Below the pieces are notes generated by a model. The model searched no databases. It was given only the letters and a program-made list of their open reading frames with translations, and had not been told where the DNA came from. Both the position numbers and the translations under genes were made by a program. From contig JADEYG010000007.1 in assembly GCA_016906335.1 (NCBI GenBank), positions 2,294,001 through 2,358,000 of the forward strand: a DNA stretch of 64,000 bases, given 5' to 3'. The stretch is from Novakomyces olei. Taxonomy: Eukaryota. Within the stretch, counting starts at the first letter, position 1. Every line of letters begins with the position of its first letter. Below, in pieces: positions 1 to 64,000 of this stretch.

Positions 1-1508
1 ACGCTGGTTTAACCCAATATCCCAGCGAACCGCCAAATTCTCGTGAGTTTGAGAATCTTTTAGCTTTTTATCGTTATCTGCCTCCATCTTTACCAGCGGA
101 CCGAATATGTTTTGGTAGTGGTAAGCATCCTCGTACCTTGCCAGCACTGGATCAGGCTCTTCGTCCACACCAGGACGATCAAGGTCTTCCAGTGTTGCAT
201 TGGCGTTATCGCGCCACATATCCTCTAGCTTGTATATTTGCTGCGTTGAAATTTGTCGTGCTTTAACCACCTCAATATCCGTAGGGACAGAGACAAGCCA
301 TGGCAGAAATGAACGATCTTCAATAAGCGGCTGCCACTGGTTCGTGTCCCAGTTGAGATCTTTTGACGAGGGCTTGGAAGCGCATGGCTGCCGGCAAAGA
401 AGGACCACGACAGTGTCACTACTGGGTCAGATTTTATCAAAAGCGAGATTGAGACAAGACATGTACTGGGAAAATAAAAAGATTGAATCGTCATAAGGGC
501 AGATGTAGCAGGCAGAAATGGAACGCAATATAGTGCATGCATTTAATGTTGGATCGGGACGTTGCAAGCATTGTAAACGAGCAGCATGAAGAGTGTAAGA
601 GACATCAAAACAAAGCCTTTAATGTACGACAATTCGCATCGTGTCTCAAAAGCAGAAATGGCCTACCTTTTGGCGGGAATAAACCCTAATAAAAAGACGT
701 TTCTGGTACCGCAATTGTAGCATTCAAGGATAGTCTCGCCCAATTGGCTTTCCGGGTGCAACACCACTTCCTTGTGCCTCGCCCTTACAAGGTGTGTCAC
801 AATATGCGAGGCAGACGTATGTCCTCGAGAATTGCAAAACCATTTATTACATCCCAAGCATTTGACAACAGACGATGTCGAGTGCACTCCGCAATAGCTG
901 ATACTTTGTTAGAGGTACTAGGGCAACAAAAAAAAAAATAAATAAATAAATAAATAAAATTAAAAATAAAAAGTCGGCTCTCTTGCAGGCCATGAGCATT
1001 ATACCAGTACAATGTTCACGGCAGTGGAAAAATAAAAGAAAACCAATGCAGACTTGTAAAACCAAATTTAAATCATTGAAGGTAGAAACAATAAAATAGC
1101 AAGGCGGCATTACCTGCAGGCATAAGGCGGCAGATCTTCCATAGACTCGTCATCCTCGTCTTCATCATCTTCGTCCTCGTCTTCGTCTTCGTCTTCGTCT
1201 ACTTGAGCAGCACCTCGACGCCGTTCGCCAAGGCTGAGGCTGGCGAGGGATAAAGTATCCACACTTTCCTCGTCGTCAGCGACGCCTCGGCGACGACCCT
1301 TGTACTGCTGTATGGTCGAGCCTGAGCGAAGCGATGACGTATCATCGTCTTCATCGTTGTCCTCGTCATCATCGTGGTCTCCAGAGATCTGATAGTCTCC
1401 TAGTCGTCGTCTATTAGAAGCAGCATTGCTGCCCGCTCGATTGCTTCGGTCGTCGTAAACGGTGCCTACACTATTCCAGCCGTTGTTACGCGACCGCGAC
1501 AAGTCCAT
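1..1508 (-). CDS. UPF1: Regulator of nonsense transcripts 1 (UPF1/NAM7 RNA helicase), 5' part; runs off the window start
   Basis: Exons 1508-1114, 897-667 and 418-<1, joined at GT..AG introns with CTAAC/CTGAC branch points, give [97 protein letters not shown], the Upf1 CH domain. First ATG taken at 1508. Confidence 0.97.
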
Positions 1509-2216
1509 CGCCGGCTGCTCTGAGACGGATGGAACTTGGTCTCTTCCAATCTCAAATGCTGCCAACAACTTTGCAAAGAATTGCTGCTGGCTATAATTTT
1601 CGGAATTTTGTTTTTATTTTTTATTTTTTATTCACTTTAATTCTCAATACTCTAATTCTTGTCTAAACGCATTATTCAGGCGCCTATACTCTAAACTATT
1701 ACGTAATACATCCATTATAATTTTATATATATTATAAAATATAGTATTTTTGTATTGCCGAAATATCTTCATTTGGCAATTCATTTACACTTCGTGAATT
1801 GTAATATAAAACGACGCTGTGCATGCGCTAATAATGTGAATTATACAAGCTAATTTGTAGAGGTTTATCTGCACTTTATCCTGAAATTTTCCTTTTTTTT
1901 TAATATAGAGTATATGTACATCTGTTTGATTTTTGAGAAGTGAAGAGTTTCAAACTAAACAATAAAACACGACAATAAGAAAAAAAGTAGTGAGTATTTC
2001 ACAAGCATACCCTTAAACCCAGCGACCAAAACATGAATTATTTAAGCATTAAAACACTGCTTTAAAAGCATATATAAACATGAAATTAATCATCAACGAC
2101 TAACCGAGAAGTGATAGCAATTTCTTCCGAAATATGACACTGAATTTCGTCACAAACACCAATATAAAATTTACGATACGTTTCAGCAAACAGATACCGA
2201 CGAGCAAAAAGCATTG

Positions 2217-4673
2217 CTATAGGCCGCAGAAGAGTAAAAACTCGTCCCGTACATTTGGATTATTGATATCCGGCGTACTGGGCTTGCTTTCAAACCCAGG
2301 AACGTTGGTTGCAATAGCTTCTTGAGCATAAAAATCGAGTGGCAGCATGAGCCGGTCAGCGTCAAGACCTGCTGTTGCATCAAACGGACTTGGCTGGCCT
2401 TCAGAGCCCATACTTTTATTGTCAGAAGGCATAAAATAATCAGTACCATTCGTGGCAAGCGACATCTCGGCTGCCTTCATCAGCTCTATGACATAAGGGA
2501 ACTCTGGAGCACCCATGTGATGCACAACCTCCATATTGGCCCTGGCAAAATCTGTCTTAAGCTTTAATGAACTACCGAGCCTGTATGTTTTGCCCATGCG
2601 CACCAGTAGAGACTTGAGAAAGAACAATGCTTTTTGCAATTCTGAATGAAACGGATCAACCACCTGCAATCCCGTAATAACTATTGCTGGCGCAAATACG
2701 AGATACGAGAAAATAGCACACGGCAGTTTTGTGTTGGCACTCATATGGAAATGGAGACATTTATAAGCCTTGAGGGCCTCGTCTCCCAACAACGTTTCCA
2801 TGTCTGCAATCTCGTTCGTCTGGCTAGGCTTAACCCTTCGTAAAAAGTTGGCTTTGGCTTGATATAGTGATAACATCAATCTAGAAAATTAGAAACTGGC
2901 CTCTGAAAAGGGCAAATAAGGAAACGGGTACAAATTCGAAACTTACGCAGAATGAAACAATTTCAGCGATATATCCGTATGATCTTCACCGTAAGATGTA
3001 GTCGCATATCTTGATTGGAAACATAATTCCAGTGTTTGTGCGCAAGATAACAGTTCTCTGTAAGATGCGTCGAATATTTTGACGTAAGAGGAGTATTTGC
3101 GAATAGGTATTCCGCAAACTTGGCAATGTTAGCAAATCGTTCTTCATACTTGATTAAAAACAAGACAAGAACTTTAAAGAAAAGATATAAATAAACAAAA
3201 GCGAACATTCACGTACCTAACGCCAGCCTATCTATTGTAACCAGCATACCGGCAAACTTGTCAAGCCGCGACAAGTCAGTAGCATCATATTGACCATCTT
3301 CCTCATAGGCAACATTCTCCACTGATGAGCCCTGCAAACAAAATATTAGCAACTTGAGCTTACAAAAGACCTAAACGTACCGCAGAGATGTAGACATCAT
3401 CCTCTCCAGGGAGATGAGTGCGAATATCAGAGCATTTAATTATAAAAGGGTACCTTGATCCAACAGAGCATAGCCGGTCACAAAGGAAAGCACCCCAGAA
3501 AGCCTTTGAGTTAGTAATTTGTAGGAGAACAAAGCACAAATTAAGCCTACCCTCCGCTTTTCCTCTCTTTCGTATTTGCTCATAGTCTGTGGTTCACACA
3601 TGGCACTGGGAAAGGCTTCAAGCTGGTCATCGTCGACAAGATGCAGACTGGCTTTGACCGCTATACGGCACGCGATCCCCACCGTCAAAAAACATTCCTG
3701 GTATTTACACTGACCAAACTCATACAGAGCAATAAGTGTTGAGGCCTGTACTAGCTCAATGTGCCACTGAGAATCATACGACGGGGGACAATCAGCTTGC
3801 ACGCGCGTAAGCTCCCACAGTAATCGTCGTGCTTTCTCGTAAAAGACGGTGTGAAGCTTTCGCAATGAAGGAATTTCACACTCGAGACTCGCTACCGTCC
3901 ATATGGCCCATTGCAATACAAGCGTAGATTTCTGAGCTCCCGGAAACGAGACTTTAGCTTGAAACTTGCCCGGTTGGAGCAAGGGATAAAGCCGGTGGAC
4001 AGTGCAGAAAAACACGTTGTTCAAAATCTGTCCGCTCTCGGAATCCAGCTCGTAATTTGGGCCGTGGTAGGAAAGAGCGGTGCTGTACTCCACCGGCGCC
4101 ACGTCTGAAGACCCGCTCCCAGATACAGACGAATCATCCTTTGTTTTTATTAGCGCGACGTACAGAGGTGAAGAAGAGAGGCCAAAACTTACGCTAGATG
4201 AAGTACTTGCAGCATTAACTGAAGCGTGTCCAGTGTTATTGCTATATTCAGTATTGCTTGATTGTGTTGAGCTGCTGAATGAGATCGCTGCTCGCTCACG
4301 TCGGGACCCGCCTTTCGGTCCCGGCTTCAACCTTGTCGTTGGGTATTCACTGTGATTAGCCCCCAAAGACGCAAAAAATTAGAGACAAAACATGAGACAA
4401 AACATGAGACAAAAAGAGAGACAAGACGTGAGAGACAAGACGTGAGGAACAAACGGCGTAAGCTAGTATTGACGAATTATCAAAGTGAACAAAAATTTAA
4501 ATAATTATTTTTCAATAATTATTCTTCAAAAACAATTGAGTAGAGAACAGACGCCCATTTGATGCTTACCATAAATGACCTAACCTGGTGCAGTGAGCAC
4601 ACGAGGGTCGCGAGCCATCACAGCGCATCTTGCGCTTTCGGCATAATAGGCAGGCCTGCTTTACCCCGGCCAT
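2217..4673 (-). CDS. Zn(II)2Cys6 binuclear cluster transcription factor with fungal-specific middle homology region (multi-exon)
   Basis: Exon 4673-4570 encodes MAGVKQACLLCRKRKMRCDGSRPSCAHCTRLGHL and splices to 4349 (C-EYPTTRLKPGPK), completing six cysteines. Later exons give EKRRAFWGAFLCDR...IRTHLP. Final exon ends at 2217. Some internal exon boundaries not fully resolved. Confidence 0.9.
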
Positions 4674-5602
4674 GTCTTATGCTGATCTTATTTCCGGGCT
4701 CGGTTTACAGCAGCAGACTTTTCTCTTGTCAGCCTTCGGAGTTCCCTTCGGGGTTGTAGGAGCGCGCCGTTTGAGTTCCAATTGCTCCTCGCTTCTGCAG
4801 CGCCAGTCTCCTTGAGCCAGCGTTACCGTCGAATGGCTCCTGAAATTTGTTTATTATTATAATTATAATAATTATAGTATTATTTCTGTGGTCGCCAACA
4901 CAGATCTCCAGTTAAACTGCCGCTTGAGCACAAGACAATGGTGGCTGTAGGCAACACAACTAGTCTCTTGCTTCGTCACAAATTGATGAATTCTCTTTGG
5001 CACAAGTTGGTCCGGCCTTTTTAATTCTTCAATACATGGCGCTGATAACGCCCCGGCCGATCTCTCGATTCCCATATCGCGAAAATTGACTGCAGCGTTA
5101 CTTGGCAAACTGCGGGGCTGACGTATGTTCATACGAGCCGGGTGCGTGGAGTAAAAATTCTCGAATAAATCGCAGTAAAATCGGTACGGTGGCCTTAAAT
5201 GGAAGCGCCATCGAGACAGTAATCTATGTTTTGTGCTTATGACTTGTTTAGTACAGACAAGTAATATATACATACGTACTGTGCGCAAGTAACTTTGCCG
5301 CCAGCTTTCTTTAGGATTTTTCCAGCTTTTTATATAGATTGGGGAACAGATTGGTGTATTATACAGGTTGGTAAAAGGTATAGTAAAATTCAGATATATA
5401 GAGACAAGACATATCCAGCCAAGCAATGGTACGTGCTGATTCTGGGGAACAAGCGTGAACGCAAGACATCATCGGGCGAGCAGGATCGGGTCGAAATCGG
5501 ATAGGAAACGGCGACGGCCAATCATCTAAACAACTATTTAGCCATAAAATTTCTTTCAAAACGGAAAAGGCAAAGAAGACGGTTCAAGTTGTCTCCAGCG
5601 CA

Positions 5603-6957
5603 ATGGACGGTCGCAGTACCGTACAGGAGGCAATCTTTTCTGCGCTTTTGGGTTCTTTTGTGCCCGATGCTACTGCGGCATCGGCTGCCAACACTGGGAA
5701 CGAGGATAGGCAAAGGCAGCATCGTGATCCTTATGCCCCGACGCATCGAGCAACAGCGCCTCTGTCGCTTCCTCTCCTTACACAAAATTTTCGCAAATTT
5801 TCTAGCAGGTATCGTGCATTTTACGCTTTAAACGATTCCTTTTCTCTGTAACGCTTTCGACTGCCGAAATGCGCATTGTTTCCGTCTTTTGGCTCTGTCT
5901 TGTTTACTCTATGCTTTTCTCTTTAAGTTGCACCGATATCTGTGTACCAATATCTGTGTAATTCATTCTAACGGTAACCAGAGTAAGCGCTATATTCATT
6001 GTGCGCGATTTTTTAGAGAGCGTCTATCTCTGGCACAACGTGTACAAGACGCTCACGTTCATGTCCGTTTTCACTTTGGGCGCACTACACCCTGGCATGA
6101 TTCCCTTACTGCCTCCGCTGGTAGTATTGTTCTACGTTCTTATACCTGCCTTTGAACGTCGTCACGTGTTACGACACGGTGTGGCGCCCTTTGTCGAGGT
6201 TCTGGAGGACGGTGAGCCCATTCACCGACCGGCGCCACTCGGCCGGCCCGCGGAAGGTCGAGATTTCGTTTTGAATATGCGGGATATTCAGAATTTAATG
6301 GCAGATTATACAAATTTCTATGACGCAATAGTGGCCAACTTTGTCAGTTATGTCGATTTCAGCGACGACCACTTGTCCTCCGTTGTCTTTATCATTTGTG
6401 TAATGGCGACTGTCTTGATTGCATTGATCTCCTACTTTGTGGCCTTCAACATTGTCGTGCTTTTCATCGGCTGGGCAGCCATTCTTGCTTCTCACCCATC
6501 CATATCAGAGCATCGCGAGACACTTGATGGGGGTCCATATTCCCTGAAACGAATGGGCTCTGAGTTTGTGAAGCTGGCACATCGTGATATAGATATTCCA
6601 AGCAGTAAGCAAAGGATTGTACAAGTCTTTGGCTACGCAAAAAACGATCCTCTAGCCACTCCACTGTTCTTGTCGCCTTGTGAGACGCTGCAAGAGGCTT
6701 TAGCAAGAAACGTCGCCAGCCTGGAACTTGTTTCTGCTCCAGCGGGGTTCGAGTTTTCTGATGGTGGCTGGATTCCAGCACAGGAGGATACAACCTGGGC
6801 TTCCCGCTCGCCAAAGGAGCCAGGAGTCATTTACTACCGACAAAAGTTTTGTCGTGGTGTGCTACCAATCCATGAAGATGACAACGATGACGTGGGTGCT
6901 GGTTCTGACTCTGATACCAGTAGCAGCGAGCGCACAAACACTGCTTCGAGCAAGTGA
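5603..6957 (+). CDS. Peroxin Pex24/28/29-family membrane protein
   Basis: LSLPLLTQNFRKFSSR, intron ~5809-5981, then hydrophobic segments and the motif RDFVLNMRDIQNLMADY, as recalled for the Pex28/29 family. True start may lie upstream. Confidence 0.8.
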
Positions 6958-7250
6958 GCGAGCACGTGAGTGAGCTGATTTATTTATTTATTTATTGTAT
7001 ATACATTAGAGATACCATTGGTGTGAAGGGTTAATGATCATAATATCACTCCGATACGAGTATAGTATAATTTTAGATTGCTACGTAATTGTAGCGTGTA
7101 CTTTACAGGATTGTAGTACCCACTACGGGCCGAAACAAAGGCTGTCTGCAAAACAGCGATGATTGTATTGTACGGCGTTGGGTATAGTGCCAAGGCGTTG
7201 CCAGGCGGGATTGAAGGTGTATGCATCTCGTGATCTAGTGTGGTACAAGA

Positions 7251-7665
7251 TCAAATTTCAAAGTCAGAGTATTTGGCTGTAGGATTAGACAATCGTCAGA
7301 AACAAGTTAAATTTACCCTTGAACCGGGCGCTCCGGGATCCGGCATCGTCTTGCACATTGGCGAGCCTCTCAGCATCAGGATTCCAGGCGAGATGGTTCC
7401 GCGAGTCCCGCGCGAGTCGTAGCAAAGGCATAGGAGCAGTAGTCATACGCGTAAAAGTGCTTCCATCAGACATAATGACACGCTGCGCAAAAAGCGGTGG
7501 CTCTGCTTTCCTACCGCCATGCGCCCGTCGCAAAGCTCGTATCCAATCCTGCTGAGACATCGAAGCTGTACGCGGCACTTTGCGTGTTCTTAAGCCGCGC
7601 TGCCAATTAACAGGGCCGAGGCTGACGCTGCGGCCAGCAGTTCTCGCTCCATTAAGAAACAGCAT
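7251..7665 (-). CDS. MRPL36: Mitochondrial large-subunit ribosomal protein bL31m (MRPL36-like)
   Basis: RVIMSDGSTF...RLARDSRNHLAWNP motif and an Arg-rich presequence. A small intron (7316-7277) gives the C-terminus FKAKYSDFEI*. Confidence 0.8.
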
Positions 7666-7730
7666 TTGTCTTGTGTAGCGTAAAAGTTTGACAGGCCAAT
7701 TTGCTATATTAATATTGGATCGGACCTATA

Positions 7731-8550
<820 letters not shown>

Positions 8551-8606
8551 TTAGCGCTGGTAAATGCCTTGACTTGCTACGAGTCTCGTCACTGTACGTA
8601 CTACTA

Positions 8607-9857
8607 ATGCCCGCGCAATCGGGCCGTGCCGCGGTTTCGCGGCCCGTTGACCGGTACCGGCCGGGCAAAGGCGAGGAGTCGTCAGATTCTGAGAGCGAGT
8701 ACGAAGAAGAGCCGTTGGAAACGGTTGACAATCATGCGACACCTGATACAGTGCCTTCTCGTGACTCATCTCAAGTAGCACCAGCGGTGCCAGCGGTAAA
8801 AGCGCCGCTCGTATCGGCTAAAAAGCCACAGCAAGCTTTACAGTTAAAAGGCATTGCGGCAGATAGGTTTGTTAAGCCGTCGGACGAAGCAGAATCCGAG
8901 TCTTCTTCTTATGCCAGCGAAGAAAGCGACAATGAAGAAAGCGACGGGTCCGCCTCGGCTTTTTCTGATGAACAAAGTGACGAAGAGGAGAGCGAGGAGG
9001 AGGAACCTGTGCTACTGAAGCCTACTTTTGTATCAAAGAAGGAAGTCAAGTCTGAAAGCGCTGCCGCTGATGGTGAAAAGCGCAAAGAGGAGACTATGCG
9101 TATGCTGGAAGAAGCCCTGGAAAAGGATCGAGTCAGAGATGTGGAGGATGATCTGAACGAGGCAGCAGTGGATGATCGGGACGGTCTAGATCCTGAAGCA
9201 GAACGGGAAGCGTGGAAGTTACGTGAGCTTTTACGCATTAAGCGTGAACGTGAGCGGATTGCCGCTCATGAGAAGGAGCTTGAACAGGTTGAGGAACGAA
9301 GGCGTATGGATCCAGAGCTGCGGGACCGAGAGGACCGCGAGCGTGCTCGGCTACTGCGGGAAAGCAAGCCTAAATCAACACTTGGCTTTATGCAAAAGTA
9401 CTATCATAAGGGTGAGTGGATTGTACTTGTATCCAATTTAAGGTTGACTTATTGGTGCGTTTAGTGGTTCTCTCTTTTCTTTTTTCGCTTACAAGCTCAC
9501 TGTCTATATGGTGTCTTGAAGATAGTTTATTCTTTGTCTCTCGAGTTTTCTTTTGTTGCGGATACAGCTTGTTCTGTATTGATACTAATCATAGGCGCCT
9601 TCTTTCAAGACCAAGAGATATTGCGGCGAGACTACTCAGAGGCGGCAGAAAGCGAGGCAATCGACAAGACAACGCTTCCCAAAGCATTGCAAGTCAGGGG
9701 GAACAACGTGGGTCTTGCTGGCCGTACGCGCTGGACGCATTTGGCTAATGAAGATACTACACAGAGGGACGCTGGTTGGAGTCGAGCGCCTCAATCTGTT
9801 ACAAACCGGCTGGGAGGTATCAAGGATACAGAACCGCACAAGAGGCGAAAACTATAG
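8607..9857 (+). CDS. MFAP1: MFAP1/Spp381-like spliceosomal B-complex protein
   Basis: RYRPGK N-terminus, acidic tract, EREAWKLRELLRIKRERE, FMQKYYHKG|AFFQD across an intron (~9412-9594), and GRTRWTHLANEDT. Confidence 0.93.
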
Positions 9858-10249
9858 GTGCAATCTCAATCATTGTAAATAGCATAAAACATGAAAAATA
9901 GATTGTCAAAATGTAACGCGTGGACGACGCGCCGAGCGTAAAAGACGGCTTTATCTCGCAGTGAGGTTGGTAGTGTTACTTGAATTATAGGAGAAGGTAT
10001 ATTTCTCTTTTCTCTGAATAATACACTAATACACTGTATTAATAGCAGATGGTATACTCTTATTGTACTTGGCATTACTTGTGCATTCTTACTTGTCAAC
10101 CGGCGGGAATATAACTTGCTACTAGACAGCATGTGCTGTATACTGAAATGTGTACATTAGGGTAGGGTTTGAAACCGTACCCACAACAAAGATTGAGCAG
10201 AGATTTCGCCAAACCACCACGACACAAACCCCAAAGTCTACACAGAAGA

Positions 10250-10577
10250 ATGGCGCGTCGCACGCAAAAGGTCGGTATCACCGGCAAATAGTATGTTAAT
10301 CTAACCTTTAAATTGTCTCCAATTTCTAACCAATTCTAGCGGTACTCGTTATGGTGCTTCTCTGCGCCGAGATATCAAAAAGATGGAAGTGACACAGCAC
10401 GCGCGTTATACGTGCACTTTCTGCGGCAAGAACACAGTCAAGCGTAGCGCTGTTGGAATCTGGAAGTGCAAAGGCTGTAGCAAGGTTGTTGCTGGCGGTG
10501 CCTGGACTGTATCAACGACGGCTGCTGCCACTGTACGCAGCACGATCCGTCGTCTCCGTGAAATTGCTGAGGTTTAA
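10250..10577 (+). CDS. RPL43: 60S ribosomal protein eL43 (L43/L37a)
   Basis: [24 protein letters not shown] (intron 10291-10339) with the C4 zinc finger CTFC...CKGC. Confidence 0.98.
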
Positions 10578-10869
10578 ACAGATTTTACGGTAATATGATT
10601 CTGTTGCATATGGCGAAAAGTAGATTCAGGGCAGGGCATATTATATTTTAATAAAATTGCTATACGGAAATCTTGGGCTCACGTGTCTGGCTTCAACAAG
10701 TCGAAATATTTTGGCCTTGCATTATAGTCTTGAATGGCTAAAGTCTTGAATGGCTATAATCAAACGTTCACTCGAAATAATATATAAAAGTCTAAATCTA
10801 GGCTGTAGATTTAAGCAAGCGCAGGCTCTGGGTAAACTATAATACAAGTCATAAAAGTAAAAGGGTATT

Positions 10870-12245
10870 TCAAAAATGCCGTCCCCATTTGCGCGCACAA
10901 GCATTAGTGCCATACTCATTGTACTCCTCACGGGTCACAAAAGGCGTGGCTGCTGACTGGGCAATCGTTTCTGCGTGTGTAATGGCACAGCGTGCGGCAA
11001 AAGTCTCTGGCTCCGAAGGCATGCTCAGTCTCACAGCACAATCGCTGGGAGCGAGTGGCCTCAGTTCAGCTTCTAATCGAGGCAAAAGGCCAGGCAGTCT
11101 GGCAGTTCCGCCACAGACCACAATATTCGCCCAAAGAAGCGGCTGGAGCGAAGTAGGGGCACTGTTGATAGACTCTGCTATCATTTCGTGTAAACCGCCC
11201 TGTGGAATTCCGATATTTTTAGGGGCAAAGAGAAGTTCAGGCGTGGTGAACCTTTCATTCTGTAATACCAATGCTTGTTCGTTAGCCGTTTGCTGCTCAT
11301 TATCGTCCAGAATACGGCCGTGCTGTGTAGTATTGTAATCAGGCAATATAAAGGTCAAGCCTTTGGACTTTTGCTGCCGAAAATACCGCTCCAAGTCAGC
11401 GGAAAAATCACGGGAGACAAAGCATGTGGCCTCCTTGATCTCGTTTAGCAAGTGCGTCTCTTCCATCATGTTGTAGTAACGAAACGACACGGTCTCCTTG
11501 AGATGATTAGTCAACAATTTGCCACCTACACGGATCCGTTTGGCAAAAGAGAACTGTGTCTGGTGTTCAAATACTGGCGCACATGAGGAAAAGCTGAAGC
11601 CCAAGTCTACAACTGTAGTATACGGCGAAGCGTCTTCCGCATATGAGGCCAATGCCGGTGTAGTCGTTCTCAGGTAGCGGCCTACTTGATACGCCTCAAA
11701 GACAATTTGATCCGTATTATCTTGTACGGCCGGAAGATCGTACAATGCCTCCGTCAATAATAAATCGCAGTCTTTTGTGTCGAGTCCACGCTGCATAAAC
11801 GCGCTATCCCATACTGCCTTTTCCAATTGCCAGTTTGTAAGGATTCCCTATTAGAAGTTGGTGATTGATCAATCATGACGGCTTCTTTTCTTTTGGTTGC
11901 CTTCTCTTTAGTTCTCTTTTGTTTTTGTTCTCTTTTGTTTTTCTTTTTATTTGTTTTTCCTTTCTTTTGTTCTCTTTAATTCTCTATTTCGTTTCTCCTT
12001 TTTTAACCGTGTCTCGTTACCTTCTCCAACGGCCTGCGAAAGGAAAGGGCGCCAAAATCGCGACATCGATGCAGCGCGTCGCCTAAATAATGACGTTTTC
12101 CATCTTTTGTGCGCGCAATACAATTCGGTATTAAACTGCCATTTAGCATCGCAGAAAAAAAGCTTAACGCTTACTCTATTTCCTGAGCGCCTGACGTTGC
12201 TAGTTTAATCGTATACGCGCCATTGTCGAGGACCAGTGTAGGCAT
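10870..12245 (-). CDS. ARP6: Actin-related protein 6 (SWR1 complex)
   Basis: Exons 12245-12175, 12135-12021, 11847-10870. MPTLVLDNGAYTIK start, GGKLLTNHLKETVSFRYYNMMEET, LQNERFTTPELLFAP, VTREEYNEYG. Confidence 0.94.
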
Positions 12246-12626
12246 AAGGCGGCGATGGATTGTGACAGGTCGGTCGGTACGTCGATGATTTTATAGTGAA
12301 TTTAAAACAATAATAGGTGTGGAATATTATTTTATTAAATTCGATATAGAATTTGCTATTAAATTAATTATGCATACAATATTACATGGCAGCTTACAAC
12401 GTATATTGTTAATATCGTTATCGCTTGTCTCCATATATCCATATCCATATCCATATAAATTTATAAATTTATAAATATATAAATATTTACATACATATAT
12501 ACCCATATATAAATACCATATAAATACCTTACATATCCATTACTTGTCCACGAAACTAGCAGTCACGCAGACACAAATAACGACAACAGTGTTGGCAGAA
12601 TCGCCAACACATTCAAACACAGCACA

Positions 12627-13282
12627 ATGTCGGCACGTGGACGAGGAGGAGCCGCGGGCAACAAATACCGAATGACCCTGGGTCTGCCGGTCGGTGCAGT
12701 TATGAACTGCGCTGACAACTCGGGCGCCAAAAACCTTTATGTTATCGCTGTATATGGCACAGGTGCACGTCTGAATCGGCTTCCTGCTGCCGCCGTTGGA
12801 GGTGAGTCTGTACACTTTCGCAGCGTTGCTCGAGCAGGGTCTAGACTTGTTTTCGTTAATGCGTTGCATTTCGTTTCTAGTTTACCGTTTTTTACAAGTT
12901 TTTAGTCGTTTTTATCTTTTTATCATCTCTATTTTTCATTATTTTATGTTTATCTTTATTCATTTTTATCTTTATTCATGTTTATCTTTATTTATCTTTA
13001 TTATCTTTTATTCTGCTGTTTTGCTAATAATCAGACATGGTATTGGCTACGGTGAAGAAGGGAAAACCCGATCTGCGGAAAAAAGTTATGCCCGCGGTCG
13101 TTGTGCGTCAACGCAAGGCCTGGCGCCGCAAGGACGGTGTCTACCTTTATTTTGAGGATAACGCCGGTGTCATTGTAAACCCCAAGGGCGAAATGAAAGG
13201 ATCTGCCATCACCGGCCCCGTTGGAAAAGAGTGCGCTGATCTCTGGCCCCGTATTGCCAGCAATGCGGGTACTGTCGTTTAG
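12627..13282 (+). CDS. RPL23: 60S ribosomal protein uL14 (L23)
   Basis: [37 protein letters not shown]...[17 protein letters not shown], with intron ~12802-13034. Confidence 0.99.
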
Positions 13283-13869
13283 ACATGTTGCATTTAGTAA
13301 AGGCCAAAACACTTGAATATGAGTACGATCAATGCGTGCATTGTAAGCGTGTAGGACGTTACCCGTCTATCAAATGGAGAATTGCCCAATAACTAGATGT
13401 TCATTACTAGCCGATTGTAGTATAAACTGCTCTATACTAGACAATTGCTTCTGGGCTGTGGAGTATTCATTTGCAATTCACAGTTTTGTCCATTATACTC
13501 GTCCATTGGACTCGTAGATATTTATATACAGGAATTTCCCTGTCCTGTAGGAAAGTATTGCTCGCGTAATAGCGTGTATGGGTTGGGCAAAGTTTCAATT
13601 TTGTCAAGATTTCTGTGTATAAATGCCCCCAATTGTGACTCGATCGTCGTATAAGTGCGATATTATTTGCCTTCCTCTATACCCATTACCTCCCTCTTGC
13701 TTTTCTCCCTTTTGCTTTTCTCCCTCTTGCTTTCCTCCCTCTTCCTTACCTCACTCTTCCTTACCTCACTCTTCCTTACCTCACTCTTGCTTACAAGGCC
13801 GCTATACGGAGCCTGTCCAATTCATATATACAGATTGCAATTTATAGCAGTCCCCAAATCCCTAAACGA

Positions 13870-16800
13870 TCAACCCCGTCCTTCTGCAGCCTCCGGCTTT
13901 CTTGCATACATAAACAGCCAAGCAACAGCGGTCTTGTAACGAAGCCATTCGTGCTTTGTGCGTTCTGCTCGCAGATCGGCCGACTCTGTCCACGGCTGGC
14001 CGATCCGTTCCACCCACGGATCAAAAATACGAGAGTTTATAATCTTTAGCACTTCATTAATCCGGCCTCCCCATGCCCCCGGGATGGCTAAATTTACATA
14101 ATTGACGTCATCAAACCCGCAGGATTCTAGCAGGGGTAGAATACGGCTGCAGATAGCCGGATCGAAGCCTTTATTGGCCAGGCAAACGGTGAAATGGGAA
14201 TTGTAAGCGGAGAGCAATGGTCCGGGATTCAATAGGCGGGCGTCCAAGAGCGGAGCTTCGAAATAGCCACTGTAATTAGCACGAGATACATTCAAGTTGA
14301 AATAAAGTAAAGACGGTCAGACGATTAAAAGACGTTGGACGATTAAAAGACGTTGGACGATTAAAAGACGTTGGACGATTAAAAGACGTTGGACGATTAA
14401 AAGACGTTGGACGATTAAAAGACGTTGGACGATTAAAAGACGTTGGACAATTAAAAGACGTTGGACGGTTAAAAACAGTAGCGTACCCCGGTTTCAAGAC
14501 GCGCAGCAGTTCAGTGAGCATCCCCTCCCACTCCCAGTTTTTAACATACAAGGGCAGGAACCGGGAGGAGATTACATCAAAGTAATCATCGGGAAAAGGC
14601 AGCTGGGTCAATGACGCAATTTCTCTGACAGAAACGAGATTCCGAGGCGGATGACGGATCCTCGGTTTCCCGCCAGCCGTACTGAGACAGTAGACGTGGG
14701 CGTTTGGGAACATTATAGCTACGTGTACAGAGAAATTGCCTCGTGGGCTGCCTCCGTGATCGAGGATACGGGGCGCCTCACGCTGAGTACGGAGCCTGGC
14801 CCGGGCGGCTTCAGAGTAGATAAGGCTGCCTCCACAGACGTACTGGTAAGCGGCAATCACGCCCAGCTCTCCCAACTGCTGAGGCAGTTCCTTGTGCCGG
14901 GCAGTCGAGGCCGGATCCTGAGGAGGCAGGCTGGGATCCTGCCCAAACTCTGCCAGACGCAGATCTTTAGGCACCAGGTCGTGGTGGTAGGGCATTGTGA
15001 TCATGTTTACCAGATCAGCGGCTGACAGTTCACGTGCAGGGTCTGTGCTCTGAGCAGAAGCAGAGGCAGAGGCAGTAGCCTTTTTGTCAGTATTGTTGTT
15101 GTTGCTGTTGCTGTTGTTGTTGTTGTTGTTGTTGTTATTGTTAATGCTGTTTTTGTTATTGCTGTTGATGTTTTTGTTATTGTTGTTGTTATTGCTGTTG
15201 TTGTTGCTGTTATTGCTGCTATTGCTGTTGTTGTTATTGTTGCTGTTGCTGTTGTTGTTGTTGTTGTTGTTGTTGTTGCCGTTGCCGTTGCTATTACTGT
15301 TGCCGTTACTGTTATTGTTACCGCTGCCGTTGCTGGCATTATTCTTAGAGCTGTTTATAATACTACTACTGGCACTGGCCGGGTCTACTGCCGGCCGGCT
15401 GTTCGGCCCAGAATCATTGCCGCCCAGAGCCAGTCCATGGGTCAGCCGTGTTAGAGGAGCAAGCCGTTCCCGGTCTTCTCCTGTGGCTGAGGAAAAAGCG
15501 TGCAGGCTCATTCCCGGATCGCTGATATACTCAGAGGCAGACGACCCGGTTGTGCTGAGAGAAGTGCCCTTGCGAGAGTCTAGAGCCATACTGGCAATGT
15601 GCTGTGGATCATAGGACATTCGTCGACCTGCAGAGGAGGTGTTTGAGGCAATTGACGACCGGATTTCTCCTCCACCAGCAGCAGAAGCTGCTGCTGCTGC
15701 TGCTGCGGCAGAGATCCTCCTGAAATCGGCAATTGAAGTCCTGCGAGGCCAATCCTTGGCATCCTTGGCCGAGTGCCTCTGTAACTGCTGCCGAAACAGC
15801 TGCTGTTTTTGCTGTCTCGCAGGCCACTGCAGGGCACCAATATCACTCAAATTTGAATTGCTCAAATTTGTATTGTTCAAATTTGTATTGTTCAAATTTG
15901 TATTGCTTAAATTTGAATTGCTTAAATTGCTTAAAGTCGGATCGCTCAAATTTGTATCGCTCAGTGCGCGTGTGTGAGGACTCGGCGGACTTTCGAGCAG
16001 CTCACCCGTCTCCTCTTCTCCGTCACTAAACTTTGCCGGGAATCCGGAATTGTGGACTGACGCACGTGAAAAGGAGAACCGGTTCAGATTGTTATCGTGC
16101 CGCGGCTGCAGCGGCACCGTCCTACCGAAAAGAGCATCGCTCTTGCGAGCCAGTGTGCCGGGAGAAAGGGCCGGCGTTAAGGGCGCCGGCGTTAAGGGCG
16201 AACGTGAATCGGACGGAGGTCTCGTCAGCGCTGATTTAAGCGGTAAAGAGAGCGCACTGCCAGAACCAGGATCGAGCTTGGAAGCAGCCAATTGCCGGTC
16301 TTGTAGCGCAGCATTGGCTGACAGATGATTTCCCCTGAACCGCGGATCTTTTTTTAATTGATCCTGTTTTAATTGATCCTGTTTTAATTGATCCTTTTTT
16401 AATTGATCCTTTTTTAATTGATCCTTTTTTAATTGCTCCTGTTTTTTCTCCTGTTTTGATTGCTCCTGCTTCAACTGCTCCTGCTTTTTCTCGTGCTTTT
16501 CTCCCCTTACAGAAGGCAATGTCTGCGCAAGAGGCAGAGGCGTCCGTCGCGTGCTTCCTGTCCGGACAAGGCTGAGCAGCGACCTGCGCAGCCCTGATTT
16601 TTGTGCCTTTTGCGCACGTTTTTTGCTCGCCTCTGAGGCCGTTAACAGCGGCTCAGCTGTACCAGAACGGCCATTGGCAATAGCAATAGTATCGGCAAAA
16701 GCATCGGCACTGCCATTGGCACTGTCATTGGCAATAGTATCGGCATCGGCATCCGTACCGGTATCGGTATCCGTGTCGGCGTTTACCGTGGCCGCTGGTA

Positions 16801-17203
16801 AAGAAGCAGCCGGTGTATGCAGCCGGCGTCCAGAGGAAGCGTGAGAAGAAGCGATAGAGGAGGCGGGCGAAGAAGACCGGCTCAGCGATCGTCGTACTGT
16901 ATTTATTAGCGGAGGCGTCAGTGGCGCCCGTCGGCCGTTCGGCCCAAGATCGCTGTCGCCTTTGGGACCGTGAGAATTTGTGAGCTGGTCTCTATGCTGC
17001 TGCTGCGGCTTTGCCGCCGGCTCTGCCTGCTTGAGCGATGACGTCGAAGCGGCAGCGTACGCCCAATTGGCACTCGGCTGAAGGCGAGTCGGGATCGGTC
17101 CGTCCTCGCTGCGGATCGGAGCCGACAGAGGCCGGTCTCCGGACCGGCGCTCTCCCTCAGCCGACTTGTCCTTGCGCCGTCTGCTCTTGGCGAAGAGCGG
17201 CAT
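13870..17203 (-). CDS. Large disordered protein with a C-terminal class I SAM-dependent methyltransferase domain
   Basis: RILDHGG, LPFPDDYFDVISSRFL and ELLRVLKPG|GYFE (intron 14486-14270) are class I methyltransferase motifs. The long N-terminus has poly-N, poly-A and KKDQL repeats. Confidence 0.8.
14321..14476. repeat. 18-bp minisatellite (ACGATTAAAAGACGTTGG) x ~8.5 inside an intron
   Basis: Head-to-tail identical units without spacers, within intron 14270-14486. Confidence 0.95.
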
Positions 17204-17409
17204 CCTTCAGACGATCAATGGCACAAGAATCAGCGCCCCGTTTGACATTTGCCGGTCTCAATTCGTGCGCAATAGGGTAAATCTGATCTCGCACACAAGA
17301 TTGCTTGCCGTCCCGTCAATGACAGGAGCTGGGTCTCCAGATTTTTGCGCCAATAAGAAGCGAGCTCGCTGGACAGGTTTATAGCGGATTAGTCTAGAGT
17401 ATGCGTCAT

Positions 17410-17595
17410 TTATTTGTGAGTATTTTGTGACTTGTTTGTGACGTGTTTGTGTTTTGTGACTTGTTTGTGACTTGTTTGTGATTTATTTGTGATGTGTTTG
17501 TGACTTGTTTGTGACTTGTTTGTGACTTGTTTGTGACTTGTTTGTGAGTATTTTGTGACTTGTTTGTGACTTGTTTGTGACTTGTTTGTGACTTA
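17410..17595. repeat. 11-bp tandem repeat (TTGTTTGTGAC)n
   Basis: Directly visible upstream of the methyltransferase gene. Confidence 0.92.
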
Positions 17596-17965
17596 CGAAA
17601 GCACTAGACTACTCGTGCGCTGTCTCTGCCACACAGACAGTATGCACGCCGAGCGCTTGTCTGTCGAGCCGGTTCCGGCATGGCACTTTGTTCCAACTTT
17701 GTTCAATGGCTACATTCGAGTTGTTTCTTTACTGGCTTTACCACTCTCCTCTCATTGATGCTGAACGCTCTAGTGGCTACCTACTTTAATTCTGCATGAT
17801 AAATACCTACTTTAATGCTGCATTCATACTTGACCATACTTTTCTTCTCTTTTTTCTTTTCTCCTTCTTCTTCTCCTTCTCCTCCTTCTTCTTTTTGTAC
17901 TTTACTCAAACAACCTTCTCTCCTGCCCAAAAGTGTCGTTACAAAACTGTCCCTTTGCACATATA

Positions 17966-19726
17966 CTAATGCGCCATCTCTGTATCGCACCATGCGGCAT
18001 CAATAGGCCGGTACGCACGCACACTGCCACTCACGAGCCCACGCAACTCCAAGGACCCACGGGTAACGTAGCGTCTAGCATTAGAATTCTGCTCCAGTAC
18101 TTGGCAGCGCATAGTGGCCGCATCGTATGCGGCCACTATGCTCGTATGATCTGGAGCCCCACACGTCTGAGTGATCATTGTCCCATCCGCTCGACGGTGC
18201 TCGAATCGGCAGGCATCAAACTGTAGAATATCTCCAGGCCTCAGCTCCTCATCGGCGGCCCAGACGGGTCCATGCTGGGCAGTAGCTTCGTATACAATAT
18301 GGCCATGCACAGTTCCGTGGGACGTGAAAGCTCCAGGGCACGATTTAAGCGCATAGTCAGCCAGGTCCCAGCACTCTCCACGGCCAACACACTTGCCCAG
18401 CTGTGATTGGCAGTATTGTAAGACTAAAGGCCCAAATTTGTGACTTGCTGCGATTAGTTGAGAGCGGTTGAGCAGTGCGGGAGGCGGGAAATGCTGCTGC
18501 CACGTCTGTGGCGAGTGCAATTGTGATTCCCGGCACACAACGGTGATGAGTGAGCGAGAGCAATCCGGTGTGTAGGTAATGCGTATATGAATCGTGGCCG
18601 TTTTGCCAGTGCTCGAGCTGGATTGCATCTGCATCTGCATTGAACACGTCGCGTCACGTCTGTTTTGTAAGCTTTCCGGCAATTGTAAAGGTTTGCCGGT
18701 GAATATTGCTTCATACCAGGGATGCTGTCGACCTGTCTCGAGATCTATATCGCGCGCTTGCATTTGGCCATTAGCATAAAAGCTAAAGGCCGGAGAAGAG
18801 TGAGGGTTTACAGAAGGCGAGGGAGACGCCAAAGAGGGAGACGCCAAAGAAGGCTTTGTGCTCTTGTTCAACGAGGGCTTGTTTGACGGCAGTGGAGGAG
18901 CAGTGCCGACAGGTTTGCCTGTCAGCCAGGCCGGTTTGGCTTTGGGCGGCATTGGAGGCGGCGGTTTCTTTTTAGCAGCGTTTGCCAGAGAAGCATTGGC
19001 AGAACTTACAACAGAATTGGCAGCACTAGCTGGCTCTACGCCCTGACGCGGCCACGGCTGATCTTGGGCCGGAGCAATGTGGGAGCGAGACAGACGAGAG
19101 TTTAACTCGTCCATAATCCCACTCTGTCCTTTTCCTTTTAAACTTCCATTTCCATTTCCATTTCCATTTCCATTTCCATTTCCATTTCCATTAGCATTTC
19201 CATTAGCATTAGCGTCTCTGGCACTGTCTGCATATAAATGCTCTGTCCGAGTATCGTGCTCTGTCCGACTGGCGGCAGTTTCTTCCGGGCGAGAGCGATT
19301 GCCAGGCGAGTGCCGGGCCGGCAACACTGGTGTCGCGTGAGAATCCCGTAAAGCGAGAGACGGGTTTGGCACAGGCGACCGACGTGGCGGCGGGGCAGGC
19401 GGGCCAGTCTGGCCCGCCGGCCCCGAGTGCCGAGTGGCGGACGTGTAAGCCGGTGGGGGTGTACCGCCTGGCTCTCGCGTCTGCTCCGGTGGGATGTAGC
19501 CAGCCGAGGCGGACTGCCAAGGTGGGATACGGTCTGGCCGGGGCAGCGGGTCGTGGTAGAGCGGCTGCGTGTATGCGTCTGCGCCCGGCAGAGGCTCCGG
19601 CTCCGTCTGCTCGGCAGAGAAGGAGCCTGGCGACTGTGCCGGCAGAGGAGAAGCTCTGGCCGGGACAGGCGGAGTCTGCCTCACCGACCGGGCAGGCAGA
19701 GGCGGAGAGGGCACTCGAGGAGGCAA
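17966..19726 (-). CDS. Proline-rich protein with a BBC1/AIM3-type C-terminal cysteine-proteinase-fold domain
   Basis: PxxP-rich N-terminus (KKKPPPPMPPKAKP). The C-terminal domain reads VGRGECWDLADYAL...LRPGDILQF...GAPDHTSIV...VLEQN...GSVRAYRPI. Confidence 0.72.
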   Translation of the reverse strand: MPPRVPSPPLPARSVRQTPPVPARASPLPAQSPGSFSAEQTEPEPLPGADAYTQPLYHDPLPRPDRIPPWQSASAGYIPPEQTREPGGTPPPAYTSATRHSGPAGQTGPPAPPPRRSPVPNPSLALRDSHATPVLPARHSPGNRSRPEETAASRTEHDTRTEHLYADSARDANANGNANGNGNGNGNGNGNGNGSLKGKGQSGIMDELNSRLSRSHIAPAQDQPWPRQGVEPASAANSVVSSANASLANAAKKKPPPPMPPKAKPAWLTGKPVGTAPPLPSNKPSLNKSTKPSLASPSLASPSPSVNPHSSPAFSFYANGQMQARDIDLETGRQHPWYEAIFTGKPLQLPESLQNRRDATCSMQMQMQSSSSTGKTATIHIRITYTPDCSRSLITVVCRESQLHSPQTWQQHFPPPALLNRSQLIAASHKFGPLVLQYCQSQLGKCVGRGECWDLADYALKSCPGAFTSHGTVHGHIVYEATAQHGPVWAADEELRPGDILQFDACRFEHRRADGTMITQTCGAPDHTSIVAAYDAATMRCQVLEQNSNARRYVTRGSLELRGLVSGSVRAYRPIDAAWCDTEMAH

Positions 19727-20229
19727 TTGCCTCGAGTCTCTTGATTGCCTCGAAAGACTCGAGTCTCTCGAGTCTCCTGGAGAAGCATGTAAATGCGTTT
19801 GGGAACGGGACGAGGATGTGTGGTGAGAAATAGGCGCTCGAGGATCGCGTTTAGGCGGCGGTCCGAACTTTGCAAGGTCGGCCTTGTGCTCCGGCAGACG
19901 CGCCTTGTCGCTGTGGACGGCCTGCGTATCGTACTGCGAGACCTCGTGGCCCGGCCGGACTGAGAGTTAGTGGGAGAATAGTAAAAGGTCTGGCAGTCAT
20001 TGGCACTAGACAAAGTGGGATCGGCTCTTACACCTCGCAGAGTAAGCGTCTGCCTTGTTGTACGCGTTCCGCGTAGACTGTGAGGCCGTTTTGAGACCGC
20101 CCCACACCGTCTGTGCTCCACTGGCGTAGTCTGGCATCGTGGACCGATCTGCTGGTCGCCTACTCTAGCCGGCCATAGTGCATAATAATCGCAGTACAAA
20201 ATAATACGTGGCCGCTCTACGTCTCCTTT

Positions 20230-20410
20230 TATTATTATTATTATTATTATTAAATATTATAATTATTATAATTATTATTAAATATTATAATTATTATAAT
20301 TATTATTAAATATTATAATTATTATAATTATTGTTAAGTATTATAATTATTGTTAAGTATTGTTATAATTATTGTTGAATATTGTTATAATTATTATAAT
20401 AATTATATCA
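20230..20410. repeat. Degenerate ATT/TAAT AT-rich tandem tract
   Basis: Directly visible. Confidence 0.9.
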
Positions 20411-20613
20411 AATGCTAGTGCGCGTTACGCTTGTGGATGGGAGTTTGGCGGACAGAGACTGACTATGGGCACTATGGCGGTATTTATTGGCACTTGGTTG
20501 AGGGCTCAATGCCTTTGGAATTGTAGCGATGCCGAGACGAGGCTGGTTCGAGGTTCATAGATAAATTTGTTCACGCCAAGTGTGGTGGCAGTGGTTTAGC
20601 AGTGTATTATACA

Positions 20614-20810
20614 AATGTAGCGATGTAGCAATGTAGCAATGTAGCAATGTAGCAATGTAGCAATGTAGCAATGTAGCAATGTAGCAATGTAGCAATGTAG
20701 CAATGTAGCAATGTAGCAATGTAGCAATGTAGCAATGTAGCAATGTAGCAATGTAGCAATGTAGCAATGTAGCAATGTAGCAATGTAGCAATGTAGCAAT
20801 GTAGCAATGT
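20614..20810. repeat. 8-bp tandem repeat (ATGTAGCA)n, ~24 copies
   Basis: Directly visible; source of the spurious LLHCYIAT ORFs. Confidence 0.98.
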
Positions 20811-21255
20811 ATAGCAATTATGTATTATCATATAATATATACGGTTATATATGAACGTACCGGCCGTATGGCCCACGGACGATATGCAAAATGGAAAACG
20901 CATGGCCGAGAATCTCGAGCCGAGCGTGTGGGCAACATGTAAACCTGATTTAAATATTATAAAGATCGATCAAGATACCATTGGGCCGTGCGACTGAGGT
21001 GCTTGGGTAAAAATTAATAGATATTCTCGCAGCCGGCAGATAGTACATGGTTGCCTATGCATGTCTATTGCCTATGCATGTCTGTCAAATCTTGGCCGCT
21101 GAGACTTGAATTGCACGACGCTATGAATTTTACACAATACACAAAGATAAAAGAAATTGCCGCCTTATTCGAGGACCTATGACGCTCAGATCGTTCAATT
21201 GTGGTTTATTGATTGTAGCGTTATTTGACGCAGCACACAATGATTAGTTACTGGA

Positions 21256-21395
21256 GATGATTCATAGTTATTGTAGATGATTCATAGTTACTGTAGATGA
21301 TTCATAGTTACTGTAGATGATTCATAGTTACTGTAGATGATTCATAGTTACTGTAGATGATTCATAGTTACTGTAGATGATTCATAGTTATTGGA
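21256..21395. repeat. 20-bp minisatellite (GATGATTCATAGTTACTGTA) x ~7
   Basis: Directly visible; no spacers. Confidence 0.95.
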
Positions 21396-23247
21396 GATTT
21401 CTTATACAAAAGAGCACTACACATTATCGCCATATTAATTTTGAAACCTAGCTTACTTGTAACTCTGGCGAATCTGACACATTTCCTAAAAACTGTTACT
21501 TGGTGGTGCTCGATCTTTAATGTCAAGAAACAAATAATGTCTCAGTCAGTCACTTTGTCTCGGGCGTTTTCCCCAAACGAGGGACGAGTCAGACACATTA
21601 AACAGCGCTCAAACACGTCCTGCAACGGTCGATCGGTACGAATATTAGATAATCTGAAACCGTCCACAGACACACAGAGTCGGCAATTCTTGCTGCACAT
21701 CTCATGAGGCTTACACCGTGATTGTTTGCAATACGAAATCTGCCCATTGTCGGCCTGGCTGCCCAGAGCGGACCAGTAGTCTGTAAACACTATATTTCCG
21801 CATTTGATTATATGAATTTATTGCCATTTAGTGGTCGGTCTTTGTGCCTGAACAGTATTAATGCGCAGCGAATTTGATTGGATAAAGTCTCTCCGCCGAG
21901 CGCAAGCCCACCACAATCGACCCTTATCGGCGCCATACAACAACCTATAGCTACAATCTCTCCGATAAGCAGCTTCACCCAGCATATCGAGAATTATGCT
22001 TGTTCAAGTTCCATTGCAAGATCCGTATTGACCTTTGCGATTATCGGCTTATGCTATTGACCTTTGCTATTGACCATTGCTATTGGCCATACATTACTAC
22101 CGCGCTTTCTTGGGTACTGTATACTTATCAGCGAATCACAATCTAATCACCTTACTTTATCGTCCACCTTTTGGGAAATGGCTGAAACACGATCTGTCTC
22201 TCGCGTGTTTCACCAGCTTTCCTAATTGGGTCAGCAAAAAGGGCCCCTTATCTGCGAGGTGAAAATTCCACGCAAAACTTTATAGCACTGCCGGAACCGA
22301 TATCTCGTAAAAAGCAAAAATTAAGCTTTTCTCCACCTGTCGAAAACGTCGCGAAAGAGCACGCTAGTACGCTGCCTATTACTTTGATATCACTCTAAAT
22401 TCTGACATGTTTGGTTAATTAGGCGTTTACTATCCCCTTTAGCTTTACAATTTAGTTCGTTAAAGATGGGATTACCTATTAATCATTCTTTGCGCACGAT
22501 CCAACCTGCTCATTAAGGATTTAGCGTGCGTGCCACAGGAACGGGTATTTGAGAATCGCTCGATTAGTACTAGTCTGGTTCACGAAAGCTTGCATATTCG
22601 AGGGCCATAATGCATAAACGGCCCTCCTATTAGTGTTAAAATATACAGCAAAAATATAAGCTGACTCGTATACTTGATTTATGATACGTGATTATGTAGT
22701 TTTGGTTTAAAAAAAGGAGAATTATGTATAATGTAGTGAAATAATATAGGATAAAACACGTGTAAGTATACAGCCATTATCTGCAAGGTGCTAGTCACAC
22801 GCGCACATGAGTGAACGATCTCGGATCTTTATGCACGATACCCATTCATTCGAGCGCGAAATATGCAAAAAATGGCCTACTTTCTGACATGAACGGCAGG
22901 TGTACCAAGCTCAAACGCGTAAAAGGACCAATAAACCGCGTGCTCGTTCTTTTTCGATCAACACCCTTTTTCCCAACGTGGCATTTGCTCTGGTAAAAGA
23001 GTTCAATCTGCATTCTTCCACTTTCCTGTCCGGGGCATCTGCAGCGGTGACACGTGTCTCACCCGCTCAGCTGGGCGGCATTTCAGACCTCCGTTATCCG
23101 TGCATTTTCATTACTTTTGCCGAGAAAGCGTCTCGACCGCGGAAGACACTGCGAGTTTATGCACGTTCTCGGCGTCTACTTGTCGCCGTGTCTGCGATAT
23201 TAAGGCGCTTGCATCTGACAAGTCGCCTTTTCAAAGGACTTGGTGCA

Positions 23248-26200
23248 ATGGCTAACTTTGGCGCTAGTTTTAGTGCTGGTGCCAGCACTGGTGCGAGTAG
23301 CAATAATCCGGGCAATAGCGACGGCATCGCTGTCGTCGGCATAGGGCTCCGCTACCCTGGAGCCTCTACTCTGGCAGAGTTTTGGGCCAATGTTCTGGCC
23401 CGGCGGCAGCAGTTTCGATTGATCCCGGATGAGCGTATGCCGCTCAGCATGTACTATGATCCGAATCCTCGGGCACCCGACATGACGTACGGGAATAGGG
23501 GCGCCTTTATAGACGGATGGGCGTTTGATCTACTAGCTCACAAAATTAACAAGTCTACTTTTGAGACTACAGACATGGCTCATTGGCTCGCGCTCGATGT
23601 AGCGGGCCAGGCTTTACGCGACGCTGGTTACGTAAAGCATGACGCGTCAGATGAAGCGGCGGCAGAACGCGCGTCACGCACGGGTGTCATATTGGGCAAT
23701 ACCCTGACCGGCGATGCGTTTAGAAGTAATCTTATGCGCCTTCGATGGCCGCACGTTAAGCGGGCACTGCTGCTGACAGAGTACGTTCGCTCGCTTCCGA
23801 CTCCAGCTCTGCAGGATTTCTTGAAGGAGGCAGAAGATGCCTTTAAAGCCGGGTTCCCTCCGACAGCTGAGGATTTTTTGTCTGGAAATTTGAGCAATAC
23901 AATCGCCGGCCGGATCTGTAACCACTATGACTTTGGAGCAGGTGGCTACGTCATCGATGGTGCCTGCTCCAGTTCTCTGTTGGCTGTTTGCCATGGCGCT
24001 TCTGCCCTCAGCAGTGGAGAAATGGATATGTGCCTTGTTGGAGGTGTCGATTTGTCTATCGATCCCTTTGAGATTATCGGGTTTGCCAAGACAAAGGCCC
24101 TTTCCCCGGACGAAATGAGGGTCTACGACGAACGTGGCAACGGCTTTATACCCGGAGAGGGCTGCGGCTTTGTCGTACTAAAACGTATGCGTGACGCTTT
24201 AAGGGAAGGCGATCATATCTACGCACAAGTCGCTGGATGGAGTATGTCGAGCGACGGTAAATCGGCAATCACTGCCCCCAAGGCTCCCGGCCAAGCACGT
24301 GCTATTTCGCGAGCTTATGATAGAGCACGGAACCTGCTTCCGAGACAAATTGCCTTTGTCGAGGGCCACGGGACGGGAACCCGAGTCGGTGATCGGGTGG
24401 AAATTGCGGGCCAAGCACTCGTTTTCAATACTGACCCTAATGTTAAATCTAGACAGACCGGAATGACGTCACTAAAGAGTATTCTGGGCCATACTAAAGC
24501 AGCGGCGGGGATTGGTGCGTTTATAAAGACGGTGATGGCAGTCAATCGCAGAGTTTGCCCGCCCACTGCAGGTTGCGAACGGGTAAATCCGTTTTTCTTG
24601 GATCGCGAGGCTCAAGCGCTTTTCCCTCAGCGTTACGGTTACGTGGGCAGTGGTGCCTTTCATGCGGGAGTATCAGCTATGGGATTTGGTGGTATTAATT
24701 CTCATGTACTAGTTTCCTCTGTCGGCGAAGAACCATCGCCCCGATTGTCGTTGGACAATGGGATTGGTGAGCGGGCCGCAATGGTCTCTCATCAGCCAGC
24801 TGAACTGTTTCTTTTTGCTGCTGAATCAATCGCTGAATTGACGGAGCAGTTGCAGCACTGGGCCGCAATTGCTCAGCGAATAGCCGTAGCCGAAATGGTG
24901 GACTTGTCCCGGCATTTAATAACAAATTTGTCAACGAGTGGGACCGGGTACAGGGCGGCCGTAGTCGCCACTACTCCAGCGCAATTAAGCGCAGACCTGC
25001 TGGACTTTGCGCAGTCTATTCAAAACGAATTTTACGTGCCCGGCGAACTAGTCCGGAAGGGGCCCAACAAGCTGTTAGCCTGTATGACTATGATGACGTC
25101 AGAAAGCAGCAACAGTTATCCATCCGTGGGATTCCTTTACCCCGGACAGGGCAGCCAAAGCGTGGGAATGGCAAGAATGTTGATTGAAAGGTTCGCGTGG
25201 GCGCGTGGGCTGGCGGAGAGTTTAGTCCCACGCAAGGTGTGGGATACAGCATTCCCAGATTTAAATCATATTATGGACAAGGAAGGGCTGGCTGCGGCTA
25301 ACCGGGAACTTAGCCGGACAGATGTAGCTCAGCCGGCTATCTGTCTGGCCTCCATCTTGTGGACTATTTGGCTAGAAAAGCTGGGAGTCCGCCCTTCCGC
25401 AGTATCGGGCCACTCTTTGGGCGAGCTGAGTGCCTTCTTTGCTGCTGGCCGACTCGATGCTGAATCAGTGTTGCGATTGGCAGAGCTGCGAGGCCGATTA
25501 ATGGCTGATTTGACTACAGAATCAGCCATGATTGCCCTTGGATGTGATGCAACAGCGGCACAAGCGCTTTTGCAGCCTTTGCAAAGCAGTGGGTTTGCTG
25601 CCCTGGCAAACATAAACTCGTTTAAGCAGGTCGTTGTCTCGTGCGGAGTAGAAATGGTGACTGTAATCTTGGAGAGAGCCGCTGCCTCTGGTATTAAAGC
25701 CAAAAGGCTTCCCGTATCCAACGGCTTTCACTCCGAATTGGTCCGTGAAGCAGCCAATCAGCTTCGAGCAGCTGAGCCGCACTTGAAATCTAGACATGGC
25801 GTAAACGACAAGGACAAGACTATCCTCTATTCCTCAGTGACTGCGAGTCCAGCGGAGGCCAGCATGAATCATTTTGCAGAGCACGTGATGCACCAAGTGG
25901 ATTTCGTGGCAATGGCACGAGCGCTGGCCAACAAGTGCGATACTATCATCGAAGTAGGACCCGGCCGGGTTCTTACAGGTCTCTGCGATGATATCCTGAG
26001 TGCGTCTCCGTCAGTTTCTGTGATGCCGATAGAGGCAGCTGCTAATGATGCCTCGCATATGCTGGTGATGGGCATGTTGTTTGTACGTGGAGTGCCAATT
26101 AACTTGCCTGCTTTATTTGAGGGCAGAATTGTTAGGCCTTTTGTTCCGGCTCACGAAAAGATTTTCATTATTAATCCGGCAGAAAGAGCGGCAATTGCCC

Positions 26201-29200
26201 GGGCGCGGTCGGGCAAAACTGACATGAAAGTTGAAACGTCTGTTGAAACGTCTGTTGAAACGTCTGTCCCTTGGGAGATGGGACCGGCAAGCTCGGGCAG
26301 AAGGCGATCTTCTGGCAGGCCGAATAACACTACTGCTCAACGGGTAAATGAAAGGCCGATCGTTGAGAGGGTAATCGATCTGGCAGAGGAATTTACAGGG
26401 TTCCCTCGGCAGAACATTCGGCCAGATTCCAGTTTGGCAGACGATTTGAATATGGACTCGATCAAGCTGAGTGATTTTGTAGTCGCTGCGGCAGTTACAG
26501 CTGGCGTTTCTGCCGAAATTGACATTGGAGACTTTTCCTCTGGCACATTGGGCCAATTAGCAAGTGCCCTTGAAGCCCTGGCTCCGCCCTTGAAGGCTCC
26601 TTCTTCCACGCTACCTGCTCAAGAGCCAGTGCACTCGGCAAAGGAAAAGACCAGCTTCTCTGAAGGCAGTGGACGAATGCTTTCGACACAGGCGATTATC
26701 CGCTGGCTCGTTAGCCGATGTGCTGAAATAACTGGGTTCCCGGAGAACGCAATCGGCCCAGAAAGCCGATTGTTGGATGATTTGAGCTTTGAGTCTATAA
26801 AGGCAGCTGATTTTGTGGAGGAAGCAGCTCGGTTTGTCGGCGCTGATCTCTCAGTCGTCAGTGGGACTAACGACATTGCTAATATGCAGCTCGACGAACT
26901 GGCAAAACTGCTCCACGATAACCAGACACGCCGGGACTCGATGGTTCAGTATTTAATAGATAAAAAATCGTCTGCTGCTCGTCGCCGGTCTTCGGCAATG
27001 TCTGCCGGATCGCAAGTAGCTGCGCTCAATGTCTCTCATGGATTTGCTAATAACAGTGGCAGTATGCCGGCTGCTGCCCGGCAATTGCATACAATTGCAG
27101 ATAGCCCGGCTAGTTCTGCTCCTGAAATTGCCGAGTTTATTGTACAAAAGGCTGCTGATACAACGGGGTTCCCCGTGTCGGCAATCAAACCGGATTCCCG
27201 TCTGCTCGACGATTTGAACATGGACTCTATCAAATCTGTTGACTTTATTGCTGAGGCTTCAACGGACCTTGCTGTGGCCACAACTGCCTTTGATGCTGGA
27301 GAGTTTGCTAATGCTTCTTTACGGGAACTGGCGGAAGAGTTTTCAAAGCACGGAGCCAGAATTGCTGTTGCTACAGCTAATGTAGAGAAACCCGGGGCTG
27401 CCGCACCAGTTTCTCATCCGGCAGTTTCGTTCAAGGACTATAAGCTTTCAGAGGCTTATCACCACAACAACAACAACCACACCACTACTACTCCTACTCA
27501 AGCTCATTATTCTGCTCATCCACGGTCTGAGGCTTCAGTGACGGAAAAGCCGCTTGATCCCAAATCCCGTAGTGTGGAGCCTTCTTTATTGCCTCAGAAA
27601 GCGGACGCTTCTTCCAGGGCCAAAGACAGGGCAAAAGCTGCGGATATCCACTCACGGATTGCAAAGTACCCTGACTGGGTTCGAGACTTTGCTATTCGCT
27701 ATGAGCCAAGGGCACTTTTGCCACAGGAAAAGCAGCAGTCTTCAACGCTTTCAGCTTCTTTGGCAAACAAGGATTTGGGCTCTAGCAATTTCGATGCCAG
27801 CAAGCAAAAAATTTTGTTTATATCTGACGGAGAGGATAGTGCGACACTCGGCTCACTAGCGGCAAAGTTTATGATGCTGGGGTCCACCGTGACTCTCAGT
27901 TCATGGAACGAAGCCCGGTCAAAGCTGCCGGCAGACACGAACCATGTAGTGGCAATTTTGCCCAAGATGGAGACGATTGACGATTTTGCATCGGCCACAG
28001 AATCGCTCTGCAGTCTATTACAGCGACTGGCGGCAATTGTAGGCTCTTCCAGGGCGATTAAACAGCTCACGGCTATCGTTCCCGGGCAAGTTTTGTCTCG
28101 AGAAAGTGGATCGCTGCTGCCGACACTGACAACACCGGCTCTCAGCTTTATCAAGAGTGTACAGCTCGAAACTCCACAGTTGTCTACAAATTTAATAGTT
28201 GCCGACAATGCCAAAGTCGTTACGTTTGACGCTCTGTTGAACGAACTGCGATGGCAAAGTTCTCCGTTTTCCGAGATCTACATTGACGCTGCCGGCCAAA
28301 GGTACGAACCAGTAGCGGAAATGCTGGACGACGAAACCTTTGTGTCCCGCCGTATTGACTGGGACGAGGATGACGTCATTGTCGTTACTGGTGGAGCCAA
28401 AGGTATTACGGCGGAATGCGTGTTGCAATTGGCTAAAACTGTACGCACTAAATTTGCTCTTGTCGGCAGCAGTCCCGCTTCACCCGCTTCGGACCGCACA
28501 TTAGAGCAGTTACGCAGCTCTGGCATTACTGCCGCTTATTTTGCTTGTGATTTAGCCGACAGTGGGGCAGTGGGCGATGTGGTGGAGGCAATTGCTCAGC
28601 AGTTGGGTGAGCCAACCGCCGTCATTCACGGGGCGGGTAAGAATTCCAATAGGTTTGCAAAAAACAGCAGTGTTGCCGATGCCATTGACGAAATGGGACC
28701 CAAATTGTTTGGCATTTACAACCTGCTCAGTGCAATTGCCACTCCGCTCAAACTAATCGTGGCCCTAACCTCTATCATTGGCGTCAGTGGCATGGCGGGT
28801 AATGCGTGGTACGCGTTTGCTAATGCCAGTGTCGAGTTTCAGCTCGAATCTTACCGCAGGGACAATGCGGAAACACAGACAATGTGCATTGCCTACAGCG
28901 TGTGGGATGACGTGGGCATGGGAGTGCGGATGGGGTCGATAGACAAACTCGGTAAAATGGGCATCGGCGCTATCCCCGCCGTAGATGGGATAAACCAGTT
29001 TGTAAATCTTGTTCTGGGCACACCCCCACGTAAGTCGACGGATTTGGTAGTCGTAACGGCACGTGTTGCGGGGCTGCCCACGTGGCCAACCCCTGCATTC
29101 CATCCCAATTCTGTCTACCTGGACGATACTGTTGTGGGGTACCCCGGGATTGAGCTGGTATCCCGCACACGGATCACTTTTGCCGACGATCCTTATGTGC

Positions 29201-30735
29201 TTGAGCATGTCTACAAGGGCACTGCGCTGTTTGCTACCGTCTTTGGACTGGAGGCAATGGCTCAGGCGGCCATTACCCTGTTGCAACGGCCAGCTTCAGC
29301 GACTTCCGATGCTGATGGAGACAAGAGTGGAGAAAAATTTAGAGTATCTCGTATAGAAAATATCCGGCTGGATCGGCCGTTGATCGTTACGTCCAAGGGT
29401 CTGGAGATGGAGACGTATGCGCGTCTGCAAAGGCAGACTTCAGCTACAGCAGTGGTCGATTGCCAGTTACGGTGTGAGAGTTCTGCCTTTCGCACTCCTC
29501 ATTTCTCTGCTACTTTTGTGCTGGAAAAAGTGCAGGAGGACGATGGAGTGGACAATGTACACGCTGAAGCCAGTGAGCACCTTGAGCCTGGCCAATTGCT
29601 TGATATTGACCCCAAATGCGACCTGTACGGCAGCGGCATTTTGTTCCAGCAGGGCCGATTCCAAAAGCTGCAGGGCATTTTTGCTCTGGACGACTCGAGC
29701 ATTACTTTTAAAACGTACGCAGATGCCTATACGGATGGTAGGAAGAACGTGCTCGGCGATCCCTTTTGCCGGGACGTTTTGCTCCAGAGTACGGCAATTC
29801 TGCAGTCAAAAGTGGACGCTTTACCCGTAAGTATTGCCAGTATCGAGCTGGGCCGACTGGCTCTGGCTGGTGGGCCTCGTATCGCAGAAACGAGGCTTGA
29901 ATCCGTGCAAGATCGCAATATTACGGTCACTATTGTCAGCCGAGATGCCGAGTCGGGAGCCGTTGCGGAAGTCATGAGCGGCTATACTTGCCGAATCCTG
30001 AGTGAGCGGCCGGATTACCCGATGGCTTCGGAGCTGGTTGATCCTATCACGAGCGACGGCCGGCGTGTAAATGCCCTGATAGCCAATAGCAAGCTGACGG
30101 GTATTGCCGCCAAACTGGACTGGAATCGCGGATTTTCCCGTTTAAATAGGGCCGAACGGCATTTGCAAGAATCTGCGCTTGTTGCTCGTGCTCTGCCTGG
30201 AGCCTCTTTGGCGTGGCAGGAAAGGCGGCCAGTTCTGCAAGGCGGAAAGCCCCAGGCCGACTCTATTTCTATTACCCACAGCGGCGATTACTTGATCGCT
30301 GCCTTGGGAAATCGGCCTCTTGGCTGTGACTTGGAGCGAGTAGGCAAACGGACTCGTGAGCATTGGCTGTCTATTCTGCCGTCGTGTGTCCACCAAGTTT
30401 TGCAGGCAAATACGGAGCACTCTCCCCTCAAACGCCGAGACTCTGGGCAGCAAGAATTGAGCCTTATTGCTACACAGCTGTGGTGTGCTCTGGAGGCCTA
30501 TTACAAGCTGACAAATGTGGCCGCTGGTGCCGATGCCCAAGTCGCCATTGTGTCTGAGCAGCTGGAGAAGGATAAAGACGGCCAAAGCAATACACCCTCA
30601 TCAACCAGAGGGAAAGTCAATCCTCAGGGGCCATTGCGCCTGCGTATAAACGAGGCACAGGTCTGGTCATGGCCGATTCATATGGCACGAGAGGGTAAAC
30701 ACGTGTTTGCTCTCGCCGTGTTTGCCCACTCGTAG
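23248..30735 (+). CDS. Enediyne-type (PksE-like) iterative type I polyketide synthase, KS-AT-ACP-ACP-ACP-KR-DH-PPTase, ~2495 aa, intronless
   Basis: KS triad GACSSS (Cys 23965), EGHGTGT, GHTKAAAG. AT GQGSQ, GHSLG (Ser 25414), NGFHS. Three ACPs with LxDDLx(M/F)(D/E)SIK. KR TGGAKGIT and YAFAN. DH HVYKG and RDVLLQ. PPTase SITHS, GCDLE, WCALEAYYK. First in-frame ATG at 23248. Confidence 0.93.
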   Translation: MANFGASFSAGASTGASSNNPGNSDGIAVVGIGLRYPGASTLAEFWANVLARRQQFRLIPDERMPLSMYYDPNPRAPDMTYGNRGAFIDGWAFDLLAHKINKSTFETTDMAHWLALDVAGQALRDAGYVKHDASDEAAAERASRTGVILGNTLTGDAFRSNLMRLRWPHVKRALLLTEYVRSLPTPALQDFLKEAEDAFKAGFPPTAEDFLSGNLSNTIAGRICNHYDFGAGGYVIDGACSSSLLAVCHGASALSSGEMDMCLVGGVDLSIDPFEIIGFAKTKALSPDEMRVYDERGNGFIPGEGCGFVVLKRMRDALREGDHIYAQVAGWSMSSDGKSAITAPKAPGQARAISRAYDRARNLLPRQIAFVEGHGTGTRVGDRVEIAGQALVFNTDPNVKSRQTGMTSLKSILGHTKAAAGIGAFIKTVMAVNRRVCPPTAGCERVNPFFLDREAQALFPQRYGYVGSGAFHAGVSAMGFGGINSHVLVSSVGEEPSPRLSLDNGIGERAAMVSHQPAELFLFAAESIAELTEQLQHWAAIAQRIAVAEMVDLSRHLITNLSTSGTGYRAAVVATTPAQLSADLLDFAQSIQNEFYVPGELVRKGPNKLLACMTMMTSESSNSYPSVGFLYPGQGSQSVGMARMLIERFAWARGLAESLVPRKVWDTAFPDLNHIMDKEGLAAANRELSRTDVAQPAICLASILWTIWLEKLGVRPSAVSGHSLGELSAFFAAGRLDAESVLRLAELRGRLMADLTTESAMIALGCDATAAQALLQPLQSSGFAALANINSFKQVVVSCGVEMVTVILERAAASGIKAKRLPVSNGFHSELVREAANQLRAAEPHLKSRHGVNDKDKTILYSSVTASPAEASMNHFAEHVMHQVDFVAMARALANKCDTIIEVGPGRVLTGLCDDILSASPSVSVMPIEAAANDASHMLVMGMLFVRGVPINLPALFEGRIVRPFVPAHEKIFIINPAERAAIARARSGKTDMKVETSVETSVETSVPWEMGPASSGRRRSSGRPNNTTAQRVNERPIVERVIDLAEEFTGFPRQNIRPDSSLADDLNMDSIKLSDFVVAAAVTAGVSAEIDIGDFSSGTLGQLASALEALAPPLKAPSSTLPAQEPVHSAKEKTSFSEGSGRMLSTQAIIRWLVSRCAEITGFPENAIGPESRLLDDLSFESIKAADFVEEAARFVGADLSVVSGTNDIANMQLDELAKLLHDNQTRRDSMVQYLIDKKSSAARRRSSAMSAGSQVAALNVSHGFANNSGSMPAAARQLHTIADSPASSAPEIAEFIVQKAADTTGFPVSAIKPDSRLLDDLNMDSIKSVDFIAEASTDLAVATTAFDAGEFANASLRELAEEFSKHGARIAVATANVEKPGAAAPVSHPAVSFKDYKLSEAYHHNNNNHTTTTPTQAHYSAHPRSEASVTEKPLDPKSRSVEPSLLPQKADASSRAKDRAKAADIHSRIAKYPDWVRDFAIRYEPRALLPQEKQQSSTLSASLANKDLGSSNFDASKQKILFISDGEDSATLGSLAAKFMMLGSTVTLSSWNEARSKLPADTNHVVAILPKMETIDDFASATESLCSLLQRLAAIVGSSRAIKQLTAIVPGQVLSRESGSLLPTLTTPALSFIKSVQLETPQLSTNLIVADNAKVVTFDALLNELRWQSSPFSEIYIDAAGQRYEPVAEMLDDETFVSRRIDWDEDDVIVVTGGAKGITAECVLQLAKTVRTKFALVGSSPASPASDRTLEQLRSSGITAAYFACDLADSGAVGDVVEAIAQQLGEPTAVIHGAGKNSNRFAKNSSVADAIDEMGPKLFGIYNLLSAIATPLKLIVALTSIIGVSGMAGNAWYAFANASVEFQLESYRRDNAETQTMCIAYSVWDDVGMGVRMGSIDKLGKMGIGAIPAVDGINQFVNLVLGTPPRKSTDLVVVTARVAGLPTWPTPAFHPNSVYLDDTVVGYPGIELVSRTRITFADDPYVLEHVYKGTALFATVFGLEAMAQAAITLLQRPASATSDADGDKSGEKFRVSRIENIRLDRPLIVTSKGLEMETYARLQRQTSATAVVDCQLRCESSAFRTPHFSATFVLEKVQEDDGVDNVHAEASEHLEPGQLLDIDPKCDLYGSGILFQQGRFQKLQGIFALDDSSITFKTYADAYTDGRKNVLGDPFCRDVLLQSTAILQSKVDALPVSIASIELGRLALAGGPRIAETRLESVQDRNITVTIVSRDAESGAVAEVMSGYTCRILSERPDYPMASELVDPITSDGRRVNALIANSKLTGIAAKLDWNRGFSRLNRAERHLQESALVARALPGASLAWQERRPVLQGGKPQADSISITHSGDYLIAALGNRPLGCDLERVGKRTREHWLSILPSCVHQVLQANTEHSPLKRRDSGQQELSLIATQLWCALEAYYKLTNVAAGADAQVAIVSEQLEKDKDGQSNTPSSTRGKVNPQGPLRLRINEAQVWSWPIHMAREGKHVFALAVFAHS

Positions 30736-31724
30736 CTGGATCTGGTTGGTTACATTTTGGTTTGATTTGATTTGCTGTTTATTATCGCTTTACTGCTACT
30801 GTTTTTCTAGAGATCAGGATTCAAGGGTCTGGATTATGGGCAATGAATGGCTCTCATGTGTAACTACGCTGTGAGTGGTGGTCGAGCACTTTATTGTTTA
30901 TATACTTGTTTAGTCAATTTTGTATACTGGTTATTAATTAATTAATCGTTGTTTGCCTATAGTGCCGACGTGGGAACGTGTAAAAATAATATAGACTGTC
31001 GCCTGCTGATCTGTACTTCATCATGTAAATGCCGACAATGAGGTCGAGAATAATGCGTATGTATTTGCAAGGCAAAACATCAATACTGATCCTGTGTTTT
31101 TGTAGGCAAATACGCCGACCATTTAGAATGCATATCGTGTGAATATTCCTCAGAGCTTTACTCGGCACTCCTCAGTCTTGAACATTGGCGTATTTATTAG
31201 TGTGTTTATATATACTGTGGTTTTTATAGGCTTTTGTAGGCTTTAATAGCAATTTAGTAATAAATATTGTTTCGCTATTATACAAATCATAGACCCGGCA
31301 ATACTTACTCCCTGTGCCGTAGTCCCTAATGCGGGTAGCTCTTTATCGAGGCTGTTTAAAAAGCCAATAGGCTCGAAATCCGGCAATTAAGGTAGCGACA
31401 AAGACTGTCCGACTCGTACAGAAAGCTAGAGCAACAATAAACAGACAGAAAAAACCGACAAAATTAAATCCCAGAGAGCAGGCGACAAGACGCAAATCAC
31501 AGTTTCGGGCAGGTCGCAGAGTCTAGACGGTTGTTCATTTAATAGTATACTTGTGTGTGTATACCGGTATCGTATGCACACAAACTTACTTGTCATTTTC
31601 GGAAATTACCTTCAGATATGCGACCCGCATCCTTATCTTTGACAGGTAAAAGAAATATAAATATCGCCAGCCGAAAATTATACAAAATAAACTGCCTCCT
31701 GCGTGGCAGGCCGATACCGCCGTC

Positions 31725-33375
31725 ATGTACGACACAATTGTCAAGGCAAGTCTCAGCGATAGCGTACACTATACTAAACGTGCAGAACGGGATTATATGC
31801 ACTGCTTCAGAAACGTACCCGGCAGATATCGGTATCATTGACGGCCGAATCGCAGCAATTGCACCCAGCTTGACCGGTGCAAGCGCCATTATAGATGCAC
31901 AAGGAGGATATGTGACGGTATGCCTCCAAACTCCGCTTTGCTTTGACTTTTTCACATTTTTGTTTCTGAAAACGTGATACGACTCTTGTTTGTTTTCTAC
32001 ATCATCTACAATGTGTTCTAATTCCATCCAGCCCGGTGGCGTTGATGGCCATGTCCATTTATCGGAACCGTTGAACCTTTTTGGCCAAATGGAGGACGAT
32101 TTCGAAAGCGGCACGCGGAGCGCTGCCGCCGGCGGGACTACAACTATTGTCTCGTTTGTGTCTCAGGACAAGAACGACCGGGAGCCCGGATCGCTTCTTC
32201 GTGCTTTAAAAGGCTTCAAGGATACGGCCACCGATGTCTGCTACTGCGATTACGCAATGCACATGATCCTGGCCGACCCACGCAGCGAGGAGATGCTGGA
32301 TCGGGAACTGCCCCAGCTTACGTCAGCCGGTGTGACAAGTATTAAAATGTACATGACGTATCGGGACCTGCACGTGCGTGATGACATGTTATTGACAGCA
32401 ATGATGATGGCGCGTAAACACGGGGTCACAACAATGCTGCATGCGGAAAACGGAGACGCGATTGAGTGGATGGTGAACGCGTTGGAACGGCAGAATAAAA
32501 TATCGCCCGTGTACCACGCGGTTTCGCGTCCGCCCCTACTGGAAACAGAGGCCACGAATCGCGCTATCGTGCTGGCAGAGCTGATGGACTCACCCGTGCT
32601 GTTTGTACACGTGTCCGCGCCCGGAGCGGCCGCGTGTATTCGCGCGGCCCAGACGCGTGGCCTACAGGTCTTTGCCGAGACGTGTCCCCAGTATGTCGCA
32701 CTAACTGCCGATCATTTACGCGCTCTGCACTGCCACGATCCGTTTGAGGGGGCCAAGTTTGTTTGCTCTCCACCGCCACGTGAGTCGGCAGGAGACCACG
32801 AGGCCATTTGGCAGGGGCTGCGTAATGGCACGTTTACCATTCTCTCGTCCGACCACTGCTCTGCCAAGTACGACGGCGAGGAGGGCAAACGCGTCGCGTT
32901 CCGACACGGCCATAAAGGTGCATTCCGGTACATTCCGAACGGGTGTCCCGGTTTGGAAACGCGGATGCCTCTCATATTCTCCATGGGCGTGAACCAGAAC
33001 CGGTTACCCCTCCAAAAATTTGTGGAGGTGATGTGTACGAATCCGGCAAAACTGTACGGAATGTACCCACGCAAGGGGTCGATCGTTCCGGGCGCGGACG
33101 CGGATCTGGTAGTGTGGTACCGGGATTACAACGGACATCCCACGACCGTGAGAAACGCTAATTTACATCATAATGTTGACTACACACCGTACGAGGGAAT
33201 GGCCCTGTCAAACTGGCCGCGATACACGATCGTACGTGGGCGTGTTGTGTTTTCCGAGGGCAAGATTGTGCCTGAAGCACGTGGGCACGGCATGTACATT
33301 GCGCGGGAGAAGAGCTTGCTTGCAGTGCCGCGTAACGAATGGCTCACCGAGTGGCGGCCGGATTATATAAAGTGA
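31725..33375 (+). CDS. PYD2: Dihydropyrimidinase / D-hydantoinase
   Basis: Exons 31725-31745, 31786-31917, 32032-33375 give MYDTIVKNGIICTASE...PGGVDGHVH, GGTTT, SIKMYMTY, HAENG, AETCPQY, SDHC and NPAKLYG amidohydrolase motifs. Confidence 0.92.
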
Positions 33376-33648
33376 TTTTTATAAATTTAAATAAAAGGCC
33401 TTGTAGAATGTTGTACAATACAAAGGCATCGTTCCAGGTTTCAACGAAAATGAATAAAACACAGTGGAGGCCTTCATTTGTCCTTTGATTGCAATGTAAC
33501 AACAAGGTCCTCTATCGGCAAAGCTATTTGGAGAGGGATAATAAAGATTGAACAATCCGTTGATTAATGAGCTCAATAAACATCTCTAGACTAATAAAAT
33601 CACTATGGTCAGCGGTGGAAGCAATTCGTGTCCTTGAAGATTACGTAT

Positions 33649-34731
33649 TTAATACCCCACACGCCGGTCAACCTTGTTCACCAAAGGCCTGCCGGTAGCA
33701 AGATTGCGTAGATTACGCTCAAAGATATCAAGCAGCCTATCATTGTAAGAATCCGAATTGCCACTCACGTGTGGTGATATGAAAATATTCTTTGCATGCC
33801 AGAGCCGATGATTCTGAGGTAAAGGCTCCGGGTCAGTGACGTCAACGGCGGCACCGCGAATCTCGCCAGATTCCAGTGCGTCGTACAGCGCGTCAGAATC
33901 CACAGTGGGCCCGCGCCCAACGTTACTTAGGAACGGGTTGCCATGCTGACTCATGATGCTGAATTGTTTACGGCCAAACAGTCCGTGTGTCAAGTCCGTA
34001 AGCGGCAAAGCCACCACGATAATGTCAAACTTTTCGTGCAGGAACGCGTCGATTGCGTCACGGGACTCACCGTGGAACCAACGGTCCGGCAATTCGCCCG
34101 TCACATCGCCTAATCCCTCAACGGAATACGCGTCGTCCCGACGCGATTCAGGGGTAGCGCGCTCGCGTAAAGTGTACACGTCCACGCTCATACCAAAAGC
34201 CTTTGCCAATCGCGCACACTGCCGTCCAATGCCGCCATACCCAAGAATGCCCATTCGCAATCCCACGCAATCCTCCACGCCTTCATCATTGTCGGCCGCT
34301 AGCCAATGGCCCGTGCGCATTGCGTCACGGTAAAGGAACGTGTGATGATTGAAATTCATAAAGGTCATAAACACCCATTCCGCGATTTGCGGGCCGTGAA
34401 TGCCGTTCGCTGTACAAAGCGCGACTTTAGTATCATTAAACAAATCATAAGCTTTCACGTGATTGCACCCGGCCGAGTTTAACTGCACGTAGCGTAAACG
34501 AGGAGCTTGATCTCGCGATTCGGGGAACAATGACTGTGTCAGCACGATTGTAACATCCCGCCATACGGACTCTGCCGCGTCTGGCTCGCGTCCAATCAAT
34601 TTGGGATAATGCTCGACTTCGAGACCGGGGAATTCGGCTTTTAATCGGTCCACGTACTCATCGGACGGGAACCACGGCAAAGCGATCACCGCTTTTTCGC
34701 CTTGAAGCGTGGGGTTCGCTGATTTTGTCAT
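33649..34731 (-). CDS. D-isomer-specific 2-hydroxyacid dehydrogenase (NAD-binding)
   Basis: GILGYGGIG Rossmann motif, LPLT, NVGRG, DVTDPEPLP, SPHVSG. Intronless. Confidence 0.93.
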   Translation of the reverse strand: MTKSANPTLQGEKAVIALPWFPSDEYVDRLKAEFPGLEVEHYPKLIGREPDAAESVWRDVTIVLTQSLFPESRDQAPRLRYVQLNSAGCNHVKAYDLFNDTKVALCTANGIHGPQIAEWVFMTFMNFNHHTFLYRDAMRTGHWLAADNDEGVEDCVGLRMGILGYGGIGRQCARLAKAFGMSVDVYTLRERATPESRRDDAYSVEGLGDVTGELPDRWFHGESRDAIDAFLHEKFDIIVVALPLTDLTHGLFGRKQFSIMSQHGNPFLSNVGRGPTVDSDALYDALESGEIRGAAVDVTDPEPLPQNHRLWHAKNIFISPHVSGNSDSYNDRLLDIFERNLRNLATGRPLVNKVDRRVGY

Positions 34732-35358
34732 TTTCGCGCGCTTAAACTTGGTGATAGAATTATGCGCGATATAAAGGTTGCGAATTTACGCTGCCAGGCC
34801 AGGTCAGGTCTGGTGGGATTCGGACACAATTCTGAGCTTTTCGCTACAGGTCTCGACGCAATTGCTTAGCGTTCGTTAAAAAGACTATCAGATCATAGCG
34901 TACAAAGCTCGCACGGGATCGAGTTCTATATGGGATACTGCTCAGTTCTTATCTTTTGCTATATGAACGATTAATACTAGCCAATCATTCATTCGTTGGC
35001 TGCGAATCTTTGTACAGCGAATTGATATCAAATTAAGTAATGGATAAAGATCAATAGAATATCATGATTTGCAGGCGACTAATATTTAGAGCAAATTATA
35101 TTTTTATAAACATTATGGCCGCAGAATAACTGTAAAAAAATGAAATAAACAAGAAAAATAAATTGGCGTAAAGATTATGTACAAGACAAGTCTATAATGA
35201 CGCACCCTTTTTCGATGGCATTTGAACATCTTTTATCTCTATCTGATCTTCTATTCGTCCAAAGTCTCCAGCTATGTATGAGCTCGCTAGACGATTCGAA
35301 TCCAAGTCTCAAAATTTCAGTCGAGACTAGCCTAAGACATTTTTTTACTTGCTCTAAA

Positions 35359-36461
35359 TCACAACTCATAAATACGCACCAAAGCATCCGAGTATATAAA
35401 GCGTTGAGGATATGTGCGAGTGCTGCCGTCCCCAACAACGGCAATTTGACGTGGGTTCAATTTTTCACTGGCACGAGTCGCGGCTAAAAACTGTTCCAAC
35501 GTCTCCGCATTTCTCTCTGTTGCAGAAAGCAAGATTCGGCAGTTTGGTTGTAATTCACGTGCAGCCGCAAACGATCTTACCAGTTCGTCACATACAAGAG
35601 GATCGTAGGTCTGGGAGTAAGCAAAACGTACATTGAAGTTTTCAATACTTGCTCGCACAATAAAGTTTAAAGACAAATGCTTGATAAGAAAATGACAAAA
35701 ATTAATTAAAACTAACGAAATGATTCGAATTAAAATAAATAAAGCATAAAATAAAAGACGCAACATACAATATCAGCACCAATAACAAAATCAACAGCTT
35801 CAAGCGGAATATTTTCGCCCCACATGTACTCCATAACGTGCATATTTCCGCATTCATTGACGGCCGCAGTATTAATCGCTCGCTCACACGCCTCGGGGCT
35901 ACCATCTGTAGCCAGAATAGAGGCTTTAGGCAGAATTTTACTGAGAAGTGCGCTGCAAAATGCAGTTCCACAGCCAAGCTCAAGCACGTTTTTCGTGTCT
36001 GACTTCAATAGATCTTTTTGATACAAAAGAAATTCTCCAAGTGCCAAAGCCGCTGGCCATGTCTGCAGACCCGTTGTCCCGGCGGCGGAAATCAGGCCAC
36101 GCGATTCGTGTACAGTGAGGGTTAAATCTTCGTCTGTATATACGACAGGCACCAACTGCCATGCAGAATCTTTATGGTTAGGATTAGCAGCAATTGCTAG
36201 AGATACGATGACATCATATAGCGATTCGTGAACCTCTACTGCTTCACGCTCGAGGCAAGACAAAAAGCGTTTACACACGAGAGCTGTGTAGCGCAAAAGA
36301 TTGGGCGAATTTTGTGCTTGTTGCAATATTTTAATCGCTAATTCTTGCTGCTCGTACGTCCATTGCTCACAGGCGCTCGGAGGCTGAAATGTAAAATCAA
36401 AAGGAGCAATTCGTTGATAGAATTGCTTGCGAAACCATTCAGCGTTATCCATACGGCTCAT
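35359..36461 (-). CDS. EFM3: Protein-lysine N-methyltransferase EFM3/FAM86-like
   Basis: GTTGLQTWPAALAL, VLELGCGT, and GADI|TYDP across intron 35768-35611, then SATERN. Confidence 0.85.
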
Positions 36462-36667
36462 ATAATTTTGGCATCCATCTTTTCAGTATTGATATTTGAC
36501 CTTTATTTCTCCCCTATAAAGCGAGCTTTAAATGGCGTCTGAGTTTGATTATAGTTTGACTCTTATTTTCTTCCGATCACGAATGAACTGATGATCATTG
36601 ATAGCTCAATGGTCCGCCACAGGCCACAATGGTCGTAGCAGCAACAATGTAATTTTGGTTGCAGGCT

Positions 36668-36973
<306 letters not shown>

Positions 36974-37264
36974 GTAAGTACTATGCTACCTTGCTTCCTA
37001 TATAGGCAATAATTACCTTTTACCTTTTACCTTGTACAAGGACAACGCTTTGCTCCTTGTGATAAGGCCTTGTCCCTTGTCCTCAAGGGAACACCTTGTT
37101 ATCCCTTTATTCCGTTCGCCTCGTTCCTTGTTCTTTGTTTCTCACATAGTATAAATAGATGCCTCTGACCCCCTTGAGGGCAGAGTAGTTAATTCTTGAA
37201 TTGATTCTATTACTATCTATTCTTGCCCAGTCCAGCGCGCGATCACGAAGATCAACCGCTAACA

Positions 37265-37265
<1 letters not shown>

Positions 37266-37356
<91 letters not shown>

Positions 37357-37357
37357 T
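37266..37357. repeat. (ATT)n microsatellite, ~90 bp
   Basis: Directly visible. Confidence 0.97.
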
Positions 37358-37440
37358 ACGTCATAAATGCCCTCAAATTGCCAACGCCACGTATGGGCAC
37401 AATTAACAAATCAAAAATCAAATACACAAAGGTACCCAAA

Positions 37441-37704
37441 ATGAGCTCAGGAAAGCCAGAAAGTTTTGCGGATAAAGCGTCCGACGGCATCAAAGGTAAT
37501 ATTTGCTACCGATTTCATTCACTGATCCACTAAGGCGCTTTTAATGCTGTGCACGGAGCCGGTGAGGAATTACGTGGCTCGATCAACCGAGCCGTTGACA
37601 ATCTTGACAAGGATGCAACTACCACAAGTCATGATGCGACAATAGGAAAAGGTCGTGCTGAGGTTGAGCGTGCAGAGCAGCAACTGCATAATTCTGGAAA
37701 ATAG
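37441..37704 (+). CDS. Small 74-aa hydrophilic protein (hydrophilin/LEA-like), two exons
   Basis: Exons 37441-37495 and 37535-37704 (39-nt GTAATA..AAG intron containing an in-frame stop) give MSSGKPESFADKASDGIKGAFNAVHGAGEELRGSINRAVDNLDKDATTTSHDATIGKGRAEVERAEQQLHNSGK. Good start context CAAAATG. Confidence 0.72.
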
Positions 37705-38159
37705 AGAGGCTACACACTACTCAGCGTTTAATATAGGAAATAGCAAATCTGGAGCTAGACATTTCCTTATTAATGTTATTTTAAATTCACTTGATGGGCT
37801 TGCAATACGCATAGATTTGGTTGGATTTGTTAATTCCATTTCGCTTTTTAGTGCATAGAACTCGCTTCAACCGAACAGAGCCTGGAAAGGCCGAATGAAC
37901 AGAAAGGCGAATATGCAATTCGGAACCAATAAAATTTTCGGGCTCGTGCGTTCGATTGAAAGCGTCCCAGTTTAGGAAAAAAGCCCCCAAGCTCAGCCCA
38001 ATCACACAGAGCAAATTAACAAAAGGACCTCTAAGCGTTAGATTGTAGGAATAATAGCAAGAGTCAAATTGTCATTATATATATATTAACAGTCCATCGT
38101 TGTACTAATAATCGTCAGAAATGGTCGATTTGAACTTTCGCACAACGATTAGTATCGTG

Positions 38160-38243
38160 TCCCGCATAGCTCAATTGGAAGAGCGTCAGACTCTTATCTG
38201 CGGATTTATCTGAAAGTCGTGGGTTCGAGCCCCACTGTGGGAG
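38160..38243 (+). tRNA. tRNA-Lys(CTT) with 11-nt intron (38197-38207)
   Basis: Acceptor stem TCCCGCA/TGTGGGA, A-box TAGCTCAATTGG, anticodon stem TCAGA/TCTGA around CT-CTT-A, B-box GGTTCGAGCC, followed by a T-run terminator. 73 nt after splicing. Confidence 0.95.
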
Positions 38244-39123
38244 TTCTCCTTTTTGTTCTTTTATTCTTTCTCGGTATTATTCCAGCATAATATATACCAC
38301 AATATTTGTTTTATTTTTTTTCAGACCGACAATAATCGACTGACGTGAACACGTTTTACGGCAATCTATAAATGCCCTATCTGATTGAGAGCGACTGTGG
38401 TTGGTACGTAAAAATACAAGTTAAGCAACTAAAAGCCCTGATCGATTGCGTTAAACTAATTTAATTATTTTCCATGGTAATCATTATGAGCGTAATTTTC
38501 CCCTTAAACTTCCTAATCAAACTAAAAATACAAGAAACATCATCATTGGCAGTCAACGGCGCATGCAAAAAATCAAGAGAGAACAAAATAACAGGGAAAA
38601 AAAAATCGAGCATCAATCAAAATCATCCCCCCTTTGGCAGACGCCAATAAAAAAACGATGATCAACTTGCACAAGCAATATCAGCACTTTAAAGGCAGAT
38701 ACATCCCATGTGAAAATAGTCCTGCCTTTTCCCTTGTCTGGCAAAAGACCCTTTTTCAGCGCGTAAATAATGTATTACAAACATAGTTCATGAAGATAAA
38801 ACAGAATTTGGAACCTCACGGCGTGCAAGCATGACAAACCCGCCGCAAAACGACAAGAATTGCCGAGCGGCTAACGGCAAAACGGGGGGGGGGGGGGGGT
38901 CGGGCAGTAATAGGCAGTAACAAAAAAAGGATAAAAGCCATGAAAACATTACATCAACAAGACGATTTGCAAGGACTAAAACCTACAAAACAAATAGAGC
39001 GACACCAAAAAAAAAAGCAAAACAAATAAAAAATCAACAAATAAAAAGATCAACAAATAAAAGAAACAAATAAAAAGATCAACAAATAAAAGAAAACAAA
39101 TAAAAAAAACCCCCAAAAACCCC

Positions 39124-42100
39124 CTACTTCCCTCCAAGAACAGAGGGAGCGTGAGTGCTTGCGCTGGGAGACGTGGGCACACCGTCGTACCGTTTATGCC
39201 CGAGCCGGTTGGCGGCCTCAGAGACAAGAGTGGACACGGGCAGCATCAAGGCAACAGACGTCATTGTCGTATTCGACCCTGTACGCAGCCGCAGATTACG
39301 CTGATGCTCGTCCGTGATTCCAGAGCCATCGGGCAGTCGGAGCACGGGCCGCTGGTGCCGAAGCAGCTGGTGGTACCTGCCCCGCCTGATCCTGAGAATA
39401 AACCCTAAATTATGCTGCAAGAGGGAGACTACGTCATCCGGCGAAGCGAGCAGAGACCCCTCTGATCCGGCACTGTGCGGGCCGAGTCCTTCCTCCATAT
39501 CGTCACTGCTCCCACTGCCTCCGTCTGCTTTAGCCGACGATGTCTGCCTCTGCCTCTGCCTTTGCTTTAGCCGCCGATGCCGGCTGCCCTTGCGGCTAAA
39601 GAGCCGTGAAGGCAGAGCAAACAGGGCTTCCATCCAGCCAATAAGGCGGAGGATAGTGGGGATGGGCACAACGGCTCTAACCAGCCAATCAGGAGTGAGC
39701 CGGACGGCAGCTCCGATAGGCAGAGATATTACGCCAAACACGATAGAGATGGCCCAACCTTTCCCGTCGATACGGTCGACGGAGAAGGCGGCTCCTCCAA
39801 CAAACACGATGAGCACCTGTGCTCCGACCATAATGCAAAAGATGAGGATAAAGAGCCAATTGCGATATATGCCGACCAGGATATTAAGGTCCTTGTTGAT
39901 TGTACGGTTATTGAGCTCGTTGAAGATTTGCATCCATACAAAAGTGTTGAAGACGATAGAGCTCATCTCGTTTGTGCGTGGGTCATAGTGAAAGATCTGG
40001 CTGCCTCTAAAATGTAAGACGAGTGTCACTGTCAGCTGGTACGCTGCCTGAGCAAGGATCATCTTCCACATATCGAACGAGATGAGAGAAGCCGTCTTGG
40101 GCTCCGGCCGGCGGTCGAGCATGCTCTCCACTGGCGGATCTGTGGCAAGAGCAAGGGCAGCCAGAGTGTCCATGATCAGATTGACCCAGAGCAGCTGGAC
40201 GGCAGAGAGTACAGAGGACTGGTCAGCACTGGCAACGGAGGAGATAAACGTGAGCAAAACGGCTCCGACATTAACAGTCAGCTGAAACTGTAAAAACTTT
40301 TTAACTGCATCGTTAACAGCTCGACCCCACAGCAGAGCCTTTACGATAGAGGAGAAATTGTCGTCCAGCAGGATTATATCAGAGGCCTCCTTGGCCACCT
40401 CTGTGCCACTCTGGCCCATACTAAAACCAACATCTGCCCTCTTGAGCGCTGGCCCATCGTTGGTGCCATCTCCAGTAACGGCCACTACGTTTCCCAAGTC
40501 TTTAAGCGTCTGCACTAGAATCTGCTTGTCCATTGGCGAGGATCGTGCTAGAACCTGCAAACGGGGCACTGTATCCATCCTTGTGGCATTGTCAAGCGCC
40601 CGGAAATGAGGGCCGTCGAGGACTACTCCACCTGGGTCAAGGATCCCACACTGCTTGGCTATCGCCCTGGCTGTTACGGGATTGTCTCCAGTGACCATTC
40701 TCACTACGACTCCGGCCCGTTTACACGCAGCCACTGCGGAAGGCACATCCGGTCGGATCGGGTCCATGATCCCGACCAGGCCGACAAACGTCATTTCTTT
40801 AAAGGCATCCGCCCACTCTATCTCTGTGCCTGAGCCTTCCAGAAGATGAGCTCCTTTCGGTGGCCACGACTCGAAGTGCCGGCAGCTGAGCCCGAGCGTG
40901 CGCAGTGAGTTTTGAGCGTACGTGAGCATTACCCGCTTTGACAGCTGCTGCTCTTGCCCGCCAAAGGGTAGAGTGCTAGTAGTAGTAGTAGTAGTACTAG
41001 TATTAGTATTATTTTTAGTATTATTACTAGTATTACTAGTATTATTACTAGTATCATTACTAGTATCATTACTAGTATCATTACTAGTATCATTACTAGT
41101 ATCATTACTAGTATTATTACTAGTATTATTACTAGTATCATTACTAGTATCATTACTAGTATCATTACTAGTATCATTACTAGTATTACTAGTATCATTA
41201 CTAGTACTAGTAGCAGTATTATTACTAGTAGCAGTACCAGGTCCAGCTCCAGTACTAGTAGTATTACTAGTACCAGCTCCAGTACTACTACCAGTACCAG
41301 CACACATGCTGGAGCACTGCTCTAGGACCTTCTCTGGCATTCCCTTGGCGTAAAACATGTACCCGTCCCCTTCACGCACAACGATCCCCATCGCTTTACG
41401 GTCAGAGCTGAAGGGGAACAGCTGCACTATAGGGAACCGTTTCCTCATCTCCTCCACTCTGTCGAGCCCGAGGCACCGTACAGCGAAATCGAGGAGTGCG
41501 CATTCAGTCTTGGAGCCGATAAAATTGCGTTTTCCACTGCCGCCAGCGCTGCTCTCTTTTTTGTTTTTATTTTTGTTTTTGTTTTTGTTTTCGTTTTTAT
41601 TTCTATTTTTTGTACTGCCCGACTCGCTGCCCTCTGCGGCTCCCTGAGTAGAATGGATCTCGTTGGCTGTCGTGTTGAGCGCAATACTGTGCAGCAACAG
41701 CCGCCGCATATCCTCTGGCAGCCGCTGAGCCACGACCGTCTCTGCCGACTCGGCTGTGCCTATAAACCGGGCATAATCCTGTTCCTCTTGCTGTTCTTGT
41801 TCTTGTTCATGTTGCTGTTCTTGTTCATGTTGCTGCTGCTGCTGCTGCTGCTGCTGCCTGCCTCGGCCAGAGTCGGCTGCTTCAGGCCGGTCGAAAAAAA
41901 AAGCTGTTCCAAGCAGTCCAGCGACGACGGTCATATGGTTCTGTGTAAGCGTCCCCGTCTTGTCTGAGCAGACGGTAGTGGCATTGCCCATCGTCTCGCA
42001 GGCACGAAGGACGCGTACGAGGTTATTGTCCCGCTGCATCCGCTTTGTAGCAAAAGCAAGAGCCAAAGTTACAGCAAGCGGAAGTCCCTCTGGAACAGCA

Positions 42101-43755
42101 ACAACGAGCATTGTGACAGAGATAATAAGCGTCTGCATAAACTCTTGGCCCTTTTGCGAGGAAGTGCCCTCGTTGCCAGGAAGGCCAGCACAAAAGCGGA
42201 TAAAGAGAACGATAAAGAGGATAACGGAGGAGCCTCCACCGGCTTTAGCAATAATATCGGCAATACGCCCGAGCCGGAGCTGCAAGGGCGTTACTTCGCT
42301 CTCAACCCTCATCGCCATCAGTGTACGGCCGTTGAAGCTGTTGACTCCGACGGCAGTTACAAGGCACCTGCCTCCGCCCTCCAGCACTTGGCTCCCCGAG
42401 ATCATAAAGGGGTCTAGTTTACGGTTAAAGGCTTCACCAGGAGCAGTTTGCTCAAGGCAAACGGGCGCTGGCAGCTTCCGCACCTGGTCAGACTCGCCCG
42501 TCATGGCCGACTCGTCTACTTTGATGCCTCTGCCTTCCACAAGGACTCCGTCAGCAGTGAGGATATCGCCTGCGTCAAAGGACAAAATGTCTCCGACCAT
42601 TACGTCATGCACGGACACGGAGACGAGTACGCCTGACCGCTCTACTTTGACGGGGTAGTCGTCTACTTTTTTGGACAGCTGCACAAACTGCTTCTCCTTG
42701 CGCCAGTCGTTGACGGACCCGACTACGGTGACAATCAGGATGGCCACTACAATCGCCACGCCCTCGACCCATTCAACATTGGGCAGGCGCTCATGCGTGA
42801 CGGGATCAAACTCGTCCGGCTGGCCAAACGTCTCGTACAGCCCAATGGCGAGAGAGATGATGGCACAGATAGACAGGAGGATAATCACCTTGTCCTTCAT
42901 CGCGTTCCAAAACAGCTCTAGAAAGGAGGCCACGTGGCGCGGAGGCATCTTGTTTTCTCCAAACACTCGTCGACGTACACTGAACGCCGACGACTCTGAG
43001 CCCCTCAGTTTTCCAGACAGCGTTGTCGTTGTCCGCTTTATTATACCCACATGGCCAGCGTTGCTGTTGTTAGAGTTATTGTTATTGTTATTGCCAGGGT
43101 TAGGGTTAATGTCATTATCATGATCAGGGTTAGGGTTATTTCCATTTCCAATGGCAGTGTCATCGTGGTACCTTTGCCGCGGCACAGTCTCGTGCATATC
43201 GAGTCCTTCTGGAGAGGAACAGAGGCCGTCATAGAGGCTCTGTAGGCCGCCCATTGCTCTCAGCACCTCGATAGACTTTGGGTCGATGAGAGCGTGCAGT
43301 TGGCTCTTTGTAAAGGCAAACGGGTTGTCGTGCGCCTCAGCGTCGTCCGTGTGGGCGCGCGGCAGCAGCGGCTGAGACTGAGCCTCAGCGTGAGCCTCAG
43401 ACTGAGCGTGAGACTGAGCGTGAGAACTGTCTGGCCGCCCCGGCGAGTCCGGCGAGAGCAGAGCCTGAGCACTGTCCGGCCGCGTCTCGGCACTGCTCGC
43501 AAAGGACGCTCGGTGGTCAGAATAGCCGGGCACAGCGAGAAGACCTTCATGGCCGTCTCGCTCATTATGGCCGTCAGAGGCAGACGGGTCGGATAGGGCC
43601 ACGATAGAGTGTGAGCGGTCATTTAGCGGAGAGTCCGTATTGATCGAGATCAGAGGAGCGCTCTGGCGCGCCTGTGCTTCCCGCTCATCAGCGGCAGCAG
43701 AAGCGGCAGCGGCAGCAGACGAGTCGGAGCTTTTAGTCGGACACGGCTCAGCCAT
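39124..43755 (-). CDS. PMC1: Vacuolar/PMCA-type P2B Ca2+-ATPase
   Basis: DESAMTGES, AVPEGLPLAVT, CSDKTGTLT, MVTGDN, VTGDGTNDGPAL, FLQFQLTVN, LLWVNLIMDT. First ATG at 43755. Confidence 0.97.
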   Translation of the reverse strand: MAEPCPTKSSDSSAAAAASAAADEREAQARQSAPLISINTDSPLNDRSHSIVALSDPSASDGHNERDGHEGLLAVPGYSDHRASFASSAETRPDSAQALLSPDSPGRPDSSHAQSHAQSEAHAEAQSQPLLPRAHTDDAEAHDNPFAFTKSQLHALIDPKSIEVLRAMGGLQSLYDGLCSSPEGLDMHETVPRQRYHDDTAIGNGNNPNPDHDNDINPNPGNNNNNNSNNSNAGHVGIIKRTTTTLSGKLRGSESSAFSVRRRVFGENKMPPRHVASFLELFWNAMKDKVIILLSICAIISLAIGLYETFGQPDEFDPVTHERLPNVEWVEGVAIVVAILIVTVVGSVNDWRKEKQFVQLSKKVDDYPVKVERSGVLVSVSVHDVMVGDILSFDAGDILTADGVLVEGRGIKVDESAMTGESDQVRKLPAPVCLEQTAPGEAFNRKLDPFMISGSQVLEGGGRCLVTAVGVNSFNGRTLMAMRVESEVTPLQLRLGRIADIIAKAGGGSSVILFIVLFIRFCAGLPGNEGTSSQKGQEFMQTLIISVTMLVVAVPEGLPLAVTLALAFATKRMQRDNNLVRVLRACETMGNATTVCSDKTGTLTQNHMTVVAGLLGTAFFFDRPEAADSGRGRQQQQQQQQQHEQEQQHEQEQEQQEEQDYARFIGTAESAETVVAQRLPEDMRRLLLHSIALNTTANEIHSTQGAAEGSESGSTKNRNKNENKNKNKNKNKKESSAGGSGKRNFIGSKTECALLDFAVRCLGLDRVEEMRKRFPIVQLFPFSSDRKAMGIVVREGDGYMFYAKGMPEKVLEQCSSMCAGTGSSTGAGTSNTTSTGAGPGTATSNNTATSTSNDTSNTSNDTSNDTSNDTSNDTSNNTSNNTSNDTSNDTSNDTSNDTSNDTSNNTSNTSNNTKNNTNTSTTTTTTSTLPFGGQEQQLSKRVMLTYAQNSLRTLGLSCRHFESWPPKGAHLLEGSGTEIEWADAFKEMTFVGLVGIMDPIRPDVPSAVAACKRAGVVVRMVTGDNPVTARAIAKQCGILDPGGVVLDGPHFRALDNATRMDTVPRLQVLARSSPMDKQILVQTLKDLGNVVAVTGDGTNDGPALKRADVGFSMGQSGTEVAKEASDIILLDDNFSSIVKALLWGRAVNDAVKKFLQFQLTVNVGAVLLTFISSVASADQSSVLSAVQLLWVNLIMDTLAALALATDPPVESMLDRRPEPKTASLISFDMWKMILAQAAYQLTVTLVLHFRGSQIFHYDPRTNEMSSIVFNTFVWMQIFNELNNRTINKDLNILVGIYRNWLFILIFCIMVGAQVLIVFVGGAAFSVDRIDGKGWAISIVFGVISLPIGAAVRLTPDWLVRAVVPIPTILRLIGWMEALFALPSRLFSRKGSRHRRLKQRQRQRQTSSAKADGGSGSSDDMEEGLGPHSAGSEGSLLASPDDVVSLLQHNLGFILRIRRGRYHQLLRHQRPVLRLPDGSGITDEHQRNLRLRTGSNTTMTSVALMLPVSTLVSEAANRLGHKRYDGVPTSPSASTHAPSVLGGK
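40976..41300 (-). repeat. In-frame 12-bp coding repeat (S-N-D/N-T)n inside PMC1
   Basis: ACTAGTATCATT units; the reading frame stays open. Confidence 0.9.
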
Positions 43756-45548
43756 GCATAGGAGACTCGCAGGAGACTCGGTGGTCAGGTTAAAGCAGTA
43801 CAGGGAACGGTGCTTTTGTCTCCGAATAAATAGATAGACAGATAAATAGACTGCTCTAAGCACAGCGGGTTACTTGCACGATCAGACTCGAGGCATTCTG
43901 CCGCTAATAGTGCTCGAGACGTTGTTGTATTGGGTTCAGGACTGACTCGACTGCGTTCGACAGTTGTCTAGTTTTGTGTCTGTTTGTGACTAGTGCAGCG
44001 ATTTAGTGCAGCGATTAATGTTTTATTAGTGTTTTATGTCGAGTATATATAGTTTCAGAGGCGGCAAGTGTCAGAGTGGTGCAGTGGTGGTATAGTGGTA
44101 TAGTTATAGTGTCAGAGTGGTATAGTTATAATGTTATAGTGATTTAATGTTATAGTGATATAATGTTATAGCGTTAGAGTGTAGTGGATTAGTATAGTGT
44201 CAGTGGTACAGTTACATAGTGTCTGGGATATAGTGTCAGTCTTATAGTGTCGGTGTATAGTATTCAGATTGGTATAGTACAGAGCTATATTGTTTAATTA
44301 CAGTATCGCCTTCAAGATTGCTCCGACAACGCCGAAACCAGAGTCACAAGTGTACGCTGCGCACTGCCATGAAATGCCCATAGCACTCGCTTCCCAATGC
44401 GCTTACGTGTTTAACGTGTAATTATTATGCATCTAATGTGTAACCTTCCTGCCCAGTCCGGCGACTGCCCAAGTGGCTGGTTTGACACACACGTGTAAAC
44501 GGACGCTGTCTCGCTAACCCACAATTTGCCTCTATTTTCGGGCTATTTCGTTGGTGCGCTTACAAATTATTGTGGCTTTGCGCTTTCGCTTTAATTACAG
44601 CGTGATTATTATTACACCTCCGTGTTTGTCGCGCACTGCGTAACCCCGTTCCGCGACGTCATTGGCAGCGCTCGCACTGCTTACATTACTTGAACGCCAA
44701 CAGAACAGGAGTAGGAGCAGTGTTGTGCACTACAAAGTAGGATTTGCACTATATAAAGTATGTATATGTACACTTCAAAGTAGGATTGTATACAGTAATC
44801 GTCCTGTCTATTCGCCTATATGTAAGCGCTGTGCATTCGCCTTGTAAGCGTCCAAGTATTGTCTATGTATTGTCTATGTATTTTCAATGTATTTTCAATG
44901 TATTTTATGTATTCGCCCATGTACTCGCCTGTGTAAGCGTCTATGTGTAAAATGTGCCTATTAAAAGCGCATGTGAATCAAGATCCGCGTCTCTGCCGTG
45001 GCTTAACGTCCGGCATTTTCAAGTAGTACGTATAGCCCGCATTACGCTAGACCAGGCTCAATTTCATGCTAAGCCACGAACAAGGTCTAGATGTAAGGCT
45101 GAGGCGGAGGCTGCAGGGACTCGCGGTTAAGCCAAGACTTTGCATAAAAGTTTATATTCTAAAACCAATGTGGCTGCTTTTCCACTGCGGCAGGTTGGCC
45201 GCTGGGCTTCGCGTTTGCCGTGCTGTATATACTGTTTGCAGGACCTTGCATATGAATTTATACATATGAATTTATACATATGAGTTTATACATATGAATT
45301 TGTGTGCGCACCGGGCCAATATATTTATGTAATTTCGGTCTAAACATTTCATTATGCCGTTCTACCAGCAATGCTACAAGCAATACTACCAGCAATGCTA
45401 CAAGCACTTCGACAGTTACAGGCACGGGGCCCGTGACAAAGTAGATACGTAGCGCCAAACTATAGTTAGAGGTCACATGCTGCCTATACTGCACTGGACA
45501 ATTACTCTAAAGAAAACAGATAAATTGCCATTATACTACACATAAAGC

Positions 45549-48535
45549 TCAAACCGACTCGGCGGCAGCGCGTCCCAGTAAACCGACATACTCGCCAAGT
45601 CGGCCACTGGCTTGTAAACAGTCGCTCACACCTGTACCTTCAGGCGCTGCTACTAGTACCGCAAGTCGCAGACATGCCTCAGGTTCGCCTGCTGCTCTAT
45701 GAAGCCCATGCAGCCGAATCACCAGTTCCGTGATGTACCACGCTCTCAAATGCTCGAGAATGATGTACTGATCTTTTCAATTAGCCAACGCAAAATAAAA
45801 CAAAAAGGCTAATACATATACACGCGTATATAATATACATAATGGGCAAAGCCATTGTCTTTATATTGAATAGCCATGATGTCCAATTTAAACAAATGCA
45901 ATACAAAGCTTACCAGAACCGTTAGAAAGGCCAATATCCTCGGGGCTGAGCAGCTTGCGATCAAGCTCATCGTGTATAATTTTTACCGTAGATGCATACT
46001 GTGACTTCCAGGCTGTCTTTTGCTCCATTTCGCCTACAGGATCGTTTTGCACTGTGTCTGCCCGACGCCGCCGGACCGATTTGCTGGACGGCATTTTAGA
46101 ATTTTGCGCTGAATCAGCTTTTCCGGCAGGGAGCATTGCTTCACAAAGTTCCAGGCTCTTCAGAGTGGAGCATAGTCTCTCATACATTGCCAGTTCGTGT
46201 ACGGAGATGACCCAGTCACGATCGTCACTTTCTGCTACTTTAGAAAGCTCAGTGTCCGTTACCATAGCAACCACATTGAGACGTTGCACAAGCTCATAGG
46301 CAGCTGAAACGTTGCCAGCCAGTAGGAAGAATCGTAAAACAACATCAGCACGAGGAGCAAACTCACGCAGAGTATTACTGTCGAGAACAAGCAGAGACAA
46401 TGCCGCTATGAAACGTTCTTGTTGCGCTCCAATACCATCAGGCATTCGTCCGATTTTGAACGGTTCAGTCTTGATTTCTTTACGTAAATCCTCAAGAATA
46501 ATGTCAGCAGCCCTCACTAAACACTCAGAGATGGGCAAATTGCACTGGCTAGCCAATCGGTACTGTTGCACACGCTCTGATTCTGTTTCCAAAGTACACA
46601 AGAAACGAGCATATACTTCAATGCATAATTCTCGCGGAATCTCTGCCGCGTACTTTGATACCAAATCCGTCTTCAATAGGTCAGAATAAATAATAAAATA
46701 ATAAATAATTAAAAAAGTCAAGCAACTCTAAGAATTAAAATATCGAAAAGCAGCATATTCATAATCTCAACACATAGCAAAAACCTTACCTGGCCATTAG
46801 CGCTCAAGAGCTCAATATAAGCCTGAATAATTGTTGCACTCGAGTCCTGTGGCACGTCGACCCCAAGTCTCCGTAAGGAAAGAATAAAATGGGTCATAAA
46901 ACAGAGAATGTATGGGGCACTGCTTATCGGCAAATGTGATCCGTCAGTCTGAATTCCACGAAGCTGCTGAGCCATATCGTCCAGTAAGACATCCACTTGG
47001 TCCGTGATGATACGTGATTGAATAACACGGAATGGATGCCGCGCTGAGCGCCAGACAGTCTCGTCTTCAGAATTTGCCAGGCTTTCGAAAATCACAGATC
47101 GCGTTAAATAACTGTAGTCAGGCATAGACAGTTTTTGGGGCAGTATTTTACGGCCCATAGACTCGAGGTACTACAGAGTAAGCAAATCTGTAAACTAACA
47201 GACACGTAAATAAGTAAACAAATAATTGGCTAAATCCAACAATCGCAAATTTTTCTTACCTTCTCGGTGTTGGCTTGAACAGCAGCATTCAAGTACGCCC
47301 ACAGCTGTTGCTGCCATGTGTCGCAGACGGGCAGAACTGATAAAAGATCGCCACAAAGAGCTCCGTACAATGCTCGTTCGTACTCATCCAAGGTAGTTTG
47401 TTGGGCTAATTGGTAGCATGCCCGCCGCCATAGGCTTTTGCGTTTAGTCCCAAAAGTGCCAGCTTCCGGTTCAAGTCCGTCTGCTTGTTTAGAATACGCA
47501 AACATACAACAAAAGCAAACAGTCAGGAAAGAATTCGGGATATATCTAAATTTATATATATATATATATTCAAAAATAAATATTTAAATATGTATAATGG
47601 TGAGACCTACCAACGAGGGAATCGCGGTATTCCAAGCTGCCTTGAAGGCTAGCTGCACGCCAGTATTGTCCGTATTGATGGCAGACTTCGCAGGCCGTTT
47701 CCATGTCTCCGCACAAAAGATACTGGAAAAGAATACGACACAGTTCGCGATCGCGGGCCTATATTTATTAGAGGACAGACCATGAAAATAAAAGGTACCT
47801 CATCCTGTGGATGTAGTGATTTTTGCTGCCTTGACGGTCCGTCTGGGTCGAGCTCAGTGGTCAGAGTTCTTGCATCTGACGCAGCAGGACCAAAAGGCAG
47901 CAGTCGGCTCTTCTTTACTGCCTCCCGTGTCATAAACCAGCCATTGGCCGAAACGTTTCGCGGCATTTCCGGCAGTGTCGCCAAGTCGCACAGCCAATTG
48001 ATTACCGCCTGGACTCAGTATGTACACATTTATGTATGTATAAAATTAAAAGAAAGATCAAAGCGTAAAGCTCTATAGACGCGTCCGCACCATACCTGGT
48101 TCTCAACATTCTCCCTTAATCCCCCATACTGCTGTTCAATAGCCGCCACTGAGGAAAAATCGTGGAGGTAAAGCGTCTCCTCCTCCGTCTGCCTTGTCCT
48201 TATACTAGAGCAATTAGCACTGCGCAATCAACCCTTGCACGTACTCATAAACGCGCGCCACCAGATCCCACGTAGCAGCCTCCAGTTCCAATTGCTCCAG
48301 TTCCGCATCGCTGTCGCCCACGGACCGCATTACGCTGTCGATCCTCAATTGTCAGTATTGCGAGACAAATTGGTCGCACGTACTTGTCTATACACACATC
48401 TCTGCACGTAGCCAAACTGCCGTCTGGGCCTAATACTTTAGGCACCGCACCGGGGCCGACCAGTATAGACGCAAACCGTCTATACACTTCGTCTGAAGGA
48501 TCTGCCGCCACCGCAAGTGGCATATCCACCTCCAT
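45549..48535 (-). CDS. NUP84: Nucleoporin Nup84/Nup107 (multi-exon)
   Basis: ELDPDGPSRQQKSLHPQDE, RKSLWRRACYQLA, YERALYGALCGDL, CDTWQQQLWAYLN and WYITELVIRLH, spread over several exons. Confidence 0.88.
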
Positions 48536-48750
48536 ATTGCGCCCTTAACCGTACAGCATTTGCTTCAATCTATATATATAAATAAATGTTTTATTTACAT
48601 GTACAGCTTTGCCTGAATTGTGTATACACTTTATACTATTCTCTCTTTATACTCCTCTATATACTCTCTTTATACTCTCTTCATACTATGTACACATGAC
48701 TCTTTTACACTCTATACTGCTACTACTCTTTACAACATACTCTACACCAC

Positions 48751-48830
48751 ACTCTAACTATACTCTAACTATACTCTAACTATACTCTAACTATACTCTA
48801 ACTATACTCTAACTATACTCTAACTATACG
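48751..48830. repeat. 11-bp tandem repeat (ACTCTAACTAT)n in the NUP84/VMA5 divergent promoter
   Basis: Directly visible, ~7 copies. Confidence 0.9.
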
Positions 48831-48970
48831 CTAAATATACTCTACCTATACTCTATACTCTATATACTCTATACTTTTGCATACTACAAATACTCATATA
48901 ACGTCGTCATATAATAACTGCCATTCTCCAGATCCAAGTTTCGGCCGGGGACCGCTCGACGGGCGGCAGC

Positions 48971-50776
48971 ATGGAGCACGAGTCTAATGCGTGGCTTGTT
49001 TCTGTACCGCTAAACGATGAGAGCAGACCTGCAATGGCAGAGACATTGGAGGATCTGTGCTCTACGGGCGGGCACACGGCAATAGTGTCCGAGTTTACTG
49101 TTCCCAGTTTCAAGATCGGCAACCTTGACGCGCTGATAAGCCAGGGCGAGGCTCTCGCAAAGTTAGACACGCAATGTGCCTCGTCGTTAAACAAGATTGC
49201 GGAGACTGTTCGCTCGATTCTCGTCGGCGATGAGGCAAAAATCGAAGAGCAGCTGCTCGTTGATCACGGTGCGTAAAAGTTATGCCGCGATCTGTTTATT
49301 GACTAATCGCTTAGAGAGCCCTATGCAGTACCTGCGCAATTTTCGTTGGAACTCGAGAAAGTACCGGGCCGATAAACCTGTTGGCGAACTCACAGATGAC
49401 CTGAGCCGGGTTGGTTTTCGTCTCACTGCTGCTGGTCTCTAACGTTACAATAGGAAGTATTCGAGTTGGAGAGCGATGTGCGTGCTCGATATAATACCTA
49501 CTCACAGGCACGTAGTGCTTTGCTGTCTATGGATCGGAATCTGACGTATGCCCTTGAGATTGTTTTATCTATACTGAATGTTTTTGAATTTTGGTTTATT
49601 TCAATCAATTTTATCTATTATCTATCTATTGAATTTTATTTTTTTATCTTATCCTATAATCTTGTACCTATCTTGGACATTTGCACACAAACTCCCTCTT
49701 TTATCTTTCCGTTGTTCTTTCAATTGTTCACGTGGTATTATTTGTCGTCACTCTCTTGGGCTTTTCTGTACGATAGCCTGGCTGCGTTTTCCCCCTTATT
49801 CCACAAAGGTTCTAGTTTCTCTTTCAGCCATACTAATATAATTCAGAGGGAGCCTTGCGCAAAAGAGTCTAAACGGAATTGTGCAACGTGACGATGTGCT
49901 AGAAGGCTCAGATTACCTGGAGACGCTGTTTGTGGCAGTACCAAAGTATGCTGAAACATATTACTACTTTCACAATGGCTACGGTAACATATTTTGCTAA
50001 CAATAACAAGGAGCCAGGATAAAGAATTTCAAAGTTCATACGAAACTCTTTCGTCAATGGTAGTTCCTCGGTCGGCAGGGTAAGTCTTTTTGTAGCGCTT
50101 TGGACAGTCAATCGCCATTTCTAATCCCTTAATTATGCTTGCTAATTTCTAGACTGGTAGCGGAGGATGCGGAATACAAACTCTACAAGGTTATTGTTTT
50201 CAAAAAGTTTGCCAGTGCTTTTACGCATGCCGCGCGGGAAAACAAGTTGCAAGTACGCGAGTTTGTGTACGATGAGAAGATGCGCGATCAAGAGCAAGAA
50301 AGCCTGCAAAAACTTCAAGCAGCAGAGAAAAAATTATGGACAGACGTTTTGCGGCTGAGTGGAGCAGCGTATGGCGATGCTTTTCAGGCAATCGCGCACC
50401 TCAAAGCACTTCGTGTATTTGTCGAGAGTGTCTTACGCTACGGCCTGCCACCAAACTTTTTCGCAGCAATAATTGAGGTAAATTTACAAATAAAATAGGA
50501 ATAAAGAAAACATCAGAGAAAAAACAAAGAAAAAGATTGACTGAAATTCAACCATTTTCATGTATTTGTTCGATACTAACTAGTCTAAAGCCTCCACGAT
50601 CAAATACTTCCAAAGCCAAAAAAGCCCTGGATGAAAAGTTCTCATACCTTGGAGGCCGCGCTGTTTCAAGCAGCAACACTAAAGAAGCCACGGATGATGC
50701 AATAGCCGCGCTCGAAGGCATACACGGTGGCGGGGAAGATTGGGTGCCTTATGTGTTTTTCGAGATCCGCCTTTGA
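48971..50776 (+). CDS. VMA5: V-ATPase V1 subunit C (multi-exon)
   Basis: PSFKIGNLDAL, YLRNFRWNSRKY, SDYLETLFVAVPK, MVVPRSA, HLKALRVFVESVLRYGLPPNF, PYVFFEI. Confidence 0.96.
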
Positions 50777-51162
50777 GCGATGCTTTTGTATTAATCTGGA
50801 TTATAAGGTTTTAATCTAATATGGTTTACCGCTATATCTACCAACTGTTATTGATGAATATTGTAAGCAATAATCAGGGTTATTAAGGCAAAATCAAAGC
50901 TAAAATACCAAAATTCCAGGAAATTACAATATCTAGAGGACTATAGGGGAAGCCTGATAGTAAAATGCAAGAACAGTCGATTATTACTGACAAGGGCAAA
51001 TACATTAAAATAAACATGTAAACTCTGAGCCCAAGTCTAGACAAAGATCAGAAAGACATAAATTTTTATAAATAAGCAAGTATATTAAAGATAAATAACT
51101 AAATAGCCAAAACAACTAGATCTATTGCATAAATGCGAAAGACGAAAATATATATATACAAT

Positions 51163-52426
51163 CTATGTCTGCACAATGCGCTACAAATTAGCATGGAAAA
51201 ATAACTCGGTACATACGCTTAAAGCCTTAGCATATCGCGGACTGATAAACAGAGCAGTCGCCTCGGCTAGGCGAGTAGTCTCGCCATTTTCGGCCGGGAG
51301 TGTTTCAATATATCCCTCCACGTTGGCCTTGCGGCCTTCTACGCTCAAAGTTTTCGCCTAACGTTAGCTCGTGAACTCAAACAAAACAGCAATAGTGCAA
51401 ATAAAAGATCAGACGCGATTCTGATTTGTACAGAAAAAATAGAAGGGCAAGTGTAGCAGACTCCGAATTGGGACTTACCTTGAGCACCAGAAACTGATCT
51501 GCCTTTGCAGGAGCCTTGTATGAAATATTGAGGTTTGCAGTCAAGCCCAAATGTTCTGGCAGAGCATTGAAACACTAGATCAAGTCAGAATTATTTAAGT
51601 AATGTAGCATACGCATCGCGCCAAGCCTTCGTCGAGCATTCTAGTCGGTTAGAATAGAGTTTCAAAAATAAACAGAAAAGAAAATTCAATAGACCAAAAA
51701 AAAAAGACCAAAAAAATATAGATTCATAACGCCAGAATATTCAACGTGATCAGCAGTCATAATATATGAGCCAAAACCACATTTGTCCATTCACTCGGCC
51801 ATCCCATCCCGCTCAGGATCGACGGGCCGAATTAAAGTAAAATAACAATAAAATATAACCCGTCTGCCTTAAAAAAAAGGGCAAGTCTGCCGACTTGCTT
51901 GGATTACGTACGTTGCCAGTAACCCTCCGTGGATTATTCCCTCGTAGCCGCAGACCTGGTGGCCCACGTGGCTGACGATAACGACGCGATCGCCGTGAGC
52001 GTCGGCAAAGCAGATAGGCGGCACTGTGAACCGTCCCGGCCCCGCCAGAACGCCGGCAGTTAAATTGAAAGGCTTATCGGCCTCGGCGATAAGATCCGCG
52101 TGTGGACGCGTCTCCACTAATTCTGGGTCGCGTCGCAGCTCCTGCACAAGAGGCAAAGCCTGCAATTGTGCCTCTGTGGCAGAAGCCACGTCGTCATTGC
52201 CACGGGCTACTTGTGCACTGGCAACCGTCATTATTGAAGAATTAACGCGATAGCCAATCCAGCCAGACACAGCAAACAGAGCAAAAAGAAGGCCGACTGA
52301 AGGGTTCGATCCGGGTTTTCGTGCACTGCCTAATGTACTCGGGGCCGCTGTGTGATATTTATTTACAAACCTTAAACTGCCAACGGACTGGATAGTGCTC
52401 GTTCGAATAGCCGTGTGCCGAAGCAT
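51163..52426 (-). CDS. PaaI-type hot-dog-fold thioesterase with putative mitochondrial presequence (FMP10-like), five exons
   Basis: VCGYEGIIHGGLLAT|MLDEGLARC|CFNALPEHLGLTANLNISYKAP...|AKTLSVEGRKA...EATALFISPR, with canonical introns. Confidence 0.88.
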
Positions 52427-52675
52427 ACGAGATCTCGGCCTCCTCAGGCCGCGCGCAATGTGCTTATGTGCTAGTGTGATAGGAAGAAAACCCTAGACTA
52501 TTTAGATCAGATAATGTTACTTGTTCATTTGATTACTTGATTGTAAACTAAATTGGCATCATAATTATCTGATCGTGACGGCGAATAGAATCGCCAGATA
52601 TTATCAGATCATAAATCTCCTTGACGTTCAATCGTAGGAGACTGTAACTGCCGCCGCCAGCCGCGGCTCTTCACT

Positions 52676-54848
52676 ATGCGCTCCACGCACTGGCTAACGT
52701 AAGTCATCACCGTGTTTGGTGTGTGCTGTATCGCTTTTTTCTTTGCTCCAGTACTGCTTACTTATGCCCTACAGCTCTCTATACACAATCCTTGCTGGCT
52801 GCCTACTAACGGCTCTAGACTCGCTCTTTCTGTGCTGCTCTCTCTCGAACAGCAGACGTCTGTACAATTCGCTCGCTTTGCCACGAGCACTCTCCACGGA
52901 CATGAACGGTTGGCGGCAATTTTCGCTGCTCAGCAGCTCGCGATCACTGTAGTACGTCCGGTAATGGCACGTTTCTTAGACACACACGGCCGTTTACGCG
53001 TCCTCATTGCCATGCTGCTCGTCTACGCGCTCGGCGACGCGTGCTTGGCCACGGCAACGCGCCTGGCCGGCTACGCAGTCTCCTACTTGGTCTACACCCT
53101 GGGAATAACGGGCGTACATCTTGCACTCCAGGTCCTAATTGCCGACGCTTCTTCACTGCCAGACAGGGCAGTTTGTACTGTGCTGCCAGTGATTCCATCG
53201 CTGGCCACTATTTGGCTCGGGCCCGTAGCTGCTGCTGCTTTCCGGCCGCAGATCAACGACGGCTGGCGCCGCGGCTACCTTGCCTGTGCTTTTGGTAAAA
53301 GAACGATCAGGTTTTTGTTTTTGTTTTTTTGTTTTTGTTTTGTTTTTGTTTTTGTTTTTGTTTTTTGTTTTTTTTTGTTTTATTTAAATTTTTTCAGTAC
53401 AGAATATCCATTATTGATGGTTTGAAAATGCCAGTTTTCCGCGGCCTTTGTTTCTGTCTTTGTTTCTGTCTTTGTTTCTGCCTTTGTTTCTGTCTTTTTT
53501 CTGTCTTTTTTCTGTCTTTTTTCTGTCTTTTTTCTGTCTTTTTTCTGTCTTTTTTCTGTCTTTTTTCTGTCTTACTCTGCTCCATATTGATTTTGAAAGC
53601 TTTGTCTCGTACACAATTCTTTTCGCCATTCTAACTCTAGTCATTGCGCTTGCGAGTCTCGTCGTCTACTCAAGTCAGAGCGCAGTACAATCAGACGAGC
53701 CGGCAAGTGCACATGGCGGCCACGACCACGACGAGTATGAGGGCGCACGTGTCCAGCGCGGAAGCACTCTGAGCCACACTGTCAATGACTTTAGCAAAAC
53801 AGCGCTCGAGACGAGTGTACTTGCTCCCTGTGCCGGTATAATGTGTATATTTGCTGCCTTCTACATGTGCGAGAGCTTCTATGCCAGCTATTGCCAAATA
53901 TCTTTGGGCACCAATGTCGTGGCCACTGGAGTAATAATCAACGCGATGCTTTTTACGTCTATTTGCTCAGCGTTAGTGGCAGGACTGCTCCTCCGCTCAC
54001 GGACAAGGATCCACTACCTGATTGCTACAGGCACTGCCGCCTGTCTGGCTGCTCCTGCTCTACTATACTTTTGTGTAACAAACCTGCAAAATGCTTCCAT
54101 CGTTGCCGCACTTCCTCCCGCCGCCTTTGGACTCGGTGCCGGCATGTTTAACGTGTGTGCCCAAGTCGTTGCTCAAGCAAGCAGCCGTAAAAAGGCTACT
54201 TCAGTACGCACAGGAATGTACCTGTCTGCCTCCAGTCTCGGAGGAGCTATCGGTGGCTGGACGGCCAGCAGCGTTTGGCCCTCCACAGTGAAACGAGCTC
54301 TCCTGCAGACATCGGCACTGACACCGGCTCAGTGCGACAGTATCGTGAGCGATATAGCCGAAGCTGCACAGTACTACGGACCCAATCGGCTAGCAATCAA
54401 TGCCGCATTTGCCGAGGCCGAGGCTCGTGTAAGCCTTTTTGCCCTTGTTGCCATGCTGGGTGCCATTGTATCGTGCATGTACATTGAAGATGTAGACTTG
54501 CACTCGGTGGCAGATAGAGGGTGTAGACGAGCGGGCATAAACGGCGAGCAGACAGTATTTGAGCCGCAGGATTCAGGACAGGGCAGGTTTGATTCAGTTG
54601 AGCCAAAGAGGGCCGATCAAAGGACCGAGCAAAGGAGGACTGAGCAAAGGAGGACTGAAGGAGATTGTGTGACGGCCAAACCTGACTCTGTAAACAACCT
54701 CACAGGCACAGTGAACTGGGACATTAGAGACTCTGGATCCACCTGCTTGTGCAGTCCAAGCTCAACTCGAAACAAAGCAGACACCAATAATGGTAATAAT
54801 GAAGGAGAACGGTCGGCCCTGCTGGCCACGCTGGCCGAGGCTGTATGA
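52676..54848 (+). CDS. Divergent MFS transporter, ARN/SIT siderophore-iron transporter-like
   Basis: Exons 52676-52698, 52819-53294, 53641-54848. Motifs FATSTLHGHERL, ARFLDTHGR (MFS motif A) and LIADASSLPDR, plus many TM segments. Confidence 0.72.
53310..53572. repeat. T-rich microsatellites (TTTTTG)n and (TTTTTCTGTC)n within the MFS intron
   Basis: Directly visible within intron 53295-53640. Confidence 0.9.
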
Positions 54849-54898
54849 TAGAGGAGACTACATGATATAGGGCTGTATGATATCGGGTTGTATGTATA

Positions 54899-54995
54899 GG
54901 AGGCTGCCTGGCAAAGGAGGCTGCCTGACAAAGGAGGCTGCCTGACAAAGGAGGCTGCCTGACAAAGGAGGCTGCATGGCAAAGGAGGCTGCCTG
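54899..54995. repeat. 17-bp tandem repeat (GGAGGCTGCCTGACAAA) x ~5.5
   Basis: Directly visible. Confidence 0.9.
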
Positions 54996-55149
54996 GTATA
55001 GGGGCTGTATGATATAGGAGGCTGAAAAGACTAGACAGATACCCTTGCTTTAGCACGCAATAATGATACCAGTTTGCACTAGAAGATGAATGCGAGTGTG
55101 TAACAGGGCATGAACCTCAGTTGCCATACCCGAGTATAATTGCTACAAC

Positions 55150-55570
55150 CTAGTACAGTTGTCACAAATGAGTATATTTGTCACAAATGAGTATATTTGT
55201 CACAAATGAGTATATTTGTCACAAACTAGTATAGTTGCCATAACCGAGTATTTGTCACAAACGAGTACAGTTGTCACAAACGAGTACAGTTACCACAAAC
55301 TAGTACAGTCGCCACAAACGAGTATTTGTCACAAACGAGTATATTTGTCACAAATGAGTACAGTTGTCACAAACTAGTACAGTTGCCACAAACGAGTATT
55401 TGTCACAAATGAATACAGTTGTCACAAACTAGTACAGTCGCCACAAACGAGTATTTGTCACAAATGAATACAGTTGTCACAAACTAGTACAGTTGCCACA
55501 AACGAGTATTTGTCACAAATGAATACAGTTACCACAAACTAGTACAGTTGCCACAAACGAGTATTTGTCA
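55150..55570. repeat. Degenerate 16-18-bp minisatellite (TGTCACAAAYGAGTAYAKT)n with higher-order units
   Basis: Directly visible between the convergent MFS and DPH5 3' ends. Confidence 0.9.
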
Positions 55571-55616
55571 GAGCATACAGTTAGACATCCATAGACACGG
55601 CGGGCGCTTGCACGCG

Positions 55617-56569
55617 TCACGACGGCTGAGCCAGTCGTGATAGAGTGTCAAACTCTGCCTTGTCAAGGGCGAATTCGCGTATATACTCCAGTTCCAGAGG
55701 GTGCACTTTGGGCCCAATTAAAACGAGCGAATGAAGAGGTGGCCCCATATCCAACTCGGCGAGACGGGAAAGGGGAGCGGCTACGATTTTTTGGTCCAAT
55801 GCGCCTACTCGTGCTACTGCTATGGCTAAAGAATGGGGAGAAACTGCGTCTCTGTGCTCCTCGCTTGCCCTGAGCAGCTGCTGAGCAGCTACCATTGTGC
55901 TCATAAACCTTGGTGGCTCAAATATGTGAGTACGGTTACGCGCCAGATTCATCTCGCTCACTTCCTTGACTTTAATGTCGAGCAGGCAGAGCGTGTGTGT
56001 GCCGATCCGCATATTATCCGCTATCCTGTCCATAAACGATGTGGGCTGCCACGTGTCCGTCCAAAAGGGAAGCGATACGGTCTGGCCAAACGCGTAAAGC
56101 TGCAGCCCACAGACGCCCACCGCGTTGTATATGGACGCGTTGTGAATCACACGTGTCGCGATTCCACGCTCACGAGCGCGTAGAATAATGTCCGTATGCG
56201 TAGTCGCCCTATACGCGTTGCGTTAATTTAAAGATCCCCAAAAAGTGCCATTTGGACTCTTACCCGAGCGGATCGCCTACGACCAAAAGCGCCACGTCTG
56301 ATGTACCCGCATTACGCATTATTTCATCGCTGCCGGACTCTACACTGCCGCGATCGCTCTCGAGGACGGGGCGTCCGTAAAACTTTTCCTGTCCTGTCAG
56401 CATTCGCTCTCAAGAGACTCGGCCGGCAGCGTACCAATTGCTCTCGCGGAACTGCGAGAATGGACGTATACTCCTCCAAGTACACACGCTCACAGCGCTT
56501 AATAATGTCGAGCCCCTCGACCGTGACATCGCGCTCTGATGCGAGACCTAGACCGATGAGGTAGAGCAT
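55617..56569 (-). CDS. DPH5: Diphthine methyl ester synthase (multi-exon)
   Basis: MLYLIGLGL...[70 protein letters not shown]. Confidence 0.97.
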
Positions 56570-57796
56570 GGCTTTATTTTTTTATTTTTTATTTTTTTTT
56601 TATTTTTTATTTTTGTTTTATTTTATTTTATTTTATTTTCGTTTATATCAGCTTGATTATATATAGTGGGCTTTTGTCAGTTCTAGCTGGGCAATAAACC
56701 CTGAGCTATAAATTACGACATAGATATCTACGTATTATAAGCTAATATTTATCAGATAAATAGCTCGACACGTGACTGATGGACGCGCTAACGACCCTAT
56801 CCGAGCTCACAATTGTGGGTCACATGTTTTTACTCAGAATTGCATATAGGCTCGTAAGGGTTGAACTGCTCTGTGTTTCCTCGTGTCTGTGTAATCCAAT
56901 TGCGGTTTGTGCTACCGAGTCGTACTCGTAATGTATAGCAGTTTACACGTTATAAGCAAGGCTTCCTGTGCGGATGTAGTACAGTCCAACGCATAGTCCA
57001 ATATGTAAAGTCCAATATGTACAGCGACACTTGCTGCCAAAGATTTACTAAATTTGCATTGGAATAAAGATAGTTTAAAATAGTCAAGTCCAACTTCGAG
57101 CGGTGTGGAATGGACAGTGCCGCGGTACGAAAAGCGGAGTGTAATTACCCCACATAGTACACAAACTTGAACGGTTATTAAAGGCACCGAAAGGTCTGGT
57201 CCTGACTGTCGTACGCCACGGCGAAAATCTAGTTGAGACACGAAAAATTAAACACTGCCTTTACCACTTTCTGGATCTTACGCTATGGCAGTAATAGAAG
57301 GAAGCAATGTTAACGCTACTCATTGGTGTAACGAACGGCCTTAGATGAAGAGGGTCTTAATGTGACGGGTCTCAGTCCTAAAAATTTAAACGCTTGTCCT
57401 GTGCCCTTAAAGGACCATGGGTCAGGACTAGCGGCCATGCTCCATCGGAAACACAAATCTTGCTGCTCGCATCGTGTTTCAGCAACTGTGTTCCAGTAGC
57501 TGGACCAGATCTACATGGACACTTTTTCCATGGAATCATGCAAGCATTCAGATAAACACACGCAATGATAATAGTCTCTGAAAGCTATTTGCCCCTGGCC
57601 TTTTTGCCCAAATGAATACAAAGCGGATGGACCACAGATACGACCTGTTGCGGAGTAAATGCCATAAGTTAGGTTAATAAACACTCGTTGGTACTCAACA
57701 GACAATTTGAAAATGCACAGAAAAATAAAAAATGGTCGTGCTTATTGAAGATAGACTAAAATCTATTCCAATAATGGCAAAGTGCCACTGTTTACA

Positions 57797-58602
57797 TTAG
57801 ACAGGGCATTGTGACCACGAGTCTCGCAGTTTGGCACGCAGACTTTGGGCACATTCAACTAACGCCGGTAACGAGTCGGCGTCAATAGTGAGTCGCGAGT
57901 CTGAGCAAGTTGGAGATTCTCGGCCCAAGAGGCGTGCTACCGTCTCTACACAATCCTGAGGAGCATGCTCCGCTTTGGCAAAAAGTAAAAGAGCGCGTAC
58001 GTCGCGTAACAGGGACTCACTCAGCCCAACACTTGCTCCACTGCTTGGCGATTCGCGCGCTACCTGCTCGTTTTGTGGCCTTAATCTTTCCCCCAATACG
58101 CGTTCAAGAACTGATTATTAGTATACGGCCGGGTGAAAATTAACACTGGAAATTAAATGTATTGACAGGCAATGCCTTGACAAGACACTGTCACGAGCTA
58201 AAAGCAGGAGCAGGTAATGCAAAGCACGGGAGAAATATTGTAATAAATTAATACTGAAATAATAATGAAATAATAATGGTACAAAATACCCGCAATTTCA
58301 TCAGCAAATTCTTTAATCAGAGCAATATGACGCCTTAATTCGCGTTGTTCTTTCCTCCCTAGTAACGCCGACGCTACTGAATCACCACGACTGGACGACC
58401 TTCTCCGTAAAAGCCTCAATTGCGTCCCGAAATCATCAACATCTGGCTCTGCCTCCGCCGGCGCTAACTGCAATCCCGTTCCTGACGAAATTGTGCCCAC
58501 CGTATCTGATTCTTCCGCCAGATCTTCCGGCCAATCAATTGTGTCGGCAGCAGGGTTTTCTGTGACAGGCTCTGCCTGGACTGTACTCCTTTCTGTGTCC
58601 AT
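57797..58602 (-). CDS. Hypothetical two-exon protein (~208 aa), acidic N-terminus with helical C-terminus
   Basis: Exons 58602-58290 and 58110-57797 join in frame across a GTATTT..CTAAT..CAG intron. No family recognised. Confidence 0.6.
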
Positions 58603-59558
58603 TGCCTCCTGAAGAGTGCCTAATTGTCTGTTTTATCCTGTCATTTGCCGATGTTTCCTCCACACTTGATTTCCCATAAAAGTAATCCTTGATATGTGAT
58701 TGTTTTGTAAAAAAATTTGACCCGAAAATGCCATACAATAAAATATTATCATATTATGATTATTATCGTGATTATTGTCTATGATTATTTGATTATCGTA
58801 CTACGAACAGCAGTCTAGAATCTTGCGTTGTTTATCCGCACTATATTACTTGCTAAGAATATCGTTTCTCGAACTTCTTTATCTATGGCTCGAAGGTCAT
58901 TCATTGGTTTTCAGACAAGAAAATTTTTATCGGCGCACTGATAAACAGATAAACCAAGAGATAAACAAAATTAAAGCTTTTATGATACGATGAAAAATTT
59001 ATAGAGGTGTGAAAGAAAAGATCTAAAAATTAAAAAATGAGTGAATAAATAGATAAAGAATAATAAACAAATGAATAAATGAATAAAAATCGAATAAATA
59101 AACAATTTTCGAGTGCTCGACAGCGGTACGGACCGCGAAGTTTTTGTGTACAGAAGGCTGCACTGCTCAATTATACTCTATTAACAATTACAATACGAGT
59201 TTGCTTATAAATAATGGTCTTTAGGCAAGGTCAGGTGTCAATCGCGAGTATTGATATACCGAGTCGAGTATTCTCCTATTATACCAAACTACAAAGAGTC
59301 ACACAACAAACGTAAATATATAAATGAATAAATCACTTTTTCGATACGATCGCATAAACCAAAGCACCGCTCGATAATTTACAAAACTTCATACATACAG
59401 TTATGAACAGTGAACAAGACAAGCCGGGAGAGAACAATCCGGCCGGGAAAACATAAACAAACCACGTCAGCCCCGAGAGCCGAAAGAAAAAAAAAGATAT
59501 AAACAGTGAAGGCAAAAGCAATTATAAAACCCAGGCAGCCGCGTCAACCCCTCCACAA

Positions 59559-61001
59559 TTATGGCTGCGCTTCTTTACGCTTTTGCTCGTGAAGCTCATC
59601 ACTGCTATTCTCCGATCCGTGCGGGATAACACCCTCAGCGGGAGCAGCATCCTCTGCTGGCGCATCGCAATCACGAGCGGCCAGCACGAAATCGTAGGCA
59701 AATTCACCAATCTCTGCATCATCGATACCCTTGAGCTCGTCCTCCTCAGAGGCGCGCAGGGACAGGCCCGGGATCAGGTTCATAATAAAGAGAATAATAC
59801 AGGTAAAGACAAAAGTCCAGATAAATCCGGCGCACAAGTCAGCCAATTGCCAGCCCAATTGCACGTAGTGGTGGGTGAGCCATCCGCCAGTGCCGAGATC
59901 CTCACCGACGGCACCGCTCAGTCCCTGGATGTAGCTGGCGGAGAAAAGGGCGGTAAGAATATCGCCCACCATCCCACCTACACCATGCTCGGCAAAGATA
60001 TCGAGAGCATCGTCCACGCCGATGAGGTACTTTATCTTTGTTGCGTAATTGCACGCAGCTCCGCCAACGACGCCAATAACAATGGCCGACCATGGAGGAA
60101 CGTAACCAGAGGCAGGAGTGATGGCAACCAGACCAGCGACAATGCCAGAGCAGAGGCCGACAGTCGACCATTTACGCTCCAGCCTATAGTCCAGAAGACA
60201 CCATGTAAGCCCACCAGCACAGGCGGCAATATTGGTAACGACACAGGCCATTACGGCATTGAGATTTGCAGCAGCGGCAGAGCCGCCATTGAACCCAAAC
60301 CAACCAAAATACAGGAAAATTGTGCCCAGAACAACGTGTGCCACATTGTGAGGGCGGTAATTGAGCTCGTGAGTGCCATGGCCCCGGCGCTTGCCGAGCA
60401 TGAGCGAGTAAGCGAGGGCAGCAGTGCCGGAAGAGATATGCACGGGAGTGCCTCCGGCATAGTCGAGGGCGCGTCCATTCAGCCATCCGTTTGTGGACCA
60501 GGTCCAATGCGCCAGAGGATCGTACACGACGGTGCTCCATACAAAGACAAACACGATACAGGGCAGCATACGGCCTCGTTCAGCAGCGGCGCCGATAGCG
60601 AGAGCGGCCGTGATTGTGGCAAACATGTTTTGGTAGACGGCAAAGAGCAGATCTGGGACAGCGCCGTTCGGGTAAGCGAGCGTCTCTCGGAAGGCAGCGT
60701 TGGCCAGAGTGCCCAAAATGGGCCCACCGTTCTTTGAAAAGATGAGAGAGTAACCCCAAATGAAAAACTGCAGGGAAACGACACAGTGGCTCATTAGCGC
60801 GAGCCATATGAGCGAAAGAGCGCTCTTGCGGCGAGCAAGGCCCGAGTAAAAGAAGCCGACTCCTGCAGTCGTCATAATAAAGACGAGAGCCGTGGAAGTT
60901 AGGATCCAGGCGAGATCGCCGTGGTCGAAAAACACGTTCAGATCCTCTGTGCGAGAATTGCCGCCATTGGGGAGTACCGGTGTCGGCGTTGATGACGACA
61001 T
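59559..61001 (-). CDS. Ammonium transporter (Amt/Mep family)
   Basis: GFFYSGLARRKSAL, GAAAERGR, DYAGGTPVH, GWFGFNGGS, GLVAITPASG, DDALDIFAEHG (twin-His pore residues), GIDDAEIGEFAY. Confidence 0.98.
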   Translation of the reverse strand: MSSSTPTPVLPNGGNSRTEDLNVFFDHGDLAWILTSTALVFIMTTAGVGFFYSGLARRKSALSLIWLALMSHCVVSLQFFIWGYSLIFSKNGGPILGTLANAAFRETLAYPNGAVPDLLFAVYQNMFATITAALAIGAAAERGRMLPCIVFVFVWSTVVYDPLAHWTWSTNGWLNGRALDYAGGTPVHISSGTAALAYSLMLGKRRGHGTHELNYRPHNVAHVVLGTIFLYFGWFGFNGGSAAAANLNAVMACVVTNIAACAGGLTWCLLDYRLERKWSTVGLCSGIVAGLVAITPASGYVPPWSAIVIGVVGGAACNYATKIKYLIGVDDALDIFAEHGVGGMVGDILTALFSASYIQGLSGAVGEDLGTGGWLTHHYVQLGWQLADLCAGFIWTFVFTCIILFIMNLIPGLSLRASEEDELKGIDDAEIGEFAYDFVLAARDCDAPAEDAAPAEGVIPHGSENSSDELHEQKRKEAQP

Positions 61002-61262
61002 TGCGAGAGGAGAAAGGAGAGAGGAGAGAGGATAGAGCGCTGATTAGGCACTGGAGAAAGGATTAGGCACAGAAAGAAAAACTGAAAGAAAGGATTAGTG
61101 GCTCTGAAAGGGGTCACTAATGTGTCACTAACAGGTCACTAATGGGTCACTATGTAACACGACGAGACTCTGTCGAGGGCAGACCGTCGAGGGCAGAACG
61201 CACGCAAAACGCGCTTTTTTTTGAGTGAGCCAAAGTGGTGTCGCATATGGCGACTGCAACCG

Positions 61263-61375
61263 TATTTATATAGGTGTGCCGCAAATCTTATTGTCTATCA
61301 GTGGAAACGACGATAGATCGATGATGGATAGATAGGTAATGATTGCTAATGTGCTTTGAATAAAAAGATTATCAT
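61263..61375 (-). promoter_or_regulatory. TATA box and clustered GATA motifs upstream of the ammonium permease
   Basis: TATAAATA on the minus strand at ~61263-61270, with several GATA/TATC cores at ~61295-61375. Consistent with GATA-factor nitrogen control, but short motifs may be chance. Confidence 0.45.
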
Positions 61376-63214
61376 TTCGTACCGCGAATACGGCTGTATC
61401 ACGTGTGCAAACAGCACGTCACTCAGTAATCGTGCAGCGACAATAATAATCTTGCCGCGACGGTGGTAACGCGATTCTTCCGGCCAAAATTTTCGTAAGC
61501 TACAAGTAATGCAAAGAAGTCCCTGCCAAGGGTCCGAGGGTCCACTATCGCTCTCAAAATAATCATGTGGAGATTGGATTGATACGTAATGTATGCCATT
61601 ATACTGTCATTCTAATCTGAGCCAAATATTTGGTTTTTCTGGGCAGTCTTTGCCACACTCTTGGGTGAGCTACCGGCGTGATGGGCAATGGCCCGCGTCT
61701 ACTGCCACTTTCCTGATTGTCCGAGTTTTTTAACCAGTCAACTGCTTGCTTGCTTGCTTGTTTGCTTGCGTGCGCAACCTTTCCCGCATTCAGCTTACCT
61801 GTCAACCCACAATACTATGCATATTACTTAATAATACGCCGAAATTTTAATCTAGCCTTGGCCAATCAACGTGCTTGCCGGTCTTTTCCGGAGAGCGAAC
61901 GGCGACCGGTTCCGTAATCAATTAACCCTTTTCGGCGAATATGATTTGCATTGTTATTAATCAGCTCTGATTTGTTTACAACTTGCGACCTCACCCGATC
62001 CTCGAGTCGTCTTATTTTCAAGTGGTGCTAGACTTGTCGTCATGCTGCGATAACAAATATTACCCTACTTGGCCTCGCCGTATCTATGCTGTTGCCAAAC
62101 ACGGGCAGAATGCATTTTTTTTATCTTTGACTGCAAAACAGTATCTCCGTTGAAAACATGTAATGATTACTAAATTTGTGTAAACAGGCCGCTGCTGCCT
62201 TGTTGTATTGCCCTTTATAATGGGAGTTTCGCACTAGTAGAGGCGTGTTTATTCATTGGAGTCGTGCACTAGAGGTATTACTGAGGGATCGCTATGCAGC
62301 TTGTACCCAATGAAATCTATACAGTCTGTGTTAAAGAAATGCCTATGGATCTGACGCATGACTAATTGACAGCGGAGGGTTAAAGTTCGTTTGTTCCAAG
62401 CGATTACTTTAAAAGCTCGCTACTGCGTTCTCTTGGCATAAATACAATGCTATAATAATAGCGATATAAAATGTTACATACATGATAGCGATAGCAGCCC
62501 TGTTTGGGATGTCTGCAGTATAATTGATTACTTTGAATAAAATATTAAAATAAATTCGATTACTTGGAATAAAATACGTAAATAAATATTTGATCTTAAA
62601 CTAGTGCGCTCGTATACGTATGCATAACTAGTGTGCTCGTATACGTTATACGTATACGTCAACTTGTGACTAGAGCGCGTCACAGAATGACCCAATTTTT
62701 TATTACGACGGCCAATCGCTGCCGGCAGCACACAAATTAGAATGTAAAGCCATGCTGAATATTGTATAACTATAAAAGCTGCGATTGGCAAAAAGACTTT
62801 TGGATGGGTCTTTTGCAGTGATATTCATTGGATCGTCTATTTCACAATGTACGGGAACATAACTTAAATCGGGCAAGTAATCATGCCAAATAACCGTTCA
62901 AACCTCGACTGTGCTAAACATCGGCATTGCATGGACGGTCAGGCGTATATAAAGTATTAGGGATCGCTGTGAATAACAAACCTGTTCTCTTTTTCTATAG
63001 AGTCTTAAAAGATGAGCCTATTAACCGTAAAACAAGCAATTCAAAGCTCGCTAAAGTGCGCCATATAAGCATTGCACTAGATGCCTTTCAACTCTGGGCG
63101 CCTGCTCACGGTACCTACAACCTGTAGAGAACTGGGTACAAACCATGCTTAAATAGTGTCTCATTGAATTCATTGGGAAATAGATAATAGTCCTAGCATT
63201 CACGTTATGCGGGT

Positions 63215-63876
63215 CTATTTAACGCGAAAATTACGGCCACTCGCAGTCTTGCGCTCCACTGCTGCAGCTTCCATAACGGTACTTCCGCTGTTTTCAGGTT
63301 TGGCACGATTGAGGACCTTGAGAAACTCGGTCACACGTGCCCGCATGCGCTGATGCATGTACGCCTTGCTCGCTTTAATATGATAGTGCAAAGTATTACG
63401 GAAAACCTCAATCAACGAGATACATTCTTCCCTCCGAGTACGCTCAAAGTGTCGAGGGAAAAGGGTAAACGTGACATAGCCCACATCGTCATTGTTCTTT
63501 TGAAGCTTGCTCTCCACTGATCGCAATTCAAGCGGAGGATCCCGGTACGAGTACCTCACTTGCGGAGCGTTCTGAATCGCCGGCCGCCGCCTGGCATCAA
63601 CAAACTCTTGAAGAAAGACTTTGCCAAAGATTCTATCTGTTTCCTCTCTAAATATGGTGGAAAAGATGACGGTTACACGATCTGCTGCCGGAATGACATA
63701 GATAGCCTCCTCTTCCCGATAATTTATAGACATCATTTCCTGTTCCCGAGGCAGTTCGTCCGGTTGAGCTGTTTCTGCAGAGAGACTGGACTGTATATCG
63801 AATGCCCGCTCGAACGGAGCCGCAAGTGCGTTGCGTTTCATCAACGCCAGCTTTAATAAGAATGACTCTAATTGTT
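63215..63876 (-). CDS. ARPC2: Arp2/3 complex subunit 2 (p34), last exon; 5' part lies beyond the window
   Basis: YREEEAIYV, DRVTVIFSTIFREETDRIFGKVFLQEFVDARRR, NAPQV, HYHIKASKAYMHQRMR, VLNRAKPE. Acceptor TAG at 63877-63879. Confidence 0.97.
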
Positions 63877-64000
63877 CTAGCCAGTTAGATTATACTCAAA
63901 TAAGAAATAAACTCGATAAAAATGCAGCATATTCCACTCGAGACCAGAAAGCCAAAGGCGCGAGTCTCTTGTTTTATCTTTAAAAAGCATATCCAGACAC

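Follow-up and report, generated by a model that had tools for sequence, protein, structure and literature searches.

Polyketide synthases (PKSs) of the PKSE type are known as bacterial enzymes. A preliminary description of the 64-kb stretch of ascomycete DNA analysed here (the window) placed one in a fungal chromosome, which raises the question of whether such a gene is intact, where it came from, how it is related to the synthases of enediyne pathways and what it could make. We conclude that the locus probably holds a bacterial-type iterative type I PKS of the PKSE superfamily, horizontally acquired by an ascomycete lineage and now a single intronless gene among fungal housekeeping genes.

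An intact reading frame with six domain types

Translation of the locus gave a single stop-free frame of 2495 residues from its ATG, at window positions 23248-30735 of the plus strand, inside a stop-to-stop frame of 22888-30735. This is the longest ATG open reading frame (ORF) of the window, the runner-up having 1543 aa, and from its own base composition the chance of 2495 stop-free codons is ~1e-49. The earlier account of an intronless ORF of about 2495 aa was borne out: we counted 2495 codons with no internal stop, and a scan of the ORF found no yeast-type intron signals. The features of the synthase and its two neighbours are as follows.

17966..19966, minus strand: upstream neighbour (context), a fungal AIM3/BBC1-family gene (Pfam PF25459, E 4e-44)
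23248..30735, plus strand: whole ORF, stop codon included; 2495-aa iterative type I PKS, KS-AT-ACP-ACP-ACP-KR-DH-PPTase (full-length collinearity with bacterial homologues)
23323..24576, plus strand: ketosynthase (KS), residues 26-443, with Cys240, His374 and His415 (Pfam PF00109 and PF02801; invariant columns of the alignment)
25132..25992, plus strand: acyltransferase (AT), residues 629-915, with GHSLG Ser723, Arg748 and Phe827-His828 (Pfam PF00698; DynE8 AT)
26335..26562, plus strand: carrier protein (ACP) 1, ~residues 1030-1105, with Ser1071 in DLNMDSI (Pfam and carrier motif)
26707..26934, plus strand: carrier protein 2, ~residues 1154-1229, with Ser1183 in DLSFESI (motif; ACP identity)
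27103..27330, plus strand: carrier protein 3, ~residues 1286-1361, with Ser1327 in DLNMDSI, an invariant column (Pfam, alignment and motif)
28378..28908, plus strand: ketoreductase (KR), residues 1711-1887, with Lys1819, Ser1842, Tyr1855 and Asn1859 (Pfam PF08659; column retention)
29125..30009, plus strand: predicted dehydratase (DH), double hot-dog fold, ~residues 1960-2254, with His1987 and Asp2176 (Pfam PS-DH; AlphaFold2 model)
30010..30732, plus strand: predicted Sfp-type phosphopantetheinyl transferase (PPTase), C-terminal, residues 2255-2495, with Asp2361, Glu2416 and Lys2420 (weak Pfam ACPS match; AlphaFold2 model)
32011..33375, plus strand: downstream neighbour (context), a fungal-type dihydropyrimidinase (Pfam amidohydrolase)

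Pfam assigned KS (residues 26-443), AT (629-915), PP-binding, KR (1711-1887) and PS-DH domains to the protein, and its ACPS match at residues 2357-2431 was weak (E 2.7e-4, under the gathering score). The best PDB sequence match of the AT was the AT of DynE8 (4amn, E 1.9e-29). Three carrier-protein motifs were found, with serines 1071, 1183 and 1327, and carrier protein 2 shares 42-51% identity with carrier proteins 1 and 3. When an AlphaFold2 model of residues 1940-2495 (pLDDT 88.7) was compared with the PDB by Foldseek, PKS dehydratase domains ranked highest; for a model of residues 2255-2495 (pLDDT 88.3), all 34 of the 34 PDB matches with E<=0.001 were Sfp-type PPTases, among them PptT, Sfp, AASDHPPT, PptAb and PcpS. 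The assignments of DH and PPTase are confirmed by these predicted structures, and the PPTase end can also be aligned with that of the cassette-linked PKSEs. Pfam, the family alignment and the two models agree on the order KS-AT-ACP(s)-KR-DH-PPTase that had been claimed, the number of ACPs being three.

The catalytic residues of the KS (Cys240, His374, His415), AT (Ser723, Arg748, His828), KR (Lys1819, Ser1842, Tyr1855, Asn1859), DH (His1987, Asp2176) and PPTase (Asp2361, Glu2416, Lys2420) all occupy invariant or nearly invariant columns of the family alignment, in agreement with the earlier description of an intact KS Cys/His/His, AT Ser and KR Tyr. The ORF is intact, and each of the six domain types is present with its catalytic residues.

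We weighed these data against the possibility that the gene is a decaying or silent relic of a transfer, now without expression or function. At 272 alignment columns 23 bacterial homologues show no variation; the synthase departs from them at 22 of these, as compared with 0-13 for the bacterial sequences in a leave-one-out count; the changes include Pro1996Ala, which replaces the proline of the DH motif, Trp95Leu and Trp953Leu. In addition, the branch of the C-terminal half is long (1.7 vs a median of 0.68), so some relaxation of constraint is possible, and there is no release enzyme or partner gene nearby. By contrast, the other 250 columns are kept, including every catalytic one and 35 of the 35 in the KR; the KS-AT branch of 1.07 is similar to the root-to-tip lengths of its sisters (0.83-1.12); and the 7.5-kb frame has stayed free of stops while codon usage turned host-like. 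We consider a relic unlikely.

Relatives and placement in the PKSE superfamily

All named relatives of the synthase are bacterial, and its closest proteins include unnamed ones (P0322, P0357 and others), some of them possibly eukaryotic. An exhaustive HMMER search against 1.84e9 representatives returned single-stretch matches of at most 49% identity, and the best KS-AT identity anywhere, ~50%, was in bacterial genomes. Protein searches yielded no fungus-named homologue, with none among the best 120 matches in a database rich in fungal proteins; the ESM Atlas listing contained bacterial PKS clusters only, and when metagenomes were scanned with patterns taken from the fungal protein, none of the 94 pattern matches was a relative. 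Fungal iterative type I PKSs are ordered KS-AT-DH-(MT)-(ER)-KR-ACP or SAT-KS-AT-PT-ACP. The order found here, KS-AT-ACP3-KR-DH-PPTase, is that of none of the fungal classes (HR, NR, PR), and among solved PKSs the fungal ones, with 168 bits for LovB and 159 bits for norsolorinic acid synthase, scored below the bacterial ones, with 334 bits, arguing against an affinity of the KS to fungal PKSs.

We next compared the KS-AT region across PKS families. Identity was 40-47% to longer, multi-ACP PKSE-like enzymes that often carry a fused CalE7-like thioesterase (group A), 36-40% to the cassette-linked PKSEs, actinomycete ones included (group B), 30-31% to PfaA/HglE-type synthases and 25-28% to modular PKSs. 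In a KS-AT tree (IQ-TREE, LG+C20+F+G4, 57 rows x 954 columns, covering PKSE-like, PfaA/HglE-type and modular PKSs), the PKSE superfamily, group B and group A each formed a clade with SH-aLRT 100, and the synthase lay inside group A, apart from PfaA/HglE and modular PKSs; FastTree also supported the superfamily clade at 100. The KR-DH-PPTase half gave the same group A/B split (SH-aLRT 100), such that for both halves of the protein the synthase fell outside the cassette-linked clade and within its sister clade. The closest relatives differed by half, the KS-AT tree giving a Myxococcota-containing sister clade (support 99) and the mixture-model tree of the KR-DH-PPTase half giving no supported sister. 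A FastTree join of the C-terminal half to the long branch L036, which came with a warning, was dropped after the mixture-model tree dissolved it. These sequence-based trees show the synthase to be a member of the group A PKSE-like clade. The preliminary description as PksE-like therefore stands with respect to the superfamily and to the AT, which is closest to DynE8, but not with respect to the enediyne clade proper. The motifs that it listed as PksE-typical all occur in the translation and agree with the consensus that the alignment gives for the bacterial family.

A related question is whether the protein is not a PKSE relative but a subunit, of the PfaA/HglE type, of a synthase for polyunsaturated fatty acids or glycolipids. 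Among NCBIfam models PfaA gives the second-best match, its KS is related to that of PfaA/HglE proteins (TIGR02813) with the same N-terminal region, and its tandem carrier domains in a KS-AT-ACPn-KR-DH layout are PfaA-like. However, the score of 439.8 bits is far under the cut-off of 1010; true cyanobacterial PfaA/HglE-type genes scored 1376-1422 bits and PKSE-like genes 398-461. Moreover, KS-AT identity to this family is only 30-31%, the KS does not nest with PfaA/HglE but in a separate clade at 100, and the synthase has a C-terminal PPTase. The window contains no second KS, AT, KR or DH, and therefore no PfaB/C/D-like partner subunits lie nearby. Membership of the PfaA/HglE family is very unlikely, and we retain the assignment to the PKSE superfamily.

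Group A synthases are bacterial, have the order KS-AT-ACP1-4-KR-DH-PPTase, are often fused to two hot-dog domains, and occur in Nostocales, Thermoactinomycetaceae, Myxococcota, Planctomycetota, Nitrospirota, Methylococcus and others; we found no characterised member. The fungal synthase resembles them in being collinear end to end in the family alignment, in its position in their clade at SH-aLRT 100 in both halves, in its tandem LDDLNxDSIK-type carrier domains and in its built-in PPTase. It differs in its fungal host, KS-AT identity of no more than ~50%, host codon usage and fungus-specific low-complexity inserts, and, unlike many group A members, it is without the fused CalE7/SgcE10-like thioesterase didomain that is frequent, though not universal, among them. 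With the canonical PKSEs (DynE8, CalE8, SgcE) it shares the superfamily clade, the closest solved AT, a homologous PPTase end and the same domain types and order (PMC9992847). By contrast, it belongs to the sister clade, has three recognisable ACPs where they have one atypical ACP, is ~550 residues longer, and is accompanied in its window by neither a thioesterase gene nor DUF1702 or UnbV.

A fungal genomic context

The synthase gene has fungal housekeeping genes on either side. The window holds AIM3/BBC1, MFAP1, an actin-family gene, a P-type ATPase, Amt, and genes for a fungal-specific transcription factor domain, Pex24p, Nup84 and Arp2/3 p34; the best matches of the neighbouring Amt are fungal. 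Co-transfer of the neighbouring amidohydrolase gene with the synthase was rejected, as this gene is a fungal-type dihydropyrimidinase whose best named homologues are from ascomycete yeasts (53-59% identity). Both intergenic flanks of the synthase are filled with AT-rich micro- and minisatellites. The codon usage of the synthase is host-like, with GC3 of 0.516 as compared to 0.49-0.59 in those flanking genes that are clearly fungal, and with an RSCU correlation to these of r=0.75.

We considered an assembly artefact, in which DNA of a bacterial contaminant was fused to fungal DNA and the fungal genome itself lacks the synthase gene. That all named relatives are bacterial would fit such a join, and the sole long contig spanning the region comes from run X1, which is possibly the source of the assembly itself. 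A run of a different study (X2), however, covers 30 of 30 bins of positions 20900-36600, between simple repeats, with the AIM3/BBC1 side beyond 20900 lying outside; it shows zero differences and a low depth (2.7-6.3) that is even across the synthase gene and its flanks. Because X2 contigs are ~1 kb, none of these independent contigs reaches across the gene into a fungal flank. Several features argue against a chimeric join: a single 64-kb sequence has fungal genes to the left and right of the synthase gene, GC3 and codon usage agree with those genes, and eukaryote-style satellites separate the synthase gene from its neighbours. In addition, no bacterial protein is more than ~50% identical, so no sequenced contaminant matches. 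An artefact is accordingly highly improbable.

The claim of horizontal acquisition agrees with the fungal flanks and the bacterial identity of all named relatives, and the synthase gene was most likely acquired from bacteria. There is a precedent in the 6-methylsalicylic-acid-synthase type, reportedly an iterative type I PKS of bacterial origin in ascomycetes (PMC2636887). That type is of another PKS class and domain order and is widespread in fungi, whereas we found no fungal relative of the present synthase.

Cassette genes, chain release and the predicted product

The domain order of the synthase is that of PKSEs, defined as single polypeptides with KS-AT-ACP-KR-DH-PPTase (PMC9992847). This raises the possibility of a genuine enediyne pathway, in which the synthase starts the enediyne core and the cassette genes lie elsewhere in the genome. 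The AT being closest to DynE8 would be consistent with such a pathway, as would the UnbV (E4-like) gene found directly upstream of the PKS in the KS-AT sister clade. The minimal enediyne cassette comprises a hot-dog thioesterase and the three conserved genes E3 (DUF1702), E4 (UnbV) and E5. Tblastn and HMM searches, however, found no DUF1702 (E3), UnbV (E4) or other enediyne cassette gene in the 64-kb window, cassette proteins being recognised by Pfam and by no NCBIfam model. No CalE7/SgcE10-type thioesterase, fused or separate, turned up in the window when it was searched with an HMM built from the CalE7-like domain that is fused in relatives (best E 0.87), and there is no thioesterase remnant downstream, the protein stopping after the PPTase. 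A small ORF downstream of a Micromonospora PKSE was dropped as an E10 probe, having no Pfam or PDB match. For comparison, E4 was present at 19 of 25 group B loci and E3 at 17 of 25, whereas group A neighbourhoods vary, the most widespread neighbour family occurring at only 8 of 41 loci. With housekeeping genes as its neighbours and a position outside the cassette-linked clade at SH-aLRT 100 in both halves, the synthase is extremely unlikely to belong to an enediyne pathway. Enediyne production is improbable because the window has neither a thioesterase nor a cassette gene, and for the same reason a linear polyene or polyenoic lipid is the more likely product.

For an acquired PKSE-type synthase, the characterised PKSEs suggest a mechanism (PMC9992847). 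The C-terminal PPTase would prime the three carrier domains of the synthase itself. The KS, AT, KR and DH would then carry out iterative malonyl extension, ketoreduction and dehydration, without enoyl reduction, and the outcome would be a conjugated polyene acyl chain on the carrier protein. By this analogy we infer that the product is a conjugated polyene chain, which might serve as a pigment or protectant; enediyne PKSEs make a C15 heptaene or C16 polyene intermediate. Characterised PKSEs required a thioesterase for the polyene product (PMC9992847). We tentatively suggest, as a fuller reading that is quite possible yet short of probable, that a eukaryote captured and kept a complete, self-priming bacterial PKSE-type megasynthase, the first enediyne-family PKS working in a fungus, which makes a conjugated polyene lipid or pigment from one gene, and that an enzyme of the host, recruited once the gene had been acquired, releases this product.

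A literature search found no report of a PKSE-type synthase in a fungus. An intact copy lying between housekeeping genes of a fungus would widen the biosynthetic potential of fungi by one PKS class. It would also clearly exemplify how the core of a pathway, here a single gene of 7.5 kb, can pass from one kingdom to another. The built-in PPTase may have eased this step, since a self-activating enzyme lets one gene carry chain synthesis. PKSE-like enzymes of group A are widespread in bacteria, and the domain fused to many of them matches CalE7, SgcE10 and DynE7; this domain was present in 101 of 255 collected matches, and some bacterial members are also without it. The fungal member offers a natural test: it would work in a eukaryotic cytosol without the usual fused thioesterase, and its product could therefore be studied directly.

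Open reading frame and domains of the fungal PKS

A single frame at 23248-30735 (+) stays open for 2495 codons from its ATG. No other ATG ORF in the window is as long (the runner-up encodes 1543 aa), and the chance that a frame of this length would remain open, computed from the base composition of the ORF, is ~1e-49. We found no yeast-type intron signals in the ORF, consistent with the preliminary description, made from the sequence alone, of an intronless gene for a protein of ~2495 aa.

Domains of the fungal PKS
Residues 26-443: KS (Pfam)
Residues 629-915: AT (Pfam)
PP-binding (Pfam)
Serines 1071, 1183 and 1327: three carrier domains (motif inspection)
Residues 1711-1887: KR (Pfam)
PS-DH (Pfam)
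Residues 2357-2431: ACPS (Pfam, sub-threshold match)

The three carrier domains are 40-51% identical to one another, and are therefore not recent duplicates. The DH and PPTase, both weakly detected, were checked by structure prediction using alignments of 52 sequences. The top PDB matches to the model of residues 1940-2495 (pLDDT 88.7) were PKS dehydratases, and the model of residues 2255-2495 (pLDDT 88.3) gave 34 PDB matches at E<=0.001, every one an Sfp-type PPTase, with TM-scores of about 0.45-0.55. Based on the Pfam, motif and structure-model evidence, we conclude that the order KS-AT-ACPx3-KR-DH-PPTase, as first described, is real. In a 24-sequence family alignment, each domain's catalytic residues fall in columns that are invariant or nearly so, supporting the earlier view that they are intact; the PksE motifs listed in the preliminary description are all present in the translation and agree with the consensus of the family alignment. 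We also observed a perfect 12-bp x3.2 repeat (26230-26267) that encodes VETS x3 in the linker from the AT to the first ACP, and that may be length-polymorphic.

Family placement and possible donor

We searched a database of 5.8 billion proteins that includes many fungal proteomes, and 1176 proteins matched the PKS. The best 120 of these were 32-47% identical; all those with an organism name were bacterial, and about twenty were labelled 'enediyne polyketide synthase' (PKSE) by JGI. An exhaustive HMMER comparison of the KS-AT region with 1.84 billion representatives gave no single-stretch match above 49% identity, and a metagenome scan for a close relative found none; bacterial genomes supplied the highest identity in any search, about 50%. 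The closest solved relative of the AT domain is the AT of DynE8, the dynemicin PKSE (E 1.9e-29), and the PPTase end can be aligned with that of cassette-linked PKSEs.

For comparison, we assembled 80 named bacterial loci; five of the genomes concerned also supplied their PfaA/HglE-type and modular PKS genes.

KS-AT identity to the fungal protein
Group A, PKSE-like, long form (2200-2990 aa): 40-47%
Group B, cassette-linked, shorter form (about 1900-2000 aa): 36-40%
PfaA/HglE-type: 30-31%
Modular PKS: 25-28%

The fungal protein scored 439.8 bits with the curated PfaA model, far below the family cut-off of 1010 bits and within the range of PKSE-like genes (398-461), as compared with 1376-1422 for true PfaA/HglE-type genes. 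Membership of the PfaA/HglE type is very unlikely. KS-AT trees built with FastTree (110 and then 131 rows) and with IQ-TREE (57 rows x 954 columns, site-heterogeneous model) agreed in setting the PKSE superfamily, PfaA/HglE and modular PKSs apart from one another with support of 100. Within the superfamily, groups A and B each had support of 100, and the fungal protein lay inside group A, to which it also belongs by architecture. The proposed PksE-like identity thus holds at the level of the superfamily, but the protein falls outside the cassette-linked clade of canonical enediyne PKSEs. The KR-DH-PPTase half repeated the A/B split (support 100), indicating that its two halves were not joined from different families. 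In the KS-AT tree, the fungal protein was sister (99) to a small clade of two Myxococcota genomes and two unnamed proteins. The KR-DH-PPTase half did not confirm this relationship: its sister group was not resolved under a mixture model, and in FastTree the fungal row joined another long branch, with a warning. A Myxococcota-like donor is therefore only a possible lead.

Genomic setting of the gene

All other ORFs in the window with Pfam matches are eukaryotic, and several are fungus-specific.

Features of the window other than the PKS
Directly upstream of the PKS: AIM3/BBC1 (Pfam)
Directly downstream of the PKS: fungal-type dihydropyrimidinase (closest named relatives ascomycete yeasts, 53-59%)
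45888-47170 (-): Nup84/Nup107-family gene, in overlapping frames 45891-46727 and 46721-47170
MFAP1 (Pfam)
Actin-family gene (Pfam)
P-type ATPase (Pfam)
Ammonium transporter (Pfam; closest named relatives ascomycetes, 61-70% identity)
Fungal-specific transcription-factor domain (Pfam)
Pex24p (Pfam)
Arp2/3 p34 (Pfam)
20229-20407, 20614-20811, 21245-21398, 36667-36973, 37265-37358: AT-rich satellites around the PKS region

The host is an ascomycete. Since the neighbouring genes are fungal, with a fungal-type dihydropyrimidinase downstream, the PKS did not arrive together with its neighbours as a cluster. The split of the Nup84 gene over two frames is consistent with a short intron, so neighbours have introns and the PKS has none. 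In an additional ORF of 975 aa (14276-17203, -), a short stretch near the C terminus (residues 862-906) matches a methyltransferase, and the remainder has no assignment.

Three observations tie the PKS to the fungal genome. First, its GC3 is 0.516, as compared with 0.49-0.59 for clearly fungal flanking genes, and its codon preference correlates with theirs at r=0.75, the top value among genes tested. Second, AT-rich micro- and minisatellites (a TTA/TAT microsatellite of up to 103 copies, an 8-mer x25, a 20-mer x7.7) crowd the intergenic flanks on both sides. Third, contigs from X2, a sequencing run from a different study, covered 30 of 30 bins of 20900-36600 with zero differences, at a depth of 2.7-6.3 that was even over the PKS and flanks. 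The satellites break short-read contigs. X2 contigs are ~1 kb, and because of repeats the compared span starts beyond AIM3/BBC1; a lone 15-kb contig over the region comes from a run possibly identical with the assembly's own source. Despite the short contigs and the uncovered AIM3/BBC1 side, a chimeric join of fungal and bacterial DNA is very unlikely, and the fungal-chromosome setting first described is supported. Based on the bacterial relatives, the PKSE-superfamily placement and the fungal flanks, we conclude, as had been suggested, that the ascomycete chromosome carries a genuine and intact PKSE-family synthase, most likely acquired by horizontal transfer. Bacteria-to-fungi transfers of other PKS classes are documented (PMC2636887); in full-text literature largely from outside subscription journals, we found no paper describing a PKSE-type gene in any eukaryote, fungi included. 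The kind of enzyme is known and the host is unprecedented.

Predicted function and bacterial relatives

The fungal PKS has all six domain types with their catalytic residues, and by analogy is predicted to work like a PKSE. Extrapolating from characterised PKSEs, as described in PMC9992847, the PPTase would prime the carrier domains, and iterative condensation, ketoreduction and dehydration, without enoyl reduction, would yield a conjugated polyene thioester. Retained function is suggested by the open frame, by conservation of 250 of the 272 columns invariant in 23 bacterial homologues (35/35 for the KR), and by a KS-AT branch that does not exceed its sisters' in length (1.07 vs 0.83-1.12). 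Loss of function would fit the 22 changed invariant positions (0-13 in bacterial leave-one-out controls), among them Pro1996Ala in the DH motif, the long branch of the C-terminal half, and the lack of a release enzyme in the window.

The fungal protein stops just past the PPTase, like some bacterial members. Searching every frame of the window with an HMM of the fused hot-dog thioesterase gave no match (best E 0.87), and the window likewise lacked homologues of DUF1702 and UnbV, as well as a second PKS domain. Unlike a canonical enediyne PKSE, the fungal gene therefore has no linked cassette in the window; its chain would have to be released by an enzyme that is unlinked or unrelated, and the gene is unlikely to make an enediyne.

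Group B is of the canonical enediyne type. DUF1702 and UnbV homologues occur at 17/25 and 19/25 group B loci, respectively, and lie directly upstream of the PKS in a Micromonospora locus, matching the published 'minimal PKSE cassette' (PMC9992847), in which a PKSE and a thioesterase are accompanied by three conserved genes. Group A members are scattered across many phyla, and their commonest neighbour family occurs at only 8/41 loci, which fits a mobile, self-contained gene. Many group A relatives carry their own release function, a C-terminal fused hot-dog didomain homologous to CalE7, SgcE10 and DynE7 (101/255 hits in a collection that also takes in unrelated giant modular PKSs).

In both members of the KS-AT sister clade with visible gene context, the two Myxococcota genomes (L031, 1027-2853; L127, 1508-3778), an UnbV-family gene (FG-GAP and UnbV_ASPIC) lies directly upstream of the PKS, and no DUF1702 gene was seen at either locus; the L127 PKS carries a fused hot-dog thioesterase. 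This pairing resembles a pared-down module of two genes, intermediate between the stand-alone form and the full enediyne cassette. DUF1702 (E3-like) genes, 1-3 per locus and 33-38% identical to actinomycete E3, lie near the PKS at five cyanobacterial group A loci (L003, L005, L009, L034, L040), which have no UnbV gene. In several Nostocales (L005, L006, L013, L017, L034, L041, L056), two ORFs share the domains of the PKSE-like gene: one of ~1030 aa has KS-AT and the other has the rest, reflecting either a two-subunit form or a frameshift.
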